64,000 nt of DNA. Source: an uncultured bacterium. GTDB lineage: Bacteria; Bipolaricaulota; Bipolaricaulia; RBG-16-55-9; DRJF01. Where the stretch lies: positions 2,239 through 66,238 of the forward strand of contig CAJXGD010000005.1 of assembly GCA_913053845.1 (NCBI GenBank), read 5' to 3'. The translations under genes and the position numbers were made by a program. Of the stretch, positions 1 to 64,000 are shown piece after piece. The notes below the pieces were generated by a model that was not told the origin of the DNA, did not search any database, and worked only from the letters and a program-made list of their open reading frames with translations. Numbering within the stretch: the first letter of the stretch is position 1; each line of letters opens with the position of its first letter.

Positions 1-39
1 GATCTGAGCCAGGCCGGCAGCGTCAGCTCGCCCAACCTG

Positions 40-2463
40 TTGACCAACCCCGGTTTCGAAAATGACCTGAATGGCTGGTCAAAAATCCTCAATAAAGGCC
101 TTGATGTGCAGGTCGTCACTTCCGTGGCACACAGCGGTCGGGCGGCGTTGCAGTTTAGCAACAGCGCCGCGAAAATGGCCTTTGCCGCCTACAGCAGTGC
201 TTCGGTGAGCGTCACCCCAGGCCAGCGCTACCGCGTCTTTGGCTGGTTCCGCAGCAGCACCGGATACGTGAGCAGTCCTAGCGGTACGTCCGTTTTCTTG
301 CAGAGCGAACTTTGGCAATCACCACAGCGCACCAACGGGCTGTATCTGCAATGGCTCGACGGGGCGCAACTGCCCTTGGCAGACCCGCAACTGGCCGTGG
401 CCTTGCACGGCGAGGTCGCCCACTGGCGTCTGATCCGACGGGAGCTGCGCGCACCGGCCCAGGCGCGGTTTGCCCGCGTGATGGTGGCCGCAAAGCTGGG
501 CACCCAATCTCTGTGGGTAGACGACCTGTATCTGGTGGCCAGTCCCGAAGAAGAAATAGCCGTGCAGGGAACGCTAAGTCCCTGTCTCGATGCTGCCGAT
601 TGCCTGACCCAAAGCGCCGTTCTTTCCAATGGCCTGCAACTGCACATTCGCTACAGCGCCCAGGCCGATCATCTGACCGTTGTCGGACAAGTCACAGACA
701 CATCCGGGCAAGACCGCGCTCTGGATATCCGTTGGGGCCTTCCCCTCTCGGCGGATCGGGGAGGAAGCTGGTGGGACGATGTCCACATCGTTCGTCCCCT
801 CAGCGCATCCGGTATTTATGCTAACGATGTTAGTGCCAGCTACGACGGCTGGCTGCCGATATCGCTCTACCCTTACGCTGGCATCACTCAGGCAAACAAG
901 GGGCTGGCCCTGGGACTGCCCTCGGATCGTCCTCAACTGGCCCTGCTCAGCTACGATGGCGCCACAGGCCGCTATGGCGCGACGTTCCATCTGGGAATCT
1001 CGCCGCAAGCTGGCAAGGTTGGCCCGCGGGCAGCCTTTGCTTTGGTCCTCTATCGCTTCGATCCGGCGTGGGGCTTTCGGGATGTCATCGCCCGTCACCA
1101 TGCTCTGTACCCCAAGGCTTATAGCACACCCCGCGCTCTTTATGGCTTCAGCGGCAGGTCCCAAGGCGCGTACTATACCCCCAAAGGGGCCCAAGAAGTG
1201 CTGGCCGAAGATCAAACAAACACTTATTCCGCCCAATACACCGACCCTCGGTTGCAACTAAGAATTGCTGCTAATGATGCACCTCGTCCCACACTTGATC
1301 AGGCCTTAGCCGTCGTTACGACTCAGCTTGCCAGCCCCAATGCCAGCGTCGCGGATTTCGCTCGGGCGATCAGTCACAGCGCCGTTGTGGGAGCCAATGG
1401 CGACTACTCGCTCAAGGGAATTGGCGTATTCGCCTGGGACCCTGGGCACTGGGAAGCGCTCTGGACAGCCAATCTAGATCCTGATCTGCAAGATGGCCTG
1501 GCCTCTTTTTTGCTCAACCGACGCATCGAGCCGGCGTTCCAAGCGGCCAAAAAAATCGACGCCCATCTGGACGGCGTGCAGATTGACAACTTTATGAGCG
1601 AGCCTGCTTTTGATCTGCGTCTCGAGGCCCTGGCCGCTGCCGATTGGCCACTTACTTACGAGCCGAACTCTTACCGACCCGCCGTGCACACCGGCTTTGC
1701 CCTGCGCGAATATCTACAATTCTTGCGCAGCTATTTGGACGATAACTGGGGCACGGATCGGGGCATCACAGTCAATTTTTGGGGACTGGGACACCCCAAC
1801 TATCTGAGTCAGTACCTGGACGCCTTCGGCAGCGAAGGTGGTCTAAAAGACAATGGACAAGGTCCCAACTTCAATCCAGCAATTCTGGACTACCGCCGTG
1901 CCATCGCCTACGACCGGCCCTACCTATTTGCCAACCAGACGCGGGGGCTGTCTGCCGCTGAAGCCCGCAGTGCCAGCCAGTTGGCCTTGCTCTACGGCGT
2001 GCTTGCCGGACATGGTCCTAACGGCGCCGCTTGGGAGCCGGGCGCAGCACAGATTGTTGACGATACGGCTGAATTGGTGAGGCGTTATTGGGCCAGCGGC
2101 TGGCGGCCGCTCACCTACGCGCGCGCCGATCAGCCGGAAATCTGGATCGAGCGCTTCGGCGGCGTGGGAGGCACTCAAACAGGACCCGCCCAGGCCGAGC
2201 TGTACTTCACTGTGCACAATCGCTCTGACATCGCGCGCACGGCCACGATCAGCATCGAGACGCTCCCCTTGGCACTTGGCGATCCGTCTTCGAGGACAAT
2301 TAGCGATCTGGTGAGCGATAGGCAGGTCCCTTTCGATACTAAAGCGGGTCAGATCGTGATCCGCTTGCAGTTGGATCCTGGGCAAACGAGGGTATTGCAC
2401 CTGATCAGGGCCCCTGCGGGCAGCTCTTCAGGTGGAATGCCGGCGCCGCTGTCGCTCCCTTAG
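40..2463 (+). CDS. Secreted protein with an N-terminal CBM4/9-like carbohydrate-binding module. Function unknown; probably truncated at the window edge.
   Basis: 807-aa ORF starting at TTG 40. The same frame is open from nt 1 (…DLSQAGSVSSPNLLTNPGFENDLNGW), so the gene probably continues upstream of the window. The N-terminal roughly 170 aa resemble CBM_4_9-type modules (GWS…ALQF…VFGWFR…WVDDLYLV). The remainder matches no family I recognise. Confidence 0.5.
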   Translation: MTNPGFENDLNGWSKILNKGLDVQVVTSVAHSGRAALQFSNSAAKMAFAAYSSASVSVTPGQRYRVFGWFRSSTGYVSSPSGTSVFLQSELWQSPQRTNGLYLQWLDGAQLPLADPQLAVALHGEVAHWRLIRRELRAPAQARFARVMVAAKLGTQSLWVDDLYLVASPEEEIAVQGTLSPCLDAADCLTQSAVLSNGLQLHIRYSAQADHLTVVGQVTDTSGQDRALDIRWGLPLSADRGGSWWDDVHIVRPLSASGIYANDVSASYDGWLPISLYPYAGITQANKGLALGLPSDRPQLALLSYDGATGRYGATFHLGISPQAGKVGPRAAFALVLYRFDPAWGFRDVIARHHALYPKAYSTPRALYGFSGRSQGAYYTPKGAQEVLAEDQTNTYSAQYTDPRLQLRIAANDAPRPTLDQALAVVTTQLASPNASVADFARAISHSAVVGANGDYSLKGIGVFAWDPGHWEALWTANLDPDLQDGLASFLLNRRIEPAFQAAKKIDAHLDGVQIDNFMSEPAFDLRLEALAAADWPLTYEPNSYRPAVHTGFALREYLQFLRSYLDDNWGTDRGITVNFWGLGHPNYLSQYLDAFGSEGGLKDNGQGPNFNPAILDYRRAIAYDRPYLFANQTRGLSAAEARSASQLALLYGVLAGHGPNGAAWEPGAAQIVDDTAELVRRYWASGWRPLTYARADQPEIWIERFGGVGGTQTGPAQAELYFTVHNRSDIARTATISIETLPLALGDPSSRTISDLVSDRQVPFDTKAGQIVIRLQLDPGQTRVLHLIRAPAGSSSGGMPAPLSLP

Positions 2464-2482
2464 CAAGCTGGCCCGTTCCTCC

Positions 2483-3079
2483 CTACTTCAACCCCTTAAG
2501 CTGTGATCTATGACGGCAGGCCGCGCCCTTACTCCCCTCTCCGTTGGCCGCAGAGGCCTCATTGGTGTTCTCGATGTGGGCTACCGCTGCGCGAGGAGCT
2601 ATCTTCCAGAACAACCCCCGATAATCAGGCCAATTTTTCAGAATCTGCCCGGCATGCTGGCTATGAGTCTCTGCGGCAAAGCGGCCGATATGCTGTCGTA
2701 ACTCCGCCAGCTCAGCAGGGGAGGGCCGCAGCAGTTGCACCAGTTGCGGATTATAGCGCTGGGGGAAATGGCCCGTTTCATCGAGTACATAGGCGCTCCC
2801 TCCGGTCATCCCCGCCCCGAAGTTCCGACCGGTCTCGCCCAGCACGATGACCGTCCCACCAGTCATGTACTCGCAGCCGTGGTCCCCCACGCCCTCCACA
2901 ATGGCCAGTGCCCCGCTGTTGCGCACTCCAAGGCACTCCAGCGCCCGTTGGAGAATCTCATGGCTGGGCGAACCGCTCAGTTGGGCGATGAAGCCGATTC
3001 CACAGCCGTTATGCTCTAATCGTGGATCATAAAGCAAGTTATTATCTTGGGTATTATACCCATACTCTTGCTCAGACAT
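2483..3079 (-). CDS. GXGXG-domain protein that looks like an internally deleted glutamate synthase large subunit (gltB remnant)
   Basis: 198 aa. The N-terminus carries the CGIGFIA motif typical of the GltB Ntn-amidotransferase start. It is joined directly to GDHGCEYMTGGTVIVLGETGRNFGAGMTGGSAYV (the GXGXG repeats of the GltB C-terminal domain) and a GltB-like C-terminal tail (…ILKNWPDYRGLFWKIAP). Confidence 0.55.
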   Translation of the reverse strand: MSEQEYGYNTQDNNLLYDPRLEHNGCGIGFIAQLSGSPSHEILQRALECLGVRNSGALAIVEGVGDHGCEYMTGGTVIVLGETGRNFGAGMTGGSAYVLDETGHFPQRYNPQLVQLLRPSPAELAELRQHIGRFAAETHSQHAGQILKNWPDYRGLFWKIAPRAAVAHIENTNEASAANGEGSKGAACRHRSQLKGLK

Positions 3080-3571
3080 GATGGACCTCCTGATTATGAA
3101 ATTAAAATTGGCTTATGCTGGTGCTGCAGCTTAGGGTGCGGGAGTCCTAGGGCGAGCTAGGCTCCTTTGCCCTCTTCGGTGGAGGTGCGTCGCGTGAGCT
3201 GCCCTCGCAGGAGCAGGATAATCGGGCAGGTTGAAATGGCAGCTGCGCTGGGACAGGCTGAGGACAACTCAAGCGAGCTATCTGAGGACACGACCAGTTT
3301 ACGGCTGTGCATGACCCGACCTCCTTCTGCAGAACTAAGACAGTCTAACACAAATCAGACTGCTTGTCAAGCACAGCGGCACGAATTCTGACGTTCGTTG
3401 CGTCTTAATCATCGATGGCCGGATATTGTGCGCGAATGTAGCCGACTATCGCACGAGAGTGACCGCCGCCTGATCCTGTTCAGCGGTGCGGATGCGGTAG
3501 ATTCTTTCCACTGGCAGGACGAAAACCTTGCCATCGCCTATCCGTACAGATATCTGGAGACAAACCTGTGC

Positions 3572-3600
3572 TTGTCCGAGTCGCCGGGCCGGGCTATAAT
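3572..3600 (+). promoter_or_regulatory. Putative sigma70-type promoter of pyrG (TTGTCC-N17-TATAAT)
   Basis: Read directly: TTGTCC at 3572-3577, a 17-nt spacer, TATAAT at 3595-3600, about 27 nt upstream of the pyrG ATG. Confidence 0.4.
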
Positions 3601-3626
3601 CACATTTAGGGAAGTCATCTAGCATC

Positions 3627-5222
3627 ATGATCAAATACCTCTTCGTCACCGGCGGTGTGCTTTCTGGTTTGGGCAAGGGGATAACCTCGGCCTCCATCGG
3701 CCTGTTGCTCCAATCGCGCGGGATCAAGATCACGGCCATCAAGATAGATCCCTACCTCAATTGCGATGCGGGTACCATGAACCCCTACCAACATGGCGAG
3801 GTCTTCGTGCTGGCCGACGGCGGCGAGGTGGACATGGACCTGGGCAGCTACGAGCGCTTTCTCAATATAGACCTGACCAGCGAGCATAATATCACCACCG
3901 GTAAGGTCTACCAGCGGGTGATCGAGAAGGAGCGCCAAGGGCGCTATCTGGGCCAGACGGTGCAGATCATTCCCCATGCTACCGATGAGATCCAGTCCAT
4001 GATCAAGCGCGTAGGCGAGGCGAGCGGTGCCGAGGTGGTGATCATCGAGCTGGGCGGCACTGTGGGCGACATCGAGTCGATGCCCTTCCTGGAGGCGGCG
4101 CGTCAGATGCGCCAAGAGCTGGGCCCCGAAGCCTGCGTCTTCGTGCATACGACTCTGGTGCCGGTGGTCCAGGTCGTCGGCGAACAGAAGACCAAGCCGA
4201 CCCAGCATTCGGTGCGGGAGCTGCGCGCCATCGGCATCCAGCCCGACGTGATCGTCGGGCGCAGCCATCAGCCGCTCCAAGAAGCTACCCGGCGTAAGAT
4301 CGCCCTCTTCTGCGACGTACCCCCGGAGGCGGTCATCTCCGCCCCGGACGCGGAGTTGATCTATCAGGTGCCCTCGATCTTTCAGGAACAAGGGCTGACC
4401 GACTATCTGCTCCAGCGCTTGCAACTGCACCCTGGCTCGCGAGACCTGACCGAATGGAAAGCCTATCTGACCGCCGCGCTCCATCCCTCCCGCCAACTGC
4501 AAGTGGCGCTGGTGGGCAAATATACCGCACTGAACGACAGCTATGTCAGTTATGCTGAAGCGCTGGCCCATGCCGGCGCCGCTTTGGGCCTCCGAGCCGA
4601 GATCCGCTGGATCGAGGCCGAGGATTTCAGTGAAGACGATCTCTCAGGGGTGCAGGGGCTGATCGTCCCGGTGGGCTTTGGCCGCCGCGGCTCGGAGGGG
4701 ATGATCCGGGCCATTCATTATGCCCGCACGCACGCTCTGCCCTTCCTGGGCATCTGTTATGGTTTTCAGTTGGCGGTCATCGAGTTCGCCCGCTACCAGT
4801 TGGGGATGAAAGGGGCGAACAGCACCGAATTCGAGGCCGAGGCCTCCCCGCCGGTGATAGACCTGATGCCGGAGCAGGCCGGCCTCTCCCGCTTGGGGGC
4901 CACTATGCGCCTGGGCGCTCAGCCGGTGCGCATTGCGCGCGGCACGGAGGCCTATCGGCTCTACGGCCAGACGGAGATCGAGGAGCGCCATCGCCACCGC
5001 TACGAAGTCAACCCCAAATATATCAAGCAACTTGAGGCCGGTGGCCTGCACTTCTCCGGCAAATCGCTCGATGGGCGCCGGATGGAAATCGCCGAAATAC
5101 CTGATCATCCCTTCTTCATCGCCTCACAGTTCCACCCGGAGTTCCTCTCCCGGCCCACGCACCCTCGCCCGCTCTTTCTGGGATTCTTGCGCGCATGTCT
5201 TGGCTGCGACGCCGCCGCCTGA
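3627..5222 (+). CDS. pyrG: CTP synthase
   Basis: N-terminus [25 protein letters not shown]. Glutamine amidotransferase C-domain with GICYGFQ…HPEF. 531 aa. Confidence 0.95.
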
Positions 5223-5767
5223 TCATCGCTCTGCTGCTCCTGTTGTCGGGGCTGGCCTGGTTGGCCTCTCGGGGGCTGTCAGGCGGCCAGAGCGCGATAG
5301 CGAACGCCGCTTCCCCAAACTCCAGTTTGGCCGCCAGCGTGGAGCTGAGCGACAGCCGCTTGAGCCATTATGACCAGCAAGGACGGCTGCTCTGGACCTT
5401 GGAGGCGCCACTGATGCGCTATCACCGGGAGACCGAAGAGAGCGTGGCTCAAGACGTCTTGGTGCAGTTCTTCAGCGCAGGGCGTCCCACGCTGCAGGTG
5501 CGCGCGGGCCGACTGGTGTTTTTTAATCGCTCTGGCGATCTGCTGCTCTCCGGCCGACTGGTCGCCGCAGACCCGGTGCAAGGCCTGCGCTTTCAGACCG
5601 AGGCCGCCCGCTGGAGCGATCATGAGCAGGTACTGCGCGGCTCAGGGCCCCTGGAGCTGGAGCGCCAGAACTTAAAACTGACCGGTCAGGGTTTCAGCTA
5701 CTGGCCGAGACAGGACCGGCTGGTCGTGCAGAGCGCCGCGCTGCGCTTCTGGCCCGGGGGACGATGA
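5195..5767 (+). CDS. LptC/LptA-family protein (LPS export, membrane-anchored periplasmic component)
   Basis: 190 aa with a single N-terminal TM helix and a beta-rich periplasmic domain. It overlaps the pyrG stop and the lptB start (translational coupling). Size and position match LptC immediately upstream of LptB. Confidence 0.5.
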
Positions 5768-6486
5768 AGCTCTCCGGCCAGCACCTGGCCAAGCGTTACG
5801 GCCGAGCCCCCTTGGTGGTTGATGACATCTCGCTCGCGGTCGACAGCGGTCAGATAGTAGGCTTGCTTGGCCCCAATGGCGCGGGCAAGACGACCGTCTT
5901 TCATCTGATCATGGGCCTGATCGCCCCGGAGACCGGTGAGGTCCGGCTGGACGGGCGGGAGATCACCCGTCTGCCCTTCTATCGTCGCGCCCGGCTAGGG
6001 CTGGGCTATCTGGCGCAAGAGCCCTCGGTCTTCCGCCACCTGACCGTGCGGCAGAACCTGCTGGCCATCCTGGAGAATATGCCCCTCTCGTCTGCCCAGC
6101 GGCGCACGCGGGCGGACCAATTATTGGACAAGCTGGAGATCGGTGCCTTGGCAACCCGCCAGGCCGACCGGCTCTCTTCCGGCGAGCGTCGGAGGGTGGA
6201 GATCGCCCGCGCGCTGGCCCGTGAGCCCGGGTTTCTCCTGCTAGATGAGCCTTTCTCCGGCGTGGATCCCCTCTCGGTCGAAGCGGTGCAACAGATCGTG
6301 CGCCAGCTCAGCCAGGAGGGCATCGGCATCCTGCTCACCGACCACAACGTGCGGGAGGCGCTGCGGGTGACCGACTATGCCTATCTGATTTACAGTGGCA
6401 AGATCGTCTCTGAGGGTAGGCCAGACGAGATTGCCGCTGATCCCTTGGCGCGCCGGCTCTATCTGGGCGAGCGCTTTGAGCTTTAA
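5764..6486 (+). CDS. lptB: LPS export ABC transporter ATP-binding protein
   Basis: Walker A GPNGAGKTT. Signature LSSGERRRVEIARAL. LptB-like C-terminal region …ADPLARRLYLGERFEL. 240 aa. Confidence 0.8.
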   Translation: MKLSGQHLAKRYGRAPLVVDDISLAVDSGQIVGLLGPNGAGKTTVFHLIMGLIAPETGEVRLDGREITRLPFYRRARLGLGYLAQEPSVFRHLTVRQNLLAILENMPLSSAQRRTRADQLLDKLEIGALATRQADRLSSGERRRVEIARALAREPGFLLLDEPFSGVDPLSVEAVQQIVRQLSQEGIGILLTDHNVREALRVTDYAYLIYSGKIVSEGRPDEIAADPLARRLYLGERFEL

Positions 6487-8543
6487 CCGGCCGGCTCCAC
6501 CCGCGCGGCGCAGGCCTTGAACTCCGGAATGCCACTGGCCGGATCGAGCGCGTCGTTGGTGAGAATATTGGTGAGCGATTCGGAATAGTGCATCGGCATC
6601 CAGATCACCCCGGGCAGGATCGGGAAAACTCTCGCTTTGACCAGCAGCTCGCCCCGCCGGGTGCTGACTTTGACCGGCTGCTCGTCTTGGATGCCCAGGC
6701 GCTCGGCATCTTCAGCGCTGATCTGGACATAGTTCTCCGGCTCGGCCAGGCCCGATTTGGTGCGCCGGCTCATCGTGCCCGAGTTGTACTGCATAAACGA
6801 ACGGCCCGAAGTGAGCAACAGGGGATATTTAGCATCGGTCTCCTCGGCCGGCGGCCGATAGTCCACCGCGCTGAGCAGCCCCTTACCGCGCGTGAATTTT
6901 CCCACGTGCAGCGTGGGCGTGCCGGGATGATCTTCGCTGGGGCACGGCCATTGCAACCCATCATTCTCTTCTATGCGCCTATAAGTAATACCATGATAAA
7001 TCGGAATCAGTTGACGCATCTCTTCCCAGACGGCTTCGGCGTTCTCGTAGTGCATGGGCGAGCCCATCCGCTCGCTGAGCTCGCAGAGTATCGTCATATC
7101 GCTCTTGGAGTTGCCCAGGGGCTCGATGGCCTTACGCACCAGTTGCACCCGCCGCTCGGAGTTGACGAAGGTGCCCTCCTTCTCGGCATAGCTGGCCGCA
7201 GGCAAAATCACATCAGCATATTCGGCCGTTCGGTTCATGAATAGATCCTGTACGATGAGCAGATCCAGCTTCGCCAGCGCCCGATGCACCCTGCGCACGT
7301 TCCCCTCGCTGAGTGCAAGGTCCTCACCAATGGCGTAGACGCCGTGCAGCTGGCCGGCCTCGATCTGATCCCACATGCGCGTGGAGAAGAAATACTTGCC
7401 CGCTTGTGGGATGGGCATGGTAATGCCCCAAGCCTGTTCAAAGCGCCGAATAGCTTCGCTATCGCTCCACTGCTGATAGCCGGGCAAGGTCTCTGGGCGC
7501 ACCAGGTCGGTGGCCCCTTGCACGTTGTTCTGGCCACGCAGCGCGTTCAGACCGCCGCTGGCCACGCCCATGTTGCCGGTGATCATAGCTAGATTAGCCA
7601 ATGCTTTGACGTTCTGCGTGCCGCTGCGGTGCTCAGTGACCCCGATGCCGTAGGCGATCGAGGCCGGCTTGGCCCGGGCGTAGATCTCGGCGGCCCGTCT
7701 GATCAGATCGGCGGGCACGCCGCTGATCTTCTCGGCGAGCTCCGGGGTGTAGCGCTCCAGCCCTTGCCGGAAGGCCGCAAAGTTCTCGCAGCGCTCGGCG
7801 ATATATCTCTTATCCTGCCAATCGCTGTCAATAATGTGCCGGCAGATGGCATTGAAGAGCGCCACCTCCGAGCCCGGCCTCAGCTTGAGGTGCAGCACCT
7901 GGGCGCCGGCCCGTTCTCCCTCGCTGACCACCCGGGTGCGGCGCGGGTCAATCACGATCAGCGGGATGCCCTTACGTAGCCCGGGCAGTATCCAGCGGCT
8001 CCAAATAATCGGATGGCTGCCAGCGGTGTTGGAGCCGACGATCATCAGCGCCTGCGGCCCCGGATCGAGGAACTCCTTGATGGCATTGCTCATCGCCCCG
8101 GCCCCGAAGACTTCGGAGAGCGCGGCGACGGTGGACGAATGGCAGACGCGCTGGCATTGGTCGAGATTATTGGTGCCCAGCACCGCGCGGGCGAACTTCT
8201 GGGCCAGATAGTTCTCCTCTTGGGTAGAGCGGCTGCTGCTGATCAGGGCCACTGCATCTTGGCCATACTGTTTTTGGATGCGCCGCAGTCCGGCGACGAT
8301 GAAATCATAGGCTTCGTCCCAAGGTACCGGCACAAATTGGCCATTCTTCTTGATCAGGGGGTCGGTCAGACGATCGGGATGATTGACAAACTGGTGGGCG
8401 GTGGCCCCTTTAGGACAGAGAGTGCCCTGGCTCACCGGATGCTGCTCGTCAGGCTTGACGCCCGTGACGGTATCGCCTGCGGTAACGAGATAGAGACCAC
8501 AGCCAACGCCGCAGTAAGGACAGATGGTTCGCACCTCGGCCAT
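6483..8543 (-). CDS. fdhF: Molybdopterin oxidoreductase, formate dehydrogenase H-like catalytic subunit (Cys-type)
   Basis: N-terminal 4Fe-4S motif CPYCGVGCG. RVCHSSTVAALSEVFGAGAMSNAIKE aligns with the FdhF active-site region, with Cys in place of Sec. 686 aa. RBS AAGGAGGG upstream. Confidence 0.8.
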   Translation of the reverse strand: MAEVRTICPYCGVGCGLYLVTAGDTVTGVKPDEQHPVSQGTLCPKGATAHQFVNHPDRLTDPLIKKNGQFVPVPWDEAYDFIVAGLRRIQKQYGQDAVALISSSRSTQEENYLAQKFARAVLGTNNLDQCQRVCHSSTVAALSEVFGAGAMSNAIKEFLDPGPQALMIVGSNTAGSHPIIWSRWILPGLRKGIPLIVIDPRRTRVVSEGERAGAQVLHLKLRPGSEVALFNAICRHIIDSDWQDKRYIAERCENFAAFRQGLERYTPELAEKISGVPADLIRRAAEIYARAKPASIAYGIGVTEHRSGTQNVKALANLAMITGNMGVASGGLNALRGQNNVQGATDLVRPETLPGYQQWSDSEAIRRFEQAWGITMPIPQAGKYFFSTRMWDQIEAGQLHGVYAIGEDLALSEGNVRRVHRALAKLDLLIVQDLFMNRTAEYADVILPAASYAEKEGTFVNSERRVQLVRKAIEPLGNSKSDMTILCELSERMGSPMHYENAEAVWEEMRQLIPIYHGITYRRIEENDGLQWPCPSEDHPGTPTLHVGKFTRGKGLLSAVDYRPPAEETDAKYPLLLTSGRSFMQYNSGTMSRRTKSGLAEPENYVQISAEDAERLGIQDEQPVKVSTRRGELLVKARVFPILPGVIWMPMHYSESLTNILTNDALDPASGIPEFKACAARVEPAG

Positions 8544-8685
8544 AGCTTAACCCTCCTTTGCCGGAGTAGCTTAGCGATAACGCCACAGGGCATAGGCGAT
8601 ATAGCTGAGCGCCCCCAAGGTGATAACTAGCGCCAGATAACCGCCGGCTGAGCCGGGAGGATTGAAGATCCACATGAGCGTCAGA

Positions 8686-8880
8686 CTATTTTTTCTTGTC
8701 TTTCTTGACCACGGTCAGCACTTCCATCCCGTTGTAGTAGCCACACTTGCCGCAGACCCGATGGGGCAATTTGGCCTCGTGACAGTGGGGACATTCGGTT
8801 ACCGTCACCTGCGGCAGCTTCCAGTGGGCACGATGTAGACGCTTTTGCGAATGCGAACGCCGATATTTTGGCTCAGCCAT
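8686..8880 (-). CDS. rpmF: 50S ribosomal protein L32
   Basis: 64 aa: MAEPKYRRSHSQKRLHRAHWKL…CPHCHEAKLPHRVCGKCGYY. Classic L32 with a zinc ribbon. Confidence 0.9.
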   Translation of the reverse strand: MAEPKYRRSHSQKRLHRAHWKLPQVTVTECPHCHEAKLPHRVCGKCGYYNGMEVLTVVKKDKKK

Positions 8881-8924
8881 TTTTTAATTCCCCTCCAAGA
8901 GAGACTGGGCCGCTTGCCAGCCGC

Positions 8925-9401
8925 TTAGCTTATTGTAGCTTGACCCTTGCGCCTTTGCAACTCAGCGCTATCGAGCAGCAGCGTGACCGGACCATCGTTG
9001 AGCAGCGATACCTGCATCGTCTGGCCGAAAGCGCCCGTCTGCACCGGTGCCCCCGCGGCGCGCAGCGCCCGGACAAAATGCTCGAAGAGCGGCCGAGCCA
9101 GCTCGGCAGCGGCTGCGCCTGTGAAGTTGGGCCGCCTCCCCCGGCGACAGTTCCCATAGAGCGTAAACTGGGAGACGGCCAGAATCTCACCCCCGCTCCC
9201 CAGCAGCGAGCGATTCAGCTTGCCCGCTTCATCGGCAAAAATTCGCAAATTAACGCACTTATCGGCCAGCAACTCCGCCTGAGCTACGTCGTCCTGCCGG
9301 CCGATGCCGACCAGGATCAGCAGGCCGGGGCCAATCTGGGCGATGGTCTGCTCCGCGACGCGCACGGTCGCCTGGCGCACCCGTTGAATCACCAGTCGCA
9401 T
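8925..9401 (-). CDS. dtd: D-aminoacyl-tRNA deacylase
   Basis: MRLVIQRV…ILVGIG…SQFTLYG…GRRPNF. 158 aa. Dtd family. Confidence 0.9.
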   Translation of the reverse strand: MRLVIQRVRQATVRVAEQTIAQIGPGLLILVGIGRQDDVAQAELLADKCVNLRIFADEAGKLNRSLLGSGGEILAVSQFTLYGNCRRGRRPNFTGAAAAELARPLFEHFVRALRAAGAPVQTGAFGQTMQVSLLNDGPVTLLLDSAELQRRKGQATIS

Positions 9402-9499
9402 ACCTTGATGCTAAGCCGCTCCGGCGCCGCGCGCAACTTGCGGTCCGACTGCACAGGCTCTTATAATGCCTCAGCCCAAAAGATCAGGGAGCTGAAGAA

Positions 9500-9917
9500 T
9501 ATGCCGAAACTCAAGAAGATCGAGGCCGATCTGGGCCAGATATTCATCGCCGACCGAGCCTTGGAGATGATCGTCTATGGGGCGTTGCTCCAGGTAGAGG
9601 GGCTCAAGACGCCCGATCGGCTTACTCCCGAAGGGGTCTGGGGGCGTCTCGCCAAAGTCTACAAGGGCAATGGCATTCAGATCCTCAAAGACAACCCGGC
9701 CGCCGTAGAGACGGAGACGGAGACGAGTGAGCCGCGCCTGCACGTCAAGTTGGATTTGGTCGCCCAGTATGGGGTCAAGATCCACGAGGCCGCCGCCGAG
9801 GCGGTCCGTGAGGTCCGACGGCGGGTGAAAGAGCTGGCCGGCTTGGAGGTAGATGAGGTCAGCATCAAGGTCATCGGCATCGCCCAACCCCCAGAGAACT
9901 ATGCCCAAGCTAGCTGA
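9500..9917 (+). CDS. Asp23/Gls24-family alkaline-shock protein
   Basis: ATG at 9500 lies inside the longer ORF 8868-9917, whose 5' part is antisense to dtd. The sequence …IADRALEMIVYGALLQVEGL…VSIKVIG is typical of Asp23. Confidence 0.75.
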
Positions 9918-10623
9918 TCCCCTGGACAAGGCCCACTCACCTCAAGTCTTTTCCCCCCTCGCCCGCCGCTACGACCTGACCAATCGCCTGCTGAGCTGGG
10001 GGCAAGATGGCTGCTGGCGGCGGCGCTTGGTGCGCTGGGCCGACCCCCGGCCGGGAGAGCGGCTGCTCGATCTATGCACCGGCACCGCTGAGGTGGCTTT
10101 GGCCTTCGCCCACCATCAGCCTCGGCTGAAGATCATCGGCCTAGATCTCTCTGAAGAGATGCTGGCCGTAGGCCGGGCCAAGCTCGCTAAACTCCACCGG
10201 CCGGTTCAGATCACCCTCCAAGAGGGCGATGCACTCCAGCCGCCTTTCCCCGCTGCATCGTTCGATCTGGTGACCATCGCCTTTGGGCTGCGCAATCTGC
10301 CCGACTATCGGCGGGCGCTGCGTCAGATGCAGCGACTGCTCCGGCCGGGCGGCCGCTTGCTCATCTTGGAGTTCGCCCCGCCGAGCGGCCTGAGTTGGGG
10401 AGGGCTCTATCGCCTGTATCTGCGCCACTGGCTCCCGCGGCTGGGGGGCTGGCTCAGCGGAGCGGGCCGAGAGGCCTACGCCTATCTGGAGCGCTCCATC
10501 CGCGATTTCCCCCCGCCGGACCGGCTGGCAGACCTGATGAAAGAGGAGGGTTTTGCCCCGGTCCAGTTCCAGCATATGAGCGGCGGGATCGTCGCCCTCT
10601 ATCGCGGCGAGCGCCCATCCTGA
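9901..10623 (+). CDS. ubiE: Demethylmenaquinone/ubiquinone C-methyltransferase
   Basis: …FSPLARRYDLTNRLLSWGQDGCWRR…LDLCTGTA…LLILEF. UbiE/MenG family. Start taken at the internal ATG 9901, overlapping the Asp23 stop. Confidence 0.8.
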   Translation: MPKLADPLDKAHSPQVFSPLARRYDLTNRLLSWGQDGCWRRRLVRWADPRPGERLLDLCTGTAEVALAFAHHQPRLKIIGLDLSEEMLAVGRAKLAKLHRPVQITLQEGDALQPPFPAASFDLVTIAFGLRNLPDYRRALRQMQRLLRPGGRLLILEFAPPSGLSWGGLYRLYLRHWLPRLGGWLSGAGREAYAYLERSIRDFPPPDRLADLMKEEGFAPVQFQHMSGGIVALYRGERPS

Positions 10624-10626
10624 AGC

Positions 10627-11175
10627 TCAGCTTTCCTCCGACTCTTCCAGCAGGCGAGCGGCATAGCCGAGCAACTTGCGCTGATCGCTCTCGCTGAGCC
10701 GGGCTGCCTGGCGACTCAGTCGCTCCAGCAGTTCAGAACTACCCTTTAGCTCGCCGGAGGCACTCAGTTGCTCGTTGTGGCTTTGCAGCGCCTGTTGGGC
10801 CAGACGGTGGGCTCGCCAGTTGGCCGAGCGCTCCACATAACGCACCTGCCAGCGGGGCAGGCGGTCCAAGAGCTCTCTGGCGGCGCGGTTCAGCTTGGCC
10901 AGATGAGGGCGACGCAGCCGATAGAGTCCATTGATCTGGTTGGCCAACAGCTGGGAATCGGTGAAAAATATCGCCCGCTCCGGCCGATAGGGCAACACAG
11001 CACGCGCCGCTTCGATCAGAGCTTGATACTCCGCCACATTGTTGGTGGTGCGCCCGATGGGACGCGAGATCTCTTCCACCACATTGGCCTGTCCATCGGT
11101 GAGAACTATGCCCACCGCCGCCTCGCCGGGATTGCCGTGTGAGGCGCCATCAAAGTTGATCAACAGTTTGTCCAT
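10627..11175 (-). CDS. RNase H type-1 domain protein
   Basis: MDKLLINFDGASHGNPGEAAVGIVL…NNVAEYQALIEA…FTDSQLL. RNase HI-like fold with an acidic C-terminal tail. Confidence 0.75.
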   Translation of the reverse strand: MDKLLINFDGASHGNPGEAAVGIVLTDGQANVVEEISRPIGRTTNNVAEYQALIEAARAVLPYRPERAIFFTDSQLLANQINGLYRLRRPHLAKLNRAARELLDRLPRWQVRYVERSANWRAHRLAQQALQSHNEQLSASGELKGSSELLERLSRQAARLSESDQRKLLGYAARLLEESEES

Positions 11176-11188
11176 AGTATCTATGATA

Positions 11189-11264
11189 TGGTGGGCCCAG
11201 CAGGACTCGAACCTGCGACCGACCGCTTATGAGGCGGGAGCTCTAACCACTGAGCTATGGGCCC
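11189..11264 (-). tRNA. tRNA-Met (anticodon CAT; elongator type, or Ile2 if lysidinylated)
   Basis: The reverse complement reads GGGCCCATAGCTCAGTGGTTAGAGCTCCCGCCTCATAAGCGGTCGGTCGCAGGTTCGAGTCCTGCTGGGCCCACCA. This is a cloverleaf with anticodon loop CTCATAA and an encoded CCA end. Confidence 0.85.
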
Positions 11265-11304
11265 TGGCACCCAGCTTATATATAGCAAGGACCGCGGTCG
11301 GTTG

Positions 11305-11817
11305 TCAAGGGCAGAAACGGTCCAACAGTCGCAATACCACCCGCTCCAGCAGGCGCCGCGGCCTCATCGGCCAGGGTTCGGCGGCCAGCGCTAGCGAGGG
11401 GACCAGGATGGCCCAGAGGCCCAAGCGCTTGGCCCCCCAAATATCGGTGAAGAGCTGATCGCCCACTACCGCTACCTGCCTGGCCGGCAGTCCCATCAGC
11501 TCCAGCAGACGCAAGAAGCCGGTCGGACGAGGTTTGCGCGCCCCAAAGATCAGTGGCCGCCCACCGAGGCTCTCCCGCAACCCCTCGCGCCCCCATCCGC
11601 TGTGGTTGCTGAGGAAGGCCAGGCTGAACCCTTGGTGCTCCAGTCGGTCCAAGAAACCTGGCAGCCCAGGTGGCGGCCGGGTAAAACCCCAGGGGGCCAG
11701 CGTGGAGTCCAGGTCAAAGATGATCCCGCGGATGCCACGCGCCCTCAGTGCCTCCGGTTGGAGCTGAGCGGCCGAATCGAGCTGCTGATCCGGCTGCCAG
11801 TGGTCAAACCAACTCAC
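11305..11817 (-). CDS. HAD-superfamily phosphatase (subfamily IIIA, YqeG-like)
   Basis: Motif I IIFDLDSTL, a FLSN motif, and motif IV VVGDQLFTDI. Confidence 0.65.
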   Translation of the reverse strand: MSWFDHWQPDQQLDSAAQLQPEALRARGIRGIIFDLDSTLAPWGFTRPPPGLPGFLDRLEHQGFSLAFLSNHSGWGREGLRESLGGRPLIFGARKPRPTGFLRLLELMGLPARQVAVVGDQLFTDIWGAKRLGLWAILVPSLALAAEPWPMRPRRLLERVVLRLLDRFCP

Positions 11818-12082
11818 GCTGTTCGCCAGGTGGACCCAGCCTTATCTCGCCGATGGCCAGATGACCGCGTGCCCCCTCCAGCACCTGGCGAGTCTGAGCC
11901 AAAAAACCCGGCGGCACCAGCAGCAGACAATATTGCCGCCCCCGGTGGAGACGCCAGTCCCGACGGAGCTGAGCAATGCCATCATAACCGGAGATGATCG
12001 CATCCAGCAGATGAATCTCGTCTTCCGGCAACTCCACGTAGAGCTCCAAGGCCCGCTCGGCGGTCCGTGCTGCTAAGGGCAA
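11804..12082 (-). CDS. Hypothetical small protein
   Basis: 92-aa ORF overlapping the ends of its two neighbours by a few nt. No recognisable motif. Confidence 0.3.
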   Translation of the reverse strand: MPLAARTAERALELYVELPEDEIHLLDAIISGYDGIAQLRRDWRLHRGRQYCLLLVPPGFLAQTRQVLEGARGHLAIGEIRLGPPGEQRELV

Positions 12083-15000
12083 GCGGTCTCTTTCTCCGGG
12101 CCCTGGGCATTGATAAAGGCGTCGATGAAGGCGCTGACCTGCGCTTGATCATACTTATCCAGTTTGTCCAGGCGATCCCAAGCGGTCAGGGCCAGAGCTT
12201 TGTTCAGGCCAGGATAGGGTGCGAGCAGCAACTTGCAATATTTACGCTGCCCGCGCAGCCGCTGCACCAGTTGGGTCAACTGACTCAAGCTCTGCTTGGC
12301 GATATCGGGGCGATATTGCAACAGCACGCCCCCCTGTGCCAGATTATGCACCTGCAACTCAGGGGCCAGCGGCTGAGCACTGATCCCCCAAGGCGCCAGC
12401 TTCGGCGAATGACAACCGGAGGTCGGCGGCGAGGAGTTATAGACAGGCTTGCAGTCGGGCAGCAGCTTTTGACCCAGATCTGCCACCGGTTGACCCGGCT
12501 TGCCGTCCGGCGCCAGGGTGGCCGTCTTCTTCTTGCCGGAGAGCTGATCGGCCAACTTGGTGACCAGCTCAGGTTGATAGTCCGGATAGTCTTTTTGCAG
12601 TTGGTCCAGTTGCTTCTTGGCCTGTGCTTTATTGCCCTGTTTGGCGTATAAGTCGGCCAGCTGATAGAGGGCCTGTTGGCCATCGGGGCCAAACTTGTTC
12701 TTGAAACCGGCCCGCTGCTTGGCTGCATTCAGGATTTTCTCATCGATGGTGATCCGCACATTTGTCGGTGGCTTGAGCTGCAGCGCTGACTGGAAGTTGC
12801 TGATCGCTTTGTCCCAATCCAGCCGGCCGGCGTATACCTCCCCTAGCCCGCGATAGGCCTGGATAGAGTTGGGATTCTGCTGCAAGACGGCTTTGTACTG
12901 CGCCTCAGCTCCCTGGTAGACATGCTGCTTGAGATAGATGTCGGCCAGGGTCAGCCGCGTATCTTTGTCTTGCGGATCGAGAGTGATGATTCTCTTGGCC
13001 ACCTCAATGCGAGCCTCGTCGCTATAGCTGCGCTTGAGGGCATCACGGTACTGCTGCAGGGCATCTTTCTTCTTGCCTTGAGCTTGGTAGACCTCCCCCA
13101 GACCCACATAGGCCTGGGAAGCATAGGCGTCGCGGTTGATCACCTCTTGAAAAGTCTGCTGTGCCTGATCGGTCTGCTTGCCCGCCAGATAGGCCTGACC
13201 CAACTTGATCTGGACGCTCTCCCGCGCTCCGATCTTGAGAGCTTGGTGATACTGACCCTGAGCCGCTTGATAATCGCCCTGCTCCATCTTGAGATCACCC
13301 AGGTCGGTGAGCAGCTGCACCTCCAGCGTACTCTCCTTCTCCGAGGAGATAGCCTCTTTGAGCTTGAGCAGGATATCCTGGGCCGATTTGAGCGCATTCT
13401 GCCGGTCCGGCTCGGAGGCCGAGTCCAGCTTGGCCCAAGCCAGATAAGTCTCCCCTAATTTGAGCTGCACCTGCTTGGCCTGCTCCGGCTGCTTCTGATC
13501 CTGGACCAGTTTGAGCGCGGTGGCATAGTAGCCGATGGCCTGCCGATAATTGAACCGTTTGGCCTGCAGATCGCCCATGAGCAACTGAGCCTCGGTTAGA
13601 GTGGGGTCGAGATCAAGCGCCTGCTTCAGCTGGCCCAGGGCCTGGGTCTCCTTGCTTCGCTGCAAGAACCAGCGGGCATAGCGATAGCGCAGTTGAGCAT
13701 TCTTGGGAGAGGTGGCCAGCGCCGCCTCAAAGGCCGGTCCATCCGCCGAGCCGGCCGAGCGCAAGAAGCTTTCCGCTGCTTGACGGCGATCTAGGGCGAT
13801 CTGCTGCTCGATCGCCTTGAGTGCCGCGCTCTTTTTATCCGACTGTTTGGCCAGCTTGGCCTGTTTGTCCTGATCGAGCTTGAGCACCTGGGCGTAGAGC
13901 CGGCTGAGATAATAGCCCAGATAGGGGTCGGTACTGGGGCTATTCTGTTGGATTCTCTCGTAGGCTTGGATCGCCGGCTCCAGCGCGGCCCGCTTGGCGG
14001 TATCACCTTTGGCGCTGGTCGCTCGGGCCTCCAGCGCAAAGGCCCCCAACACCGGAGCGCCGACATAGTCGATCTTGGCCTGGCTCTTGAGCTGCTTGAA
14101 CCAGTCGGAGAAGCGTTGTTTGGTCTCGTCCTTGATATAGGCCTGGGTGACTTGCTTTTTAACTGTATCGCTCTCGCGTCGTCCGGTCAGCTCGATCAGG
14201 TGGAAGCCGAAGGAGCTGCGCACGATCGGGCTGACATCGCCCACTTTCTTCAGGGCAAAGGCCGCTTGGTCAAAGGCCGGATCCATCACCCCGTGGCCGA
14301 ACCAACCCAGGTCTCCGCCCTTGGCCTTGGTGGCCGGGGCGTCGTCGGATTTCTCCGTGGCCAATTGAGCAAAACCGGCTCCGGCTTGTAGCTGCTTTTG
14401 CAGGGCCTCGATCTTGCGGTAGGCCGTCTGGACCTGATCGGCAGGCGCGTCTTTGGCGACTTTGATTAAAATATGACTGGCCCGCACTTCGACCGTCTTG
14501 GGGAACACGCCGGCCTTCTGGGCCTGGCTCTGCCAGTGATCAAAGCGCTGATGCTCCAGTTCGTTGATATAATCGGTCTTGACCTGGCTCTTGACCGCAG
14601 CAAATTTCTTCTGGCGCCGATCGGTGACCTTGATCAGGCCGAAGCCTCGGGCGGTGCGGATGGGATCGCTGACTTGGCCCACCGGCAGCTTGAAGGCCAC
14701 CTTGGCGATCTGGGGGTCCATCTTATCCCGGCTCAGATAGCCCAGATCGCCACCGTTATTCTTAGAGAGATCTTGAGAATACTGCTTGGCCAGCTTGGCG
14801 AAGTCAGCTCCTTGGTCGAGCTGGGCTTTGATCCGGCCTATCTGCTCTGAGGCCGACTGCACCACGCTCTTAGGGGCGTCAGGCGCGACCTTGATCAGGA
14901 TATTGCTCAGGTTGACCTCTTCAGGAGCATACTTGTCCTGATGAGCCTTCAGATAAGTTTTTAATTCCTGATCGTCGGGCACCACCGGGGAGATGAGTTT

Positions 15001-15735
15001 TTTAATATATTGGTCTTGATGTTTCTGCAGATAGTCCAGCAGCTCCTGATCGCTGGGGTGGAGTTGGCCTACGACGGCGGTTTCCAGCTTCTGGGCCAGG
15101 AGAAAAGTCTCGTCCTGATGGCGCAGCTTGGCCTTGAAGGCCGCTACGGTGGCCTGCTGCAACCCCAGAGCCTGCTTGATCAGCTCTTGCTGCTGCGAGG
15201 TGGCGTCCTTGAGTATCTTGCGGAAGCTGTCCTCGGTCAGCTTCTGGCTGCGCAGGAACTGATCGTAGTCGTTCTGAAAAGCCTTATCCAACTCGACGCG
15301 CGAGACGCTCAAACCTCTCTTTTTAGCCTGTTGCCGGATCAGCAAGGCATCTATCAAAGCTATGGGGTTATTCGCGCGACTGGGGGGAAACTGGAAACCG
15401 GATATGCCATAAGCGGCCTGATAGCGCAACTGCAATTTTAGATGGGCGCCTTGCGTTCCTTCCAGTTGCTTGCGGAAGTCTTGGCCGAACTGGCGATAAA
15501 AACTGACCGCCTGTGAGACCAGGCTGTTATAGGCTGCGTCCAATTCGCCCTTGGTAATCTTGGCCCCCTCCACGGTGATCGCCGTCTGTTGCTCAGGGCT
15601 ATTCGCGTCGTTCGCGTTGTTTTTATTGTTGAAGGTCAGGCTGGGGGTGAAGAGCAAGATGCCTCCCAACAAAAACGCCACTACGACCACCCAGATCACC
15701 AAGTGCCCGTAACGGCCTACTAAAGCTCGCCACAT
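12073..15735 (-). CDS. Membrane-anchored PpiD/SurA-like chaperone (two parvulin PPIase domains) fused to a TPR array and a C-terminal DUF3105-like domain
   Basis: 1220 aa. N-terminal TM helix. Two PpiC-type segments (SHILIK…GGDLGWFGHGVMDPAFD…FGFHLIEL; SNILIKV…GGDLGYLSRDKMDP…FGLIKV). Multiple TPR-like repeats (YVGLGEVY…, AYRGLGEVY…). The C-terminus SSPPTSGCHSP…LQVHNLAQGGVLLQYRP matches the DUF3105 signature. Confidence 0.75.
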   Translation of the reverse strand: MWRALVGRYGHLVIWVVVVAFLLGGILLFTPSLTFNNKNNANDANSPEQQTAITVEGAKITKGELDAAYNSLVSQAVSFYRQFGQDFRKQLEGTQGAHLKLQLRYQAAYGISGFQFPPSRANNPIALIDALLIRQQAKKRGLSVSRVELDKAFQNDYDQFLRSQKLTEDSFRKILKDATSQQQELIKQALGLQQATVAAFKAKLRHQDETFLLAQKLETAVVGQLHPSDQELLDYLQKHQDQYIKKLISPVVPDDQELKTYLKAHQDKYAPEEVNLSNILIKVAPDAPKSVVQSASEQIGRIKAQLDQGADFAKLAKQYSQDLSKNNGGDLGYLSRDKMDPQIAKVAFKLPVGQVSDPIRTARGFGLIKVTDRRQKKFAAVKSQVKTDYINELEHQRFDHWQSQAQKAGVFPKTVEVRASHILIKVAKDAPADQVQTAYRKIEALQKQLQAGAGFAQLATEKSDDAPATKAKGGDLGWFGHGVMDPAFDQAAFALKKVGDVSPIVRSSFGFHLIELTGRRESDTVKKQVTQAYIKDETKQRFSDWFKQLKSQAKIDYVGAPVLGAFALEARATSAKGDTAKRAALEPAIQAYERIQQNSPSTDPYLGYYLSRLYAQVLKLDQDKQAKLAKQSDKKSAALKAIEQQIALDRRQAAESFLRSAGSADGPAFEAALATSPKNAQLRYRYARWFLQRSKETQALGQLKQALDLDPTLTEAQLLMGDLQAKRFNYRQAIGYYATALKLVQDQKQPEQAKQVQLKLGETYLAWAKLDSASEPDRQNALKSAQDILLKLKEAISSEKESTLEVQLLTDLGDLKMEQGDYQAAQGQYHQALKIGARESVQIKLGQAYLAGKQTDQAQQTFQEVINRDAYASQAYVGLGEVYQAQGKKKDALQQYRDALKRSYSDEARIEVAKRIITLDPQDKDTRLTLADIYLKQHVYQGAEAQYKAVLQQNPNSIQAYRGLGEVYAGRLDWDKAISNFQSALQLKPPTNVRITIDEKILNAAKQRAGFKNKFGPDGQQALYQLADLYAKQGNKAQAKKQLDQLQKDYPDYQPELVTKLADQLSGKKKTATLAPDGKPGQPVADLGQKLLPDCKPVYNSSPPTSGCHSPKLAPWGISAQPLAPELQVHNLAQGGVLLQYRPDIAKQSLSQLTQLVQRLRGQRKYCKLLLAPYPGLNKALALTAWDRLDKLDKYDQAQVSAFIDAFINAQGPEKETACP

Positions 15736-15856
15736 GAGTTCAATTCACCTCGAAATTTCCCTAGAAGATGGACCGCGCCGCCAGCGGCGTGGCCGGTGGC
15801 GGCGAAGCTCGCCTCGCCTGGAGGCAATCATAGGCAATAGATAGCTGGCTGTCAAC

Positions 15857-17392
15857 CTAGCGGGCGCTCTCGCTGAACCGGATGCTGCGGATGACCTGCA
15901 CCTTGATCTCGCCGGGATAATGCAGCTCCTCCTCGATGCAGCGGGCGATGTCATAGGAGAGCTTGGCGGCCAGATCATCGTTGACCTCCTCGGGGCGAAC
16001 CATCACCCGCACCTCACGGCCCGCCTGGATGGCATAGGCCTCCGAGACGCCGGGGAAGGCCTGACAGATGCTTTCCAGATCCGAGAGCCGTTGGATATAG
16101 CTGGTGAAGGTCTCCTGGCGGGCGCCCGGCCGAGCGGCCGAGAGGGCGTCGGCGGCTTGGATCAAGATGTCCAGCACCGCTTGGGGCTCGACCTCCTCAT
16201 TGTGGGCCAGGATGGCCTGCACCACCTCTTCCGATTCGCCGTAGCGGCGGGCCAGTTCGGTGCTGATCAGCGAGTGCGATCCCTCGACCTGATGGTCCAC
16301 CGCCTTGCCGATGTCATGGAGCAGCCCGGCGCGGCGCGCCTGCTTGGGATCCAGACCCAGCTCGGAGGCCAGTGCCCCGGCGATAAAACTCACTTCCAGA
16401 GAATGACGCAGTTGATTTTGGCCGTAGCTGGTGCGAAAGGCCAACCGGCCTAGCAGCATCACCAGCTCCGGATGGAGCCCTTCCAGGCCGGCCTCCAGGA
16501 CCGCCCGCTGACCTTCTTCCTTGATGCGTGCCGCCACCTGCTCCTTGGCCTTGTCCACCTGTTTCTTGATCTGAGCCGGATGGATGCGCCCATCCTCGAC
16601 CAATTTCTCCATGGCCATGCGGGCCACCTCGCGCCGGATGGGATGGAAACAGGAGAGCACCACCGTGTCCGGGGTGTCGTCCACCAACACCTCCACCCCG
16701 GTCAGGGCCTCAAATGCCCGAATATTGCGTCCTTCACGTCCGATCACCCGGCCCTTATAATCATCGTTGGGCAGGGGCACCAGGCTGACGGTCGAGATCT
16801 CCACCTCATCGGAGGCGTAGCGCTGGATGGCAGTGGCGATGATCTTGCGGGCTTCCCGCTCAGCCTGCGCCTGCGCCTGCTCCTTGAGCAGGCTAATGCG
16901 CTTGGCGAAGAAGCGCTGCGCCTCCGCCTCCACCAACTGGAGCAACTGCGCCCGTGCCTCAGCAGAGCTCAGGCCAGCCTGCGCCTCCAGCCGGACCTGC
17001 TCGCTGCTGAGCAGCAGTTCGCCTTGGCTGATCAGCGCCTCCACCCGCTGCAGATCCTCGCTGAGCGACTTCTCGGTCTGCTCTAACTGTCCGGCCTTGC
17101 TCTCCAGGCGGCTCTCGCGCTTGAGCAAGCGGCTTTCCAGCTCATCCAGCTTGGCTTCCCGTCGGTTGATCCGCTCCTCCAGTCCGGCCCGTTGCAGGGC
17201 GATTTGGCGCTCGGCCTGCAAGAGCCTCGCTTGCTGCTCGGCTTCGGCTTTAAGCCTCGCTTCCCGCAGCAGGTCGGCTGCGCGCCCCTTGGCCTGCGCC
17301 AACTGTCGATCATAGCGGTATCTCCCTAACTGATAGCCACCTCCCATCAACAACAGCACACCTAAAACCCCTAACACATAATAAAGCGTCAT
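15857..17392 (-). CDS. rny: Ribonuclease Y
   Basis: N-terminal TM helix, a coiled coil, a KH domain (GREGRNIRAFEALTGV) and an HD domain (HSLEVS…LLHDIGK). Confidence 0.9.
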   Translation of the reverse strand: MTLYYVLGVLGVLLLMGGGYQLGRYRYDRQLAQAKGRAADLLREARLKAEAEQQARLLQAERQIALQRAGLEERINRREAKLDELESRLLKRESRLESKAGQLEQTEKSLSEDLQRVEALISQGELLLSSEQVRLEAQAGLSSAEARAQLLQLVEAEAQRFFAKRISLLKEQAQAQAEREARKIIATAIQRYASDEVEISTVSLVPLPNDDYKGRVIGREGRNIRAFEALTGVEVLVDDTPDTVVLSCFHPIRREVARMAMEKLVEDGRIHPAQIKKQVDKAKEQVAARIKEEGQRAVLEAGLEGLHPELVMLLGRLAFRTSYGQNQLRHSLEVSFIAGALASELGLDPKQARRAGLLHDIGKAVDHQVEGSHSLISTELARRYGESEEVVQAILAHNEEVEPQAVLDILIQAADALSAARPGARQETFTSYIQRLSDLESICQAFPGVSEAYAIQAGREVRVMVRPEEVNDDLAAKLSYDIARCIEEELHYPGEIKVQVIRSIRFSESAR

Positions 17393-17524
17393 TCAGTTGC
17401 CACCCTTTCTCCAGCCCATGCAGGAGGGAATTCTGACCCCTCGATCTCAACAAGTTCATAGTCAGGCTAGCTTGCCTCATTGGATAATGATTATAAGCGC
17501 TTATAAGCGCTTCGTCCAGCGGAG

Positions 17525-20428
17525 TCAATTCCGCTTGGCCAGCAGGGAAAGAACGGCGGGGAGAAAGGTCAAGCTGAAGAGGGTGGTGAAGCCGATCCCT
17601 AGCAGAGCCACCTGGCCCAACACCTGCAAGGCGCTCATCTCGGCCAGAGCGAGGCTGCCCAGCCCGATCATGGCCGCCAGGGCGTTGGCCAGGATCGGCA
17701 CGGCGGTGGAGCTGGTCGCCCCCTCCACGTCGCGCTGCCCCAGGTCCTGATGGCGATGGAGCAGATAGACGCAGTTGTCCACACCCAAGCCCAGCAATAG
17801 CGGAGAGATCAGTATGTTGACGAAGTTGAACTGGATGCCCAGCCAGTGCATCGCGGCCAGCATCCAAATATAGCCCAGGATGAGCGGTGCCAAGGCCAGC
17901 AGCATCGCCCCGCGCAGCTTGACCCGGCGGAAGTCCAGCCAGATGATCAGCATGATCAGGGCGATGGCCAGTAGGGTGGAGCGCTGGAAGTCGCTCTCCA
18001 TGTAATCGCGCAGCCGGGCTTGCAACATCGGCGCACCCAGGTAGTCGGGCCAAATGGAGTTGAGTTGGCCGATAAACTGTTTGTAGAGATTGCTATCATA
18101 TATCCAAGCCGGTTGCACGTGGGCATAGATAATCATCGCCCCCTTAGCAGTGAAGAAATAGCGCTGCAACTGCCGCTGCAACTGGGGATTGTGCAGGCGG
18201 CCCTCGACATCTTGCGGGGTGGGGATCGAGCGCAGGATGGCCTGGGCCTCTTGGGCCAAGCGGTCCAACTGGTCGCTCAGCCGGGTGGCTTGCTCGGTGA
18301 GGGCCCGGCCGTTGAGCGCATCCAGCCGAGCGATCAGGTCCAGCACCTGGCTCTGCTGCTGGGCCAGCTTGGCGGCCAAACCCTCTTGGCCATTGATAGC
18401 CGCCTGATCACGGGCATCGCCCAGGTTCGCCTGCAAGCGCTCCCATTGCCGGCGCAGCTCGCTGCGATGGGCCAGATTATCGCGCAGCCATTTGAACTGG
18501 GCCCGCACCGGGGCCAGGGCCGACGCCAGGTCCAGCGACCGCACCTTGGCCAGCTTCCCCTTGATCTCTTCCACCTGACTGGGCAGGGGCATCACGCTGT
18601 AATAATTGATCACCTGATCTATCGCCGGCAGGGCTAAAAGCCGCCGGGATATCTGTTGGATCTGGCTGGGATCGTCCTTGACGAAGAAGACGAAAGCGTT
18701 TTGGGCATCAAATGAGCTACGCTCGAAGGCCCGATTGATCCGGGCACGCGTCTCCACGGTGGGCAGGTTCTTGGGGATCAGCTTGTCGGAGACGAACTCG
18801 AAACCCACCTGCGAGGCGCTAGTTAGCCCCACATAGAGGCTGGACCCCAGCACCAAAATGATCAGCGGCCAGCGCACCCGCAAGATCAGGTGCACCAGTG
18901 GGCGCACATTGAGCAGATAACGCGGAGGTCGACGACCGGGCCCCCGGCGCCCGAAGACCACCTGGGTGGCCATGATCAGCGCCGGCAGGACGAAGAGGGT
19001 CAGCAAGTTGGCTAACAGGATTCCCAGGCCAAGCAGAAGGCCCATCTGTTGGAGACCGGGCGAGCTGGCCAAGAGCAGGCCAAAGAGCACTGAGGAGGTG
19101 GCCAGGGAGGCGATCAGCATCGCGCTGCCCTTTTGCAGCAACGTGTTATGCAACGCCACGGTGAGCTTGTGGCCGGCCTGGCGTTCCTCGAGAAAATGGG
19201 TGATGAACTGAATGCCGTAGTCGATCCCCATCCCCAGCATCAAGGGGGGCAGGAAAGTTGTGAGCAGATTTAGGCTGCCCACGGTAAGCCTAACCAGGGC
19301 CAGGCTGATCAGCAGGCTCATAAAAATAGGCAAAGAAGCTAAAATAGGATAAAAAAGGCGCCCCAAGATGAGGATGAAGAGCAGGGAGATGCCGACAATA
19401 GCAATCAAAGTTGTCTTGTCGGTATCCCGCAGCAGGGCGGCCTGGCTTTCGGCATTGAAGACGTAGGAGCCGGTCAGGCCCACCTGGAAACCCTGTTTCT
19501 CTAGAGCGAGTCGGCGCAGCACCTGCCGCACGGTGCGGGTCACCTTGGTGTTATACGCTTCGGAGTCGGTAGAGGGACGGCGGAAATGGACGTTGACCAA
19601 GAGCGAGCGCCGGTCGCGCGAGAGCAAGAGATCGGGCGAGCTGGGCGGCTCTAGCTGCTGCAATCCCGCCTGAAACTGGCCGGTCAGCCTGAGCAAGGGG
19701 GTTATTCTGGCCTCCCCGCGCGCCAATTCTCCCGGCAGGTGCCCCAGTTGCAGGCCCACCTGCTTATTCAACTTGGCCAGGTCTACCAGGCTCTGGCTGA
19801 GCTGTTTGATGACTTGTTGCAGCTTCTTGGGGGCGATCACCGTCAAGCCGCCGGTTTTGATCGCTTGCTCCAGCCCTTGGTTGAGCTGGGCGTAAATCTG
19901 GTCCAGACGCTGCCCCTGATTCGCTGGTGGCTCCGCCGGGCTTGAGCCGGCCGGCGCTTTGCTCAATGCCTCTAGGCTTTGCTGCAAGTCACTCAGGTTC
20001 TGCTCGGAGAGCGCTTGCAGGTTGAAGGAGAGCGATTGGGGGTTGGGCAAGGCCGGACGATAGCTGGCGGAGGTTACTTCCGGTTGCGCCTGCAAAGCGG
20101 CGATCAGCCGCTCGGCTGTGGTGCGCAAGCGGTCCACCCCCTCCGCCCGACTGGAGGGCGTTTGGGTCAGGCTCAAGAGCACCGTGAGCACATCGGCGCC
20201 CTGCAAGGCGGCCTGGCGCTCGTTGAACTTCTGAATGAGCTTATCACCTGGAGGGAGCAGGTCTTTGAAGTCACTATCCAGCTTCAGGCCGCGCACATAA
20301 TAGAGCGAAAGTAATGCCGCCAAGCTGGCGATGACCAAAATCCACCAGCCCCGGCGTCGGGTAAGCTGATAGATCCATTCTAGCAACCGTTGGCGTATCG
20401 TTTCCGGTTTCAATAGCTTACCTTGCAA
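17525..20428 (-). CDS. MMPL/RND-superfamily exporter
   Basis: 967 aa with two 6-TM bundles, each followed by a large loop. The N-terminus and TM topology resemble HpnN/MMPL transporters. Confidence 0.8.
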   Translation of the reverse strand: MQGKLLKPETIRQRLLEWIYQLTRRRGWWILVIASLAALLSLYYVRGLKLDSDFKDLLPPGDKLIQKFNERQAALQGADVLTVLLSLTQTPSSRAEGVDRLRTTAERLIAALQAQPEVTSASYRPALPNPQSLSFNLQALSEQNLSDLQQSLEALSKAPAGSSPAEPPANQGQRLDQIYAQLNQGLEQAIKTGGLTVIAPKKLQQVIKQLSQSLVDLAKLNKQVGLQLGHLPGELARGEARITPLLRLTGQFQAGLQQLEPPSSPDLLLSRDRRSLLVNVHFRRPSTDSEAYNTKVTRTVRQVLRRLALEKQGFQVGLTGSYVFNAESQAALLRDTDKTTLIAIVGISLLFILILGRLFYPILASLPIFMSLLISLALVRLTVGSLNLLTTFLPPLMLGMGIDYGIQFITHFLEERQAGHKLTVALHNTLLQKGSAMLIASLATSSVLFGLLLASSPGLQQMGLLLGLGILLANLLTLFVLPALIMATQVVFGRRGPGRRPPRYLLNVRPLVHLILRVRWPLIILVLGSSLYVGLTSASQVGFEFVSDKLIPKNLPTVETRARINRAFERSSFDAQNAFVFFVKDDPSQIQQISRRLLALPAIDQVINYYSVMPLPSQVEEIKGKLAKVRSLDLASALAPVRAQFKWLRDNLAHRSELRRQWERLQANLGDARDQAAINGQEGLAAKLAQQQSQVLDLIARLDALNGRALTEQATRLSDQLDRLAQEAQAILRSIPTPQDVEGRLHNPQLQRQLQRYFFTAKGAMIIYAHVQPAWIYDSNLYKQFIGQLNSIWPDYLGAPMLQARLRDYMESDFQRSTLLAIALIMLIIWLDFRRVKLRGAMLLALAPLILGYIWMLAAMHWLGIQFNFVNILISPLLLGLGVDNCVYLLHRHQDLGQRDVEGATSSTAVPILANALAAMIGLGSLALAEMSALQVLGQVALLGIGFTTLFSLTFLPAVLSLLAKRN

Positions 20429-20496
20429 TCTCGCTCAAGATTTAGCTGCTGCGCAAGTTGCGCGGGAAAGATTGCCCGCCGGTTGACCGTGGTGTG

Positions 20497-21492
20497 CTAG
20501 CGCGAGCGAGCTTTGGCCCGTTGCGCCTCGGCCAGCTCCTCCGGGCTGGTCACGTCTATCTGGTAGCCGGTGAGCTTGGCGGTCAGGCGCACGTTTTGGC
20601 CACCGCGACCGATGGCCAGACTGAGCTGATCGTCGGGGACGATGACCAGCGCCTTGCGCTGCTCCCGGTCGAGCTCCATGCGGGTCACCGCTGCCGGCTC
20701 CAAGCTGGAGGCGATCAGTTGCTCCAGCTCGTCGCTCCAGCGGATGATATCCACTTTTTCACCGGAGAGCTCCTTGACCACCTCTTTGACCCGCGAGCCG
20801 GCCGCGCCAACGCAGGTGCCCACCGGTTCGATCTCCGGGCTGTTCGCCCGCACAGCCACCTTGGTGCGCACCCCGGCCTCCCGGGCGATGGCTACCACCT
20901 CCACCAACTCCCGCTCGACCTCCGGGACCTCCAAGGCCAGCAACTGGCGCACGAAGCTGGGATGAGCCCGCGAGACCAAAATACGCGGATCTCCTTGAGA
21001 TTTCTCTACTTTATAAAGATAGGTTTTGAGCTGGTCTCCCAGACGATACCGTTCGCCAGGGATGCGCTCCTTTTCGGCCAGGAGCGCCTCGGCCTGGCCC
21101 AGGTTGAGCCAGACATCGCCGCCTTCAAAGCGATGCACCGAGCCGTTGATCAACTGGCCCACCCGACGGCGATAGCGCTCATAGACCATCGTGCGCCGCT
21201 TGCGGGAGATCTCCTGCCGGATCGCCTCCTCGGCCCGCCGGGTGGCGATGCGCCCGAACTGCGCCAGGTCAATGCGCGTCTCCACCCCATCGGCGACGAT
21301 GCGGATATCTCCGGAGTGGCGATCGATGCGCACCGCCAACTCCTCTGCGGGGCCATACTGGGCAGTATAAGCGACCTCCAAACCCTTGGCCACCGCGTCA
21401 TAGAGATCGTCGCGTTCGATCCCCTCATCCTTGGCCATCTCTTCCAGTGCCTCTAGGAATTCAACGTTCATTGGCTCACACCTGAGCTTCAT
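20497..21492 (-). CDS. nusA: Transcription termination/antitermination factor NusA (no C-terminal AR domains)
   Basis: N-terminal domain MNVEFLEALEEMAKDEGI followed by S1, KH1 and KH2 (…SLAIGRGGQNVRLTAKLTGYQIDV). The start may be the internal Met at 21471. Confidence 0.85.
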   Translation of the reverse strand: MKLRCEPMNVEFLEALEEMAKDEGIERDDLYDAVAKGLEVAYTAQYGPAEELAVRIDRHSGDIRIVADGVETRIDLAQFGRIATRRAEEAIRQEISRKRRTMVYERYRRRVGQLINGSVHRFEGGDVWLNLGQAEALLAEKERIPGERYRLGDQLKTYLYKVEKSQGDPRILVSRAHPSFVRQLLALEVPEVERELVEVVAIAREAGVRTKVAVRANSPEIEPVGTCVGAAGSRVKEVVKELSGEKVDIIRWSDELEQLIASSLEPAAVTRMELDREQRKALVIVPDDQLSLAIGRGGQNVRLTAKLTGYQIDVTSPEELAEAQRAKARSR

Positions 21493-21571
21493 TATACCGA
21501 TCAGCCTCGGCGCTGCAATCTAGAGCCGGAGCTGTGGCGTCGGGCCGGTCGGCCGGTTATAGTCAGGTGTT

Positions 21572-22483
21572 ATGCCCCAAACCCACGCACCGGCCCTACA
21601 GCGGCAGTTGATCGTGCCCCCCGAGGCCGAAGGGCAACGGCTGGATCGCTGGCTAGCCGGCAGTCTGAAGACGATCTCACGCAGCCGGGTGCAGAAACTG
21701 ATCGCTTCCGGTCTAATCAAGCTGTCTGGAGAACCCACCAAGGCCGGCCGGCTGCTCCAAGGGGGCGAAGAGCTCCAGCTCACCGTTCCCGCCCCAGCTC
21801 CTACGCGGCTGATCGCCGAGACGATTCTCTTCGAGATACTGGCCGAAGACGATGATCTGGTCGTGGTGAACAAGCCCTCTGGCCTGGTAGTGCATCCGGG
21901 AGCGGGACATGCCCAGGGCACGCTGGTCAACGGCCTGCTCCGGGGACGTGAGCTGGCTCCGGTGAGCGGTGCGCCAGAGCGGCCTGGCATAGTCCACCGG
22001 CTTGACCGGGGGACCAGCGGGGTGATGGTGGTGGCCAAGACCGAGCTGGCCTATCGCAGCCTGGTCGCCCAGTTCAAGCGCCACGAAGTCTCTAAACACT
22101 ATCTGGCCTGGGTCCGCGGCGCTTTCAGCGAGACTGAGGGGCGCATCGAGGCGGCGATCGGCCGCGACCCACGCCAGCGGCAGCGGATGAAGGTGCTGGT
22201 GCAGCGCGGCAAGCCGGCGGTCACCGAGTTCAAGGTGCTGCAGCGTAGTCCGGAGCGCACACTGCTCGAGGTGCATCCCCTCAGCGGGCGCACCCATCAG
22301 ATCCGGGTGCACCTGAGCTCCATTGGCCATCCCATCTTGGGAGATCGCCTCTACGGCGGGGCCGGTGCGGCCGCGCCGCGGCTGATGCTGCACGCCTGGC
22401 AGTTGGAGCTGTGGCATCCCCGCTCTGGACGGCGCGTCTGCTGGATCGCTCCGCCCCCGGTGGAGTTCGAGTTAGCTCAGTAG
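21572..22483 (+). CDS. rluD: 23S rRNA pseudouridine synthase, RluA/RluD family
   Basis: S4 domain (RLDRWLA…SRSRVQKLI) plus catalytic HRLDRGTSGVMVVAK. Confidence 0.9.
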   Translation: MPQTHAPALQRQLIVPPEAEGQRLDRWLAGSLKTISRSRVQKLIASGLIKLSGEPTKAGRLLQGGEELQLTVPAPAPTRLIAETILFEILAEDDDLVVVNKPSGLVVHPGAGHAQGTLVNGLLRGRELAPVSGAPERPGIVHRLDRGTSGVMVVAKTELAYRSLVAQFKRHEVSKHYLAWVRGAFSETEGRIEAAIGRDPRQRQRMKVLVQRGKPAVTEFKVLQRSPERTLLEVHPLSGRTHQIRVHLSSIGHPILGDRLYGGAGAAAPRLMLHAWQLELWHPRSGRRVCWIAPPPVEFELAQ

Positions 22484-23001
22484 GAGCGGCCCAGCAAACG
22501 CCTGCGCAGTTGTAAGGCATAGTCCAGGCCGGCCAGATAAGAGAGAGCGATGCCCAGATAGAGTAGCCCCAAGCCCCAGGAGCTCAGCCTTTGGCCTCCC
22601 AGCAGGAGTATCAGGCTCAAGCCCAGCGCCAGCGAGGCACCCTTCCCCAAGGGACGCGCGGCCGGAATCTTGCACCTGTTAGCCCTGAACAGCAGCGCCC
22701 CCCAGAGCAAGCCTAACTGTTGAAAGACGAGCAGACCCAAAGCGACCCAGGGCAGCCTGCCCTGCCAAGCCAAGCTGGTCAATAACGAGGTGAAGAGCAG
22801 TTTGTCCACCAAGGGGTCAAGCACTTTGCCCAGAGGGGTGATCTCCCGCCGCCAACGGGCCAGGGCACCGTCAGCGAGGTCCCCGGCCAGGATAGCCACC
22901 AACAGTCCCAGCGCCATCTCACGCCGGCTTAGCAATAACTCCGCAATCAACCAGGGGATTAGCCCCAGGCGCACCAAGGTGATGGCATTGGCCGGCGTCA
23001 T
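22477..23001 (-). CDS. pgsA: CDP-alcohol phosphatidyltransferase (phosphatidylglycerophosphate synthase-like)
   Basis: DLADGALAR…GKVLDPLVDK motif. 174-aa membrane protein. Confidence 0.8.
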   Translation of the reverse strand: MTPANAITLVRLGLIPWLIAELLLSRREMALGLLVAILAGDLADGALARWRREITPLGKVLDPLVDKLLFTSLLTSLAWQGRLPWVALGLLVFQQLGLLWGALLFRANRCKIPAARPLGKGASLALGLSLILLLGGQRLSSWGLGLLYLGIALSYLAGLDYALQLRRRLLGRSY

Positions 23002-23061
23002 TCTCTTAAATATACTGGTCTATCTCCTAATAGGTTAATAATCCCCTGCCCGGTTGCCAGG

Positions 23062-25941
23062 TCAAAATGGCGCCCCCAGCGCCAGATAGAAGACCGGAGC
23101 CGGCTGGCCTAGCCCCTGGGCCACGCCGAGGCCGAGCGAGATACTGTTGAAGTAGCCCAGCGTAACATTGAGCAGTAGCTCGGTCCCGAAGCCGATCTTG
23201 ACCTGCTTCAGGCTGAGCCGCTCGCCGGCCAGGCCCGCATCTACGAAGAGCCGGCCATGCAGGCCGCTCAAGAAGAGCGAGTAACGGCTGATACCCCGCT
23301 CGATATCCATCAAGGGGAAGTCATATTGCAGTCCGGCGACCAATGCCAGCTTGCCCGATAGCACATCGGCCTTGAAGCCGCGCAGGGCGAACCGTCCGTA
23401 GGGGCCGCCGATATGAAACCCCTCGCGCTTGACGTCGCTGACATCGCTCCAGGCCCCCACGAACTTGAGCGAGAGGTGCTGGCTGCTGAGCAGCGGCAAG
23501 CGCCAGCTCTCCCGCCAGTCGAGCACCAGCGACCTGTGCCACACGCCGGAACCCGCCACCGTCTCCAGTTTGCCGTCCAGTAAGACGGAGAATGCATTGG
23601 CATACAGATCATGCTGGGTCAGGCGCTTCAGGCTCCAGGAGGCGGTGAACGTATGCCGGGTCTCTGGTAAGGCGAGAGGTGCCATCGCCGAGTCGGCCTG
23701 GCCCAACAGGGACAAGAGGCTAGCCGAGCCGGTCTGCACCTGAGAGATGCGCTGTGAACGCCGATAGCCGATGGTCAGCGTCTGGCTCCCGTCCAGGTGC
23801 AGCGAGAGCGGGAAGCTGGCACGCAACGACTGGCTGTTGCCGTGGCGATCGCCGGTCAGGCTCACGGTGAGCTCCGGGAAGAGTTGCAGGTTAATGTAGG
23901 TCAGATTATAGATCGGCCGAGCTTGCTGAAAATCATAGCCCAGCAGTGTGGTGTAGGCCTGCTGCACGGTGGCATCTTGGCCCTGGATCAGGACACCCGC
24001 CCCGCCAGGCAGGGGCAGCGGCAGCCAGAACTTAGGTGCTAGCGAGAGGGTCGGATCATAGGGCTTAACCGGATATTTGCTCTGGGGATAGCCCGACCAA
24101 ATCGGTATTTTCTTCATTGGAAGCTGGACCGGCCTCCAGGTCTTTGGGTCATAGGGCATCTTGTAGATGTTGTAGCCCACGCTGCTATAACCCGTAAAGG
24201 CCAGCCACTGACCATCGGGTGAGATGCTGGGATGGAAGGCCCCGCTGAGCATATTGGTCACCCGGAAGAAAGCTTTATCTTTAACCCGATAAGCGTAAAT
24301 ATTATAGACGCGGTCATGATCTGAGCTGAAGAGCACGAACTTGCCGTCGCGCGACCAGACCGGATCGGCATCCTGGGCTTTATCTTGAGTCACCGGAGTC
24401 AGGTTGCCCCCGGCCGCGGGCAGCAGATAAATATCTTGATAGCCGCCGCGCTTCCACAGTGCCAAGGCCAAAGTCTTACCGTCCGGAGAGACGGCCAGCG
24501 ATTGGATGATGCCATTGTCATCGGGAAAACGCTTGATGATGCTGATCTGGCCACTGGCCAAGTCGAGCCGCGCCAGGGCGGTGCTGCCATCGTGACTCAC
24601 CGTCTGAGCCAGATAGAGCGAGCGACCGTCGGGGGCGAACTGAGCGTAATAGGCCCGCGCGCCCCAGGTGAGCCGCCGCTCTTTCTTCGTCTGCAGATCA
24701 TAGAGATAGAGGTCGGAGAGCAGCGCGTAAGGCCCATCGAAGTCGAGCTTGGCGTAGACCAGCTTCTTCCCATCGGGCGACCAGGCCGGTAGATTGACGA
24801 AGCCATTGACCAGCTCGTGATCCCGGTCGCCCTGGGGAGTGATCAGCCTGATGTCATCGCGTCCGGAAGCATCCGAGTGATGATAAGCGATCCAGCCCTG
24901 AGCGCTCGCCGAGCCGCTCTGGGCGGCCTCAGGCGACCAGGCCGGCTGGTTACTGATGAACCCCAGCGAGCTGACCCGCAGCGCCGGGGTGAGCCCCTTT
25001 GCAGTGATAGCCCGGATCTGCTTGGTGAAGCGGGCGCGCAGCCACTGCTTAAAATCCTGATAGAGCTTGCTGCGCGAGACGCCCAGCGCCTTTTGCAGCA
25101 CTTGGTCGAAGTCTGCCCCATAGCCGGAGAGAGGCGCGAGCAGATTGAGTGGCTTGCCGGCGTTGATCTGATCGATCTGGGCCAGCTTGTCTTGTCCATA
25201 GCGCTCTTCGATGTAGCGATCGAGCCAGGAGCCATAGTTATAGACCAGCAAGCCGCTCGTCGGCCAGCGGGCGCGCCCATAATATGAAGTCGTCTGATCA
25301 TAAGGTGGCAGGGCGTTATCGAGCACCATCTGGCGCAGCAGCATCTCGGTGCGGGCGCCGTTGAGGCGTGACTGACCCAGATGCTTATATGTCTCATAAA
25401 CGGCCAGCCCCTCGATAAAAGTAATCGGCTTATGTATTTCCGGCAGCACGATGGTGCCCAGCAACCGGCGTAAAGCTTTATTCACCCCACGCACCTGGGA
25501 CAGATCAACCGCATGGACATACTCATGGAAGGTCACCATCTTCCACCAAGAGGCGAGCCGCACATTAAAATTATCTGAGAGACGACCCTGGTAAGCGAAG
25601 ATCATGATCTCGCCAGAGAGCGGATTGGTGGAGCCATTGGAGAGATCGAGTGGATCTACCAGCACGATCTCGGTCTTCTGCGGCGCCTGACCGAACTCTT
25701 TTTTCAGGGTCCGATAAAAACCCTCGACCTGAGAGGCGATCTCCTGGGCCGGGCCGCCCATCCCCTGCTGATAAGTAATGCGGAAATGCGGGGTCTCGAT
25801 CGTCTGCCATCTCAAGCTGGGATCTATGCGTAGCTGGCCGTAACCTACCACGCTCCCCACCGTTAATATCAAGATAAGTGCGCTCAAGATCGCCGCTCGC
25901 CGGGCTAGCTGACACGCTTGCATCTGGTGATGCCTCCTCAT
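23062..25941 (-). CDS. Outer-membrane-targeted protein: HExxH peptidase-like domain + TolB-like PD40 beta-propeller + C-terminal beta-barrel (cassette 1)
   Basis: 959 aa with a signal peptide. HEYVH at residues 139-143 with a downstream GLAVYETY. Repeated PD40-type blades (…SPDGK…LYL… ×5-6). The C-terminal roughly 300 aa are beta-rich and end …GLGQPAPVFYLALGAPF (aromatic C-terminus as in OMPs). Confidence 0.7.
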   Translation of the reverse strand: MRRHHQMQACQLARRAAILSALILILTVGSVVGYGQLRIDPSLRWQTIETPHFRITYQQGMGGPAQEIASQVEGFYRTLKKEFGQAPQKTEIVLVDPLDLSNGSTNPLSGEIMIFAYQGRLSDNFNVRLASWWKMVTFHEYVHAVDLSQVRGVNKALRRLLGTIVLPEIHKPITFIEGLAVYETYKHLGQSRLNGARTEMLLRQMVLDNALPPYDQTTSYYGRARWPTSGLLVYNYGSWLDRYIEERYGQDKLAQIDQINAGKPLNLLAPLSGYGADFDQVLQKALGVSRSKLYQDFKQWLRARFTKQIRAITAKGLTPALRVSSLGFISNQPAWSPEAAQSGSASAQGWIAYHHSDASGRDDIRLITPQGDRDHELVNGFVNLPAWSPDGKKLVYAKLDFDGPYALLSDLYLYDLQTKKERRLTWGARAYYAQFAPDGRSLYLAQTVSHDGSTALARLDLASGQISIIKRFPDDNGIIQSLAVSPDGKTLALALWKRGGYQDIYLLPAAGGNLTPVTQDKAQDADPVWSRDGKFVLFSSDHDRVYNIYAYRVKDKAFFRVTNMLSGAFHPSISPDGQWLAFTGYSSVGYNIYKMPYDPKTWRPVQLPMKKIPIWSGYPQSKYPVKPYDPTLSLAPKFWLPLPLPGGAGVLIQGQDATVQQAYTTLLGYDFQQARPIYNLTYINLQLFPELTVSLTGDRHGNSQSLRASFPLSLHLDGSQTLTIGYRRSQRISQVQTGSASLLSLLGQADSAMAPLALPETRHTFTASWSLKRLTQHDLYANAFSVLLDGKLETVAGSGVWHRSLVLDWRESWRLPLLSSQHLSLKFVGAWSDVSDVKREGFHIGGPYGRFALRGFKADVLSGKLALVAGLQYDFPLMDIERGISRYSLFLSGLHGRLFVDAGLAGERLSLKQVKIGFGTELLLNVTLGYFNSISLGLGVAQGLGQPAPVFYLALGAPF

Positions 25942-25954
25942 GTTGAACTTTGGA

Positions 25955-27001
25955 TTAAAAATTCATCAGGAACTGGAACTGTCCGTCCTGGGTGAAGACG
26001 AAGTCGGCACGCAACTGGAACTGGCTGACCGAGACTATCGCTGCCAGACCCCAGCTAAAGAGCGTACCGGTCTCCTGAGGTTTGGCGGCTTTTGCTTGGC
26101 TCCCCTGAGCCACCGGGGTTGCCTCCGGTCGGTCATGGGTGGCCGAGCCGGCCTGAAAGGTCAGCGCGCCGGAGAGCTTGAGGGGTACACCTTGGCCCAA
26201 AGCGGGCAAGAGCGCCGACGGCAGCAGGTTGGACGGGAGAGAAATCTTGGTCTGGTAAAGAATAAAGCGCCGTTCCAGTTCGAAGCTCCAGAAGTCATGG
26301 CCGCGCAGCGCTTTAGCGATGCCTCGCACGCTGGTGCTGAACTCAAAGCCCTTCAGTCCGGCTAGATTACTCAGATGGCCCCAGCGGCCGCTCAGCCGCA
26401 GCTCACCTATATTCAAAGTCAGGTTCTGGCTGCTGGCCTGGAAGAGCTGCTCGCTCCGCCGGCCGTCATGGCCCAGCAGTGCGCCTATGATCATGTTGGA
26501 GCTGCTGCTGAGATAGATCTGGTAGGGCAAGCTGTAGCTGCTGCCTCGGTCCAGGCTGAGATAGGCCACTTGAGGACCGGGGCCCTGCTCGTCCCAGAAG
26601 CGCCCTAGGAAGGCCCGGGCCTTATCGCCGTTGCGGCTGAGCACCAGTGCCAGGCCGCGCTCACCGAACTGGCCCAAAATCGGGGAGGAGGGCCAATCGA
26701 GCCAGGAGAGGCGCAGGCCGCCTTGGCCCTTGATCAGGGGCAGCTGGGCCAGGTTCAAACCCAGACCGGCCTCATATCTGAACGCCTTGCTCTTGAGCCC
26801 GTAGGCCGCGCTGCCGAAGGGCTCCCAATTGCCCAGGTGACAATCGGCCTTGGCGCCCACCAAGCTGCCATCTACTGCGTTTTGCGAGAAGACCGGTTGA
26901 GGTCGGCAGGGGAATGACTGCGCCAGAGCGGCCGGCACCGGAGTCAGCAGGAGCACCAGTAGTGAGCACCAGACCGTCAAAGCCAATTGAGATCGTCTCA
27001 T
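25955..27001 (-). CDS. Putative outer-membrane beta-barrel protein (cassette 1 partner)
   Basis: 348 aa with a signal peptide (…AALAQS). Alternating amphipathic beta-strands. C-terminus FQFLMNF. Stop is 14 nt before the cassette-1 large gene. RBS AAGGAGG. Confidence 0.55.
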   Translation of the reverse strand: MRRSQLALTVWCSLLVLLLTPVPAALAQSFPCRPQPVFSQNAVDGSLVGAKADCHLGNWEPFGSAAYGLKSKAFRYEAGLGLNLAQLPLIKGQGGLRLSWLDWPSSPILGQFGERGLALVLSRNGDKARAFLGRFWDEQGPGPQVAYLSLDRGSSYSLPYQIYLSSSSNMIIGALLGHDGRRSEQLFQASSQNLTLNIGELRLSGRWGHLSNLAGLKGFEFSTSVRGIAKALRGHDFWSFELERRFILYQTKISLPSNLLPSALLPALGQGVPLKLSGALTFQAGSATHDRPEATPVAQGSQAKAAKPQETGTLFSWGLAAIVSVSQFQLRADFVFTQDGQFQFLMNF

Positions 27002-27136
27002 TAGAGATCAGAACCTCCTTTAACCCTTGCATTATAGACCCAGAGAAAATGGCCGGTCAAACCGATTGACTCTCGCCGGCTCAATTTGCTATGATAATCC
27101 GATAGCGGGCGACGTGACCCAAAGGGGGGAAGCGCG

Positions 27137-27766
27137 ATGTCACGGAGCACCCTGGGTGCTCAGGAGATCAAAGCCATCTACGACCGGCTAGCAACCCAAT
27201 ATGATCGCCGCGAGCGGCTGCTGGAATGGCTGCTCTTGCGGCGCCACCGCCGCAAGTTGCTCAGCCGGGCCCGCGGCGAAGTGCTGGAGGTGGCGATCGG
27301 CACCGGCCTCAATCTGCCCTTTTATCCCCCCGAGTGCAGCATCAGCGGCACCGATCTCTCCCCGGTCATGCTCCAACTCGCTCAGCGGCGGGCCGAGCGC
27401 TTGAGGCGTGTTGTCCGACTGCAAGAGATGGACACCCAGCAACTGGCCTTCGCCGATGAGAGCTTCGATACGGTAGTCAGCACCTTGGCGCTCTGCACCG
27501 TGATTGATCCTCTGCGGGCGCTGGGTGAGATGGCCCGGGTCACTCGCCCCCAGGGGCAGCTCTTGCTCTTCGAGCATGGGCGCTGTCGCTACGGCACCAT
27601 CGCCCGCTGGCAGGATCGTCTCACCCCCCACCAGGTGCTGCGCTTCGGCTGTCACCTCAATCGCAACGTTCTGGCGCTGGTCCAGGCGGCCGACCTGCAA
27701 ATCATCTGGCGGGAGAGCCATCTGGGAGGCATGCTGCGGCTAATTCAAGCTATACCCTTCCGCTGA
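27137..27766 (+). CDS. Class I SAM-dependent methyltransferase
   Basis: Motif I VLEVAIGTGLN, then DTQQLAFADESFDTVV, then LLLFEHG. 209 aa. Confidence 0.8.
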   Translation: MSRSTLGAQEIKAIYDRLATQYDRRERLLEWLLLRRHRRKLLSRARGEVLEVAIGTGLNLPFYPPECSISGTDLSPVMLQLAQRRAERLRRVVRLQEMDTQQLAFADESFDTVVSTLALCTVIDPLRALGEMARVTRPQGQLLLFEHGRCRYGTIARWQDRLTPHQVLRFGCHLNRNVLALVQAADLQIIWRESHLGGMLRLIQAIPFR

Positions 27767-27775
27767 ATCGCTCGG

Positions 27776-30559
27776 CTAAAAAGAGCCGGACCAGCGCAGA
27801 TAGAGCTGCGGGCCGGGCTGCCCCAGCCCCTGAGCCAGCCCCAAGCGCAAGCTGAGCGGCAGAGAGCGCTCTAAAATGAATCCCAGGCGCAGTTCGCCCC
27901 CCCAACTGACCCTCAGCCGGCTTAGATCGATCCGGTCGGCGGCGCTGCCGACGGTCAAGAAAAGCGCACCGGAGAGTTTGTCCAGGAACAGTGGCCAGAG
28001 ACCCAGACCACGCTCGATGGCCAGCAGCGGGAAGCTGTATTCCAGCTTGCCCCAGAGCAACTGCTTTCCCCTCAGCAACCCCGAAGGAAAGCCGGGCAAG
28101 GCATAAGGACCGTCGGTGCCACCCAGTTGAAAAGCCCCGGGCAGGTCGCTCCAGCCGGCCACCAAGTGTGTAATCAGCGCCTGCCGGGGCATGCCAGGCA
28201 GGCGCACCTGCTCCTGCCAATCCAACAGAACCCGGCGTGCCGCCGTTTGCACCCCGGAGCCGGTCGCCCGGGACCAGCCCCATTGGCCGGAGAGCGAGAT
28301 ATTCACCGAGTCGCGCCACAGGCCCAGCCCCTGCTGGGCCGAGTATTTCCAAGAGCCGAAGAGTTGCTGCTGGCTCTCTCCTGGTGAAGTGGAGCGGCGA
28401 TAGCCCAACTTCACCGTCTGGCGCCTGGTCAGCTCCACGACTAGGGGCCAGCTCAGCGCCAGCGAGGTATGGCTGCTGAGCAGATCGCCGCCGGCCTGCA
28501 AAGCCAACGTGGCTCCCAGTTGGGAGTTGAGGTAGCTCAGCTCGAAGAAGGGCGATGCCCGCCGCCAGGCGTAGCCGAGCTGCAAGCGGAAGCGTTGCTC
28601 ATCCAGCGCATCTTGGCCCCAGGTGAAGAGGCCCAGCCGACCGGCCGCCGGATCGAGCCAGGGCAGCCAGAGCTTGGGCAATAGCGAGGGGATCGGATTG
28701 TAGGGCCGGATAGGCCAGGATAGCTGGGGATAGCCGGGCCAAGGGGAGATATGCTCATAGTGCTGCTCCACCGGCGTCCAAGATTGAGGATCATAGGGCA
28801 TGAGGCGCAGATCATAGCCGGAGGCCGAATAAGCCACGAAGGCGATGTTCACCCCGTCGGGGGAGACGGCCGGAGCGAAGGCCCCGCCAAAGGAGCGGGT
28901 CACCCGGAAGAGCCGGGCGTCGGCAATCCGATAGGCATAGAGATCATAGCCGCCAGACCGATCGGAGCTGAAGAGCACGTAGCGCCCGTCGGCCGAAAAA
29001 CTGGGGTCCAGATCGGTGGCCCGGTCGCGGGTCGCCGACCAGAGCAGGCGGCCGTCCCTGCTGAGCAGATAGATATCTTGATAGCCACCCCACTGCCAGA
29101 GGGAGAGGGCGATCGTCTGACCATCGGGCGAGATGGCCAGGGACTCGATGGTAGCCTGGCCACCCAGTTCGAGCAGGATCTGGCGACTATGGCTCACCAG
29201 ATCATAGACGATCAGTGAGCTGCCCGGCCCGGCTTGCCCGGGCAGATAGCTATCATCGTCGCGGGCGATCAGCAGATGCCGTCCGTCGGGGAAAGGAGCC
29301 ACGGCGTAGGCCCGCTCGCCGGTGGTCAGTCGTCTCTCCTGCCGGGTGACCAGATCATAGCTATAGAGATCATAGAAAAGATAGTAGCGCTTAAAGATAC
29401 CCAGCTTGGGATAAATCAGGGTAGGGTGAGCCTGGTGCGGCAACCAGGCGGGCGCCGCGAACCTGCCGGATAGCAGGGCTATATCATGCTGGCCTGCCGA
29501 GTCCACCAGGCGCAGGCCGGCAGTCCGTGCCGGGTCGCTGTGCCGATAGACCAGCGTTTTCCCATCCGGTGACCAGGCCGGCGCCCCGCTCCAGTGACCC
29601 AGATGGGTCAGCGCCCGACTGGGCGTCTCGCCGCCCGCTGCTTGCAGCGCTCGCCGAAAGGCCTTCATCTGGGCTTCACTCCAGTCCTGAAAGCCTCGAT
29701 AGAGCTTTTCTGGCTTGACGCCGGTCACACCTCTCAGAGCCTGGCCGAAGTCGCTCAAGAAGCCCAGGGAGAGCAGGGCGGGCAGGTTCTCGGCTTGGGC
29801 CGTGTCCAGGCGGGCCAAGCTGTCCCGCCCGTAGCGTTCGCCCAGATAGCGCAGCAGCCAAGGGCCCAGATCTTGGGCGAGGATGTCGGACGGGGGCCAC
29901 TCCTGCCGGCGATAATATGTCCCCAGTTGGGCCAGCGTCGGCCAGCGGCCCGATTGGGTCAGCAGGCGCAGGATCATCGCCGTGCGCGGATCATCGGCGC
30001 GCGAGTGGCCAGATTTCAGAAAAACCCCATAGTCGGGGATGCCCTCGCGCCAGACGGTGGGTTTGAAGGCGTTGGGCGCTACGATCGAGCCGAAGACGGC
30101 CCTAAGATAGCGGGCGAAGCCCTGAACGCCACTTAGATCAACGATGTGGCCGTACTCCAGGGTGATCAGCCGCTCCGGCCAAGCGGAGAAGCGGGAGCCC
30201 GTCCGGCGGCTCGCGTCCCAGGCGGCCAGGTAGATTACGATGGTGTTGCCAGGCAGGATGCTAGCGTAGCCGGCGCTAAAATCGCTGGCATCGGCCAGCA
30301 CGATATTGGTCCTGCCCGGCGGCACATAGGCCAGCTCAGCGGTCCAGAATTTATAAGCCCTCTCGGCGATCTGAGCCGCCTCGCGCGCCGGGCCGGCCAG
30401 GCCGGTGTGATAGCTGACCCAGAAGTGCGGCGTCTCCAGCGTCTGCCAGGAGAGCTGGGGATCGAAGGGCAGCGGCTGCGCCTGAGAGGCCAGGGCGATG
30501 AGCAGCAGGCCGACCAATGCCAAGCCCATCCCTCGGAGCAGCTGCTTGTAAGAGCGCAT
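27776..30559 (-). CDS. Paralog of the HExxH-PD40-barrel protein with a degenerate peptidase motif (cassette 2)
   Basis: Start placed at ATG 30559 (MRSYKQLLRGMGLALVGLLLIALASQAQP), preceded by a GGAGGAGG RBS. The longer ORF reaching 30850 is Arg/Gly-rich read-through. About 35 % identity to cassette 1 over the N-terminal domain. Same PD40 repeats and barrel end …YLRWSGSF. The HExxH position reads LEYGH. Confidence 0.7.
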   Translation of the reverse strand: MRSYKQLLRGMGLALVGLLLIALASQAQPLPFDPQLSWQTLETPHFWVSYHTGLAGPAREAAQIAERAYKFWTAELAYVPPGRTNIVLADASDFSAGYASILPGNTIVIYLAAWDASRRTGSRFSAWPERLITLEYGHIVDLSGVQGFARYLRAVFGSIVAPNAFKPTVWREGIPDYGVFLKSGHSRADDPRTAMILRLLTQSGRWPTLAQLGTYYRRQEWPPSDILAQDLGPWLLRYLGERYGRDSLARLDTAQAENLPALLSLGFLSDFGQALRGVTGVKPEKLYRGFQDWSEAQMKAFRRALQAAGGETPSRALTHLGHWSGAPAWSPDGKTLVYRHSDPARTAGLRLVDSAGQHDIALLSGRFAAPAWLPHQAHPTLIYPKLGIFKRYYLFYDLYSYDLVTRQERRLTTGERAYAVAPFPDGRHLLIARDDDSYLPGQAGPGSSLIVYDLVSHSRQILLELGGQATIESLAISPDGQTIALSLWQWGGYQDIYLLSRDGRLLWSATRDRATDLDPSFSADGRYVLFSSDRSGGYDLYAYRIADARLFRVTRSFGGAFAPAVSPDGVNIAFVAYSASGYDLRLMPYDPQSWTPVEQHYEHISPWPGYPQLSWPIRPYNPIPSLLPKLWLPWLDPAAGRLGLFTWGQDALDEQRFRLQLGYAWRRASPFFELSYLNSQLGATLALQAGGDLLSSHTSLALSWPLVVELTRRQTVKLGYRRSTSPGESQQQLFGSWKYSAQQGLGLWRDSVNISLSGQWGWSRATGSGVQTAARRVLLDWQEQVRLPGMPRQALITHLVAGWSDLPGAFQLGGTDGPYALPGFPSGLLRGKQLLWGKLEYSFPLLAIERGLGLWPLFLDKLSGALFLTVGSAADRIDLSRLRVSWGGELRLGFILERSLPLSLRLGLAQGLGQPGPQLYLRWSGSF

Positions 30560-30588
30560 CAAAAACCTCCTCCCCCTGCAAGATATTG

Positions 30589-31623
30589 CTAGAAATTTAA
30601 CAGTGCACCGCTCAGATGCAACCGCGGCCGGCCCGCGGCGTTGAAGGCCGCGTCCAGCCGCAGGTCCAGATCGGGAAAGAGCAGCGCGACCCCCCAGCCA
30701 AAGAGCACCCCGCCCTGCGCGACGCCGTCCAGCCACACCTCTCCACCCTCGAAGAAGAGCGCCCCCTGCGTGCGCAACAGTACCGGCACCCGCCCCAAGG
30801 GCAACCCCAACAGCCGCGAGAGATCTATCGCGGCAAAGTGAATCGTCCAAAGATCAAAGCGCCGCTCCAGCGAGGCCACCAGGATGCGATCGCCCTGCAA
30901 GGTGGCCGGATAACTGCGCAGGCTAAAGCGGAAACGCAGGTCGGCCAAGCCGGCCGGGTTGGCCAATCGGCCCAGTTGCAGCCGGACGGTAGTGTGGCCC
31001 AGCTCAAGCTGGGCTGAGCCCAACAGCGTGCGGAAGTACTCCGCCGGCGGAGCCGCAAGCCGCCACCCCAGCAGTGCCTCCCCCTGGAGCCGCAACCTCG
31101 CACCCAGCGGCAGTGTCCATTGAAACTGTCTGTTAAGCTGCAGATAACCTACGGCAGGAGCCTGGGCCTCGCGGGGGGTCGGCCAGAGCGTGCCGTAGAA
31201 GCCGTTCAAGGAAACCCCTTGCCACTCCAGGCCCAGGTGCAGGCCTCGTTCACCTTCGCGTCCCAACACCAGGCTGCCTGGCCAATCGCGGTACCCCAAT
31301 GAGAGCAAAGAGGCGATGCTCAAGCTATAGCGATAGTAGATCGCCCGACTGCCGAAGCCATAGATGGCACCCAGGCCGGGCTCCCAGTTGAGGTCACCCA
31401 GGACCACGCTGAGGCGCAACTCGCAGCCGAGCAGCAGTCCATCGCGGCTGGTCTGCGAGATCAGGGGGCAGCGCCAATGGGGGGTGGCTTTGCGCGGCGC
31501 GCTCTGCACCGCGGGCGCATTTTGGGCGACCAAAGTGGGCGACCAGCCCCAGAGCAATGCCAGGAGCGCCAGGCCGACTATCCAGCCCTTCTTACCTCCA
31601 CAAACTCCCCCCGCTGCAAACAA
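30589..31623 (-). CDS. Putative outer-membrane beta-barrel protein (cassette 2 partner, paralog of 25955-27001)
   Basis: 344 aa with a signal peptide and a C-terminus LSGALLNF. Shares blocks with the cassette-1 OMP (NWEPG, LERRF). Its stop lies 29 nt upstream of the ATG at 30559. Confidence 0.55.
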   Translation of the reverse strand: MFAAGGVCGGKKGWIVGLALLALLWGWSPTLVAQNAPAVQSAPRKATPHWRCPLISQTSRDGLLLGCELRLSVVLGDLNWEPGLGAIYGFGSRAIYYRYSLSIASLLSLGYRDWPGSLVLGREGERGLHLGLEWQGVSLNGFYGTLWPTPREAQAPAVGYLQLNRQFQWTLPLGARLRLQGEALLGWRLAAPPAEYFRTLLGSAQLELGHTTVRLQLGRLANPAGLADLRFRFSLRSYPATLQGDRILVASLERRFDLWTIHFAAIDLSRLLGLPLGRVPVLLRTQGALFFEGGEVWLDGVAQGGVLFGWGVALLFPDLDLRLDAAFNAAGRPRLHLSGALLNF

Positions 31624-31701
31624 TCGCGTTCCTCCTTACGAGCAGGTTCTTATTCTAGGGAACAGGCTCCGGGGGGGCAAGCGGCTCGCGGTTGGCCGGC
31701 G

Positions 31702-32511
31702 TTAGGATTTGCCGAGTTGGTCGGGCAGGAAGAGCTGGTCGGGCAGCTCTTTGATCTCAACCTGGAGCACCGTAAGCTGGGTGACCGAGCCCTGATACAA
31801 GAGATTTTCGATCTCTTGCCGGCGCAGATACTGGTCATCGCCCTGCCTGGCGTACTCCTGATAGAGCACCCGGTCTAACGGCTGGCCGGAGAGGGCGAAG
31901 AGCTCAGCTTGAATAGGCTGAAAACTATTGGGCTTGACCCAGAGGGTGACCTGCTGGAAGGCCACGGAGGGATCGGTGGCGATCAGGCTGAGGGCCAGGG
32001 CCGGTTGGTCATTGAGCGAGGTTTCCTTCTTGGCCTTGATTACATAATTTCCGGCGAAGCGGATTCCGGCCGTCTCGGCCACACTGGAATCACCGAAGAC
32101 GGTGGTCGAGCCGGCGGAGACCTTGAGCGGTTGGCCAGGCAGCAGGTTGGGGCCCCAGAAGAAGCTGCAAGATTTATCGCCCTGGCACAGCTTTTTGTTC
32201 TGCACGGTGAGAAAAATCTGGCCCTGCATACTGGCCGGCTTGAGGAACTCGATGCGGGTGCGAAAGCCGTCACCACCATCGCCAGGGAATTTCTTGAAGA
32301 GGGTGCGCACGGTGGCCTGTTGAGGGCCGCTGGGCCGCTGGGCGGTGATCTCGACCGTCATAGCAAAAGAATCTGCTTCTAGGGTGCGCGCCCGGTCGGC
32401 GGCCTGGAGTATCTGCTCATCGGAGACGCCTTCGGACAGTGACCAGGCTCCGAATGGCCCGAGGAGCACCAGCAGGGACAGAATAAAAAAAACACGCTTG
32501 GCCAGTTTCAT
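31702..32511 (-). CDS. LolA-like outer-membrane lipoprotein-sorting/carrier family protein
   Basis: 269 aa with a signal peptide (…GAWS-LSEG). Size and beta-rich composition fit the LolA-like fold. The start overlaps the ABC ATPase stop. Confidence 0.55.
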   Translation of the reverse strand: MKLAKRVFFILSLLVLLGPFGAWSLSEGVSDEQILQAADRARTLEADSFAMTVEITAQRPSGPQQATVRTLFKKFPGDGGDGFRTRIEFLKPASMQGQIFLTVQNKKLCQGDKSCSFFWGPNLLPGQPLKVSAGSTTVFGDSSVAETAGIRFAGNYVIKAKKETSLNDQPALALSLIATDPSVAFQQVTLWVKPNSFQPIQAELFALSGQPLDRVLYQEYARQGDDQYLRRQEIENLLYQGSVTQLTVLQVEIKELPDQLFLPDQLGKS

Positions 32512-33230
32512 TAGGCCTCCTCTGCAGCCAGATACTCCTGAGCCGGGGGGGAAGTTTCACCCGGCTGCTGCAAGCGGCCGTCGAGAATCTTCACCGCCCG
32601 CTCGGCATAGGCGCTGATGGCCGGATCGTGGGTCACCAGGACCACGGCCACCTGATGCTCCCGATTGAGGCGCTGCATGATGGCCATCACCTTCTGGCCC
32701 GTCTCCGAATCCAGGTTGCCGGTGGGCTCATCGGCCAAGACCAGCCGGGGCCGGGCCACCAGGGCGCGGGCCAAGGCCACCCGCTGCTTCTCTCCGCCGG
32801 AGAGCTCATCGGGGCGGCGCCCGGCTAGCCGGCCCAATCCGACCTCTTCCAGGAGCCCCATCACCCGGCTGCGGCGCTCCTTGCGAGGGATGCGCTGCAA
32901 GAGCAAGGGATATTCCACGTTCTCGTAGGCCGAGAGCACCGGGATCAAGTTGAAAGCCTGGAAGACCAGGCCGATCATATCCCGCCGCAGCTCAGCCAGT
33001 CGAGCTGAGGAAAGGTTGTTCACCCCGTGTCCCTCGATCAGCACCTCGCCTGAGGTTGGCTCGTCTATGCAGGCGATCAAATTGAGAAAGGTCGTCTTGC
33101 CTGAGCCGGAAGGACCGTTGAGGGCCACGAAATCGCCCTGTTCCAACTGAAAGTCTATCCCGCGCAAGGCGTGGACCATCTCTTTGCCGGCCCGATAATC
33201 TTTGGTGAGCGCCTTGGTCTCTAAGAGCAT
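32511..33230 (-). CDS. ABC transporter ATP-binding protein, LolD/MacB/FtsE type
   Basis: Walker [10 protein letters not shown]. Signature [15 protein letters not shown]. Walker [13 protein letters not shown]. Start placed at the Met of [12 protein letters not shown] (about 33230). The ORF upstream of it has no SD sequence. Confidence 0.8.
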
Positions 33231-33700
33231 CTTCGTCTCTTTATATGCTCTGATCATGGGGCTGTCAACCGACGGGCTTGAAGCCCAACTGTTCCAGCAG
33301 AGCTTCGGCCTGCGGTTATCAACCGTCCTGAGCTGTGAGCACGATATCTCTATGGGCATGGAGAGTATACCTTACGGCAAACCGACTTATGTTGCTCACG
33401 CGTATCCCTCGCCGCGAGAGGTCTGGACTAACTCCGCATAGTCTATCGGCCCACGCGGAAGGTAGTCTGTCACCTAGCAAGGTTTCCGCCTTCTCGCCTC
33501 CAGGTGTTTGATATGCGCATAGTAGCGCTGCTGATTGGCATTATGATCCAGTATAGCGGCCGCCCGGCCGGCGATGCCAATTCTGAGCCTAGGTGGGAGA
33601 GGAAGGCTTGACGATCCCTAGCGTCTTATCGGGGCACGACCGTCCGAAGTTGAAAGAGAAAAGCCCGCTTCTATTACGGGTTGTTCGCTCGCGATCCGGC

Positions 33701-33729
33701 TTGTCAACGAGGGTGACTGGTGCTATATT
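33701..33729 (+). promoter_or_regulatory. Putative promoter of tRNA-Pro (TTGTCA-N17-TATATT)
   Basis: TTGTCA at 33701-06, 17-nt spacer, TATATT at 33724-29, about 47 nt before the tRNA 5' end. Confidence 0.4.
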
Positions 33730-33775
33730 GAAGTCCCCAGTAGGCAGAGCAGCAGCTTGCTGAAAAGTAGTCAAA

Positions 33776-33852
33776 CGGGACGTGGCGCAGCCTGGTAGCG
33801 CACTGGTCTGGGGGACCAGGGGTCACCGGTTCAAATCCGGTCGTCCCGACCA
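33776..33852 (+). tRNA. tRNA-Pro (anticodon GGG)
   Basis: CGGGACGTGGCGCAGCCTGGTAGCGCACTGGTCTGGGGGACCAGGGGTCACCGGTTCAAATCCGGTCGTCCCGACCA. 7-bp acceptor stem, anticodon loop CTGGGGG, CCA encoded. Confidence 0.85.
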
Positions 33853-33925
33853 CAAGCGGAGGGGGAGGCTCGCAGGCCACCCCCTATATCAGAGCAGATC
33901 GCCCTACCTGAGTAAGGAGGATCGC

Positions 33926-34609
33926 TTGACCCAAATTACCTTCATCGGTCACGCCGCCATCGAGATAGAGAGCGGTGGGGTTTCCATCCTGATCGACCCG
34001 TTCATCAGCCAGAATCCGGCCGCCGTGCAGCAGCCGGAGGATTTTAAGCCTCAGGCCATCCTGCTCAGCCATGGCCACTTCGATCACCTGGGCGATGCCG
34101 TCCAGTTGGCCAAGACCCACCGCTGTCCGATCATCGCCATCTTCGAGCTGGCCAACTACTGCCAGGCCCAAGGTGCTCCGGCCGTCGAGGGGCTCAATAT
34201 CGGCGGCCCGCGCCGCTTCGACTTCGGCCAGTTGACGCTTACCCCGGCCTTCCACAGCTCCAGCAGCCCCGAGGGCCAATATCTGGGTCAGCCCTGTGGC
34301 CTGCTGCTCCAGACCAACGAAGGCCAGCGCATCTACCATGCCGGCGATACCTCGCTCTTCAGCGATATGGCCCTCATCGGACGGGGCGGGCTGGATCTGG
34401 CACTCTTGCCCATCGGCAGCACCTACACCATGGACCCAGCGGCCGCCCTGGAGGCGGTTAAGCTACTCCAACCTAAGCGAGTTATTCCCATTCATTATAA
34501 TACTTTTCCTGCGATCGAGCAAGATGCCACCGCCTTCAAGCGGGCGGTGGAGTCGGCCACCGAGAGCCAGGTCATCGTCCTGCAACCGGGAGAGCATTAC
34601 GATTGGTAG
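33926..34609 (+). CDS. MBL-fold metal-dependent hydrolase (UPF0173 family)
   Basis: TTG start at 33926, five nt after an AAGGAGGA RBS. LTQITFIGHAAIEIESGG…LLSHGHFDHLGD. The longer ORF from 33782 overlaps the tRNA and is not used. Confidence 0.75.
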   Translation: MTQITFIGHAAIEIESGGVSILIDPFISQNPAAVQQPEDFKPQAILLSHGHFDHLGDAVQLAKTHRCPIIAIFELANYCQAQGAPAVEGLNIGGPRRFDFGQLTLTPAFHSSSSPEGQYLGQPCGLLLQTNEGQRIYHAGDTSLFSDMALIGRGGLDLALLPIGSTYTMDPAAALEAVKLLQPKRVIPIHYNTFPAIEQDATAFKRAVESATESQVIVLQPGEHYDW

Positions 34610-34687
34610 ACCAGCGATATTCTGCCGTCTGAATCAAGCTGAAGCTTAGCGGCAGCAGCAGCATTTTAAGGGGGGGTTATAGAGCAG

Positions 34688-37036
34688 ATGGCTCAGCACC
34701 AGGTCAAGACCCAGCGGATCAGGCCCGAAGAGGAGACCAGCGAGTTTTTCGGGGGGGATGAGCTACGGGTGCGCGTCTTTCTCGACAAGTACGCCCTGCG
34801 CGATCTGGAGGGGCAGATAGTGGAAAGCAGGCCCGACCAGATGTGGCAGCGGGTGGCCCGTGAGATCGCCTCGGTCGAGCCGGACAAGGCTCAGCGAGCC
34901 GAATGGCGCAAGAGGTTCAATTGGCTGCTGGAAGATTTCCGCTTCATCCCCGGGGGCCGGATCATGTTCGGAGCCGGCCAGCCACGCCGCGCGACCCTCT
35001 TGAACTGCTACGTGATTCCCATCCAAGAGGATTCACTAGAAGGTATCTTCGGATGGTGCAAGGAGGCCGCGCGCACCTACTCTTATGGCGGTGGCGTCGG
35101 CACAGATATAAGTGCTTTGCGCCCTAAGGGTGCCCCGGTCAACAATTCGGCCATCCATTCCACCGGTTCGGTCTCTTTCATGGACCTCTTCTCCACCACG
35201 ACCGGGACGATCGGGCAATCAGGCCGCAGGGGAGCACTGATGATCACCCTGCGGATCGATCATCCCGATGTGCTCGACTTCATCGAGATCAAGAACGATC
35301 CCGCCCGTAGCAAGGTGCAGTATGCCAACATCAGCCTACGCTTGACCGATGAGTTCATGCACGCAGTCGAGGCCGACCGGGATTACACCCTGCACTACGA
35401 GAACGAGATCGTCGGTCGCATCGAGAGAGAGATCAATGCCCGTAAGGTTTGGGACAGGTTAATTAAAAATGCCCACGCCTCGGCCGAGCCTGGCCTGATC
35501 TTCTGGGACAACGTCAAAAAATACTCTACGACCGAGTACAATGGCATGAATGTAGTCACGACCAACCCATGCTCTGAGATTCCACTTGAGAATTACGGGT
35601 GTTGCTGCTTGGGAAATATTAATTTATCCCAGTTCGTCAAGCAGGAGTACAGCGGTGAGAGCCAGGTCAACTGGCAGCAGTTGGAACAGGCGCTGCGCTA
35701 TGCCGGCCGCTTCTTGGACGATGTGCTCGACTATAATAGCGAAAAGCACCCCCTGCCGCAGCAGAAGGCAACCTCGCTCAACTCAAGGCGCATCGGGGTA
35801 GGCTTCACTGGCTTCGGCGATATGTTAGTCAAATTGGGTTATAAGTACGACAGCGAGGAGGCCATCAGCTTCACCGACAAACTCTTCGACCGGATCAAGA
35901 ACATCGTCTATCAGGCGAGTTGCGCGCTGGCCGGTGAGAAAGGGACCTTCCCCGCTTATGACCAAGAAAAGCACCTAAAGAGCCCCTTCATCCAGGGGTT
36001 AAGCCCCGAGACCCGGCAGCAGATCGCCGAGCGAGGCTTGCGCAATGCCGCGCTGCTCACCGTACCGCCGGTGGGTTCGGGGTCGGTGCTGGCCGGCACC
36101 AGCTCTGGCATCGAGCCGATCTTCTCGCTCAGTTATGTGCGCAAATCCAAGTCGCTGAGCAAGGGTGAGTTCCACGTCTATCATCCACTGGTGCACGACT
36201 ATCTACAACGTAAGGGGTTGGAATCCACCGCTAAGCTGCCGGAGATCTTCGTCACCGCGCACCAGATCGACCCGGAGTTTCGCGTGCGCATGCAGGCCAC
36301 CATCCAACGGCACATAGATCATGCCATTTCCAGCACCTTGAATCTCCCACGGGAGATTACCCCCGAGGAGGTCGGCCGGATCTATCTGCGGGCTTGGCAG
36401 TTGGGCTGTAAGGGGATCACCGTCTATCGCGAGGGCTCGCGGGAGGGCATCCTGCTCACCGAGAAGGAGGCGCTGGCCGCGCGGCGCGGCACCCGCGCCC
36501 CCCGTCCCCGACCACAAGTCACCAGGGGCAAGACCTTCAAGATGAAGACCGAGATGGGCAATATGTACGTGACTGTCAACGAGGATGAGCGTGGCATGTT
36601 CGAGCTCTTCGCCAACCTGGGTAAGTCTGGCTCTTCGGCGATGGCCTTCACCGAGGCGATCGGGCGCTTGATCTCGCTGGCCCTACGCTCCGGGGTCAAG
36701 CCCACGGCGATCATAGATGAGCTGAGCCTGATCCGCGGACTGCGCCCAGTGATTCAGACTGATGGGGTGGTCGTCTTCTCCGTCCCTGACGCCATCGCCA
36801 AGGCCATGGAGGCCTATCTGCGCGGTGGTCAGCAGCTGGCCCTGCTCGATGAAGTAGGCGCACGACATGCCTCACCCCTGGTCGGCACCGCCCCCGCCCT
36901 GGCGCTGCGGGAGACGACCAGCAACGGCCACCAGCAGCAGCGCGGCACCGAGCTATGCCCCCACTGCGGCGGGCTGCTGATCTTCACCAATGGCTGTTAT
37001 GTCTGCAACGATTGCGGCTTTTCCGAATGTGACTAG
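34688..37036 (+). CDS. nrdJ: Adenosylcobalamin-dependent ribonucleoside-diphosphate reductase (class II)
   Basis: 782 aa. FIPGGRIMFGAG…LNCYV…SYGGGVGTDISALRP. C-terminal zinc ribbon CPHCGG…CNDCGFSEC. Confidence 0.9.
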   Translation: MAQHQVKTQRIRPEEETSEFFGGDELRVRVFLDKYALRDLEGQIVESRPDQMWQRVAREIASVEPDKAQRAEWRKRFNWLLEDFRFIPGGRIMFGAGQPRRATLLNCYVIPIQEDSLEGIFGWCKEAARTYSYGGGVGTDISALRPKGAPVNNSAIHSTGSVSFMDLFSTTTGTIGQSGRRGALMITLRIDHPDVLDFIEIKNDPARSKVQYANISLRLTDEFMHAVEADRDYTLHYENEIVGRIEREINARKVWDRLIKNAHASAEPGLIFWDNVKKYSTTEYNGMNVVTTNPCSEIPLENYGCCCLGNINLSQFVKQEYSGESQVNWQQLEQALRYAGRFLDDVLDYNSEKHPLPQQKATSLNSRRIGVGFTGFGDMLVKLGYKYDSEEAISFTDKLFDRIKNIVYQASCALAGEKGTFPAYDQEKHLKSPFIQGLSPETRQQIAERGLRNAALLTVPPVGSGSVLAGTSSGIEPIFSLSYVRKSKSLSKGEFHVYHPLVHDYLQRKGLESTAKLPEIFVTAHQIDPEFRVRMQATIQRHIDHAISSTLNLPREITPEEVGRIYLRAWQLGCKGITVYREGSREGILLTEKEALAARRGTRAPRPRPQVTRGKTFKMKTEMGNMYVTVNEDERGMFELFANLGKSGSSAMAFTEAIGRLISLALRSGVKPTAIIDELSLIRGLRPVIQTDGVVVFSVPDAIAKAMEAYLRGGQQLALLDEVGARHASPLVGTAPALALRETTSNGHQQQRGTELCPHCGGLLIFTNGCYVCNDCGFSECD

Positions 37037-37095
37037 CAATCTGCGTTTAAATCGGGGTTTGAAGCTCCACTATTTTCTGTACCTTGCAAGAGGCC

Positions 37096-37124
37096 TTGAC
37101 AAAAGGCCTGTCCAGGTGTATAAT
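37096..37124 (+). promoter_or_regulatory. Consensus sigma70-type promoter of hup (TTGACA-N17-TATAAT)
   Basis: TTGACA at 37096-37101, 17-nt spacer, TATAAT at 37119-37124, 36 nt upstream of the hup ATG. Confidence 0.5.
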
Positions 37125-37159
37125 CTGGTCAACTTATCAGCAAGGGAGTGGAGTTTTCT

Positions 37160-37483
37160 ATGAACAAGGAAGATCTGATCGTACAGTGGGCCAAAAAGAC
37201 CGGCCTGACCAAAAAAGACTCTAAGGAAGCGCTGGAGTCGTTGACCAGCCTGATCACCGATACGCTCAGCCGAGGTGAAGAGGTGCGAATCACCGGCTTT
37301 GGCAAGTTCAGCCCGCGGGGTCGCAAGAGCAGCATGCGCATCAACCCCCAGACCCGACAGCGCATGCGAGTGGCGGCACGAGTGGTGCCCACCTTCAAGC
37401 CTGGAAAGAACCTGCGCGAGCAGTTGGAGAGCCGACTGACCGCTGTAGAGTCCAGCGGGAAAGTGCGAGTGAAACGGCGCTAA
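37160..37483 (+). CDS. hup: HU-family DNA-binding protein with a short basic C-terminal extension
   Basis: MNKEDLIVQWAKKTGLTKKDSKEALESL…ITGFGKFSPRGRK…RVVPTFKPGKNL. Start placed at the internal ATG 37160, after a GGGAG RBS. Confidence 0.85.
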   Translation: MNKEDLIVQWAKKTGLTKKDSKEALESLTSLITDTLSRGEEVRITGFGKFSPRGRKSSMRINPQTRQRMRVAARVVPTFKPGKNLREQLESRLTAVESSGKVRVKRR

Positions 37484-37534
37484 GCGCATCCTGACCATAC
37501 AGACTATCCCAACCCAACCAACCAGCCTACCAGA

Positions 37535-37569
37535 GGGCTCCGGATGGAGATACCGGAGCCTTCTGTTTT
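37535..37569 (+). terminator. Rho-independent terminator downstream of hup
   Basis: GGGCTCCGG-atggagata-CCGGAGCC stem-loop followed by TTCTGTTTT. Confidence 0.6.
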
Positions 37570-37582
37570 GCCTCAGGCAGGA

Positions 37583-39013
37583 TTATTTCAGCGCAGCCCG
37601 CAGGACTTCGGTCGCCAGCTTGGGGTTGGCCTGCCCCCCCGTCTTGGCCATCAGCTTGCCGATGAGGAACCCCAGCACCTTGGCGTTGCCGGAGCGGTAA
37701 CCGGCGGCCGCCTCCGGATTCTCGCGCAGCACCTCGGTGGCCAGGCTCATCAGCGTCGCTTCATCTGAGATCTGGGCCCAACCCTGCTCGGCTACGATCT
37801 GCTGCGGGGTGCGGTCGCTCTTAAACGCCTCGGCGATGACCTGCTTGGCTTTATTGCGATTGAGTTGGCCTTGGGAGACCATTTGCAGCACCTGGGCAAA
37901 ATCGTCAGGCGCGAGGGCCAGTCCCCGCTGCGGCTCCTCACCCAGCAGGCGCAAAAGCTCAGACATCATCCAGTTGCTGACCTCCTTGGGCTGGGGGAAA
38001 CACCTGACGACCTGCTCGAAGTAATCGGCCAGCTCACGCTCCTCGCTGAGCAGCCGGATGTCATAATCGGGCAAGCGGTATTCTCGCTGCCAGCGAGCTC
38101 GCCGCTGTGCCGGCAGTTCGGGCATGGCCTGGCGCAGGCGCTCTGTCCGATCGGCAGCGATCTCCAGCGGCAGCAGATCGGGCTCGGGGAGATAATGATA
38201 GTCCTCGGCTTCTTCCTTCTCGCGCTGCAGCTCCACCTGGCCGCTGGCAGGGTTCCAGCCCAAGGTCGCCTGAATGATCGGCTCGCCGACCGCCAACAGC
38301 CGTCGTTGGCGCCGGGCCTCGGCGCTCAGCGCGGCCTCGACGGCCTGAAAGGAGTTCATGTTCTTGATCTCCGTCTTGGTGCCCCGCTGGCCGTTTACAC
38401 TGAGTGAGATGTTGGCATCGCAGCGCAATTCGCCCTTTTCCATCTCGGCGTGCGACACGCCTAGATAGCGCAGCAGTTGGCGTAGCTCGCGCATGAACTG
38501 CGCCGCCGCTTCCGGCGAGCTCAAATCGGGCTCGGTGACGATCTCGATCAGCGGCACCCCGGCGCGATTGAGGTCCACCAGGCTGCGGCCCGAGCGCTCA
38601 TCGTGGACCAGCTTACCGGCGTCCTCTTCCAGGTGCACCCGCCGGATGCGGACCTCCTCTCCCCCTGAGGGCCGGAAATGGCCTCTCTGGGCCAAGGGCT
38701 GATCGTACTGGGAGATCTGGTAGCCCTTGGGCAGGTCAGGGTAGAAATAGTTCTTGCGATCGAACTTGCAGCGCCGGGGGATCTCACAGTCCAAGGCCAG
38801 TGCCGCCTGCAAAGCCAACTCCACCGCCCGCTCATTGAGTACCGGCAGCGCGCCGGGCATCCCCAGACAGACTGGGCAACTATGCGTATTGGGCGGAGCA
38901 CGAAAGTAGTCGCTGGAGCAGTTGCAGAAGAGCTTGGTCCGGGTGGCTAGTTGGGCGTGGATCTCCAGGCCGATGACCATGCGTATTTCGCTAATCGTCG
39001 TTCCTTTTGGCAT
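37583..39013 (-). CDS. gatB: Asp-tRNA(Asn)/Glu-tRNA(Gln) amidotransferase subunit B
   Basis: MVIGLEIHAQL…KLFCNCS…GMPGALPVLN. 476 aa. Confidence 0.95.
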   Translation of the reverse strand: MPKGTTISEIRMVIGLEIHAQLATRTKLFCNCSSDYFRAPPNTHSCPVCLGMPGALPVLNERAVELALQAALALDCEIPRRCKFDRKNYFYPDLPKGYQISQYDQPLAQRGHFRPSGGEEVRIRRVHLEEDAGKLVHDERSGRSLVDLNRAGVPLIEIVTEPDLSSPEAAAQFMRELRQLLRYLGVSHAEMEKGELRCDANISLSVNGQRGTKTEIKNMNSFQAVEAALSAEARRQRRLLAVGEPIIQATLGWNPASGQVELQREKEEAEDYHYLPEPDLLPLEIAADRTERLRQAMPELPAQRRARWQREYRLPDYDIRLLSEERELADYFEQVVRCFPQPKEVSNWMMSELLRLLGEEPQRGLALAPDDFAQVLQMVSQGQLNRNKAKQVIAEAFKSDRTPQQIVAEQGWAQISDEATLMSLATEVLRENPEAAAGYRSGNAKVLGFLIGKLMAKTGGQANPKLATEVLRAALK

Positions 39014-39043
39014 CGCAGTTGCGCCCTCTCACAGCTCTGCCAA

Positions 39044-39397
39044 CTAGTTTTTACAGTCGCACTCTCCACCGCAGTCGTGGTCCTCGGCCTGAGCCGGCCC
39101 GATGAGGAACCCCTCGCCCTGCTCCGGGTGGCTGACGAAGTCTATCTTGACCCCCTCGAGCAGCGGCAGGCTTGTCTGATCGATGAAGAGCTTGACGCCC
39201 TGTTCTTCCACCACGGTATCCTCCGCTTGGGCGCTGGGCTCAGGATAGAGACCATAAGCTGTGTCTCCGCTGCAGCCAGAGCCGCAGCCGCACTCGGACT
39301 GCTGGACTACCAGCCGCAGACCGTAGTCCGGTTTGCCTTCCGCTTGTAGGGCTTGCTTCATCTTGGCGGCCGCCTCGGCCGTAATCGTCAGTTGCAT
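39044..39397 (-). CDS. HesB/IscA-family iron-sulfur assembly protein, Cys-rich variant
   Basis: FIDQTSLPLLEGVKIDFV core. An internal CGCGSGCSG and a C-terminal DHDCGGECDCKN replace the canonical single C…CGC arrangement. Confidence 0.75.
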   Translation of the reverse strand: MQLTITAEAAAKMKQALQAEGKPDYGLRLVVQQSECGCGSGCSGDTAYGLYPEPSAQAEDTVVEEQGVKLFIDQTSLPLLEGVKIDFVSHPEQGEGFLIGPAQAEDHDCGGECDCKN

Positions 39398-39556
39398 GGT
39401 TGATCACGCTCCTCTGCGAGAATAGGCCTCCATGCACAGGGCCGGCAATTATTATACACGAAAATGACCTAGGCCACAGGCCGGCGATCTGACCAAGCTA
39501 ACTTGATCTCCTGGCCGAAATCGCTTAGTCTACCTGCTAGAGTGGGGAGGCCAAGC

Positions 39557-40666
39557 ATGGACGAGGCAAGTCGGGTACCCCTCGGTCCCCAGGTTGAGGG
39601 CGAGCCGATCAACGGGCAAGAGACGACGGATGAGCTGATCGCCAAGGCTTTTCAAGCCTTCGTGGGCCGCGAGCTGGCCAGCGGCTACCGGATCATCAGG
39701 CGCATGATCGCTGAAGACCATACCATCGTGCTGACGCTCTCCGGGGCGATGACCCCGGCCAACCTGGCGGCCACCTCGGTCATCCCCCTGATCCGGGCCG
39801 GCCTGGTAGACCTGATCAGCACCACCGGTGCCAATATCTATCATGACCTGCAGCGGCTGATCCAGGGAGAGTTTTACACCATTGACCCCAACTTCGGCGA
39901 TCGCCGGCTGCGCCAAGAGGGCTACACCCGCATCTATGACCTGGTCTTCCGCGAGGAGGATCTTTATCGGACCGACCGCTTCGTCTCCGAATTATTGCAA
40001 AAAGAACCCTTTCAGCAGCGGATGACCACCCCACAGTTTCACGATTTATTGGGGCGGTATGTCAGCCGGATCGAGCAGCAGCGCTTCGGGCGAGACCCGT
40101 ATAACTCCAAAAGCCTGGTCGTACAGGCCCATCTCCACCGGGTACCCATCTTCTGCGGCGCTCCGCAGGACGGCTCGATCTATCTCAACGTGGCGCTGCT
40201 GCAGCGTCGGCTGCGCGAGCGATTCCGCTTCGACCTCGACCTGGCTGGAGATATCCATGAGTTCGCCGCTTACCACTATCTGGCCAAGGCGCGCTGGTCC
40301 CAGCAGCTCAGCATCGTCATTCTGGGGGGCGGGGTGCCCAAGAACTATGCCTTGCAGCCTGAGCCCTATCTCTCCCAGATCTGCGGCCTGGAGGTGGGAG
40401 GCTACGACTGCGACGTGCAGATCTGCGATGCGCATGTCCAAGACGGGGGGCTGAGCTCTTGCACCGCCGGCGAGGCGCACACCTGGGGCAAGACCAGCGC
40501 CGAGTTTCAGGTCAACTCGCAGTACGTCTTCGCTGATGTGACCGCCGTCTTCCCCTGGATGGTCCACGGGTTGCTTCAGGCAGGGCTGAAGAAAAACCCG
40601 CGCCGCTTGCTGGAGCTGCGCGAGCAGGCCCTGCAAGCTCTGGACGGCGCCCTGGGACTGGAGTAG
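39557..40666 (+). CDS. Deoxyhypusine synthase-like (homospermidine synthase-like) protein
   Basis: ATG 39557 after a GGGGAGG RBS. …IVLTLSGAMTPANLAATSVIPLIRAGLVDLISTTGANIYHDL. DHS-family fold. Confidence 0.75.
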   Translation: MDEASRVPLGPQVEGEPINGQETTDELIAKAFQAFVGRELASGYRIIRRMIAEDHTIVLTLSGAMTPANLAATSVIPLIRAGLVDLISTTGANIYHDLQRLIQGEFYTIDPNFGDRRLRQEGYTRIYDLVFREEDLYRTDRFVSELLQKEPFQQRMTTPQFHDLLGRYVSRIEQQRFGRDPYNSKSLVVQAHLHRVPIFCGAPQDGSIYLNVALLQRRLRERFRFDLDLAGDIHEFAAYHYLAKARWSQQLSIVILGGGVPKNYALQPEPYLSQICGLEVGGYDCDVQICDAHVQDGGLSSCTAGEAHTWGKTSAEFQVNSQYVFADVTAVFPWMVHGLLQAGLKKNPRRLLELREQALQALDGALGLE

Positions 40667-40704
40667 GGGCACGGCGCGCCGTGCCCCTACATCAAGGAGG
40701 TCCT

Positions 40705-42246
40705 ATGCCAACGGTAGAAGTAGTCCCGCAGCAAGATCAGATCCGAGCGCGAATGATCACGGTCAAGAATCCGGCCAGCGGCGAGCAGGTGGCCCAGGTG
40801 CCGGTCAGCTCAGCCCTTGATGTCCAAGAAGCGGTGGCACGAGCTCGGCGGGCTGGGGCAGGCTGGCGTGAGCTCTCACCCAAAGAGCGCGCTGGCTATC
40901 TGCTGGCCGCGCGCGACTGGCTGGTCACGCATGATCAAGAAGTGGTGGAGATAATTTGCGCCGAGACGGGCAAGCCGCGCTCCGAAGCACTGCTGGCCGA
41001 GGTCTTCTATGGCTGTGATCTGCTGGGCTTCTACGCCAAGCGGGCGAGCAAATTCTTGCGCGACGAACCGCACTCGCCGGGGCTGCTCAAGACCAAGCGC
41101 GTCTACCTGCGCTATGCCCCGCTGGGTGTAGTGGGAATTATCTCGCCCTGGAACTATCCCTTCGCCCTCACCTTCGGCGAGGTGGTGCCGGCGCTCTTGG
41201 CCGGCAACGCGGTCATTTTGAAGCCCTCCGAAGTAACGCCGCTTTCCGGCTTATTGGTCGAACGGCTCTGGCGCGAGTGCGGCCTGCCCGACGGCCTGAT
41301 GCAGACGCTCGCTGGCTACGGTGAGACGGGGACGGCGCTGGTTGATCACTGTGATGCCATCGCCTTCACCGGCTCGGTGGCCACCGGCAAGAAGGTCGCC
41401 CAGCGGGCAGCGGCGCGGCTGATACCGGTCCTGCTGGAGCTGGGAGGCAAGGACCCCATGATCGTCCTGGCCGATGCTGATCTGGAGCGGGCGGCCAATG
41501 GGGCAGTCTGGGGGGCTTTTTCCAATGCCGGCCAGATCTGCATCTCGGTCGAGCGGGTCTATGTCGAGGCGTCGGCATATGAGCCCTTCGTGGCCAAGGT
41601 CGTAGAGAAGACCAAGCGGCTGCGCCAAGGCTACCACCCAGAATACGGTCAGATAGACGTGGGAGCGATGATCCGACCGGAGCAACTGGATATCGTTGAC
41701 TCCCAGGTGCAAGAGGCGCTGGCTCAGGGAGCTAAGGCGCTCACCGGTGGCCGGCGCAATGAGGCGCTGGCGGGGCTTTTCTATCAACCGACGGTGCTGG
41801 TCAACGTAGACCACTCGATGCGGATCATGCGCGAAGAGACCTTCGGGCCGGTCTTGCCGATCATGCGCGTGCGTGATGCCCAAGAGGCGCTGCGCCTGGC
41901 CAACGACTCCTCCTATGGGCTGAACGCCAGCGTCTGGACGCGCAACAAACGATTGGGTCAAAGGCTGGCGGCTCAGGTGGAGTCGGGCAGCGTCTGCGTC
42001 AACGACTGTCTGGCCAACTATTTGGCACTGGACGTTCCCTTTGGCGGGGTGAAGCAGAGCGGTCTGGGGCGCAGGCATGGGCTGTGGGGCATTCGCCAGT
42101 TCTGCCAGCCGCAGACCGTCCTGGTTGATCGAGCGGGCCTGAAGCGCGAGCCGATCTGGTTTCCCTATACGCCGCGCACGGCTAGGTTACTGCGCCGGAC
42201 GATGCGGCTGCTCTTCCGGCGGGGGATCAAAGGCAAACTGCGCTAG
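40705..42246 (+). CDS. NAD(P)-dependent aldehyde dehydrogenase
   Basis: ATG 40705 after an AAGGAGG RBS. ELGGKDP, FSNAGQIC and EETFGPV motifs. Confidence 0.85.
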   Translation: MPTVEVVPQQDQIRARMITVKNPASGEQVAQVPVSSALDVQEAVARARRAGAGWRELSPKERAGYLLAARDWLVTHDQEVVEIICAETGKPRSEALLAEVFYGCDLLGFYAKRASKFLRDEPHSPGLLKTKRVYLRYAPLGVVGIISPWNYPFALTFGEVVPALLAGNAVILKPSEVTPLSGLLVERLWRECGLPDGLMQTLAGYGETGTALVDHCDAIAFTGSVATGKKVAQRAAARLIPVLLELGGKDPMIVLADADLERAANGAVWGAFSNAGQICISVERVYVEASAYEPFVAKVVEKTKRLRQGYHPEYGQIDVGAMIRPEQLDIVDSQVQEALAQGAKALTGGRRNEALAGLFYQPTVLVNVDHSMRIMREETFGPVLPIMRVRDAQEALRLANDSSYGLNASVWTRNKRLGQRLAAQVESGSVCVNDCLANYLALDVPFGGVKQSGLGRRHGLWGIRQFCQPQTVLVDRAGLKREPIWFPYTPRTARLLRRTMRLLFRRGIKGKLR

Positions 42247-42268
42247 GCGCCAAACTTAGGGACGATGC

Positions 42269-43204
42269 GTGAGTGAGAATATGTTTAGCCCTGATATACT
42301 AATAGCAGAAAGATTCGATCCGAGTGAGCGCGTGGTGCTCCACCGGGGGAGTTGTCTGGAGCTATTGCGGGAGATACCAAGCAGGTCGATGCAATTAATC
42401 GTCACCTCGCCACCTTACAACATTGGCAAAGAGTACGAGCGAAAACTCAAAATAGAGACCTATCTTGAGCAACAGGCTCAAATAATCAGCGAGTGTGTGC
42501 GGGTGCTCTCCGATAGAGGGAGCATCTGCTGGCAGGTTGGCAACTATGTAAGCAATGGGACTATTATTCCGCTTGATACCGTCCTATATCCGATATTCGA
42601 CAGCTTGCACCTGGTGATGAGGAACAGGATTATCTGGCATTTTGAACATGGTCTTCATTGTTCTAAAAGGTTCTCCGGGCGCTATGAGACAATCAGTTGG
42701 TTCACTAGGAGAACTAAGGATTATGTTTTTAACCTCGATACTATTAGAGTACCACAGAAGTATCCGGCAAAGAAATACTTCAAAGGCCCAAAGGCAGGGC
42801 AGTATTCCTGCAATCCTCTGGGTAAGAATCCGGGTGATGTTTGGAACATACCGAACGTGAAAAACAATCACGTGGAAAAGACGGAACACCCCTGCCAATA
42901 CCCGGTAGAATTGATCGAACGACTGGTATTGGCAATGACCAATGAAGGTGATTGGGTCTTCGACCCGTTCCTGGGCACAGGGACCTCAATCATAGCTGCA
43001 ATGCTGCATAACCGGCGGGGTGCCGGTGCAGAAATAGAAGATAAATACGTTGATATAGCTAGAGATAGAATACGACGAGCCATTGACGGAACGTTAAGAA
43101 CCAGGCCTATGAATAGAGCCATATATGATCCCAAATTACCTGGTCAGGGACTGAAAGGCGATACCATTGCCGTGCCCCTGGTGATTGTCGGTATGGACAC
43201 CTAA
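42269..43204 (+). CDS. Beta-class DNA amino-methyltransferase (SPPY motif; N4-cytosine or N6-adenine), orphan, in a low-GC segment
   Basis: Motif IV LIVTSPPYNIGKEY precedes motif I DPFLGTGTS (beta-class order). The local GC is visibly lower than the flanks. No restriction endonuclease gene is adjacent. Confidence 0.8.
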   Translation: MSENMFSPDILIAERFDPSERVVLHRGSCLELLREIPSRSMQLIVTSPPYNIGKEYERKLKIETYLEQQAQIISECVRVLSDRGSICWQVGNYVSNGTIIPLDTVLYPIFDSLHLVMRNRIIWHFEHGLHCSKRFSGRYETISWFTRRTKDYVFNLDTIRVPQKYPAKKYFKGPKAGQYSCNPLGKNPGDVWNIPNVKNNHVEKTEHPCQYPVELIERLVLAMTNEGDWVFDPFLGTGTSIIAAMLHNRRGAGAEIEDKYVDIARDRIRRAIDGTLRTRPMNRAIYDPKLPGQGLKGDTIAVPLVIVGMDT

Positions 43205-43355
43205 TTCCGCTATACCGACAGTATGGAAGAACGGTCGCACGGAATTGCAGAGCAGCCCCAGCACACCGGGCCCAGCCGGGGCGAGTTGCCGTCCGGCCTC
43301 GCCCCAGACTCAGCCCAGAGGGTGGAGAGGGGATTCTTAGGGCTACGCGCCCCTA

Positions 43356-43790
43356 TCAGGGACCGGCCAGCGTGACCAGCGCCAAGCCTAGCACGCCAAA
43401 ATCGCGGGCTACAATATCGCTCAGACCATGACCAACCAGCAGCATCAGGATGATCTCCAACATGACCCCCACGCTGAGCAGCGCAGCAGTGCGAGGCGCA
43501 ATGCCCAAGATCAAGGCTGTGGCCAGCATCCAGAGCAGTCCCCCATGCAATAGCACCAAGAACAAGGCAGCGCTCGACCCTGACGCCAGCAGCGGCACAT
43601 AGCCGGTCCACATATGCGGTTGCAGGAGCTCAGCAACTCCGAACCACAAGAAGATCAATCCCAAGGTGATCCGAACCGCCGTTGGGGTCCACGCCTCCAG
43701 CCAAGTTAGCCAGGACGCGGGGATCAGCGCAGGTTGTCCTCTCACTGCTTGTCGGTCAATTGCGGCAACTGTGGCGATAGCTTTGCTCAT
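43356..43790 (-). CDS. Small integral membrane protein (DoxX-like)
   Basis: 144 aa with four predicted TM helices. Confidence 0.4.
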   Translation of the reverse strand: MSKAIATVAAIDRQAVRGQPALIPASWLTWLEAWTPTAVRITLGLIFLWFGVAELLQPHMWTGYVPLLASGSSAALFLVLLHGGLLWMLATALILGIAPRTAALLSVGVMLEIILMLLVGHGLSDIVARDFGVLGLALVTLAGP

Positions 43791-44374
43791 GAGCCCCTCC
43801 TGGGTGGCAAGAGAATGCGACCAGCGGCGTTGGTGATGACCAGCCCATCGTCGCCGAAGTTGTCCTCCCCAGTGTAGCCCGAATCATCCCCGAAGCGGGC
43901 CTCGATGAAGTAGACCTTGCCGCTGGCAGCGAAGCTGCGTTGGTACGGAGGCCGTGAGCTACCCATCACGGAAATACTCAGGGTGACTTGCTGCTTTTGG
44001 CGCTTGAAACTGATCGTGAAGCCGGCCAAGGCACGCCGGGTTCTGTCGTTAAGTGAGCCGGGGTAGAGCTGATAAGCCGCTCGCGCGTAGGGCGTGCTGG
44101 AGAGCAGCGGACCCAGGCGTACAGCCTGAGCGGATTGAGGCGCAGCAGGAGTGCTCTTCGCTTTGGGCTGAGGCCGGGTGCCGGGCTGCGAATCGCCCGG
44201 TGCGCTCGCCGCGCTGGCCTGTGGCTGCGGGTCGGTCAAGCTGCTCTGTAGGCTCAAAGAATGGTTATTCAAGCCCCATAACCCCAGCGACAGGGCGATC
44301 AAAGCCGAAGCCCCCAACGCCACCAGCCCCCGCAGGCCAATTGTTTCTTTATTGTGATGAGTTTTCTTCATCAT
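43787..44374 (-). CDS. Hypothetical membrane-anchored/secreted protein
   Basis: 195 aa with an N-terminal hydrophobic segment and a Pro/Gln/Ala-rich linker. Confidence 0.35.
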   Translation of the reverse strand: MMKKTHHNKETIGLRGLVALGASALIALSLGLWGLNNHSLSLQSSLTDPQPQASAASAPGDSQPGTRPQPKAKSTPAAPQSAQAVRLGPLLSSTPYARAAYQLYPGSLNDRTRRALAGFTISFKRQKQQVTLSISVMGSSRPPYQRSFAASGKVYFIEARFGDDSGYTGEDNFGDDGLVITNAAGRILLPPRRGS

Positions 44375-44452
44375 CGGATCACGATTCCTTTTGCTTACAT
44401 GGGGGATTATAGCCGGCCGAGATGAACGGAAGATGAATGACGGCCAGCGGAT

Positions 44453-45877
44453 TCAGTGTGACCGGGTCGCCGTCCGGTAAAGTGGCAAACGGACCGTGAA
44501 AATGGTCCCTTCGCCCGGTGTGCTCTCCACCTCAATCTGACCTTGATGCACCCGTACGATCTCACGGACGATCGCCAGCCCTAGGCCGGTGCCCCCGGTG
44601 CGCTGCTGGGAACGAGCCTGGTCGGCGCGGTAGAAACGCTCGAAGACATGTGACAGCTCTTCAGCCGGGATACCCAGCCCGGTGTCGGCCACGCTCAGCC
44701 GGGCTCGGTCGCCCTGGAGCTCCAGGCTCAGCCGCACCTGCCCCCCTGGCTGCGTATACTGGATCGCGTTGTCCAGCAGATTCGCGATCATGCGGCGCAA
44801 TAGCAGCGGATCGCCATAGACAACCGGTCTCTTGGCACAGGCGACCTCTAGCGTGATTTGCCGCTGCTCCGCCAAGGTTTTGATCTCGCCGGCGATCTCG
44901 GCGCAGAGCTGAGCCAGTTCGATCGGTTGAAAATCAGGCTGCCATTTGCCGGAGTCGGCGCGCGCCAAGAGCAGCAGCTCTTGAACCAAGCGAGAGAGCC
45001 GTTCGGCTTGCCCCAAGCTGGTCTCTAACACCTGACGGTACTCCTGGGCCGAGCGTCGCCGGCGCAGCGCCACCTCCAGTTGGCCACGCAGCACCGTCAG
45101 CGGGGTGCGCAGCTCGTGGGAGGCGTCGGAGACGAAGCGCTTCTGCTGCTCAAAAGCCCGCTGCAAACGCCCGAACATCCGATTGAACGTCCCGGCCAAT
45201 TGGCCGATCTCATCCTCTGGGTTGGCAACAGGCAGACGCTCGGAAAGACTGCGCTCACCGATGCTCTCCGCGGTCTGTGCCATGGTCTTGAGCGGTCGGA
45301 GCAGGCGGTCGGCCAGAAAGAAGCTTCCCAGACTGGAGAGCAACAGCAGAGTGGGCGCGATAATCAACAACCAAAAGCGGAGCCTTCCTAAGGTGCTCTC
45401 GACCCGTTTGAGGGAGATTCCCACCTGGACCAACAAGCCGGCTGAGGTGCCATCGCCGGTGTCCACCACTGTCAACAATCTTAGCGGTGGACCCTGGCCA
45501 ACCGAGACTGTCGCCAAGCTGCCGGCAGGACCGTCCTTCAGGGCTTGCGCACGGATTGTCGCGTTAAGCGGCAGGCGCTTTTTCCCCAGGTTGGCCGATC
45601 GTGCTAAGATGTTCCCTCCCAGGTCGCTAAGCTGAATCAAGAGATCCGCCGCGCTAAAGTCATTCTCTTCTTGAGGGAAATTCCATCGCCCTGCCTCGAA
45701 ATCAAGCCCGCTGTTGATCTCTGCGGCCTTGGAGAGCAAGGTCATGTCTACTCCCCGGTAGAGGCTGTCGGCCACGGTGGAGAAGAGGATAAGACTGAAG
45801 GCGGTGATGAGCAGAGCGGTTACCAGCAGATGCCAAGACATGATCCTGGCGCGAATCGATCTAAACATCAGGGACAT
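44453..45877 (-). CDS. Sensor histidine kinase (2 TM, HAMP, HisKA, HATPase_c)
   Basis: H-box SHELRTPL. N-box LLDNAIQYT. G boxes DTGLGI and GGTGLGLAIV. Confidence 0.85.
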   Translation of the reverse strand: MSLMFRSIRARIMSWHLLVTALLITAFSLILFSTVADSLYRGVDMTLLSKAAEINSGLDFEAGRWNFPQEENDFSAADLLIQLSDLGGNILARSANLGKKRLPLNATIRAQALKDGPAGSLATVSVGQGPPLRLLTVVDTGDGTSAGLLVQVGISLKRVESTLGRLRFWLLIIAPTLLLLSSLGSFFLADRLLRPLKTMAQTAESIGERSLSERLPVANPEDEIGQLAGTFNRMFGRLQRAFEQQKRFVSDASHELRTPLTVLRGQLEVALRRRRSAQEYRQVLETSLGQAERLSRLVQELLLLARADSGKWQPDFQPIELAQLCAEIAGEIKTLAEQRQITLEVACAKRPVVYGDPLLLRRMIANLLDNAIQYTQPGGQVRLSLELQGDRARLSVADTGLGIPAEELSHVFERFYRADQARSQQRTGGTGLGLAIVREIVRVHQGQIEVESTPGEGTIFTVRLPLYRTATRSH

Positions 45878-45878
45878 C
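45822..45878. repeat. 57-bp direct repeat, copy A (RR-stop/HK-start junction sequence, here at the gatD 3' end / HK start)
   Basis: accagcAgatgccaagacatgatcctggcgcgaatCgaTctaaacatcagggacatcc. It matches 48161-48217 at 54 of 57 positions. Confidence 0.8.
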
Positions 45879-46691
45879 CTTCATCGTATCACGACCGCCC
45901 CTCAATGGGCTTCCGTCTCTCTTCTTTATGAGGTGGGCTCCCAGGTACTTGGGGTGAGATTTAAGCGCCAGGCGCAACGCGGCATCATGCGCCTCTGTTT
46001 CCAAGCTGTCGTCCAGCGGGGCGAGCTCAGTGACACCATAGCGGCGATTTAGCGCCTTCTGGAGCAAGAAGTCCGCTAAGACAGGATTTTTCGGTAGCAG
46101 GGCCCCGTGGAGATAGGTGCCGATGGCATTACGATAGATGACACCTTCGGTGTGGTCACGGCCGTTGTTGCCACTACCCCGGCGTCGCACCCGACCAAGC
46201 GGTCGAGCACCCGGCTTGAGGTAGGTACAACCGTTGTGGTTTTCGAAGCCGACTAGCGTCCGGCGCGCGCCGAACAAGTCGGTCTCGACGATGATATTGC
46301 CGATGTAGCGTACGGGCTCCGCTATGGTCTCGACCGGCAAGATGTCGACACCAGGCAAACGGTCACCATCGTTCATCTGATAGTACTCGCCTAAGAGTTG
46401 ATAACCACCGCAGACGGCCAGGGTCGGCAGTCCATCCTCGATGGCCGCTCGTAGCGCAGGTCCCTTGGTTTTGATGAGGTCCTGAACCAGCATTCGTTGC
46501 TGTCTGTCCTGGCCTCCACCGAGGAAAATGATGTCCAAGAGGTCAGGATCGAACGGATCACCCCTGGAGAAAGTGCGCAGCTCCGTGATGATCCCCCGCC
46601 ATTCGGCACGGCGCTGCAAGGTGAGGACGTTGCCTCGGTCGCCGTAGATATCCATCCGGCTAGGAAAGAGCCAAGCGATGGTCAACTTCAC
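45861..46691 (-). CDS. gatD: Lipid II isoglutaminyl synthase, glutamine amidotransferase subunit
   Basis: CobB/CobQ-type GATase: IFLGGGQDRQQ…LAVCGGYQLLG…FENHNGCTY…YLHGALLPKN, closely resembling GatD. Its last residues KDVPDV and stop are encoded by repeat copy A. Confidence 0.8.
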   Translation of the reverse strand: MKLTIAWLFPSRMDIYGDRGNVLTLQRRAEWRGIITELRTFSRGDPFDPDLLDIIFLGGGQDRQQRMLVQDLIKTKGPALRAAIEDGLPTLAVCGGYQLLGEYYQMNDGDRLPGVDILPVETIAEPVRYIGNIIVETDLFGARRTLVGFENHNGCTYLKPGARPLGRVRRRGSGNNGRDHTEGVIYRNAIGTYLHGALLPKNPVLADFLLQKALNRRYGVTELAPLDDSLETEAHDAALRLALKSHPKYLGAHLIKKRDGSPLRGGRDTMKDVPDV

Positions 46692-48089
46692 TTAGCTCTC
46701 CTGCCAAAAAGCGGGCACGTGACCGCTGCGAGCCAGATGGTTGTGCAATGTCAGCAGCGCCGTGTAGGTCGGCAGTATGTAGAGTGAGCTGCCCGCTGGC
46801 AATTGGGCCATTGCGGCCTCCAATGCCGGCACAGGTTTCGGTATGATCGTCACGCGCACCTGATCGATGCCGGCATATTTGAGGCGCAAGGCCACCTCCA
46901 GGGCACGGGTGCCCGACGCGGTGATCGAGACGGCTCGGTCGGACAACAGCTCGAAGTCCACATCCCAGAGCCAAGAGATGTCGTGACCATCTGCATCGTT
47001 ATCATTGACCAGGATAAGCAGATGAGCCTCTTGAGCACTGGTGGCTCGGGTGATCAGCTGTATCACCTGGTTGAAGCTGGCGGGGTTCTTCACCAGGAAG
47101 AGATGCAGTTCATGGTCTCCCAGCAGGATGCGCTCGCCCCGTCCGAAGACGGCTCGGAATTCGCTCAAGGTCTCTGCCACAACCTGCGACGGGATGCCCA
47201 GCGAAAGGGCAGTAGCAGCAGCGGCTAGGGCGTTATAGACGTCGTAGAGACCGGGCAGCGGCAAATGGACCTTCAACTCAGCGGATGGAGAGCCGATGTG
47301 GACCTCGAAGCTTCCTTCCTGGCATGGGACCACCCGATCGGCGAAGACCTGTGGGGTGGGACGAGCCTCGCCGCACTGAGGACAGACATAGATGCCCAGA
47401 TGACTAAAGTAACGCTTCGTGTACTCAAAGGCGGTGCTGCAGCGCCGGCAATCGGTGGCATCTGCCGCATATAGCCCCGTCTCTCCGGCCAGGCAATGAT
47501 CTTCAATGCCATAGAAAAGGGGTGACTGGGCACAATCTCGGGCTAGGTTGGCCACCGTAGGATCGTCGGCGTTGAGGACGGCGCGACTGCCGACGGGCAG
47601 CGCTTGCAGTGCTTGAGCCACACGATCCGTGACTGCATCGAGCTCACCGTAGCGATCAAGCTGGTCGCGAAAGAAGTTGTGAACGATCAGCCGCCGGGGG
47701 CGCAACTGGGCAGAGACACTAGGGGTCCAGGCCTCATCAACCTCGATGATGGCGATGGTATTGCCGTGGCCTGCCAGCCGCGGTAGCTCTAGCAAGGCCG
47801 TGGTCACCCCGCTGGCCATGTTCGCACCCGCACCGTTGCTGACTACCTGCCAACCGATTCGCTGGCAGATGGCAGTTAGCATCCGCGTGGTCGTCGTCTT
47901 CCCGTTGGTGCCCGTGACTACGACCACGCCCTGGGAAGCAAGCGAGGCCAGTTTGCGCATGGCCTGGGGGTCCAGACGCGAGGTGACCGCACCGGGCATG
48001 ACGGTGCCGCCGCCTGTGCCCAGGACCTGCGAGAGCCAGCGGACCAGCCGCCCACTCCCTATCGCCAGTCGCAAGCGAAGATCAATCAT
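46692..48089 (-). CDS. murT: Lipid II isoglutaminyl synthase, Mur-ligase-like subunit
   Basis: GTNGKTTTT P-loop. Cys4 ribbon (CRRCSTAF…CPQCGE). DUF1727-type C-terminal domain (LVNDNDADGHDISWLWD). Confidence 0.85.
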   Translation of the reverse strand: MIDLRLRLAIGSGRLVRWLSQVLGTGGGTVMPGAVTSRLDPQAMRKLASLASQGVVVVTGTNGKTTTTRMLTAICQRIGWQVVSNGAGANMASGVTTALLELPRLAGHGNTIAIIEVDEAWTPSVSAQLRPRRLIVHNFFRDQLDRYGELDAVTDRVAQALQALPVGSRAVLNADDPTVANLARDCAQSPLFYGIEDHCLAGETGLYAADATDCRRCSTAFEYTKRYFSHLGIYVCPQCGEARPTPQVFADRVVPCQEGSFEVHIGSPSAELKVHLPLPGLYDVYNALAAAATALSLGIPSQVVAETLSEFRAVFGRGERILLGDHELHLFLVKNPASFNQVIQLITRATSAQEAHLLILVNDNDADGHDISWLWDVDFELLSDRAVSITASGTRALEVALRLKYAGIDQVRVTIIPKPVPALEAAMAQLPAGSSLYILPTYTALLTLHNHLARSGHVPAFWQES

Positions 48090-48216
48090 GAGATAAAGGA
48101 GGGAGGAGAGCCGGGTGCCGGGCTGGTCGTCGCTCGTCCGGAACCCGGAGCATCGCGGTCACCAGCGGATGCCAAGACATGATCCTGGCGCGAATTGACC
48201 TAAACATCAGGGACAT
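48082..48216 (-). pseudogene. Chimeric leader ORF: histidine-kinase 5' fragment (18 codons) read through into junk, ending across the murT start codon
   Basis: MSLMFRSIRARIMSWHPLV is 16/18 identical to the HK N-terminus. The ORF then continues …TAMLRVPDERRPARHPALLPPLSHD and stops at 48082, 7 nt past the murT ATG. Confidence 0.6.
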
Positions 48217-48217
48217 C
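48161..48217. repeat. 57-bp direct repeat, copy B (original junction at the RR 3' end, carrying an HK 5' fragment)
   Basis: accagcGgatgccaagacatgatcctggcgcgaatTgaCctaaacatcagggacatcc. It encodes the RR C-terminus …IPDVPDV* and, overlapping it, the HK start MSLMFRSIRARIMSWH. Confidence 0.8.
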
Positions 48218-48901
48218 CGGGATCGGGGGATCTTCATCTTGCAATACGTAGCCGACGCCTCGGATGGTGTGCAATAACTTGACTGACGCGCCCTTGTCGA
48301 TCTTTTGCCGCAAGCGGTAGATAAACACATCAATCAGATTGGAAAAGCTGTCGAAATCACCGGCCCAGACGTGCTCACTCAGCTCGGTTCGGGTAATGAC
48401 CCGGTGAGGGTGGCGCATGAAATACTCCAGTACCTCGTACTCCTTCCCGGTCAAGTTGATCTCCCTCCCGCTGCGGCGGACCCGGTGGGTGATCAAATCC
48501 AAGCTCAAGTTAGCTACCTGCAGCAAGCGAGGCTCAGGCTGCGCACCTCGACGCAGCAAGGCCCGCAGGCGCGCCAAGAGCTCTGCGAAGGCAAAGGGCT
48601 TGGTCAGGTAGTCATCGGCACCGTAATCCAAGCCGCGTACCTTGTCCTCTAAAGAGTCTTTGGCGGTCAGAAGCAATACGGGCGTGAGGCGCCCCGCTTG
48701 CCGCAGCTCGCCGAGCATGGTCAAGCCATCTTTCTTGGGCAGCAGGATGTCGAGGATGACCAGATCATACTCGTTCAGTTGAGTGAGAAAAAGCCCCTCC
48801 TCGCCATCGTAGGCGACGTCTACCGCATAATGCTCCTCCTGCAAACCTTGCCGGATGAAGCTGGCCAGCTCAGGCTCATCTTCGACGATCAGGATACGCA
48901 T
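48200..48901 (-). CDS. OmpR-family response regulator
   Basis: MRILIVEDEPEL…DLVILDILLPKKDG…TAKD. Winged-helix C-terminal domain. Confidence 0.85.
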   Translation of the reverse strand: MRILIVEDEPELASFIRQGLQEEHYAVDVAYDGEEGLFLTQLNEYDLVILDILLPKKDGLTMLGELRQAGRLTPVLLLTAKDSLEDKVRGLDYGADDYLTKPFAFAELLARLRALLRRGAQPEPRLLQVANLSLDLITHRVRRSGREINLTGKEYEVLEYFMRHPHRVITRTELSEHVWAGDFDSFSNLIDVFIYRLRQKIDKGASVKLLHTIRGVGYVLQDEDPPIPDVPDV

Positions 48902-48964
48902 AATTTTACCTATACTATGCAATACAATCTAGCCAATCTCAAAGCGACCAAGTATAGCACCCTG

Positions 48965-49456
48965 TTAGGCGCGTTTTTTGCGAAACTGATACTCGCGCCA
49001 AATGAAATACACAACAACGAAATCGAAAATGCTGAGTAACAGCAGGAAAAGAGAATGAGTGTGGGTGAAGCGGTAGAGCATGTAAGCAATGAAGATGCCA
49101 AGAAACCAGAGTGCGGTCGGATATGCCCACAGTCGGTCTCGCAACAAGCCTGCAACCAAAAAGACCTTGATAAGACCGTGCACGAGAAGATAAACGCTCG
49201 CGAAAAGCTGAGTGTCTGATGAAAGGCTTTGCACGGAGTGGCGCAACAAATTGGCAATCAAGTCATGGGGGTCTTCCGATAGCTCATGCGCCGTCAGAAA
49301 GAAAATGGTGGCATTGAGGACCCTAGGGCTCATAAAGAGGAGGAGCGAGCCACCGATGATCTCCAGTATGCCGTCCACGCCCTTAAACAAGACGATAATC
49401 TCAAACAGCCGGTGTGTAGTTTTCTCCTGTGTTGTCCTATTTAGGGGTTGAAACAT
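48965..49456 (-). CDS. DUF2127-type small membrane protein (low-GC segment)
   Basis: Start placed at the internal ATG 49456 (MFQPLNRTT…). Three to four TM helices. The region is clearly lower in GC than the flanks. Confidence 0.45.
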   Translation of the reverse strand: MFQPLNRTTQEKTTHRLFEIIVLFKGVDGILEIIGGSLLLFMSPRVLNATIFFLTAHELSEDPHDLIANLLRHSVQSLSSDTQLFASVYLLVHGLIKVFLVAGLLRDRLWAYPTALWFLGIFIAYMLYRFTHTHSLFLLLLSIFDFVVVYFIWREYQFRKKRA

Positions 49457-49503
49457 ACCTAACACCTGAATACCTGAGTTCAGCGGCGGGTGGTGCTGGC
49501 AGA

Positions 49504-49539
49504 GTGTACTTCGACAAAGAGCCAACTTGCAAACGCCAA
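49504..49539. repeat. 36-bp direct repeat, copy 1 (tgtacttcgacaaagagccaacttgcaaacgccaaa)
   Basis: Matches 50410-50445 at 34 of 36 positions. Confidence 0.7.
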
Positions 49540-49648
49540 ACCAACCAGAGCGCACGAGGGGAGGCCGCGGAGTCTCAAGTCGAGAATCCATCATGGCATC
49601 CCCTCGCGCATTGGCCATCGTTAGGTTAGCGAACGGCTCCTCGCCAGC

Positions 49649-49993
49649 TTAATCTTGCGGGCCGTCCTGTGGACCGTCCGGGCCATCCTTCTGCTGGGTG
49701 TTGTCGGTGTCTGTAGCCGAATCCGGAGCTTCAGTCTTGCTCTCCGATTCAGCCGCCGAATCCGGAGCCTCAGTCTTGCTCTTTGATTCAGTCGCCGACT
49801 CTGGAGCTTCGGTCTCGCTCGCCGCAGCCGTGGCATTGGTCACGTTGGCATTAGCCTGAACCGCTGCTGTCGTTTGCACAGGCGTAGTGCTGGCCGCGAA
49901 CATCTGATGAGAGGCGCTTAGAGCTAGGCCACCCACCAGGAGTAGCGCGGCCATGCCGAAGACCGCGATCAGTGTTCCTTTTCTCATGTTCAA
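49649..49993 (-). CDS. Small secreted acidic tandem-repeat protein
   Basis: Signal peptide MNMRKGTLIAVFGMAALLLVGGLALSA. Contains (SKTEAPDSA/ESA) repeats. Confidence 0.45.
   Translation of the reverse strand: MNMRKGTLIAVFGMAALLLVGGLALSASHQMFAASTTPVQTTAAVQANANVTNATAAASETEAPESATESKSKTEAPDSAAESESKTEAPDSATDTDNTQQKDGPDGPQDGPQD
49716..49830. repeat. About three tandem 36-39-bp DNA repeats inside the secreted-repeat-protein gene
   Basis: gccgaatccggagcttcagtcttgctctccgattca, followed by two imperfect copies. Confidence 0.6.
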
Positions 49994-50208
49994 CTCACCT
50001 CACTTTCGCTGCTAGTTGGGCAGCGAGCCCAGTATAGTAAATCGGAGATGAACCCACGGTGAATCGGAGATGAACATGCAGTCATGGCAATCCGCCATCA
50101 CCGTGGCCTGGCTCCAACTCCTCATGACAAGGCCTCCCGGCGGCGTTGTCCCAGTAAGTCCATTTTACTCAGTCGGCCAGACCTAGTAGTATACTGGCAG
50201 CGCGAGAT

Positions 50209-50401
50209 ATGGACCTACTCAGTTGGATCACCGCGGTCTTCGTCCAATACGGCTATTGGGTTATCTTTTTCGGCGTGATGCTGGAGAACGCTGGCATCCC
50301 TCTGCCGGGCGAGACGGTCCTACTGGCAGCGGCTTTCTTCGCCTGCCAGGGGCACTTCAATCTGGTTATCGTCATCGCTGTGGCTGCCGTAGGCGCAGTG
50401 T
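50209..50401 (+). pseudogene. Duplicated 5' fragment of the dedA gene (first 64 codons plus promoter region), truncated
   Basis: 50164-50401 is about 85-90 % identical to 51146-51382. It encodes MDLLSWITAVFVQYGYWVIFFGVMLENAGIPLPGET…AVGAV, then diverges into the 36-bp repeat copy 2. Confidence 0.6.
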
Positions 50402-50680
50402 TCGCAGACTGTACTTCGACAAAGAGCCCACTTGCAAACGCCAGATCAGTCTCGGCTGCAGCGCGGTCAAGTGCAGCGCCTGGTTAGACATGTAGCTCTG
50501 GTGAGCTTGACCCGACCCCCCGGCTCGAAAGCCGATGTTGAAGGTAAGAAATCCAGGAACGAGTGACAAGCCGATGCTCCTGAGCTCTGTTCGACAACAG
50601 AGGCCGACAATTCGAGCAAGGGGCGAGCCCATTGCTCGTGTGATTCGATTCACCAGACGAGAGTAGGTTTGTGCTTTCAT
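50372..50680 (-). CDS. Hypothetical 103-aa protein
   Basis: ATG 50680 preceded by an AGGAGGTG RBS: MKAQTYSRLVNRITRAMGSPLARIVGLCCRTELRSIGL… No recognised family. Confidence 0.3.
   Translation of the reverse strand: MKAQTYSRLVNRITRAMGSPLARIVGLCCRTELRSIGLSLVPGFLTFNIGFRAGGSGQAHQSYMSNQALHLTALQPRLIWRLQVGSLSKYSLRTLRLRQPQR
50410..50445. repeat. 36-bp direct repeat, copy 2
   Basis: tgtacttcgacaaagagcccacttgcaaacgccaga. Confidence 0.7.
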
Positions 50681-50831
50681 AGAAGCACCTCCTTTCTCGA
50701 TCCTAGGAATCGGGTCCGACTCGGGGGTCGAGTCCAGTTCACCAATGCAACTTTGCTCCACACTTTGCATGCGTAACGTTACCTTCAGCGGAGCAGGCGC
50801 GCAAGCGACTGCGTCCGTGGATAGAGGCACA

Positions 50832-50912
50832 ATGAACAAACGCCCCAAGAAGCTTCTCAACCGGGTCCGCGACCCGATCCGCCTCAAACACTACGTCGCG
50901 GCATCGACGTAA
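50832..50912 (+). pseudogene. 27-codon remnant resembling the N-terminus of an integron-type tyrosine recombinase
   Basis: MNKRPKKLLNRVRDPIRLKHYVAAST*. The block LLxRVRDxIRLKHY matches the conserved start LLDxVRDxIRxxHYSxRTE of IntI-like integrases. It is interrupted after HY. Confidence 0.35.
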
Positions 50913-51189
50913 AATCAAGCACTCAAGGCCTATAGAGGGCAAGCCGCTCTCCCAGGTGGCCCATCCGCCCCGCCCACTTGAGCCATATCCATAGGTTGTG
51001 TAACATCACCGCGATCCCCAGCAGTAGCAAGCGCAGCCCCACCCGCCGCTACGCAGTGCGTGCTCGTGCCTGTTCCTACACCCGGTGGTTGCTCTCGATC
51101 CCGAACCGCCTGCGGTACTTTCCCCCCAAGTGAGTGCAAGAAAGTTCTTTACTCAGTCAGCTAGCCCTGGTATACTGGCGGCGCGAGAT

Positions 51190-52497
51190 ATGGATCTACT
51201 CAGTTGGATCACTGCGGCCTTTGTCCAGTACGGCTATTGGGTCGTCTTCTTAGGTGTCATGCTGGAGAACGCCGGCATCCCCTTGCCGGGGGAGACGATC
51301 CTGCTGGCGGCGGCTTTCTTCGCCTACCAGGGGCACTTCAATCTGGTTATCGTCATCGCTGTGGCCGCCGTAGGCGCAGTGCTCGGTGACAACGCCGGCT
51401 ACTGGATCGGTCGCCGCGGCGGGAGATCGCTGCTCGAGCGCTACGGAGGTTATCTGCTCCTGAACGCGAAGCGACTAGCTGGCTTGGAGCGCTTTTTCGA
51501 GCGTTACGGCGCCAAGGCGGTCTTCTTCGCCCGCTTCGTCACTGGATTTCGCGTCTTTACCGCCCTCTTCGCCGGAGCCGGGCAGATGCCCTGGCCGAAG
51601 TTTGTGTTCTATAATGCCGCCGGTGCGCTCATCTGGAGCATTACCATGGGGTCCTTGGGCTATCTTTTCGGCTACAGCTGGGAGGCACTGGCCCATTGGC
51701 TGGGGCGTGGCAGCTTGGTCGCCGGGGCGGCGCTGCTGCTCATCTTTGCGCTTGTCTGGATTCGCCGTCGCCTGCCGGCCTGGCAACGTGCACTCGATGG
51801 CTGGCTGCCCCGCACCCTGGGCCTGCGCGAGCTGCTGATCAGCTTCGCCACTCTGCTCAGCTTGGGGCTCTTCTCCAAAGTAGCTCAGGACGTGGCAGCC
51901 AACGAGTCGCAGCGCTTCGACCTGACTATCTTACAGACCATCCACCGGGATCTGCCCGCTGGTTGGGAGTCGCTGATGAAGGCCATCACTGCTCTGGGGT
52001 CGTTTAAAAATCTCGGCGGACTTTTGATCATCATCCTGCTAGTCCTGCTCTGGCGGCGGCGCTGGAGGATCGCGCGATTTCTGGCCGTCACCGGTCTGCT
52101 CACCCCAGTTTTTATCGAGGGGCTCAAGCTGGCTTTCCATCGGGCTCGTCCCCATCTCTGGCCCGCACCATTCGAAGCTTCGTACAGCTTTCCCTCTGGC
52201 CACGCGCTGGGCTCGCTGGTCATCTACGGTGTGCTGGCCTATCTGGTCGACAAGACCTGGCCGCGCTGGCGGCCGGCCATCTGGAGCGTCTACCTGGTGC
52301 TGGTGTTGACGATCGGCTTCAGCCGACTATATCTGGGTGTGCACTGGCCTACCGACATCTTGGGTGGTTGGGCCGCCGGAGGACTGCTGCTCTTCGGGCT
52401 GATCTACTGGCGCGAGGGACGCTATCGCCTGCCGGCGCTGGTTTGGCTTGAGCTGCGCAAGTTGTGGAACCGAGTAGGGACGAATAGCCGTAGCTGA
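51190..52497 (+). CDS. DedA (VTT/SNARE-associated) domain fused to a PAP2 phosphatase domain
   Basis: Start placed at ATG 51190 (MDLLSWITAAFVQYGYW…), 36 codons into the longer ORF from 51085. N-terminal DedA segment (…DNAGYWIGRRGG…). C-terminal PAP2 motifs KLAFHRARP…SFPSGHA…SRLYLGVHWPTD. Confidence 0.8.
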   Translation: MDLLSWITAAFVQYGYWVVFLGVMLENAGIPLPGETILLAAAFFAYQGHFNLVIVIAVAAVGAVLGDNAGYWIGRRGGRSLLERYGGYLLLNAKRLAGLERFFERYGAKAVFFARFVTGFRVFTALFAGAGQMPWPKFVFYNAAGALIWSITMGSLGYLFGYSWEALAHWLGRGSLVAGAALLLIFALVWIRRRLPAWQRALDGWLPRTLGLRELLISFATLLSLGLFSKVAQDVAANESQRFDLTILQTIHRDLPAGWESLMKAITALGSFKNLGGLLIIILLVLLWRRRWRIARFLAVTGLLTPVFIEGLKLAFHRARPHLWPAPFEASYSFPSGHALGSLVIYGVLAYLVDKTWPRWRPAIWSVYLVLVLTIGFSRLYLGVHWPTDILGGWAAGGLLLFGLIYWREGRYRLPALVWLELRKLWNRVGTNSRS

Positions 52498-52533
52498 GCG
52501 TGCAGGCAGCCGGAGCCAGGCGTCACTAGCCGC

Positions 52534-52562
52534 TTGACAGCAGGAAAAATCTTTGCTAAAGT
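52534..52562 (+). promoter_or_regulatory. Putative sigma70-type promoter of the dynamin/Ehr operon (TTGACA-N17-TAAAGT)
   Basis: TTGACA at 52534-39, 17-nt spacer, TAAAGT at 52557-62. A 150-nt leader follows, with a G/C hairpin just before the ATG at 52711. Confidence 0.4.
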
Positions 52563-52710
52563 TTAGGCCAATCCAGCGTGATGGAGTCCACAAGCAAGTG
52601 CCCTAGCGGGCTAATGACTCCTACCCAGGTGAATAACCTCTGGTAGGAGCGAGCCGGCATAGGGTATCCCTAGCTAGTGCTAGAAGACCCCTGCCAGGGA
52701 AGGGGTTTCT

Positions 52711-54534
52711 ATGGACCATAGCCAGCAAGATTCAATGGCCCAGGCGGTGCTCAGCCGGCAAGAGAGGAAGGCCGACGCGGGGCTCAAATCTCTCCTGGAG
52801 CAGAGTTTAATAATCCTTAACCAGCTCGGTCCGGAGTTCACCACCGACGGTGAAAACCTGCTGGCCTTACAGTCGCGTCTGCTGGCTGACCGCTTTCAGT
52901 TGGCCGTGCTGGGCCAGTTCAAACGGGGCAAGAGCACGCTGCTCAACGCGCTGCTCGGCGAGGAGCTCCTGCCCACCTCCGTCCTGCCTCTCACCGCTAT
53001 TCCTACTTTCTTGCAGTGGGGTCCCAGACTCCGCGCCCGGGTCGTCTATCAGGATGGTCGCTCGGCAGAAGAGTTCTGCGGAGAGGTACCCGCTGAGCTG
53101 GCGGCCTTTTTGGCGAAGTTCGTCACCGAGGAGGTCAATCCCCGGAACCGCTTGGGCATCTCGCAGGTGGAGGTCTTCCATCCGGCTCCCCTGCTGAAGG
53201 GTGTAGTGCTGATCGACACGCCGGGCATCGGCTCGACCCTGCGGCATAATACGGAGACCACCCTGAGCTTCTTGCCCCAGTGCGATGCGGCCCTGTTCGT
53301 CGTATCGGCCGATCCGCCGATCACCGAGGTCGAAGTGAAGTTCCTCCAGGCCATTCTGCCCCAGGTGGCTCGGCTCTTCGTCGTGCTGAACAAGATAGAT
53401 TACTTGAGAGAGACGGAGCGCAAGACCGCGCTGAATTTTCTCGCCCAGGTGCTGAACCAGGAGGTGGGGCTTAAGGGGGAGATCCCGATCTTCTCCGTCT
53501 CGGCGCGCCAGGGGCTTGAGGCCCGCAGCTCTGGGGATAGCCGGCGCTGGTCCCAGAGCGGTGTGGAAGCTCTCGAACGCTACCTACTGGACTTCCTGGC
53601 CTATGACAGATCTCGGGCGCTCAAGCAAGCCCTAGCGCAGAAGGTCGCCGACATCCTCGCCGACGTCTTGATGCGACTGGAGATCTCGATTCGCTCGCTG
53701 CAGTTGCCGTTGACAGAGCTGGAAGAGCGCTTGCAGCTTTTCCAGCAACAGCTCCAGGAGGCAGAAGCCCAGCGCATCATCGCCGCTGACCTGCTGCAGG
53801 GAGATCAGCGGCGCTTGGCCGCCCGTCTCGAGGAGCAGGCCGAGAGCTTGCGCCGAGGGGCCCGGGATCATCTTGGGGAGATCGCCAAGAGAGAACTGGC
53901 CCGGCAGGGCGATCAGCTCGATGAAGGTGCTGTAGAGCGCGTCTTAGCTGAGGCGATCCCGGCCTTCTTCGCCGGGCAGCTCGAAGCGCTCTCGGGGGAG
54001 TTCGCGCAGCAGGTGGCCGAGACGCTGCGCCCTCACGAACAGCGGGCTGATGAGCTAGTTGAGGCCATACGCCGCGGGGCGGCGGAGCTCTTTGAAGTGC
54101 CCTATCGCGCGCCGCAGAGCGTCCGTGCCTTCGAGGTGCGCCGCCGGCCATACTGGGTGACTCAACGGCCGGATGCCTCTTTAACCTCGATCTCTGCCGG
54201 CCTGGCGGAGCGGCTGTTGCCTGCCCACCTGCACCGCGTGCGTGCGGCAAAACGGCTAATGGCTCAGGTCGAGTCACTGGTGCTGCAGAACGTGGAGAAC
54301 CTGCGTTGGGCGACCCGGCAGAACCTGGATCAGGCCTTCCGTCGCTTCGCCGCTAGCCTGGAAGAGCGCCTCCAGGAGACGATCGCCGCCACCCAGGGGG
54401 CCATTCAAGCGGCCTGGACCAAACGCCAGGAGAGCGCTCCGGCCGTCTCCGCCGAGGTCAAGCGCCTGGAGTCGGTGGCCGCAGAGCTGCGCCAGGTCCA
54501 AGCTCGACTGGAAAAGGCAAACTTATGGAGCTGA
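52711..54534 (+). CDS. Bacterial dynamin-like GTPase
   Basis: G1 GQFKRGKSTLLNALLG. G3 VLIDTPGIGS. G4 LNKID. Long coiled-coil stalk. 607 aa. Confidence 0.8.
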   Translation: MDHSQQDSMAQAVLSRQERKADAGLKSLLEQSLIILNQLGPEFTTDGENLLALQSRLLADRFQLAVLGQFKRGKSTLLNALLGEELLPTSVLPLTAIPTFLQWGPRLRARVVYQDGRSAEEFCGEVPAELAAFLAKFVTEEVNPRNRLGISQVEVFHPAPLLKGVVLIDTPGIGSTLRHNTETTLSFLPQCDAALFVVSADPPITEVEVKFLQAILPQVARLFVVLNKIDYLRETERKTALNFLAQVLNQEVGLKGEIPIFSVSARQGLEARSSGDSRRWSQSGVEALERYLLDFLAYDRSRALKQALAQKVADILADVLMRLEISIRSLQLPLTELEERLQLFQQQLQEAEAQRIIAADLLQGDQRRLAARLEEQAESLRRGARDHLGEIAKRELARQGDQLDEGAVERVLAEAIPAFFAGQLEALSGEFAQQVAETLRPHEQRADELVEAIRRGAAELFEVPYRAPQSVRAFEVRRRPYWVTQRPDASLTSISAGLAERLLPAHLHRVRAAKRLMAQVESLVLQNVENLRWATRQNLDQAFRRFAASLEERLQETIAATQGAIQAAWTKRQESAPAVSAEVKRLESVAAELRQVQARLEKANLWS

Positions 54535-54959
54535 GCGAGGGCGATCGTTCAGAGGTGAACCTGCGGCACCGCCGTGTGATTCGCCTAAATCTGCTCATCT
54601 TGGAGGAGACGATGGCCGAGGTCGAGCGGCTGATCGGCGCTGAAGGAGAGGGGATCCTGCGGCGACGGCGCAACCCGCTGAGCACCGCCACGCGCCAGGA
54701 GCTCTTGGACCGGATCGAGCAGGTGCGCCGAACATTGGTCGAGCTGAAGGATTCCTTCGGCTTTGCGGTCGAAGAGCAGGATGTGACGCGGATGATCCGC
54801 GCGCTGCTCTCCCATCAATGGACGGTGCTCTGCGACACTGAATCGCGCCGGCTGCGGGGTTATGGGGAGCCGGCGCCGGAGTTGGCGGCGCGGCTAGATC
54901 CCTCAATTGCCAAGTTGATCCGGCTCGTCGAAGGGATGGAAGCGTGCCTGGTGAGGTGA
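54525..54959 (+). CDS. Hypothetical 144-aa protein (translationally coupled to the dynamin gene)
   Basis: Overlaps the dynamin stop by 10 nt. Predicted helical, no motif. Confidence 0.4.
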   Translation: MELSEGDRSEVNLRHRRVIRLNLLILEETMAEVERLIGAEGEGILRRRRNPLSTATRQELLDRIEQVRRTLVELKDSFGFAVEEQDVTRMIRALLSHQWTVLCDTESRRLRGYGEPAPELAARLDPSIAKLIRLVEGMEACLVR

Positions 54960-54963
54960 GCTG

Positions 54964-55959
54964 ATGGGACAAAGTGTGAGCAGGGAGGTCGATCTCATGC
55001 CATGTCTCTTCCGCGAGCAGGCGCTGGACGAGGCCGGCCGGGCGGTCTATCACTGCCGGGCGGGAGGAGACTTCGTGCTGGGAACCGTGGGAAGTTTGGC
55101 CGTCCAGCAGATCTGTGGGAGCTGTCTCGTGCCGGCGGAGTATGCGCCGGAGCGCCAGCCCTGTCTGTACCTGGTGCCGCTGCGGGTATTTGGGTCAGCA
55201 GGAACCCCAACCTTCCTGCTCTGCCGCTGGTTTTACCACAGTGGGCCGCGCAGCTGGGTGCACAGTGCTGAGCAGCAGTGTCCTTGTCCTCACTGGTTTC
55301 CCCATCCAGGGAGACAGCACTCGCCGGCGATCGAGGCGATGAACGCGGGGGTGATTCGGGACGCGCTGGCGCTCTACCGAGAAAGGGAGGCACTCCTCAG
55401 CGCGCTGGGCACCCCAGAGGGCGGTTGCCCGATCTGTCAGCGGGTGAGCTGCAAGTCAAGCTCGTTCCTGAACGGTTTGAGCGCTGCTGAGCGGACGCAC
55501 CTCTGCCAAGCGCACCGCGCTCAGCAGGGGAGTGCTCTGCGCCTACCCTCGCAAGAGGAGCAGTTGCAGCTTTTGGAGGAGGCAGAGCGTGCGCTGGAGC
55601 AACTGGCACAGCAATTGGCACAGCCTGGGCAGTTACCCAATCATCGGATAAATATACCCTTTTGGCTAAAGCGGCACCTGCGGCGTCGGCGGACGAGAGC
55701 TGAGCTGGGGGAGGCGATCTGCCCGGCCTGCACGCGGGAGACTGAATGGATCGCTCCGGCGATGAAGGAATTGATCGGCTTACTGCTGCGTGATCCGGCT
55801 GGACCTCGGCTCTATACGCACTCCGCCGGCCTGTGCGCCAACCATTTCGGTCAGCTGCTGGCGCAGGTAGGCCAACCGTGGCATGAACACCTACTCTCTC
55901 TGCAGCGGCAGGCGCTCGCGCAACAAAGGGCCAGGCTGGAGCAGCTGCAGCGCGGCTGA
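54964..55959 (+). CDS. Cys-rich protein with repeated CPxC…LCxxH modules
   Basis: CGSC, CPCPH, CPICQ…(21 aa)…LCQAH, and CPACT…(32 aa)…LCANH. 331 aa. Starts 5 nt after the previous stop. Confidence 0.5.
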   Translation: MGQSVSREVDLMPCLFREQALDEAGRAVYHCRAGGDFVLGTVGSLAVQQICGSCLVPAEYAPERQPCLYLVPLRVFGSAGTPTFLLCRWFYHSGPRSWVHSAEQQCPCPHWFPHPGRQHSPAIEAMNAGVIRDALALYREREALLSALGTPEGGCPICQRVSCKSSSFLNGLSAAERTHLCQAHRAQQGSALRLPSQEEQLQLLEEAERALEQLAQQLAQPGQLPNHRINIPFWLKRHLRRRRTRAELGEAICPACTRETEWIAPAMKELIGLLLRDPAGPRLYTHSAGLCANHFGQLLAQVGQPWHEHLLSLQRQALAQQRARLEQLQRG

Positions 55960-55969
55960 GGCACACATA

Positions 55970-56920
55970 ATGACCACACGAATCCTCTACAACTTGCTCC
56001 AAGTCGCGGTCGTGATGACCTTTGCCCCCCTGATGGCCGGTGTGCTGGCCAAACTCAAGGAGATGGTGCAGTCCAGGCGTGGGCCGAGCGTCTTCCAGCC
56101 CTACCGGGATCTGTGGAAGCTCTTCCACAAGGATGAGGTCATCCCTGAGGAGAGCTCCTGGATCTTTCGGGTGACGCCCTATATCGTGTTCGTCACACCC
56201 ATCTTTGTGACACTGCTCATCCCCGTGCTCACCAGCTACCCGCTCTTCTTCGCCTTTATGGGCGACATGCTCGGCGTGGGGTTCGTCTTGGCGCTGGGCG
56301 GGTTCTTCGCGGCACTGGCTGCGGTGGACACGGCCAACCCCTACGGCCCAATGGGAGCCAGTCGCACGCGCATGGTGAGCTTCTTGGCCGAGCCGGTCTT
56401 CATGATCGTCTTCTTCACCGTCTCCTTCGTGGCCGGCTCCACCATCCCCTACATCGTGCAGCAGAGCTGGGTGACCCCTCTCGCAAATTTCTTTGAGCCG
56501 GCGCACGTGCTGCTGCTGCTCGCGTTCTTCATGCTGATTACCGCCGAGACTGGGCGCATCCCCGTGGACAACCCCTCGGGCCACTTTGAGCTGGCTATGA
56601 TTGACGAGTCCAAAGGACTGGAGTATTCAGGTCAAGGCGCGGCACTGATGAAGTGGGGCGGTTGGATGAAGTTCTTCGTGTTGGTCTGCATCTATCTCAA
56701 CGTGCTGGTCACGCCCTGGGGCCTGGCGGGCGGCCAGGCAGCGGGCGAGGTATTTCTGGCAATCCCGCTGGTGCTGCTCAAGATATTGGCCTTCGTGCTC
56801 GTGCTGGTGGTGATCGAGTCGTCGCTGGCCAAGCTGCGTCTCTTTCGCATCAGCGAATTTCTCGGCGCGGCGTTTGTCACCGCAGTGGCGGCGATGATCG
56901 CCCAATTGTTCGCGCTCTAA
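55970..56920 (+). CDS. NuoH/HyfC(HycD)-like membrane subunit of an energy-converting hydrogenase-related complex
   Basis: MTTRILYNLLQVAVVMTFAPLMAGVLAKLKEMVQSRRGPSVFQPYRDLWKLF is the NuoH/HycD signature. Eight TM helices. Confidence 0.8.
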   Translation: MTTRILYNLLQVAVVMTFAPLMAGVLAKLKEMVQSRRGPSVFQPYRDLWKLFHKDEVIPEESSWIFRVTPYIVFVTPIFVTLLIPVLTSYPLFFAFMGDMLGVGFVLALGGFFAALAAVDTANPYGPMGASRTRMVSFLAEPVFMIVFFTVSFVAGSTIPYIVQQSWVTPLANFFEPAHVLLLLAFFMLITAETGRIPVDNPSGHFELAMIDESKGLEYSGQGAALMKWGGWMKFFVLVCIYLNVLVTPWGLAGGQAAGEVFLAIPLVLLKILAFVLVLVVIESSLAKLRLFRISEFLGAAFVTAVAAMIAQLFAL

Positions 56921-56938
56921 ACGGGAGGGAGTCACAAA

Positions 56939-57634
56939 ATGTCGCAAGGGTTCGAGCCGCTGTTGAGCGCACTGAATGCCCTGGCTGGAGGGCTCTTCCT
57001 GCTGTCGGCCTTCGGGATGGTGGCCACGCGCCAGGTGCTGGGATGTCTGCGCTTCTTCATCGCCCAGTCGCTGCTACTGGCCGCCAGCGCTTTTCTGCTA
57101 GGAGCCGCTCCTCTCTCGGCCCACCTGATCGCCGTGGGCCTGCTGACTATAATTACCAAGTCCTGGTTGTTGCCCTGGCTGCTGCGGCGCATGGTGCGCC
57201 AGGAGGTCTACACCCGGCGCGAGATCACCCAAGCGGTCAACATCCCCAGCTCGCTGCTCATCGCCTTGGGCCTGGTGCTGGGAGCCTATTTCCTGAGCGC
57301 TCCTTGGCTGCCGGCCGGGGCGGCTGCGGGTGCCGGTTTCGTAAGGATCAACCTGCCGATCGGCCTGGCCGGCCTGCTGCTGGGAGCTTACACCCTGGCG
57401 GTGCGTCGCGAGGCGCTGCCGCAGCTCTTGGGCCTGCTGGCCATGGAGAACGGGGCCTTCTTCGCCGGGATCGCTGTCGCGCCGGGGTTGTCGCTTATCG
57501 CCGAGCTGGCCGTGGCCTTCGACGTGCTCGTCTTGGCCTTTGTCCTGGGCGTGCTCACCCGCATGATCCATGAGCGAACCGGCAGCACCGAGGTCGGTCG
57601 GCTGGCCGCACTCAAGGAGGAGCCCTTCCGATGA
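56939..57634 (+). CDS. HyfE-like small membrane subunit
   Basis: 231 aa, about seven TM helices. Its position and size correspond to HyfE/MbhD-type subunits. Confidence 0.65.
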   Translation: MSQGFEPLLSALNALAGGLFLLSAFGMVATRQVLGCLRFFIAQSLLLAASAFLLGAAPLSAHLIAVGLLTIITKSWLLPWLLRRMVRQEVYTRREITQAVNIPSSLLIALGLVLGAYFLSAPWLPAGAAAGAGFVRINLPIGLAGLLLGAYTLAVRREALPQLLGLLAMENGAFFAGIAVAPGLSLIAELAVAFDVLVLAFVLGVLTRMIHERTGSTEVGRLAALKEEPFR

Positions 57635-59073
57635 TCCTGATCGCTATTCTAGCGCTGCCGCTGCTGGCGGCAGCAGTTTGCGGCCTGTCCGGCTCCGAGC
57701 GGTGGTCCCCGCGGGTGACGCTGCTGGCGGCGCTGGCGAACTTGCTGCTGGCCGGAGAGGTAGCGCTGCGGGCGGCCGGCGGAGAGACCATCGTCGCCTT
57801 GCCCCACTGGATCGCCGCCGACGGCCTGAGCGCCTTGATCGCGCTGCTGATCACCGCCGTGGGGACGAGCGCCGCGCTCTTCTCCTGGGGCTATATGGCA
57901 CACTCGACTCAAAAGCCACGGGCACTGCGACTCTACTACGTTAATTTCAACTTGTTCCTCTTTGCCATGCTGGCCGTTCCCCTGCTGGCCGAGCCCAATC
58001 TGGTCTGGATCGCCGTGGAGCTGACCACGCTCTTCTCGGTATTATTAGTCTCTTTCGCTGACACCCATGACGCCCTGGAGGCGGCCTGGAAGTACGCGGT
58101 GCTCACCTTGTCCGGGGCGGCGATCGCCCTCTTCGGCTTCTTGCTGCTCTTTTGGGCCTGGCAGACCGCCGGGGGCGGGCCGTATAGCTGGGCCACTCTG
58201 CGCGCCGCGGCCGGCGCTATGCCACCTCGGCTGCTGCAGGCGGCCTTCTTGCTCATCCTGGTGGGCTTTGGGGCCAAGGTGGGCCTGGTGCCACTGCACA
58301 CCTGGCTGCCCGATGCCCATAGCCAGGCCCCCACACCGGTCTGCGCTCTGCTCTCCGGCGTGGAGACCTCAGCAGTGCTCTACGTGATATTGCGCCTGTT
58401 GCCCCTGCTGGGCCCCGCCAGCCAAGGGCGTGCCTGGGCGCTGGCCTTCGGCCTGCTCTCGGCGGGCGTGGCCTCATTCTTGCTGCTGCGGGTGCGCGAC
58501 TATAAGCGACTTTTCGCCTTTTCTACTGTAGAACAGATGGGGATCGTGCTGGCCGCTGCCGGGCTGGGCTCCGGCGCGGCTAGCTATGCCGCCCTGCTCC
58601 AAATCGTAGCTCATGCGCTCGGCAAATCATTCTGCTTCTACGCCGCCGGCTCGGCGGCGCTCTTGAGCGGGACCACCGAGATCGCCGGGGTGCGCGGTCT
58701 GCTGCGCAGCTCGCCGCTCGGCGGTATCGCCCTGCTGCTGGGAGGTCTGACCATCGCCGGGGCGCCCCCCTTGGCGCTCTTTTTGAGCGAGTTTTCCATC
58801 CTGAAGGCCGGCCTGTCCGGCGGGCAATACCTGGCAGTAGCGCTGCTCACGCTGTTCATTGCAGTAGCTTTCTTCGGCATCTTACGCCACATACTGCCCA
58901 TGGTCTTCGGTAAGCCCCTGCCGCAATCTGTCAACAGGAAACTGCCCCGCAGTGTTGTGCTGACACTGCTGCTGGCCGCGCTGCCGCTCTTCGTGCTGGG
59001 GGTCTATCTCCCGGAGCAGCTTAGCGCGCTATTACGCGTTGCGGCCGCGGCTCTGACCCACTTGGCGAGGTGA
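57631..59073 (+). CDS. NuoN/NuoM/HyfF-like antiporter-type membrane subunit
   Basis: 480 aa with 14 TM helices. Contains the conserved TWLPDAHSQAPTPV motif (…LHTWLPDAHSQAPTPVCALLSG). Confidence 0.8.
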   Translation: MILIAILALPLLAAAVCGLSGSERWSPRVTLLAALANLLLAGEVALRAAGGETIVALPHWIAADGLSALIALLITAVGTSAALFSWGYMAHSTQKPRALRLYYVNFNLFLFAMLAVPLLAEPNLVWIAVELTTLFSVLLVSFADTHDALEAAWKYAVLTLSGAAIALFGFLLLFWAWQTAGGGPYSWATLRAAAGAMPPRLLQAAFLLILVGFGAKVGLVPLHTWLPDAHSQAPTPVCALLSGVETSAVLYVILRLLPLLGPASQGRAWALAFGLLSAGVASFLLLRVRDYKRLFAFSTVEQMGIVLAAAGLGSGAASYAALLQIVAHALGKSFCFYAAGSAALLSGTTEIAGVRGLLRSSPLGGIALLLGGLTIAGAPPLALFLSEFSILKAGLSGGQYLAVALLTLFIAVAFFGILRHILPMVFGKPLPQSVNRKLPRSVVLTLLLAALPLFVLGVYLPEQLSALLRVAAAALTHLAR

Positions 59074-59080
59074 TCGCATC

Positions 59081-60661
59081 ATGAAAGATATGCAAGCGCT
59101 CTGCGAGCAGGCCCGGCAGCTTTGGCCCAGCGAGGTCCAGGCTCTCAGGATCGACGAGGCCGGCCGGCTGGGCGAGCTGCGCTGCGCTCCCCAGACGCTG
59201 CCTGAGCTGGCGGACTGGTTGTTCAACGAGTTGAGCTATCAGTTTGCCGGGCTGATCGTCGAAGAGGCTGGGCGGCACTGGGAGCTGCGCTACCTATTTT
59301 ACGGTCAGGCCGGCCGGCTCTATCTCTTGAGCGAGCAACCCTTGGCCGAGAGGAGTTTTCCCAGCCTCAGCACCAGGGTGCATGCCGCCGACTGGCAGGA
59401 GCGTGAGGCCGAAGACCTGTTCGGATTGGTCTTCAGCGGCCATCCCCGTTTGGGAGATTTTGTTCTGCATGATGACCTCTGGCCGGAGGGACTGGAGCCC
59501 ATGCGCCGCTCATTCACCGGCACCCGGCCGGTGAGCGACCGCCAGGCGCGCACCGATTGGCGACCGAGACGGATCGTGCAGGCCCCAGGGGCGTTCGTCA
59601 TGCCCATTGGACCCATCTATGGGGGAGCCACCGAGTCGGCCCACTTCCTGCTGGAGACGGTCGGTGAAGAGGTGATTCGCGCCTTCCCACGGCTTTTCTA
59701 TCAATACCGTGGGGTCGAAAAACGCGCCGAGGGTGCGCCGTTCTCCCAGGGCTTGCTGCTGGCCGAGCGCTTCGCTGCCCGCAGTGCTTTCGCCCACGCG
59801 CTGGCCTACTCGCGCGCCATTGAGGCTTTGAGTGCGGTTGAGCTGCCCCCGCGCGCCCGGCAGTTGCGGGTCTTCTTCGCCGAGCTGGAGCGCTTCCGGC
59901 ATCACCTGGGCACCATTGAGGGGATCTGCACCTCGACCGGGCTGGCCGTGGCCGCCAGTCAAGCAGCCCTGCTGGAAGAGGAGGCGCTGAGGCTCTCCGG
60001 CGCGCTGGCGGGCCATCGTTATCTCTTCGGCCTGGCAGCGCCCGGCGGATTGGCCCACGATGTGCCGGCGGCGGCCTGCCGCGAGGCGGTCAGTCAGGCC
60101 CAGGCTATCCGGCGACGCGCGCAGGAGCTGCACCAGCGCCTGCGCCGCTCCTCCAGCTTCCTCGATCGCTTGGAGCAAGTGGGCCTCATCTCCCCGGAGC
60201 AGGCCCGCGATCATGGCCTGGTCGGCCCGGTGGCCCGCGCTTCGGGGCTCTCTCGCGATCTGCGGCAGGCACAGCCCTACTCCGGCTATCCATCGTGCTC
60301 ATTTAGAGTTCCCTGTGAGCGGGAAGGGGATGGCTACGCGCGACTGCGGGTCTTCTTCGCCGAGATTGATCAAGCGGTGGAGCTCATGGCTCAAGCGGCG
60401 CAAGATCTGCCGCGCGGCCCGGTCAGGGCAGAGTGCCGGCCGGCGGCAGGAGCGGCGCTGGGCTGGGTCGAGGCTCCGGTGGGTGCGGCCTTCCATTGGG
60501 TCCGTCTGGATGAGAGCGGCCGGATCATGCGCTATCGGCTGATGACGCCGTCCTTTGCCAACTGGCACGGCTTCCACCTGGCCGCCGAGGGCTTTGCCTT
60601 TCAGGATTTTCCGATTATCCTGGCCACCTTTGGGCTGTCGGTGGCCGAGAACGATCGTTAG
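59081..60661 (+). CDS. Fused NuoC-NuoD / HycE-like large subunit lacking the NiFe-binding cysteines
   Basis: The N-terminal roughly 170 aa are NuoC-like (…ELRYLFYG…RVHAADWQEREAEDLFG). The remainder is NuoD/HycE-like. The RxCGxCxxxH site reads GGATESAH. The C-terminal DPCxxCxxH/R site reads GLSVAENDR. Confidence 0.8.
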   Translation: MKDMQALCEQARQLWPSEVQALRIDEAGRLGELRCAPQTLPELADWLFNELSYQFAGLIVEEAGRHWELRYLFYGQAGRLYLLSEQPLAERSFPSLSTRVHAADWQEREAEDLFGLVFSGHPRLGDFVLHDDLWPEGLEPMRRSFTGTRPVSDRQARTDWRPRRIVQAPGAFVMPIGPIYGGATESAHFLLETVGEEVIRAFPRLFYQYRGVEKRAEGAPFSQGLLLAERFAARSAFAHALAYSRAIEALSAVELPPRARQLRVFFAELERFRHHLGTIEGICTSTGLAVAASQAALLEEEALRLSGALAGHRYLFGLAAPGGLAHDVPAAACREAVSQAQAIRRRAQELHQRLRRSSSFLDRLEQVGLISPEQARDHGLVGPVARASGLSRDLRQAQPYSGYPSCSFRVPCEREGDGYARLRVFFAEIDQAVELMAQAAQDLPRGPVRAECRPAAGAALGWVEAPVGAAFHWVRLDESGRIMRYRLMTPSFANWHGFHLAAEGFAFQDFPIILATFGLSVAENDR

Positions 60662-60677
60662 TCGGAGAGGAGGAATA

Positions 60678-61448
60678 ATGAGCGAATGGGTCTTGCAAGG
60701 TCTGCGCACCGGGATCAAAACCACGCACTATCCCGACGCCAGAGAGCGCGCGCCGGGCGTCTCACCCGGTCGGCCGGTCGGGGGCAGTTATCCCGCAGAT
60801 CAAGCTGAAGCGCTGCTGGCCCGCTGTCCCACCGGCGCGCTGCGCTATCAGGATGGGCAGGTGATCATTGACTATCGGCGTTGCGTGCATTGCTTCCGCT
60901 GCGCTCGGGAGCTGAAAACGCCCCTCACCTGGGAGATGGATTACGAGTGGGCTGGGGCCAATACGCCAGGATTGACCGGGCCTTTCGGCCGCTCGGTGCA
61001 TATTCTGGTAGTGGACACCGGGGACTGCGGTGCCTGCCTCAATGAGGTGAAGCAGCTCAATAACCCATACTACAACATGCACCGATTGGGCTTCTTCATC
61101 ACGCCCACCCCCCGACAGGCGGACATTCTGCTCGTCGTCGGAGCGCTGAGCGCTCCGATGCGCGAGCCGCTCCTACAAGCCTACCAGGCGATGCCCGACC
61201 CCAAGCGGGTGGTGGCCGTGGGAGCCTGCGCCCTGTCAGGCAGCCTATTTGGGCCCAGCTTCGCCTGCGGCACGGGCGTGAGCGAGCTGCTCCCGGTGGC
61301 GGTAGAGGTGCCGGGCCAGCCGCCGCCGCCGCTGGCCATCCTGCACGGCCTGCTGGTCGCTGTGGGACGCCGGCCGGCCGTCCCGCTCAGCTCACCGAAC
61401 TTGCCTATGCCCATACCTGTAATAGAGGAAGTGCACAGCCGGCCATGA
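60678..61448 (+). CDS. Single-cluster ferredoxin-like module fused to a NuoB/HycG-like small subunit
   Basis: ATG 60678 after a GGAGAGGAGG RBS. N-terminus CPTGAL…RRCVHCFRCA (one 4Fe-4S binding motif). Then DTGDCGAC…AVGACALSG…FACGTG (NuoB-type cluster ligands). Confidence 0.75.
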   Translation: MSEWVLQGLRTGIKTTHYPDARERAPGVSPGRPVGGSYPADQAEALLARCPTGALRYQDGQVIIDYRRCVHCFRCARELKTPLTWEMDYEWAGANTPGLTGPFGRSVHILVVDTGDCGACLNEVKQLNNPYYNMHRLGFFITPTPRQADILLVVGALSAPMREPLLQAYQAMPDPKRVVAVGACALSGSLFGPSFACGTGVSELLPVAVEVPGQPPPPLAILHGLLVAVGRRPAVPLSSPNLPMPIPVIEEVHSRP

Positions 61449-63589
61449 CCCTTGCCACCTTGATCGGGATCTTTTTCGCCCTCTGCGGCGCCGGCCTGCT
61501 GGCTACCCTGGCGCTCCCGGAGCGTCAGGCGCCGCGCGTGCTGGCCTGGAGCGGGGCGCTGGCTTCGTTCTTTATCCTCTGGGCTGGCGCGGCTGCCCTG
61601 CTGGGCGGAGAGAGTTTCCGGCTCTCACTCTGGACGCTGCCCCTGCTGGGACGATTGAGCTTGGGTCTGGACCGGATGGGAGGGCTCTTCCTGCTGATCG
61701 GTGGGCTGGTGACGCTGCCCGTCTCCGTCTTCTCCCTGGGCTACTTGCAGCGCTATCAGGGCAAGTATAACCTGCGCGCTTTCGGGCTGCTCTATCTGGC
61801 GCTGCTGGCCTCACTGGCGCTGATCCCCTTGGCCGCGGACGCCTTCACCTTCCTGATCGCCTGGGAGGCGATGTCGCTGCTCAGCTTCTTCTTGGTCGCC
61901 TTCGAGCATGAGCGCCAGAGAGCGGTCCAAGCGGGCTATCTGATGCTGGCCGTAGGTGAGCTGGGCACGCTGGCCGTCGCCTTGGCCTTCCTGCTGCTGG
62001 CAGGCGCCGCCGGAGGGCTAGATTTTCCCGCGCTGCGAGCGTCGTCCGTCGGGCTGGGCGCGACCATGCGCTGGACCATCTTCCTGCTCTCGTTCTTCGG
62101 ATTTGGGGTCAAAGCCGGACTGGTGCCGGTCAACTTCTGGCTGCCGCGCGCCCACCCGGAGGCCCCGGGCAACGTCTCCGCGCTGCTCTCCGCCGTGATC
62201 CTCAACCTGGGTATCTACGGCATCTTGCGCTTCAATGGTGATCTCTTGCCGATCAACTCAGTCGGGCCGGGCCTGGTCGTCCTGGCGATCGGTGTGCTCT
62301 CCGCGCTGGTGGGCATTCTCTATGCCACCATCGAGAACGATCTGAAAACTCTGTTGGCCCACAGCTCGATCGAGAACATGGGCATCATCACCGCCAGCCT
62401 GGGCGCGGGGTTTATTTTCACCGCTACCGGCCATCCGGTGCCGGCGGCCATCGCCTTCTTAGCGGCTCTCTATCATTTGGTCAATCATTCGGTCTATAAG
62501 GCGTTGCTCTTTCTGGGGGCCGGGACGCTCGATGCCCAACTGGGCACCCGTGATCTCGACCGTTTGGGCGGCCTGCTGAAGCGTATGCCGTGGCTGGGGC
62601 TGTTCATGCTGATCGGGGCCTTGTCCATCGCCGGGCTGCCACCGCTGGGCGGCTTCGTCAGCGAGTGGTTGAGCTTACAGGTGATGCTGCGCAGCGTCGA
62701 GCTGGCCTCCGTAGGGATCAAAGTCGCCTTCGCCTTGGCCGGGGTGGGACTGGCGCTCACCCTGGCGCTGGCGGTCACCTGCTTTGTGAAGACTTTTGCG
62801 ATGGGCTTCTTAGGCTTGGCACGCTCTGAGGTAGCCGAAGCAGCACGGGAGGGGCCGCGCTCGGCGCTGATCCCTCTGGGCTTTCTGGCCGGTCTCTGCC
62901 TGCTGTTGGGACTGGGGGCCACCTACGTCATTCCGGCGCTGGACGGTGTCGTCAGGCCCTTAGCGGGGACCAGCGCAGCCGCAGCCTTGGTGCCACCGTT
63001 CTTCGCCACCCATCCCAAGCAGGCTGAGCTGCCACCGGCCTTCGCCGCCGATTTTCATGATTTGGGCGCTCAACTGGGCAAGAATTTTCTGCCGGGGCGA
63101 GGGCTGGTAGTGCTGCATCGCGGTGGAGCGAAGAACCCGGTAATATTCGCCATGTCCACCGCCTACACTTTTGTGGTGCTCCTGCTGCTGCTGCTCGTCG
63201 TCTATCTGGCTGTGCACTGGGGTCCGGCCTGGCGGCGTCAGGTGACCTACCAGCCGCGCTGGGCAGGGGGGCTGAAAAAGCTCTTGCCGGAGATGACCTA
63301 TACCGCCACGGGCTTTGCCAATCCGGTGCGCGTGATCTTTGAGGCGATCTTCCGGCCCACGGTCGTCGAGAACACCCAAGACGCGGCGCGAGAGCACTTT
63401 CGCACGCTGATCCGGCGGGAGCACCGGCAAGTCCATCTGATCGACCGATTGGTGCTGAAGCCGATCGCCTGGGGTGCTTTGGCCATCGCGGACGGCCTGG
63501 CGCGGATGCATCATGGGCGGATCAACGCCTACGCCGGCTATGGGCTCCTGGTGTTGCTGATCGTCTTGATTCTGGCCCGACTGCTCTAG
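61445..63589 (+). CDS. NuoL/HyfB-like antiporter-type membrane subunit with a long C-terminal extension
   Basis: 714 aa. NFWLPRAHPEAP motif. Sixteen or more TM helices. Start overlaps the previous stop (ATGA). Confidence 0.8.
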   Translation: MTLATLIGIFFALCGAGLLATLALPERQAPRVLAWSGALASFFILWAGAAALLGGESFRLSLWTLPLLGRLSLGLDRMGGLFLLIGGLVTLPVSVFSLGYLQRYQGKYNLRAFGLLYLALLASLALIPLAADAFTFLIAWEAMSLLSFFLVAFEHERQRAVQAGYLMLAVGELGTLAVALAFLLLAGAAGGLDFPALRASSVGLGATMRWTIFLLSFFGFGVKAGLVPVNFWLPRAHPEAPGNVSALLSAVILNLGIYGILRFNGDLLPINSVGPGLVVLAIGVLSALVGILYATIENDLKTLLAHSSIENMGIITASLGAGFIFTATGHPVPAAIAFLAALYHLVNHSVYKALLFLGAGTLDAQLGTRDLDRLGGLLKRMPWLGLFMLIGALSIAGLPPLGGFVSEWLSLQVMLRSVELASVGIKVAFALAGVGLALTLALAVTCFVKTFAMGFLGLARSEVAEAAREGPRSALIPLGFLAGLCLLLGLGATYVIPALDGVVRPLAGTSAAAALVPPFFATHPKQAELPPAFAADFHDLGAQLGKNFLPGRGLVVLHRGGAKNPVIFAMSTAYTFVVLLLLLLVVYLAVHWGPAWRRQVTYQPRWAGGLKKLLPEMTYTATGFANPVRVIFEAIFRPTVVENTQDAAREHFRTLIRREHRQVHLIDRLVLKPIAWGALAIADGLARMHHGRINAYAGYGLLVLLIVLILARLL

Positions 63590-63607
63590 GGCGACGAAGG
63601 GAGGACT

Positions 63608-64000
63608 ATGGCGCTCTTTACCGGAGAGTTGCAGCGGGCGCTGGCCGCGCCGGGCTGTCCGCTCTGTCGGCTGGTGCGCCATCAGGAGGAGGCCTGGATC
63701 TGGCATACGCTCTATGAGTTCACCGGTGACCCGGGGGTGCGCAGTCGGCTAGATGCCAGCTATGGCCTCTGTCATGAGCACGCGCATCTGCTGCGCCGGG
63801 TGCTGACCGGCCACCGGCTGCTGGGCGGCAGCGGGGTAGCGCGCATCTACGAGACGGTGGTGCTCAGATATAGCGAGCAGTTGGCCGCACTCCAGGGGGC
63901 AGGGGGCAGACTGAAGCAGTGGCTGGGCTCTGAGCGCCAGCAGCTAGCCAAGCTGGAGCTCAAGGGTTGTCCGCTCTGCCTGTCCAGTCAGCAGGCAGAG
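63608..64000 (+). CDS. Cys-rich CPxC…LCxxH-module protein (paralog of 54964-55959), 3'-partial at the window end
   Basis: CPLCRLVRHQEE…(36 aa)…LCHEH. A second CPLC sits at the window edge. RBS GGGAGGA. Confidence 0.45.
   Translation, partial: MALFTGELQRALAAPGCPLCRLVRHQEEAWIWHTLYEFTGDPGVRSRLDASYGLCHEHAHLLRRVLTGHRLLGGSGVARIYETVVLRYSEQLAALQGAGGRLKQWLGSERQQLAKLELKGCPLCLSSQQAE

What the first reader, a model, noticed from the sequence alone, without database searches (positions are those of the whole stretch)
23062..31623. Two ancient tandem paralogous cassettes: OMP beta-barrel + (HExxH domain, PD40 propeller, C-terminal barrel) protein
Cassette 1 is 27001-23062 and cassette 2 is 31623-27776. 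Each encodes a roughly 345-aa signal-peptide protein with OMP-like strand periodicity and a C-terminal Phe, followed 14-29 nt later by a 930-960-aa protein. That larger protein has an N-terminal zincin-like domain, a TolB-like PD40 beta-propeller, and a roughly 300-aa beta-rich C-terminus ending in F. The two copies are only about 35 % identical, so the duplication is old and both copies have been kept. A SAM methyltransferase on the opposite strand separates them. This architecture puts a protease-like head and a propeller on an outer-membrane anchor. I do not recognise it as a characterised system.
Basis: partly seen in the sequence, partly recalled or inferred. Interest (0 to 1): 0.7.

Follow-up and report, generated by a model that had tools for sequence, protein, structure and literature searches.

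The report
Paired Omp85 barrels with built-in protease
Two old tandem copies of a gene pair in a Candidatus Fraserbacteria genome each encode a bare Omp85-type outer-membrane barrel and a second Omp85 barrel fused to a zinc-protease-like domain and a TolB-like propeller. The large protein belongs to a subfamily catalogued in 2014 but never studied experimentally, and its conserved pairing with a bare barrel was not found described in the papers searched.

Summary
Two cassettes lie on the minus strand: A1 25955-27001 with B1 23062-25941, and A2 30589-31623 with B2 27776-30562. They are true paralogues (B 39 % identity, A 31 %).

The large protein has four parts: a signal peptide, an MA-clan zincin domain (HExxH plus a downstream Glu), a six-bladed TolB-like propeller, and a 16-strand Omp85 barrel without POTRA. 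The B1 model has pLDDT 88.6 and pTM 0.89. This is the 'WD40-like Omp85' subfamily of Heinz & Lithgow (2014). That work already listed BamA, TolB and M1-aminopeptidase hits, but no experiments exist.

A lies directly upstream of B in about 25 of 47 Fraserbacteria/Bipolaricaulota loci. It is absent in Meiothermus and Nitrospirota. B2 here has lost the first zinc-binding His and both Omp85 lid-lock residues.

Most likely function (inferred): a periplasm-facing, outer-membrane-anchored metallopeptidase that works with a partner barrel in envelope-protein processing. This is a new variant of a known kind, of moderate interest.

The parts
30589..31623 (-). A2: 344-aa signal-peptide protein, paralogue of A1. 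It is a bare (no N-terminal domain) Omp85-like barrel.
   Evidence: ORF. 31 % identity to A1, E = 3e-25. Scores 1.7e-96 against the A-family HMM. A 60 %-identical orthologue lies directly upstream of the B2 orthologue in L050.
31652..31680 (-). Weak sigma-70-like promoter match just upstream of A2.
   Evidence: TTGCCC-17-TAGAAT, 9 of 12 matches. This is a consensus match only.
27776..30562 (-). B2: 928 aa with signal peptide, degenerate zincin domain, TolB-like propeller and Omp85 barrel (type-2 'HEYGH/EGIP' paralogue clade).
   Evidence: Motif table. Orthologues P0182 (92 %) and P0183/P0184 (64-66 %).
30158..30160 (-). Codon CTG for Leu135 of B2, at the position of the first His of HExxH.
   Evidence: All other barrel-bearing homologues examined have His here, including the 92 %-identical P0182. 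CTG differs from CAY at two bases.
28094..28096 (-). Pro823 of B2, replacing the conserved Arg of the Omp85 loop-6 (V/L)RG(F/Y) motif.
   Evidence: The change is shared with P0182 but not with P0183 or P0184.
27953..27955 (-). Thr870 of B2, replacing the Asp/Glu of the beta-13 FxDxG motif (the lid-lock partner of the loop-6 Arg).
   Evidence: The change is shared with P0182.
27137..27766 (+). SAM-dependent methyltransferase (UbiE/PmtA-like), convergent with B2 and divergent from A1. It is a conserved neighbour of B2 orthologues.
   Evidence: Pfam Methyltransf_11, E = 4.9e-20. A convergent UbiE-like methyltransferase follows the B2 orthologue in L050 and L051.
27031..27060 (-). Strong sigma-70-like promoter match for cassette 1.
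   Evidence: TTGACC-18-TATAAT, 11 of 12 matches. It is followed by an AAAGGAGG ribosome-binding site before the A1 ATG.
25955..27001 (-). A1: 348-aa signal-peptide protein predicted to be a 16-strand Omp85-like barrel with no periplasmic domain. It has a loop-6 'VRGI' motif and 'FQAG' on beta-13.
23062..25941 (-). B1: 959 aa (probably 953 aa from Met7 at 25923), member of the WD40-like Omp85 subfamily.
   Evidence: AF2 model: pLDDT 88.6, pTM 0.89.
24997..25809 (-). B1 residues 45-315: zincin (MA-clan) domain. It has a mixed beta-sheet, an active-site helix and a Glu helix, followed by an alpha-helical subdomain.
   Evidence: Secondary structure. Peptidase_MA_2 is hit by 6 of 17 homologous N-terminal domains, best E = 1.4e-6. 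Phyre2 M1-aminopeptidase hits are reported for this subfamily in PMC4104836 Table S3.
25513..25527 (-). HEYVH (residues 139-143), the zinc-binding and catalytic motif of B1.
   Evidence: Across 30 diverse homologues, H139 and H143 are at least 90 % conserved and E140 is invariant.
25411..25413 (-). Glu177 in IEGLAVYE, the candidate third zinc ligand (gluzincin-type).
   Evidence: E177 and G178 are invariant in 30 homologues. The residue lies on helix 177-188. Its role as a ligand is inferred.
24082..24984 (-). B1 residues about 320-620: six-bladed TolB-like PD40 beta-propeller.
23065..24030 (-). B1 residues 638-959: 16-strand Omp85 barrel with no POTRA domain.
23374..23385 (-). LRGF (residues 853-856), the loop-6 lid-lock motif of B1.
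   Evidence: R854 and G855 are conserved. The motif is defined in PMC11358297.
23233..23247 (-). FVDAG (residues 899-903), the beta-13 FxDxG motif of B1.

Best explanation
SHOWN. Each cassette encodes two Omp85-superfamily outer-membrane barrels.
- Protein A is a bare 16-strand Omp85-like barrel with only a signal peptide.
- Protein B has a signal peptide, an MA-clan (gluzincin-like) zinc-peptidase domain, a six-bladed TolB-like propeller and a 16-strand Omp85 barrel without POTRA. This is the 'WD40-like Omp85' subfamily.
- The A-to-B gene order is conserved, and the two genes diverge together across Candidatus Fraserbacteria and Bipolaricaulota. These are sister phyla of Thermotogae with a toga-like outer membrane.
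- The whole cassette was duplicated long ago.

INFERRED.
- The N-terminus of an Omp85 barrel sits in the periplasm. The long loops of B fall at the L4 and L6 positions expected for the outside face. The peptidase and propeller therefore hang from the inner face of the outer membrane, as shown for the enzyme domain of PlpD.
- The propeller acts as a docking or gating platform for polypeptide substrates that are cut by the zincin site.
- The barrel anchors the enzyme at the membrane and pairs with the co-expressed A barrel. Omp85 barrels are known to pair, as in PlpD homodimers and Sam50 dimers.
- The most likely job is processing or quality-control degradation of envelope proteins (outer-membrane proteins or toga proteins) at their site of insertion. 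This would be functionally analogous to BepA working on BAM.
- In this genome B2 has lost a zinc ligand and the lid-lock pair, so cassette 2 probably acts as a non-catalytic or altered variant.

For: An active enzyme is likely. HExxH and a downstream E-G are invariant or nearly so across 30 homologues from several phyla. All barrel-bearing paralogues in 47 loci keep the first two motif residues, His-Glu, except window B2; one of them, the second B copy in L015, has lost the second His (HEYTY).

Pairing. A lies directly upstream of B in about 25 of 47 loci and in L050/L051. A and B pairwise distances correlate at r = 0.95 over 21 pairs. A promoter-like site and a ribosome-binding site precede A1, and only 13-31 nt separate A1 from B1.

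Topology precedent. The PlpD enzyme domain is periplasmic and its barrels dimerise (PMC11116518).

Neighbourhood. The region is rich in envelope-biogenesis genes: a LolA-like protein, an ABC ATPase, a PgsA-like transferase, an HAE3/MMPL RND exporter and a 1220-aa SurA-like PPIase-TPR protein.
Against: No experiment exists for any member of either family. Catalytic activity, substrate, topology and A-B contact are all inferred.

The zincin fold of the N-terminal domain was not confirmed by a structure search, because the propeller and barrel dominated both searches. A profile search of PDB sequences found nothing significant.

B1 itself does not reach Pfam significance for Omp85 or Peptidase_MA_2. 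The assignment rests on homologues and the model.

Many B paralogues and all B homologues outside the Fraserbacteria/Bipolaricaulota clade lack an adjacent A gene. A is therefore not generally required for B.

The A/B distance correlation is expected for any two linked, vertically inherited genes.

Flanking genes other than A-B (and the methyltransferase next to B2) are not conserved. Context therefore gives little functional guidance.
Confidence: 0.45

Rival explanations
1. A and B are themselves a BAM/TAM-like insertase. The two Omp85 barrels insert or assemble outer-membrane (toga) proteins. The propeller (BamB-like) and zincin-like domain replace POTRA as the periplasmic substrate-receiving platform, and proteolysis is secondary or absent.
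For: Both proteins have Omp85 barrels, and B1 keeps intact lid-lock motifs. Heinz & Lithgow proposed that WD40-Omp85 resembles a BamA-BamB fusion. Sam50 functions without its POTRA domain (cited). The neighbourhood contains a SurA-like chaperone and lipid or lipoprotein trafficking genes.
Against: The near-universal conservation of HExxH and the downstream Glu argues that catalysis matters. Thermotogae, the sister phylum, have a canonical BamA (PMC10160955), so a standard insertase is probably present too. This was not checked for this genome. The A family is very narrow, with 40 representatives, which is odd for an essential insertase.
Confidence: 0.2
2. B is a cell-surface nutritional protease. 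The zincin-propeller 'passenger' is exported through its own barrel or the partner A barrel (type V or two-partner-like secretion) and digests external proteins for these peptide-fermenting bacteria.
For: The arrangement of enzyme plus Omp85 barrel resembles type Vd / PlpD. Propeller-gated peptidases (S9, tricorn) are typical peptide-scavenging enzymes, and B matches the Tricorn_N, Tricorn_2nd and DPPIV_N profiles. Peptidase genes lie near the pair in some loci: an S9 peptidase in L015 and an M28 peptidase in L001.
Against: The N-termini of Omp85 barrels are periplasmic. The PlpD passenger is now shown to stay in the periplasm. A folded unit of about 600 residues (zincin plus propeller) is unlikely to cross a 16-strand barrel without an energy source. 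B has no POTRA or TPS-type domain. The peptidase neighbours are not conserved.
Confidence: 0.12
3. B is a Tol-Pal-like envelope tether or remodelling factor. The TolB-like propeller binds a Pal/OmpA-like or peptidoglycan-associated partner, and the zincin trims peptidoglycan-linked or tethering proteins during division.
For: TolB is the closest structural and sequence relative of the propeller. In Allomeiothermus silvanus, B lies 27 nt downstream of an Amidase_3 cell-wall amidase gene.
Against: B scores far below the TolB equivalog cut-off (114.7 against 343 bits). It has no TolB_N domain. The amidase link appears in a single lineage. No Pal-like gene is nearby in the window.
Confidence: 0.08

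Closest known systems
'WD40-like' Omp85 subfamily (Heinz & Lithgow 2014, PMC4104836)
   Same: B1 and B2 have the same three modules that the paper's Table S3 lists for this cluster: a barrel matching BamA/TamA, a propeller matching TolB (2w8b, 2ivz), and an 'aminopeptidase' region matching M1 enzymes (1z5h, 4kxd, 3qnf). Distant homologues of B carry PF01103, PF07676 and PF13485.
   Different: The 2014 set came from cultured Bacteroidota/Rhodothermota, Myxococcota, Chlorobiota and similar groups, and no partner gene was reported. Here the protein comes from Fraserbacteria, is preceded by a dedicated bare barrel gene, and is duplicated in tandem. B1 itself is too divergent to reach Pfam significance for Omp85.
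noNterm Omp85 proteins (e.g. Leptospira LIC12252/12254/12258, PMC11358297)
   Same: A1 and A2 are signal peptide plus a 16-strand Omp85-type barrel with no periplasmic domain, and they carry an Arg-Gly motif in loop 6.
   Different: A matches no Pfam family, neither PF01103 nor any DUF. The beta-13 Asp is Gln in A1 and Glu in A2. The family has only about 40 representatives in 1.84 billion proteins. It is encoded immediately upstream of a WD40-like Omp85.
PlpD / patatin-like Omp85 (type Vd), PMC11116518
   Same: An enzyme domain is fused N-terminally to an Omp85 barrel. For PlpD the enzyme domain is periplasmic and the barrels form dimers. This is the best working analogy for topology and barrel pairing.
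   Different: PlpD has a patatin lipase and a POTRA domain and forms homodimers. B has a zincin and a propeller, has no POTRA, and has a separately encoded bare barrel as its candidate partner.
BAM-BepA quality control (M48 metalloprotease docking on BamA)
   Same: A zinc metalloprotease is positioned at an Omp85 barrel on the periplasmic face (from papers listed; established knowledge).
   Different: BepA is a separate soluble M48/TPR protein. Here an MA-clan zincin of another family is covalently fused to the barrel. There is no sequence relationship.
TolB (Tol-Pal system)
   Different: B has no TolB N-terminal domain. Its NCBIfam TolB score is 114.7 bits against a cut-off of 343. The propeller is embedded between a peptidase and a barrel.

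Membership tests
Omp85 superfamily (protein B) | 16-stranded C-terminal beta-barrel of the BamA/Sam50/TamA type | tested here: met
Omp85 superfamily (protein B) | Loop-6 (V/L/M)RG(F/Y/W) motif and beta-13 FxDxG lid-lock motif | tested here: met
   B1 has LRGF (853-856) and FVDAG (899-903), and both are conserved in homologues. B2 does NOT meet this feature: it has LPGF and FLTVG.
Omp85 superfamily (protein B) | Sequence match to Pfam PF01103 | tested here: inconclusive
   B1 and B2 have no PF01103 hit at E <= 0.1. Among aligned homologues, 14 of 30 hit it, with best E = 4.3e-16.
Omp85 superfamily (canonical BamA/TamA/TpsB) | One or more periplasmic POTRA domains before the barrel | tested here: not met
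   Only about 30 residues (605-637) separate the propeller from the barrel in the model. There is no beta-alpha-alpha-beta-beta unit and no POTRA Pfam hit.
WD40-like Omp85 subfamily (Heinz & Lithgow 2014) | PD40/TolB-like propeller N-terminal to an Omp85 barrel | tested here: met
WD40-like Omp85 subfamily (Heinz & Lithgow 2014) | N-terminal region with aminopeptidase (M1-like zincin) similarity | tested here: met
   HExxH plus a downstream Glu are conserved. Peptidase_MA_2 is hit by 6 of 17 homologous N-terminal domains, best E = 1.4e-6, with weaker BSP, DUF1570, Zincin_1 and M61 hits. The fold itself was not confirmed by structure search.
M1 aminopeptidase family | HExxH-X18-E spacing and a GxMEN exopeptidase motif | tested here: not met
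   The conserved Glu (E177) lies 33 residues after H143. The strand about 35 residues upstream reads D-x-S-N-G-x-x-x-P, not GxMEN. There is no Peptidase_M1 Pfam hit. B is an MA-clan zincin but not an M1 member.
noNterm Omp85 (protein A) | Signal peptide followed directly by a 16-strand Omp85-type barrel | tested here: met
noNterm Omp85 (protein A) | Lid-lock motifs (RG in L6; FxDxG on beta-13) and a PF01103 or DUF5982 sequence match | tested here: inconclusive
   L6 reads VRGI in A1 and LRSY in A2. Beta-13 reads FQAG in A1 and FFEGG in A2, so the Asp is replaced. There is no Pfam or NCBIfam hit at all. hhalign to the B barrel gives only 79 % probability, E = 1.6e-5.
TolB (Tol-Pal) | TolB N-terminal domain plus propeller scoring above the equivalog cut-off | tested here: not met
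   TIGR02800 scores 114.7 bits (B1) and 93.9 bits (B2) against a cut-off of 343.15, and only the propeller part of the profile matches.
OmpM / Omp-beta tethering porins of Thermotogae-like envelopes (protein A) | Porin-type barrel adjacent to or fused with an SLH/coiled-coil Omp-alpha | tested here: not met

The most novel reading that the evidence does not exclude
A and B form an obligate hetero-dimer of two Omp85 barrels, a bacterial counterpart of the Sam50 dimer. One barrel is bare, and the other carries its own propeller dock and zinc protease. In the toga-type outer membranes of Fraserbacteria and Bipolaricaulota, this would be a self-contained machine for assembling and proofreading outer-membrane proteins. 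The degenerate second cassette would serve as a non-catalytic regulatory or placeholder version.
Probability: 0.12. Interest if true: 0.75.

Novelty: new variant of a known kind. Interest (0 to 1): 0.45.

Why it matters
Two of the Omp85 subfamilies defined in 2014, 'WD40-like' and 'noNterm', still have no assigned function. This locus shows the two types encoded as a conserved, co-diverging gene pair in deep-branching phyla related to Thermotogae, whose outer membrane is atypical. That gives a concrete, testable hypothesis that the two barrels work together and that a conserved zinc-peptidase site is part of the job. If confirmed, it would add a new mode of protease-coupled Omp85 function and inform how outer membranes are built and policed outside Proteobacteria. 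If the protease is simply a periplasmic housekeeping enzyme with a membrane anchor, the finding is a useful annotation but not a surprise.

Tried and rejected
1. Sequence searches of the A protein against Pfam, NCBIfam and PDB found nothing. Only structure prediction revealed the fold.
2. A profile of the B N-terminal domain against PDB sequences gave no significant hit. The best peptidase hit was the M1 enzyme 3cia at E = 0.64.
4. The genome scan with the 30-sequence alignment failed because no stretch was conserved enough. It worked with the 14 closer sequences.
6. B as true TolB: rejected, because it scores below the cut-off.
7. The 337-aa ORF between the two B genes in L015 as a second A: rejected. 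It is an alpha/beta hydrolase.
8. LolA-like protein and ABC ATPase as conserved partners: rejected. The LolA-like protein matched in only one of the 47 loci (L015); ABC-ATPase matches occur in six loci with no consistent position, and neither is upstream of the B2 orthologues in L050/L051.
9. Literature searches for PD40 plus Omp85 and for Peptidase_MA_2 plus Omp85 returned no papers.
10. Chance ORFs or an artefact: rejected. There are hundreds of full-length homologues and confident models.

Full report
OBSERVATION

- A1 at 25955..27001 (348 aa)
- B1 at 23062..25941 (959 aa)
- A2 at 30589..31623 (344 aa)
- B2 at 27776..30562 (928 aa, counted from MRSYKQ)

B1 most likely starts at Met7 (25923). 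An AGGAGG lies 9 nt upstream of that ATG, and the public gene call P0001 is 953 aa. B1 and B2 align over their full length at 39 % identity. A1 and A2 align at 31 % identity with E = 3e-25. All four proteins have signal-peptide-like N-termini and end in Phe.

A class-I SAM methyltransferase on the plus strand (27137..27766) separates the cassettes. A near-consensus promoter match (TTGACC-18-TATAAT, 27060..27031) and an AAAGGAGG ribosome-binding site precede A1. A weaker promoter match precedes A2.

The exact protein sequences occur in GenBank records of a Candidatus Fraserbacteria MAG: HED03334.1 for B1 and HED04256.1 for the LolA-like neighbour.

THE LARGE PROTEIN (B)

Pfam and NCBIfam recognise only the PD40/TolB-type propeller in B1 and B2. 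Homologues are abundant, with 1612 scored hits. They are full-length and occur in Fraserbacteria, Bipolaricaulota/Acetothermia, Meiothermus, Saganbacteria, Nitrospirota, Atribacterota, KSB3 and Myxococcota. Many of the more distant ones carry precomputed PF01103 (Omp85) and some carry PF13485 (Peptidase_MA_2).

I scanned 30 aligned members individually. Fourteen hit Omp85 (best E = 4.3e-16) and three hit Peptidase_MA_2. Of 17 isolated N-terminal domains, six hit Peptidase_MA_2 (best E = 1.4e-6). There were weaker hits to other MA-clan families: BSP, DUF1570, Zincin_1 and M61.

In the 30-sequence alignment, H139 and H143 are at least 90 % conserved, E140 is invariant, and so is E177-G178 in 'IEGLAVYE'. 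This is a gluzincin-like HExxH...E arrangement.

AlphaFold2 with this alignment gives a confident full-length model (pLDDT 88.6, pTM 0.89):
- Residues 45-315 form a beta-sheet, an active-site helix (132-147), a Glu helix (177-188) and a helical subdomain.
- Residues about 320-620 form six four-stranded blades.
- Residues 638-956 form 16 beta-strands.
- The long loops lie between strands 7 and 8 and between strands 11 and 12.
- Only about 30 residues separate the propeller from the barrel, so there is no POTRA domain.

This architecture is not new to the literature. Heinz & Lithgow (2014, PMC4104836) defined a 'WD40-like' Omp85 cluster. Their Table S2 lists PF01103 plus PF07676 architectures. 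Their Table S3 lists Phyre2 hits to BamA/TamA, to TolB (2w8b, 2ivz), and a 'best aminopeptidase hit' to M1 enzymes (1z5h, 4kxd, 3qnf). Searches of the open-access paper library found only one further paper that names the subfamily and none that studies it.

THE SMALL PROTEIN (A)

A1 has no hit in Pfam, NCBIfam or PDB sequences. A word-indexed search found 13 relatives. An exhaustive profile search of 1.84 billion representatives found only 40 with E <= 1e-3, so the family is very narrow.

The loop between strands 11 and 12 carries a conserved V/L-R-G (VRGI in A1). Strand 13 carries F-x-Q/E-x-G in place of FxDxG. A profile-profile comparison links the A family to the B barrel over just this region (E = 1.6e-5, 79 % probability). 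A is therefore a very divergent bare ('noNterm') Omp85-like barrel.

CONSERVATION OF THE PAIR

A scan of one genome per species returned 47 loci, mostly Fraserbacteria and Bipolaricaulota/Acetothermia MAGs. HMM searches of their six-frame ORFs show an A gene immediately upstream of B, on the same strand, in about 25 loci. The same holds in L050 and L051, which hold B2 orthologues.

Over 21 complete pairs, the A and B pairwise distances correlate at r = 0.95, and A evolves faster (mean distance 0.62 against 0.50). This fits inheritance as a unit, although linkage alone would also produce such a correlation.

Motifs separate two paralogue clades:
- Type 1 reads 'HELVH...IEGLAVYE' and includes B1.
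- Type 2 reads 'HEYGH...EGIPxY' and includes B2.

A2 and B2 orthologues at 60-66 % identity occur together in L050 and L051. They are followed by the same convergent UbiE-like methyltransferase. This shows that the cassette was duplicated as a unit and that the methyltransferase travels with cassette 2. The synteny A-B-PgsA-like-RluD-NusA-RND is conserved around type 1 in the Fraserbacteria loci L001 and L002 and in the Acetothermia/Bipolaricaulota loci L006 and L008.

The pairing is not universal. Several type-2 loci (L021, L023, L031), Meiothermus and Nitrospirota have B without A.

DEGENERATION OF B2

In this window B2 reads LEYGH, LPGF and FLTVG where other members read HExxH, LRGF and FxD/ExG. 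The 92 %-identical orthologue P0182 keeps HEYGH but shares LPGF and FLTAG. The orthologues at 64-66 % identity keep all three motifs.

The lid-lock Arg and its acidic partner were therefore lost together in the recent lineage. The zinc-ligand His was lost only here. The codon is CTG, two substitutions away from CAY. B2 is otherwise intact, so it is probably a non-catalytic or altered-function copy. The single-genome His change should be checked against the source reads.

HOW IT PROBABLY WORKS (INFERENCE)

Strand 1 of an Omp85 barrel starts in the periplasm. In B the long loops fall at L4 and L6, the positions that face outward in BamA. The zincin and propeller should therefore hang below the outer membrane.

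PlpD sets a precedent. Its enzyme domain, once thought to be secreted, is periplasmic, and its barrels dimerise (PMC11116518). The high pTM suggests that the three domains pack as one unit. PD40 propellers gate substrate access in S9 and tricorn peptidases (established knowledge), and B matches those profiles.

My best reading (confidence about 0.45) is an outer-membrane-anchored, periplasm-facing zinc peptidase. Its propeller docks or filters polypeptides. It works beside a co-expressed bare Omp85 barrel and processes or removes envelope proteins at the membrane. Functionally this resembles BepA acting at BAM.

There are three rivals:
- A POTRA-less insertase pair (0.2).
- A surface nutritional protease exported in a type V-like manner (0.12).
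- A Tol-Pal-like tether or remodelling factor (0.08). This is suggested only by the TolB similarity and by an Amidase_3 gene upstream of the homologue in Allomeiothermus silvanus.

Fraserbacteria and Bipolaricaulota are sister phyla of Thermotogae and have a toga-type outer membrane (bioRxiv 10.1101/2021.05.31.446380; PMC10160955). That is the setting in which the pair acts.

VERDICT

The large protein is a new member of a catalogued but unstudied Omp85 subfamily. The small protein is a highly divergent bare Omp85 barrel that sequence-based annotation cannot recognise.

Three things appear to be new:
- The conserved pairing of the two barrel types.
- The duplication of the pair as a unit.
- The degenerate second copy.

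No function has been demonstrated. I rate this a new variant of a known kind, with interest 0.45.

Noticed in passing
window 12073..15735 (-): A 1220-aa protein combines a SurA-like N-terminal region, two or three PPIC-type PPIase domains, a long TPR array and a C-terminal DUF3105. This is an unusually large periplasmic-chaperone-like architecture, and it lies 7 kb from the Omp85 cassettes.
   Followed up: no
window 31702..33359 (-): A LolA_like 'outer membrane lipoprotein-sorting protein' (PF17131, E = 1.4e-20) and an ABC ATPase lie directly upstream of A2 on the same strand. No permease gene is adjacent, and a tRNA-Pro at 33776..33852 bounds the block. The LolA-like link recurs only in L015, and neither gene is upstream of the B2 orthologues in L050/L051.
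   Followed up: partly
window 17525..20428 (-): An HAE3/MMPL-type RND exporter is distantly similar to HpnN and BstA lipid transporters. Its synteny with NusA, RluD, a PgsA-like transferase and the A1-B1 pair is conserved in L001, L002, L006 and L008.
   Followed up: partly
L004 9420..11447; L005 11078..13114; L010 9253..11376; L012 11055..13076; L027 11064..13130; also L039-L041 and L044: Bipolaricaulota also encode a barrel-less B-like paralogue of about 680 aa (zincin-like domain plus propeller only). It often lies about 2.3 kb downstream of the A-B pair. In it, HExxH is replaced by ALYAQ or SEYAQ, so the zincin is dead. No copy is present in this window.
   Followed up: partly
L048 4624..8646 (Allomeiothermus silvanus CP002042.1): The B homologue of a cultured organism (881 aa, P0066) lies 27 nt downstream of an Amidase_3 cell-wall amidase gene and has no A-type gene nearby. 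This is a possible experimental entry point and a hint of a cell-wall link.
   Followed up: no
L050 13561..13923; L051 11611..11967: A small Zincin_1 (PF06262) protein of 118-120 aa is encoded just beyond the methyltransferase that follows the B2 orthologues. It is not present at that position in the window.
   Followed up: no
L015 1836..3902 and 7916..8929; L001 1666..3099: Other peptidase or hydrolase genes flank the A-B pair in some relatives: an S9 peptidase with a PD40 propeller, an alpha/beta hydrolase between two B genes, and an M28 peptidase. They are not conserved across loci.
   Followed up: partly
window 40..2463 (+): An 807-aa ORF has no Pfam match at E <= 1e-5.
   Followed up: no
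window 56001..64000: There is a sustained strongly negative AT skew (-0.19 to -0.25) with GC of 64-66 %. This is more extreme than elsewhere in the window. The cause was not examined.
   Followed up: no

Follow-up and report, generated by a model that had tools for sequence, protein, structure and literature searches.

A murT-gatD gene pair inserted at the regulator/kinase junction of a two-component operon and flanked by a re-copied target

We show that, in the ancestor shared by a small clade of uncultured 'Candidatus Fraserbacteria' (the genome analysed here, L070 and L083/L084), a 2.27-kb murT-gatD segment with short flanks was inserted exactly where the regulator stop overlaps the kinase start in a CopRS/CusRS-like operon. 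In the analysed stretch of 64,000 nucleotides (hereafter the window), the segment encoding MurT and GatD is bracketed by a direct repeat, with the regulator on one side and the kinase on the other, and all genes of the regulator-murT-gatD-kinase unit lie on the minus strand (Table 1). We assign a probability of roughly 0.8 to the reading as a whole, that is, insertion at the junction, a re-copied target, an origin of the template-switch type and a coupled transcript of five ORFs.

Table 1. Features of the regulator-murT-gatD-kinase unit (positions in the window)
Feature	Position	Strand	Description
Promoter-like site	48914..48942	-	TTGAGA-17-CATAGT, just 5' of regulator gene; consensus match only
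Response regulator, 233 aa, OmpR type	48200..48901	-	Receiver and winged-helix domains; C-terminus ...IPDVPDV and stop
Repeat copy B	48148..48218	-	Last 5 codons and stop of regulator, ATGTTTAG start, 20 kinase N-terminal codons
HK' stub ORF, 41 codons	48082..48207	-	MFRSIRARIMSWHPLVTAMLRVPDERRPARHPALLPPLSHD and stop; 20 kinase-derived and 21 spacer-derived codons
Spacer, 58 nt	48090..48147	-	Between repeat copy B and MurT ATG
MurT-like Mur-ligase subunit, 465 aa	46692..48089	-	Pfam Mur_ligase_M and MurT_C
GatD-like glutaminase subunit, 276 aa	45861..46691	-	Pfam GATase_3
Repeat copy A	45809..45879	-	Last codons and stop of GatD, functional kinase start and first 20 kinase codons
Sensor histidine kinase, CopS/CztS-type, 471 aa from second ATG	44453..45868	-	Pfam, TIGR01386

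The two-component operon and its duplicated junction

The regulator carries the Pfam domains Response_reg (8.8e-30) and Trans_reg_C (4.4e-26), and its best NCBIfam match is TIGR01387 (cztR/silR/copR) with 261.7 bits, slightly below the cut-off of 279.2. The kinase passes TIGR01386 (cztS/silS/copS) with 326 bits for a cut-off of 292.55, and its Pfam architecture is TM, periplasmic domain, TM, HAMP, HisKA and HATPase_c. By these matches the pair resembles CopRS/CusRS/CztRS-type ('heavy metal') operons, from which it differs in that 2.3 kb of biosynthetic genes separate regulator from kinase and a dead 5' kinase stub is present. A preliminary description of this DNA had placed the kinase start in an overlap with the regulator end. 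The overlap holds, but the start codon had to be refined, since homologues (MLKSIRARL, VLKSIRARI) indicate that the true start is the second ATG (MFRSIRARI) and not the alternative ATG at 45877. Thus, regulator and kinase overlap by 8 nt (ATGTTTAG), a type of stop/start overlap also found in the operons of the kinase relatives.

A 57-nt core (45822-45878 and 48161-48217) had been described as duplicated, and re-inspection gave the same 54/57 identical positions. The repeat was recovered both by blastn comparison of the 64-kb window with itself, which aligned 45809-45879 with 48148-48218 (71 nt, 65/71 or 91.5% identity, E=7e-22), and by a repeat search (45809-45886 with 48148-48225, 78 nt at 88%). 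It is therefore longer than first described, running 13 nt further into the kinase to include 20 codons. The longest exact word shared within 44000-50000 is 28 nt, compared to at most 16 nt in 100 shuffles. On the minus strand, copy B holds the regulator end (...IPDVPDV and stop) overlapping MSLMFRSIRARIMSWH, and copy A holds the GatD end (...MKDVPDV and stop) overlapping the start of the full-length kinase, as initially proposed. The re-copied target of 70-71 nt thus consists of 11 nt 5' of the kinase ATG and the first 20 kinase codons.

Copy A is the same in L070, L083 and L084, and the window differs from it by 2 derived synonymous changes. The ancestral copy B differs from copy A at only 0-2 of 70 sites, for a lineage dS of ~0.11. 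L070 copy B has the A state at two sites at which the window and L083 share another state. Gene conversion between the copies could give the event too young an appearance.

It is unlikely that the repeat was kept similar as a functional element, such as an RNA structure or a regulator-binding site before MurT and the kinase, rather than as a passive scar. Such a role would fit the B copies, whose first 48 nt contain just 1-2 of the ~8 lineage-specific changes, as well as a 21-nt stretch (GCCAGGATCATGTCTTGGCAT) with a potential 8-bp hairpin that is unchanged in 8/8 copies, and a 9-bp pairing of the stub start region with the MurT start predicted in 3/3 variants. However, these numbers are small, as the 21-mer would be expected to carry ~2.4 changes (P ~0.09, our own estimate), and the first 19 nt of copy B are regulator coding sequence. 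Moreover, predicted RNA folds of the stub region were no more stable than those of shuffles (z = -0.9, +1.7, -0.3), and gene conversion would yield an identical pattern.

The insert encodes a lipid II amidation enzyme pair

The assignment of the 2.3 kb between the copies to MurT and GatD was borne out by domain searches. MurT matches Mur_ligase_M (1.9e-21) and MurT_C (2e-31) in Pfam and aligns with S. pneumoniae MurT (6FQB_A, 1.3e-67, residues 4-453), and in this alignment it keeps the GTNGKT P-loop, the four zinc-ribbon Cys and the NDNDADGHDISWLWDVDFE motif. GatD matches GATase_3 (1.6e-38) and S. aureus GatD (6GS2_A, 3.6e-51), with its catalytic Cys (CGGYQLLG) and His (YLHG) invariant across the alignment. 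Both proteins score below the NCBIfam clade-specific equivalog cut-offs. The similarity to the MurT/GatD lipid II isoglutaminyl synthase (S. aureus SA1708/SA1707, PDB 6GS2; S. pneumoniae, PDB 6FQB) is full-length and extends to the domain set, the P-loop, the zinc-ribbon cysteines, DxxADGxDxSWxWD, the GatD Cys/His and the order of the adjacent genes, murT then gatD.

In S. coelicolor and S. aureus, murT-gatD is a stand-alone two-gene unit (PMC6001138). Unlike the pairs described so far, the one found here lies between two-component regulator and kinase genes. Its GatD also differs from described ones, as the conserved core stops near residue 245 and is followed by a 30-residue unconserved tail, whose last 5 codons and stop (DVPDV and stop) derive from copy A of the repeat and hence from the regulator. 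MurT (dN/dS 0.20), the GatD core (0.17) and the kinase (0.18) are under purifying selection and have retained their function (dN/dS 0.17-0.20), the regulator has a dN/dS of 0.05 (vs L070), and the GatD tail shows 5 non-synonymous vs 0 synonymous changes.

The insertion is derived and predates three close lineages

In kinase relatives at 67, 62, 57, 57, 52 and 46% identity (L071-L077, L085), the regulator directly adjoins the kinase, mostly with stop/start overlaps of 4-8 nt (GTGCTTAA, ATGTTAA), and no murT-gatD separates the two. The proposal of an ancestral-type junction into which a gene pair was inserted is thereby upheld. By contrast, both insert and repeat are present in three close lineages at ~95-96% nucleotide identity. 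The adjacent pairs of distant relatives, together with an insert common to three close lineages, indicate a derived insertion that predates those lineages. Also, copy B carries, in truncated form, the kinase N-terminus that is conserved in outgroups, so that a kinase fragment was duplicated, which again makes the insertion the derived state.

The opposite direction, in which regulator-murT-gatD-kinase is ancestral and recombination of the direct repeats removed the pair from the relatives with adjacent genes, is very unlikely. A deletion between 70-nt direct repeats is easy, scarless and regenerates a perfect junction; L083 lacks the neighbouring Y1-X2-Q block, which it apparently lost in this manner or never acquired; and in L072 a divergent gatD is located upstream of the regulator-kinase pair, two genes away. 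However, the truncated kinase N-terminus within the repeat requires the duplication of a pre-existing regulator-kinase junction, and the near-identity of the ancestral copies contrasts with outgroup kinases that are 33-54% diverged in protein. In addition, the insert is missing from 7/7 outgroup lineages and from the wider family, and the nearest murT-gatD relatives (GatD 70%, MurT 56%) stand alone as pairs, in contexts that are unrelated. This reading can be regarded as largely refuted already.

Assemblies made independently from other samples (L070, L083, L084 and the DRJF MAG) show the same structure. A chimeric contig, joined through a common 70-nt sequence at assembly or binning, has a negligible probability. 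Although the DRJF MAG breaks within the operon (its contig begins 30 nt before gatD) and L070 has scaffold-gap duplications elsewhere, L070, L083 and L084 have the same order and both junctions. These three stem from different samples and were built by different assemblers, they are 4-5% diverged in sequence, and each copy of the repeat carries substitutions specific to its lineage.

Transposition usually leaves direct repeats on both flanks, and a low-GC DNA methyltransferase is encoded 2.6 kb downstream. Nevertheless, we find it hardly credible that murT-gatD arrived as a mobile cassette (a transposon, an integron-like or a site-specific element) with the repeat as target-site duplication or attachment site. 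First, 71 nt far exceeds the target duplications made by transposases. Second, we found neither terminal inverted repeats nor, in the window's neighbourhood, an integrase, transposase or recombinase near the insert. Third, the insert is not foreign in composition, its GC content (58-65%) being equal to that of its surroundings. Fourth, rather than being the end of an element, the repeat simply belongs to the coding sequence of the target operon.

A kinase-derived stub may couple MurT to the regulator

The preliminary description had held translational coupling to be intact at both ends of the insert. At the 5' end, coupling would run by way of the 41-codon kinase-derived stub, and not directly from regulator to MurT. 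The stub TGA (48082-48084) sits within ATGATTGA, overlapping the MurT ATG; this overlap is found in the window and L070, and reads ATGA in L083/L084. We infer that the stub is a translational-coupling ORF. It is open to the MurT ATG in 4/4 genomes despite a 26-nt indel, which is only weakly significant given that the spacers are short and that, whatever the frame, the context of the MurT start leads to either a stop or a fusion. The stub dN/dS of 0.61 indicates that the peptide itself is unconserved and drifting. No Shine-Dalgarno-like motif was detected ahead of MurT; by contrast, GatD has GGAGAG, 5 nt upstream of a GTG start placed immediately 3' of the MurT TAA, and the kinase has GAAGGA. 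The 58-nt spacer entered together with the murT-gatD insert. It is pyrimidine-rich (CTCTCCTCCCTCCTTT), is 26 nt shorter in L083/L084 and shows no similarity to the kinase continuation (p=0.72).

At the 3' end, the coupling applies to the window and L070 and fails in L083/L084, where GatD is 253 aa long and terminates at a stop of its own that precedes the kinase by 109 nt. As these two genomes do without coupling of GatD to the kinase, such coupling is not required at the 3' end. The GatD-kinase overlap of the window and L070 is either a secondary repair or an ancestral trait secondarily lost in L083/L084.

As judged from spacing, the five ORFs (regulator, HK' stub, MurT, GatD and kinase) may be co-transcribed, coupled and autoregulated, with a single transcript starting from a promoter 5' of the regulator. 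The promoter-like site at this place is the sole candidate for the unit and is identical in L070, although promoter-like matches in the region are no more numerous than in shuffles; no internal terminator was detected within the unit. Ribosomes ending the regulator would re-initiate at the stub (ATGTTTAG), and the stub end on the MurT ATG would deliver them to a start lacking a Shine-Dalgarno motif. GatD could then be translated from its start directly 3' of the MurT stop and, in the window, the GatD stop would lead into the kinase start through the duplicated junction. The level of the enzyme amidating the D-iso-glutamate of lipid II would in this way be tied to the expression of an envelope/metal-type sensor system, and probably also to its autoregulation. 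The CroRS regulon of Enterococcus faecalis, which includes murT/gatD, is a precedent for two-component control of these genes (PMC10952268). CroRS is likewise a cell-envelope system linked to murT-gatD expression, a link that we suggest here, but it acts in trans from a separate locus, whereas the present pair is physically inside the sensor system's own operon.

Possible origin of the insertion

The insertion and the duplicated junction stand as originally described, but the sequence does not fix the molecular mechanism that 'junction duplication' was meant to name. Most likely it was either replicative template switching or a duplication followed by replacement. In the former case, a replication or repair fork would have copied the operon through the junction into kinase codon 20, switched template to a murT-gatD donor and copied it, and then returned to the operon 71 nt upstream of its departure point, as in a FoSTeS/MMBIR-type event. 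An equally compatible course would be a transient tandem duplication of the operon, with the interior (the remaining kinase and most of the regulator) replaced by murT-gatD.

That the whole operon was duplicated in tandem and murT-gatD DNA, either incoming or translocated, replaced its redundant interior via two illegitimate joins is possible, if doubtful. It predicts exactly the end product seen, no step would cost fitness as the insertion is into a duplicated operon, and the Y-end/X-start joint of the neighbouring mosaic is a classic novel joint of tandem duplication. On the other hand, it needs three events instead of one, the insert borders hold no decayed regulator or kinase trace (p=0.98 and 0.72), and the 'units' P and Q of the neighbouring mosaic are unrelated, which is unexpected from a simple tandem duplication. 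With such an origin, the 71-nt repeat would be the remnant of a far larger duplication.

Insertions inside operons are much rarer than additions at their ends, and their mechanism 'remains unclear' (Price, Arkin & Alm 2006, 'The Life-Cycle of Operons', PMC1480536). As in the operon remodelling surveyed there, native-looking genes are found here inside a pre-existing operon with canonical overlaps created; unlike in those cases, the event has left a scar that can still be read. The locus is therefore a rare natural record of genes entering mid-operon without breaking the operon. In our literature search, we found no bacterial operon example of a gene insertion with target-derived repeats. Gene transposition flanked by such repeats is known in Arabidopsis (Woodhouse et al. 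2010, PMC2869330), as are human replicative template-switch insertions with small flanking duplications (PMC5120786). Those cases share with ours relocated non-transposon genes and direct repeats of >30 bp homologous to the unoccupied target, but they are eukaryotic and other intermediates were proposed for them (circles; FoSTeS/MMBIR). Within a two-component junction, MIRU repeats occupy the senX3-regX3 intergenic region of M. tuberculosis (PMC4213456). They also represent extra DNA with short ORFs bridging both genes, but are dispersed repeats of 53-77 bp with no junction duplication and no cargo genes. Supply et al. reportedly described in 1997 that small ORFs of MIRUs overlap the flanking genes.

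The main reading is also favoured by a second event with this architecture, whose insert, again flanked by re-copied target, is found 1.3 kb upstream. There, 262 nt of target were re-copied and a 51-nt piece was templated from a site 900 nt away, alongside 685 nt of other DNA. The joint shows an overlap of 6-11 nt, and the sister lineage L083 lacks the event.

A duplicated regulator-kinase junction brackets murT-gatD

The locus is a clean and instructive evolutionary fossil, in which the unusual feature is the placement of murT-gatD between a response regulator and its kinase together with a preserved scar, and not a new kind of system. All the relevant genes are on the minus strand, and a short ORF left over from a kinase (HK', hereafter the stub) separates the regulator from MurT, GatD and the full-length kinase, in that order. 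According to Pfam, the regulator has a receiver and a winged-helix domain, and the kinase has a transmembrane segment, a sensor region, a second transmembrane segment and HAMP, HisKA and HATPase_c domains. The kinase passes the NCBIfam model TIGR01386 (cztS/silS/copS; 326.1 bits vs 292.55) and the regulator scored slightly below the cut-off of TIGR01387 (261.7 vs 279.2 bits).

Features of the murT-gatD locus and of the second rearrangement upstream of the regulator, as positions in the window
Feature	Positions	Strand	Remarks
Response regulator	48901-48200	-	first in transcription order
HK' (stub), short ORF	48207-48082	-	second; kinase remnant
MurT	48089-46692	-	third
GatD	46691-45861	-	fourth
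Histidine kinase	45868-44453	-	fifth
X1	49493-49543		within the DUF2127 gene
Y1	50148-50409		262-nt pseudo-copy (86-88%) of the 5' end of the DedA-PAP2 gene
X2	50398-50448		51-nt copy of X1 (piece of the DUF2127 gene 900 nt away)
Q	50449-51133		685 nt of unrelated DNA
Y2	51134-51390		real start of the DedA-PAP2 gene

A repeat search detected a direct repeat of 78 nt at 88% identity (45809-45886 and 48148-48225), trimmed by blastn to 71 nt at 91.5% identity (copy A, 45809-45879, and copy B, 48148-48218; E = 7e-22 in the 64-kb window). The longest exact word common to both copies is 28 nt, compared with at most 16 nt in shuffled sequences (n = 100), and the junction repeat is therefore real and beyond chance. 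The preliminary description had reported a near-identical 57-nt core (54/57) and proposed a self-comparison; the core is as it stated, and blastn of the window against itself recovers both copies.

The anatomy of the genes and of the repeat also matches what had been described. First, both copies contain GAT GTC CCT GAT GTT TAG (DVPDV*). Second, in the other frame both read ATG TTT AGR TCR ATT CGC GCC AGG ATC ATG TCT TGG CAT ... CTG CTC, that is, kinase codons 1-20. Third, copy B is positioned at the end of the regulator, and copy A provides the final five codons and the stop of GatD as well as the working start of the kinase. Kinase homologues start with MLKSIRARL or VLKSIRARI, which places the true kinase start at the second ATG and gives a stop/start overlap of ATGTTTAG. 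At the target, the insert borders lie directly after ...GCTCTGCTC and directly before GATGTCCC, and an empty-site relative would be expected to carry ...GATGTCCCTGATGTTTAGGTCGATT... once.

The inserted genes encode members of the MurT and GatD families

Both proteins are ordinary members of known families. The Mur_ligase_M (PF08245, 1.9e-21) and MurT_C (DUF1727, PF08353, 2e-31) domains of MurT are both above the gathering scores, and the alignment to S. pneumoniae MurT (6FQB_A, 1.3e-67) spans the protein from one end to the other. The P-loop GTNGKT aligns to 6FQB, the Cys4 zinc ribbon CRRC...CPQC aligns with the same motif of the pneumococcal protein, and NDNDADGHDISWLWDVDFE aligns with its DxxADGxDxSWxWD motif, the Asp of which completes the GatD active site in published structures. 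GatD has a class-I (CobB/CobQ-like) glutaminase domain (GATase_3, PF07685, 1.6e-38) and matches S. aureus GatD (6GS2_A, 3.6e-51); its catalytic C94 (CGGYQLLG) and H195 (YLHG), aligned to 6GS2_A, are invariant in 15 homologues.

Neither protein passes the corresponding NCBIfam equivalog models, which are tuned to particular clades: MurT scored 263 and 238 bits against NF045635 and NF052464 (cut-off 800), and GatD scored 191 and 204 bits against NF045636 and NF052463 (cut-offs 400 and 450). Even so, both proteins match these models far better than any other, and the scores below cut-off make exact equivalence less certain while leaving family membership unaffected. The assignment of the insert to the lipid II amidation family is thus upheld by Pfam, by the alignments to 6FQB_A and 6GS2_A and by the motifs kept, and the predicted identical activity, D-iso-glutamate amidation of lipid II, is probable rather than proven. 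An identical GatD, found in the MAG GCA_011052375.1, carries the NCBI label 'Candidatus Fraserbacteria bacterium'.

Relatives support insertion rather than loss

Relatives of the kinase from a protein search form a graded series in identity, and their contigs were retrieved. The closest one (L070, 96%) has the same five-ORF layout. Regulator and kinase are directly adjacent in the more distant relatives, at 67% (L071), 62% (L072), 57% (L073 and L074), 52% (L075-L077) and 46% (L085) identity, with overlaps of the same type (4-8 nt; GTGCTTAA, ATGTTAA) in most of them, and murT-gatD lies between the two genes in none. Moreover, the stub reproduces the kinase N-terminus in truncated form, and this N-terminus is conserved in all these outgroups, which argues that the junction came first and was then duplicated. 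The sequences therefore support insertion, and not loss, as the polarity of the change. With insert-free pairs in every outgroup and a kinase-derived stub, the earlier proposal of a gene-pair insertion by junction duplication is strengthened, its mechanism being one that we infer. The closest relatives of GatD (70%; L078-L081) and of MurT (56%; L082) belong to stand-alone murT-gatD pairs in unrelated contexts.

A close empty-site relative (70-95% identity) was not found: the protein search has a gap between 67% and 96%, a scan of genome contigs with the kinase gave relatives of at most 40% identity and no close genome, and a scan of JGI metagenomes with the invariant 21-mer of the repeat returned 0 matches.

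The genes near the regulator-kinase pair vary among relatives and include a P-type ATPase, an ArsB-like permease and a cupredoxin-like protein, which is no more than suggestive of a response to copper, silver or another metal. L072, which lacks the insert, carries on the strand of the regulator, two genes upstream of it, a fragment (3-371) encoding the C-terminal portion of a GatD-family protein; a cupredoxin-like gene and a gene of no assigned function lie in between. This fragment was ruled out as the donor, as it is divergent and ~47% identical to every GatD tested, including that of the window. Its presence near the same sensor system is possibly not a coincidence and gives a weak hint of an older association.

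Sister lineages differ at both joints

Two contigs from two other samples (L083 and L084) have the order regulator-stub-MurT-GatD-kinase with both repeat copies. First, their spacer between stub and MurT is 26 nt shorter, and their stub is an open frame of 31 codons ending in a canonical ATGA overlap with the MurT ATG; the stub of the window and L070 has 41 codons and ends in ATGATTGA. Second, an 86-nt AT-rich segment takes the place of 38 nt through which the GatD frame of the window and L070 continues to the regulator-derived stop. The GatD of L083/L084 has 253 aa and its own TAG, followed by ~109 nt of non-coding DNA and then by the same border, in which ...GAGGGGCGGTCGTGATACGATGAAG runs directly into GATGTCCC.... 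The GatD/kinase overlap is thus one of two states. Translational coupling had been described as intact at both ends, which holds only in part: the 3' overlap is present in the window and L070 but not in L083/L084, where GatD has its own stop and a gap follows, and at the 5' end the coupling of the regulator to MurT would be indirect, through the leftover kinase ORF.

The three lineages (window, L070 and L083) have 24, 22 and 19 private differences in DUF2127 plus the regulator and 40, 32 and 24 in MurT, and are equidistant in regulator-MurT-GatD. In the kinase, the window and L083 are sisters (5 and 8 private differences, vs 28 in L070). As the kinase tree differs from that of regulator-MurT-GatD, the sequences indicate that strains have exchanged DNA by homologous recombination, a boundary of which falls at the GatD/kinase joint. 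Along window 45027-45904 (L083 4908-5785) the kinase is 98.5% identical, the regulator-MurT-GatD part is 95.3% identical, and L070 is ~96% identical to the window throughout. Because the lineages are equidistant upstream and recombination changes the kinase tree, comparing these lineages gave no polarity for either the GatD tail (two variants) or the spacer (26-nt indel). In L070, 100% identical blocks flank scaffold gaps (4837-5160/5320-5643 and 5106-5160/5261-5315); these duplications, which create a spurious 91-aa HATPase_c 'gene', are a scaffolding artefact and not biology.

The insert is older than the sister lineages and the enzymes are under constraint

L070, L083 and L084 share one sequence of copy A, from which the window departs by two derived synonymous changes. 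Copy B departs from the ancestral sequence at 4 sites in the window, 2 in L070 and 4 in L083, two of them common to the window and L083. By this comparison, the two copies had 0-2 differences over 70 sites at the time that the three lineages diverged (dS ~0.11). The insertion predates the radiation of the three lineages and is far more recent than the divergence of the 67% outgroup, unless the copies were homogenised by gene conversion, as may have happened to copy B of L070.

Between the window and L070, dN/dS is 0.05 for the regulator, 0.20 for MurT, 0.17 for the GatD core, 0.18 for the kinase and 0.61 for the stub ORF, and the GatD tail has 5 non-synonymous and 0 synonymous changes. These values point to inserted enzymes that are functional at their present site, and to a stub peptide and a GatD tail that are not conserved as proteins.

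Template switching is favoured by a second rearrangement nearby

The insert borders are sharp. A once-longer duplication, with inner edges of decayed regulator or kinase sequence, was rejected since shuffled sequences gave local alignments just as good. The insert has the same GC content as the DNA around it, giving no sign of foreign composition, and neither an integrase nor a transposase was found among the neighbouring genes. Insertion by a transposon or IS would leave a target duplication of 2-15 bp, terminal inverted repeats and a transposase; here the repeat consists of 71 nt of target coding sequence, the borders have no inverted repeats and no transposase is nearby. A duplication of 71 nt exceeds what a transposase produces at its target, and two other routes fit. 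Either a single replicative template switch could have left the operon at kinase codon 20 and copied murT-gatD, with the fork re-entering 71 nt upstream, or the operon could have been duplicated in tandem and its redundant interior then replaced.

The template switch is favoured by a second rearrangement (49493-51390), 1.3 kb upstream of the regulator, in which X1-P-Y1 is joined to X2-Q-Y2 with an overlap of 6-11 nt at the Y1/X2 joint. Neither Q nor the small ORFs inside it have a Pfam match. In L083/L084, a single Y is directly followed by P, without the ~985-nt Y1-X2-Q block. The architecture of this event matches that of the murT-gatD event, and all three non-paralogous direct repeats of the 64-kb window fall within 45.8-51.4 kb.

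FoSTeS/MMBIR-type events combine an inserted copied segment and re-copied target with microhomology at the joints and often with short templated insertions from nearby, and the re-copied target is present here. Such events have been described as leaving re-copied target on the flanks of the insert together with a short piece templated from nearby (PMC5120786), and target-derived repeats flank transposed genes in Arabidopsis (PMC2869330). Replicative template switching is a mechanism that we infer, and the event is best described as re-copying of the target in a replicative or duplication-based rearrangement.

Insertions inside operons are much rarer than additions at their ends, and their mechanism 'remains unclear' (Price et al. 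2006, PMC1480536). Our search of the literature library found no bacterial precedent for a duplicated stop/start junction bracketing inserted genes, which is weak evidence of novelty. How genes enter the interior of an operon without polar damage is poorly understood; here the 71-nt junction duplication is a scar that was kept, and the locus also offers empty-state outgroups, three sister lineages tinkered at both joints and a neighbouring polymorphic second event, which together make the insertion mechanism testable.

Expression of the amidation enzymes would follow the two-component operon

Along the whole unit the ORFs overlap or lie back to back, with no terminator-like site between genes on the coding strand. 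Searches for internal promoters or terminators gave chance-level matches only, and the sole promoter-like match, also with chance-level statistics, lies upstream of the regulator. A purine-rich ribosome-binding motif is absent before MurT in all lineages, GatD has GGAGAG, and GAAGGA is found 8 nt before the kinase ATG in all lineages, so that independent initiation of the kinase is possible. One transcript would cover the unit, with ribosomes restarting from regulator to stub and from stub to MurT, GatD translated directly after the MurT TAA and the kinase coupled to GatD in the window. The output of the amidation enzymes would then follow the expression of the two-component operon; in E. faecalis, murT and gatD belong to the CroRS regulon (PMC10952268), a precedent for such control in trans.

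The segment AGGUCAAUU just after the stub start (48195-48205) can pair with GAUUGAUCU at the MurT start (48079-48089) over 9 bp including G-U; this pairing is predicted in all three spacer variants and is not significant. RNA folds from the regulator stop to the MurT start were no more stable than shuffles in the three variants.

In a broader reading, re-copying of a stop/start overlap would be a general, operon-safe route by which bacteria insert genes into the middle of an operon: a replicative template switch would duplicate the junction, both neighbours would keep their native translation signals, the dead kinase stub would have been exapted as a coupling ORF driving MurT, a gene that lacks its own ribosome-binding site, and in this clade amidation would be a conditional output gated by the sensor kinase instead of being housekeeping. 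We consider this generalisation rather unlikely, at roughly one chance in four. The locus predicts that D-iso-glutamate amidation of peptidoglycan is tied to a two-component sensor in an uncultured candidate phylum; in Gram-positive pathogens, this amidation affects cross-linking as well as lysozyme and antibiotic resistance.

Genes around the insert

An ORF at 51085-52497 (plus strand), divergent from the adjoining DUF2127-regulator-murT-gatD-kinase unit, encodes a fusion of two domains, DedA/VTT and PAP2 phosphatase, both linked to undecaprenyl-phosphate recycling. With this ORF next to murT-gatD, the whole neighbourhood looks related to the cell envelope. By homology to L083, its true start is probably an internal methionine (MDLLSW...). 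Directly upstream of DUF2127, a gene at 49649-49993 (minus strand) encodes a small predicted secreted protein, rich in Ser/Glu/Ala/Thr and with a signal-like N-terminus, that contains a tandem repeat of three 39-nt units (49699-49815). As its orthologue in L083 (125 aa) has a different repeat number, we predict a length-variable surface or secreted protein.

Further away, an N6/N4 DNA methyltransferase gene (42269-43204, plus strand) has a GC content of 45-48% vs 60-65% around it and was thus probably acquired horizontally. A perfect 28-nt palindrome at the boundary of deoxyhypusine-synthase-like and aldehyde dehydrogenase genes (40663-40690) may be a terminator or a protein-binding site. Finally, a pair of paralogous PD40/beta-propeller proteins, both large (959 and 1024 aa), shares 64% identity at the DNA level across 500 nt (24020-24508 vs 28662-29150).

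What the first reader, a model, noticed from the sequence alone, without database searches (positions are those of the whole stretch)
48930..51190. Low-GC, repeat-rich accessory patch between the response regulator and dedA. It looks like a scar of a degenerate mobile or integron-like region.
Within 2.3 kb the patch holds: an AT-rich DUF2127 membrane protein gene; a small secreted tandem-repeat protein; a 103-aa RBS-driven unknown gene; two 36-bp direct repeats 906 bp apart; a truncated duplicate of the dedA promoter plus its first 64 codons; and a 27-codon ORF matching the start of integron-type tyrosine recombinases. Composition, repeats and fragments together point to past site-specific or illegitimate recombination rather than ordinary core genome.
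Basis: partly seen in the sequence, partly recalled or inferred. Interest (0 to 1): 0.6.

Follow-up and report, generated by a model that had tools for sequence, protein, structure and literature searches.

The report
Recombination scar hiding a conserved RNA
This 2.3-kb patch in a Candidatus Fraserbacteria genome is a real scar of mobile-DNA insertion and illegitimate recombination, not an integron; its "103-aa unknown gene" is really a ~250-nt folded RNA with a short reading frame that recurs in toxin-antitoxin and restriction islands of unrelated bacteria and matches no catalogued family.

Summary
The "scar of mobile DNA" reading holds. The "integron-like" part does not.

New evidence for the scar:
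- a decayed ISH3 transposase C-terminus at 50926-51156(-), E 9e-12, with two in-frame stops
- a recombinase start, 71% identical over 21 residues to the start of an annotated integron integrase, cut off where that IS remnant begins
- a dedA duplicate that ends in a 12-bp overlap with repeat copy 2

The layout is A-x-B-A'-y-B'. Segments x and y are unrelated, and A/A' and B/B' are 88-91% identical. This fits insertion-duplication of DNA from a diverged relative better than a tandem duplication or an integron. No canonical attC pair was found. The repeat does not form a shared hairpin and is not dispersed.

Main surprise: the "103-aa gene" overlies a sharply bounded ~250-nt element at 50497-50747(-).
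- It is found in 8 unrelated contexts, next to TA and R-M genes.
- 92.6% of predicted pairs are kept, and 17 pairs change on both sides.
- G-U pairs outnumber A-C mismatches 112 to 18.
- It carries an invariant ribosome-binding site and AUG, with codon periodicity in the frame.
- It has no hit in Rfam, Pfam or NCBIfam.
- Its function is unknown.

The parts
48965..49456 (-). DUF2127 membrane-protein gene (163 aa), low GC (0.47-0.51). Probably cargo of the inserted DNA.
   Evidence: Pfam PF09900, E 1.8e-32. Composition. The protein is identical in two other assemblies.
49493..49543 (.). Repeat D3 copy 1 ('A'). It lies 36 nt upstream of the DUF2127 start on the minus strand.
49550..49610 (-). Stable hairpin just downstream of the 112-aa gene. 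It resembles a terminator but has no U-run.
   Evidence: the 150-nt stretch containing it folds with z -2.2 (plus strand) and -1.7 (minus strand).
49649..49987 (-). 112-aa ORF: hydrophobic N-terminal segment followed by acidic 13-residue repeats (39-bp x 2.8 at 49716-49824). This is segment 'x'.
   Evidence: No family hit. Identical in L082.
50164..50409 (+). dedA' ('B'): a truncated copy of the dedA promoter and first 67 codons. A 3-nt insertion widens the promoter spacer to 20 nt.
   Evidence: Differences from dedA by codon position are 4/3/16; 15 codon changes are synonymous and 7 are not.
50398..50448 (.). Repeat D3 copy 2 ('A''). Positions 50398-50409 are the joint where dedA' homology ends and D3 homology begins (12-bp overlap, GTGYTSGSWGAS in all three partners).
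50497..50747 (-). Conserved ~250-nt structured element. It has a 22-bp closing helix that pairs its 5' and 3' ends. An inner hairpin pairs the GAAAGGAGG ribosome-binding site with a downstream CUCUCUCG. AUG is at 50680, followed by about 62 conserved codons.
   Evidence: Alignment A5 of 8 copies with sharp boundaries. MFE -108 kcal/mol, z -5.8. 83 pairs, 92.6% of cells paired against 36-50% when slid, 17 pairs changed on both sides, 0/500 shuffles. G-U 112 against A-C 18. Codon-phase differences 0.236/0.156/0.342. No Rfam hit at E<=10.
50372..50680 (-). The '103-aa gene' as called. The first ~62 codons belong to the element; the last ~40 are unconserved read-through into D3 and the antisense of dedA'.
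50832..50912 (+). N-terminal 21 residues of an integron-integrase-like tyrosine recombinase, then 5 unrelated codons and a stop. It diverges from the structured element and starts 85 nt from it.
   Evidence: tblastn against plasmids. The match is residue 1 to residue 1 of an annotated 'integron integrase' CDS.
50926..51156 (-). Decayed C-terminal ~70 codons of an ISH3-family transposase, with two in-frame stops. The 5' three-quarters of the gene are deleted, and the break abuts the dedA -35 box.
   Evidence: NCBIfam NF033541, positions 250-298 of 298, E 9.2e-12. Frames.
51148..52497 (+). Intact dedA-PAP2 gene ('B'' plus the rest of the gene), with promoter TTTACT-17-TGnTATACT at 51148-51176 and ATG at 51190.
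   Evidence: Pfam VTT_dom and PAP2. Promoter scan.

Best explanation
The patch is the decayed remnant of horizontally acquired DNA upstream of dedA. It was assembled in several steps.

(a) A mobile segment carrying a tyrosine recombinase gene, a ~250-nt structured leader/mini-ORF element and probably DUF2127 as cargo sat next to dedA in one lineage ('H2': DUF2127-A'-element-int-dedA).
(b) An ISH3-family IS inserted into the recombinase gene after codon 21.
(c) A deletion removed most of the IS and stopped exactly at the dedA -35 box, so dedA stayed expressed.
(d) DNA of this version and of a version about 11% diverged ('H1': DUF2127-A-112aa gene-dedA) were joined. The most likely route is that a fragment closed into a circle by an illegitimate joint between dedA codon 67 and the left edge of A'. 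The circle then integrated by a single homologous crossover (insertion-duplication).

The result is A-x-B|A'-y-B': a truncated dedA' on one side and a complete dedA on the other.

Shown here: the parts, the joint, the IS and recombinase fragments, and the absence of attC sites. Inferred: the order of events and the two-lineage origin.

The scar as a whole has no function. The structured element inside it is an independent conserved unit. It is an RNA on the minus strand whose 5' and 3' ends pair. Its ribosome-binding site is sequestered, and its short ORF is probably translated. It sits 67-165 nt upstream of same-strand TA or defence cargo genes in other genomes. My best guess is that it is a cis-acting leader or mini-gene that controls or accompanies such cargo modules (inference, roughly 40%).
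For: Parts and repeats.

Scar:
- ISH3 remnant.
- Recombinase N-terminus.
- The B/A' joint overlaps by 12 bp.
- x and y share no similarity (blastn/tblastx).
- B differs from B' mostly at third codon positions (4/3/16; 15 synonymous, 7 not).
- B homology starts at the -35 hexamer.
- The same arrangement with different SNPs is in an independent assembly covering the whole patch (L082). A third assembly breaks inside it.
- Relatives at 59-68% identity lack the patch.
- D3 occurs only at this locus in the metagenome scan.
- A second event of the same shape lies 1 kb away. There murT-gatD sit between the response regulator and its kinase, flanked by a 71-bp repeat that duplicates the first 23 kinase codons.

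Element.
Against: - No H1-only or H2-only haplotype was found, so the two-lineage history is a reconstruction.
- With 23 differences, the third-position excess in dedA' cannot exclude a mix of in-situ decay and selection.
- A crossover in 51-245 bp at about 89% identity would be inefficient.
- The recombinase fragment is too short for a significant E-value (0.02-0.2).
- None of the other seven element copies has a recombinase in the DNA available, so the adjacency here may be coincidence.
- For the element, AlphaFold gives no confident fold for the peptide (pLDDT 57).
- No stop codon is conserved in the element's ORF.
- The window copy has more A-C mismatches than the others (6 against 0-3) and may itself be decaying.
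Confidence: 0.6

Rival explanations
1. Degenerate integron. On this view the recombinase fragment is intI, the minus-strand ORFs are cassettes and the 36-51-bp repeats are attC sites.
For: The recombinase start best matches an annotated integron integrase. The minus-strand ORFs diverge from it as cassettes diverge from intI. The element's relatives sit in co-directional TA arrays that look like cassette arrays.
Against: No RYYYAAC...GTTRRRY pair with >=5/7 complementarity at 47-167 nt was found on either strand of 48900-51200, nor in the L095 array. The two D3 copies do not share a hairpin, and copy 2 folds no better than shuffles (z 0.1-0.3). The left edge of D3 coincides with the end of dedA' homology, which fits a recombination joint. 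The supposed 'cassette 2' would carry an antisense dedA promoter and 5' end. The IntI-specific insertion cannot be checked in a 21-residue fragment.
Confidence: 0.08
2. In-situ tandem duplication of an ancestral [A-z-B] unit. The copies then diverged by 11% and one inner segment was replaced.
For: The A..B A'..B' order and the similar spacings (905 and 981 bp) are what a tandem duplication gives. The joint with microhomology fits.
Against: x (620 bp) and y (699 bp) have no detectable similarity, while their flanks keep 88-91%. A non-functional 245-bp fragment would have to survive long enough to reach 11% divergence, yet the three sampled populations differ by only 0.4%. The differences are biased toward third codon positions.
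Confidence: 0.15
3. D3 copies are attL/attR of a site-specific integration of the 905-bp segment (112-aa gene plus dedA').
For: Direct repeats of about 50 bp flanking a segment, with a recombinase remnant nearby.
Against: The flanked segment has no recombinase of its own, and it contains a fragment of the neighbouring chromosomal gene, which an integrating element would not carry. The copies are only 88-91% identical over the full 46-51 bp (the 34-nt core has one mismatch), and one edge coincides with the end of dedA' homology. D3 is found nowhere else.
Confidence: 0.07
4. Assembly artefact: two co-existing strain haplotypes were concatenated by the assembler.
For: One MAG assembly (DRJF01) breaks at 49743 and restarts at 50817, inside the patch.
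Against: Two assemblies with different SNPs (the window and VAOU01010073.1) span the whole patch colinearly. Strain variation normally fragments assemblies and does not produce ordered tandem joins.
Confidence: 0.04
5. The conserved ~250-nt element is only a MITE (a DNA-level element with 22-bp terminal inverted repeats), or only an ordinary small protein gene. On this view no RNA structure is under selection.
For: Boundaries are sharp and the ends are inverted repeats. Flanks are unrelated, and a single island holds several full and partial copies. A ribosome-binding site, an AUG and codon periodicity are present.
Against: Pairing is kept throughout the interior, not only at the ends, with 17 doubly changed pairs. 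G-U outnumbers A-C by 112 to 18, and the sense strand folds 15-30 kcal/mol better in 5 of the 6 copies compared, which shows selection on one strand. The 5' untranslated 60 nt are more conserved than the coding part. No target-site duplication is evident. There is no confident protein fold.
Confidence: 0.2

Closest known systems
Insertion-duplication (Campbell-type integration of a circle carrying a 5' gene fragment) and homology-facilitated illegitimate recombination
   Same: One truncated promoter-plus-5' copy and one complete copy of the target gene flank the inserted DNA. One junction is homologous and the other is a microhomology joint. The donor and recipient copies are diverged.
   Different: This is known mainly from laboratory suicide vectors and from transformation experiments. 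Here it is inferred from a natural genome, and neither the donor nor the recipient haplotype is in hand.
Integron platform (intI, attI/Pc, attC cassettes)
   Same: The recombinase start is 71% identical over 21 residues to an annotated IntI. Small unrelated ORFs are transcribed divergently from it. The element's relatives lie in TA-rich co-directional arrays.
   Different: No attC sites, no recognisable attI, and the recombinase is a 21-residue stump. The repeats are explained by the duplication joint.
ISH3-family (IS4-related) insertion sequences
   Same: The last ~50 residues of the transposase profile, including the YRRRFGIE region, match at E 9e-12.
   Different: Only about a quarter of the gene remains. 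It has two in-frame stops, and no inverted repeats or target duplication could be identified.
Type I toxin mRNAs with 5'-3' long-distance pairing (hok, aapA1)
   Same: For the structured element: a compact RNA whose two ends pair in a long helix, a Shine-Dalgarno sequence sequestered by a downstream anti-SD, a short ORF, and a location among toxin-antitoxin genes.
   Different: The peptide is basic and has no clear transmembrane helix. No stop codon is conserved and no antisense RNA was identified. Sequence conservation runs across phyla, which is unlike any known type I family. This comparison rests on my knowledge of those systems and was not tested here.
MITEs such as Correia/ERIC-type imperfect palindromes
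   Same: About 250 bp, terminal inverted repeats, sharp boundaries, and insertion between genes of operons.
   Different: The structure is strand-specific with many G-U pairs, the ribosome-binding site and AUG are conserved, and there is cross-phylum conservation with only one full copy per locus.

Membership tests
Integron | Integron integrase (tyrosine recombinase with the IntI-specific additional domain) | tested here: inconclusive
   Only residues 1-21 survive. They are 71% identical to the N-terminus of annotated IntI WP_224346711.1, but E is 0.02-0.2. The IntI-specific domain lies far downstream and is deleted.
Integron | attC sites (R''/L''...L'/R' imperfect palindromes, RYYYAAC...GTTRRRY) bounding the cassettes | tested here: not met
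   A regex-plus-folding scan of both strands of 48900-51200 found no pair with >=5/7 complementarity. The D3 copies share no hairpin. A dedicated tool (IntegronFinder/HattCI) was not available.
Integron | attI site and Pc promoter next to intI | not testable with these tools
   attI sites are not conserved in sequence. The 85 nt between the recombinase start and the element carry no GTTRRRY.
ISH3-family insertion sequence | DDE transposase matching the ISH3 profile | tested here: met
   NF033541, profile positions 250-298 of 298, E 9.2e-12, for the C-terminal fragment only. The score of 44.7 bits is far below the 225-bit whole-protein cut-off because three-quarters of the gene is missing.
ISH3-family insertion sequence | Terminal inverted repeats and target-site duplication | tested here: not met
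   No inverted partner was found in the window. The element is truncated at about 51147-51156.
Dispersed repeat / MITE (for D3) | Many copies per genome | tested here: not met
   Two copies in the window. The exact 23-nt pattern scan of metagenome contigs returns only the same locus.
Any Rfam family (for the structured element) | Covariance-model match | tested here: not met
   No hit at E<=10 on the element alone. No hit on the element at E<=1 in the window patch or in the five related loci scanned: L089, L090, L091, L092 and L094. ARAGORN finds no tRNA or tmRNA there.
Type I toxin-antitoxin | Small hydrophobic toxin ORF with its own stop, plus an antisense RNA antitoxin | tested here: inconclusive
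   An ORF with a sequestered SD and 5'-3' pairing is present. Against membership: no conserved stop, no clear transmembrane segment, and a low-confidence fold. An antisense RNA cannot be tested with these tools.
Protein families (for the element's ORF) | Pfam, NCBIfam or PHROG match | tested here: not met
   No family at E<=10. None of the 53 relatives has a precomputed Pfam domain.

The most novel reading that the evidence does not exclude
The ~250-nt element (window 50497-50747, minus strand) represents an undescribed class of structured and probably translated RNA that travels between phyla with toxin-antitoxin, restriction-modification and other defence cargo. Its closing helix and sequestered ribosome-binding site would act as a switch or a processing signal for the cargo genes downstream. 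Its position 85 nt from an integron-integrase-like gene hints that tyrosine recombinases may move such modules without attC sites.
Probability: 0.3. Interest if true: 0.75.

Novelty: new variant of a known kind. Interest (0 to 1): 0.5.

Why it matters
The scar itself is ordinary. It does give a clean natural example of insertion-duplication with DNA from a diverged relative in an uncultured phylum, and a second event of the same shape lies next door. That says something about how these genomes take up DNA.

The more useful result is that an ORF annotated as a hypothetical protein in 53 database clusters is better described as a conserved folded RNA with a mini-ORF. It sits at the head of toxin-antitoxin and restriction modules in Nitrospiria, Fraserbacteria, groundwater bacteria and other lineages. 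If it regulates or mobilises those modules, it would be a new handle on how defence islands are organised.

Tried and rejected
- **Close relatives.** A genome-collection scan with DedA-PAP2 found only relatives at <=46% identity, so no close species. Relatives at 59-68% from the protein search have different neighbours. The presence/absence test was therefore impossible.
- **attC hypothesis.** Both D3 copies were folded on both strands and share no hairpin. A regex scan was negative.
- **tRNA/tmRNA integration-site idea for the element.** Its ends look tRNA-like by eye. ARAGORN and Rfam are negative, and the ends pair fully with no 3' overhang.
- **RNase P, SRP and 6S.** Considered from memory and dropped, because Rfam gave no hit and the motifs do not match.
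- **DRT2/retron-like 'endless ORF' idea.** No reverse transcriptase is next to any copy.
- **Phage or plasmid origin of the element.** No match in IMG/VR (exact 20-mer), in PLSDB or in INPHARED.
- **Apparent DUF4160 presence/absence polymorphism next to the element in L096 and L099.** This was only a gene-calling difference.
- **Recombinase fragment.** Pfam, NCBIfam, PHROGs and PDB gave nothing.
- **Peptide structure.** pLDDT 57, so no fold search was run.
- **Literature.** String searches for the conserved sequence blocks found nothing.


Full report
**Source and neighbours.** The DedA-PAP2 protein of the window is identical to one named 'MAG TPA ... [Candidatus Fraserbacteria bacterium]'. 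On the minus strand the gene order is DUF2127, an OmpR-type response regulator, murT, gatD and a HAMP-HisKA kinase. On the plus strand, to the right of the patch, lie dedA-PAP2 and a dynamin-like GTPase.

**Check of the observation.** Every listed item is real.
- DUF2127 (48965-49456, minus) scores E 1.8e-32 and has GC 0.47-0.51, against about 0.61 elsewhere.
- The 112-aa ORF (49649-49987, minus) has a hydrophobic N-terminus and a 39-bp x 2.8 repeat.
- The direct repeat D3 is 46-51 bp long at 88-91% identity, with a 34-nt core that has one mismatch and a spacing of 905 bp. No shuffle produced a match.
- The dedA duplicate (50164-50409 against 51148-51390) is 88-89% identical. It begins exactly at the -35 hexamer TTTACT and covers 67 codons.
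- Residues 1-21 of the 26-codon ORF at 50832-50912 align to residues 1-21 of an annotated integron integrase on a Kovacikia plasmid: MNKRPKKLLNRVRDPIRLKHY against MQPPPKKLLDQVRDAIRLKHY, 71% identity. The piece is too short for significance (E 0.02-0.2).

Translating 50926-51156 on the minus strand gives ...YRRRFGIESNHRV*EQARARTA*RRVGLRLLLLGIAVMLHNLWIWLKW.... This matches the last 49 positions of the ISH3 transposase profile at E 9.2e-12.
- Similarity to the recombinase stops at codon 21, about 30 nt before the transposase stop codon. The likely cause is an IS insertion that cut the recombinase gene.
- The IS is itself truncated. Its remnant abuts the dedA -35 box, so a deletion removed the rest and stopped where dedA expression would have been lost.

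**Architecture.** On the plus strand the patch reads A (D3) - x (112-aa gene) - B (dedA') | A' (D3) - y (element, int', tnp') - B' (dedA).
- B homology ends at 50409 and A' homology begins at 50398. The 12 shared bases resemble all three partners.
- x and y have no similarity by blastn or tblastx. A plain tandem duplication therefore does not fit.
- Differences between dedA' and dedA fall 4/3/16 by codon position, with 15 synonymous and 7 non-synonymous codon changes. This suggests that most of the divergence arose while both copies were parts of working genes, in two lineages.
- The pattern of a truncated 5' copy, then an insert, then a complete copy is what integration of a circle carrying a gene's 5' fragment produces. 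The B|A' joint would be where the circle closed. I take this as the most likely history (about 55%).
- D3 would then be simply the conserved stretch upstream of DUF2127 that both versions shared. On that reading its left edge was set by the joint and its right edge by the start of the variable region.

**Independent support.**
- VAOU01010073.1 spans the whole patch colinearly at 99.66% identity with its own SNPs. The DRJF01 MAG carries both flanks and breaks inside the patch.
- D3 occurs nowhere else in the window or in the metagenome scan.
- DedA-PAP2 relatives at 59-68% identity have other neighbours and none of the patch genes.
- A second event of the same shape lies 1 kb to the left. A 71-bp repeat (48148-48218 and 45809-45879, 91.5% identical) duplicates the end of the response-regulator gene and the first 23 codons of the kinase (MSLMFRSIRARIMSWH...). 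The murT-gatD pair sits between the two copies.

**Integron test.**
- D3 and its flanks do not fold into a shared hairpin. Copy 2 is no more stable than shuffles.
- A scan for RYYYAAC...GTTRRRY pairs at 47-167 nt with complementary cores found none on either strand.
- Rfam finds nothing in 48000-52500.
- The integron reading therefore rests only on the 21-residue recombinase start.

**The '103-aa gene'.** A full HMMER search of 1.84 billion representatives found 25 proteins with E up to 0.001. One of these is the query's own cluster and two are large repeat proteins. The other 22 are short ORFs, 63-161 aa long.
- Their similarity covers only residues 5-68 of the query. It also continues upstream of the start codon (GGLDSTPESNPIP).
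- DNA alignment shows a sharply bounded unit of about 250 nt with unrelated flanks. Blocks such as CTGGACTCGACCCCCGAGTCGAACCCGAT are identical in nearly every copy.
- I collected eight distinct copies: the window, L089, L090, L091, L092, L094, L095 (a Nitrospiria MAG) and L096 (groundwater; the same locus in ten samples).

**Structure of the element.**
- The RNA folds at -105 to -115 kcal/mol (z -5.8 and -5.5).
- The consensus has 83 pairs. A 22-bp helix joins the two ends. A long hairpin pairs the invariant GAAAGGAG with a downstream CUCUCUCG. There are two further arms.
- On the alignment, 92.6% of cells pair, against 36-50% when partners are slid. Seventeen pairs change on both sides, against 4-11 when slid and 0 of 500 shuffles.
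- G-U cells outnumber A-C cells by 112 to 18. The sense strand folds 15-30 kcal/mol better than the antisense in five of the six copies compared. The structure is therefore selected on the strand that is the window's minus strand, which points to RNA.

**Reading frame of the element.**
- The AUG is invariant, 7-8 nt after the ribosome-binding site.
- Indels are multiples of three.
- Pairwise differences by codon phase are 0.236/0.156/0.342. The pattern holds in paired and in unpaired columns alike. The roughly 62-codon frame is therefore probably translated.
- No stop codon is conserved, and the tails beyond the element vary from 0 to about 40 codons.
- AlphaFold gives no confident fold (pLDDT 57).
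- There is no hit in Rfam, Pfam, NCBIfam or PHROGs, no ARAGORN call, no match in plasmid or phage collections, and no literature string match.
- A profile search finds 53 members, all unnamed.

**Context of the element.**
- In L095 it lies between a type I R-M operon plus Ymh and a co-directional run of MNT/HepT, HicB, ParE, DUF433/DUF5615 and HicA/B genes. Two partial copies lie inside that run.
- In L096 it lies between PemK, NotI and a D12 methylase on one side and DUF4160/DUF2442 on the other.
- In L089 it lies between an MNT-like/DUF5678 pair and an MqsA-like gene. In L090 it precedes a weak DUF3800 match.
- The next same-strand gene starts 67-165 nt after the element.
- In the window, if the [dedA' + 112-aa gene + D3] insert is removed, DUF2127 lies about 140 nt downstream of the element. 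That fits the H2 reconstruction.
- None of the other copies has a recombinase in the DNA available, so the 85-nt adjacency to int' here may be chance.
- The window copy has the most A-C mismatches (6 against 0-3) and may be decaying.

**Verdict.**
- As a scar the patch is ordinary. Its embedded RNA/mini-ORF family appears undescribed and deserves a proper covariance-model survey.

Noticed in passing
window 45809-45879 and 48148-48218 (with murT 46692-48089 and gatD 45861-46691 between them): A 71-bp direct repeat (91.5% identical) duplicates the 3' end of the response-regulator gene and the first 23 codons of the histidine kinase. murT-gatD sit between the two copies. As a result the regulator and its kinase are split, GatD ends in the regulator's ...DVPDV, and a 23-codon kinase stump follows the regulator. 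The shape is the same as the dedA'/dedA event.
   Followed up: partly
window 42269-43204: An N6/N4 DNA methylase gene (PF01555, E 1e-53) with a low-GC core (0.47 at 42601-43200). It is followed by two minus-strand ORFs with no family hit (43356-43790 and 43787-44374). This may be another acquired restriction-modification patch.
   Followed up: no
L095 11037-11230 / 12200-12393 and 11187, 11899, 12350: In the Nitrospiria TA array, a 194-nt repeat (93% identical) covers the end of a HicB-like gene. A motif TTATTTTCTCAACACC recurs about 14 nt after three stop codons. It does not meet attC geometry in my scan, and its nature is unknown.
   Followed up: partly
L095 12080-12165 and 13203-13285: Two partial copies of the structured element lie inside one TA array. 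One is internally deleted (the sequence after the AUG is joined to the 3' end). The other keeps only the 5' 80 nt. Each precedes another TA pair.
   Followed up: partly
window 50564-50595: Five of the 16 SNPs between the window and VAOU01010073.1 cluster in 32 nt of the structured element. They change three residues of the ORF (C29Y, G36S, L37I).
   Followed up: no
window 50164-50195 against 51148-51176: The duplicated dedA promoter carries a 3-nt insertion that widens the -35/-10 spacer from 17 to 20 nt. The truncated copy is therefore probably poorly transcribed.
   Followed up: no
L084/L085 10001-13440: In the closest other lineage (DedA-PAP2 at 67% identity), dedA-PAP2 is convergent with a HAMP kinase and response-regulator pair and sits next to an MMPL transporter. 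A dedA and two-component link may therefore be older than the rearrangements seen in the window.
   Followed up: no
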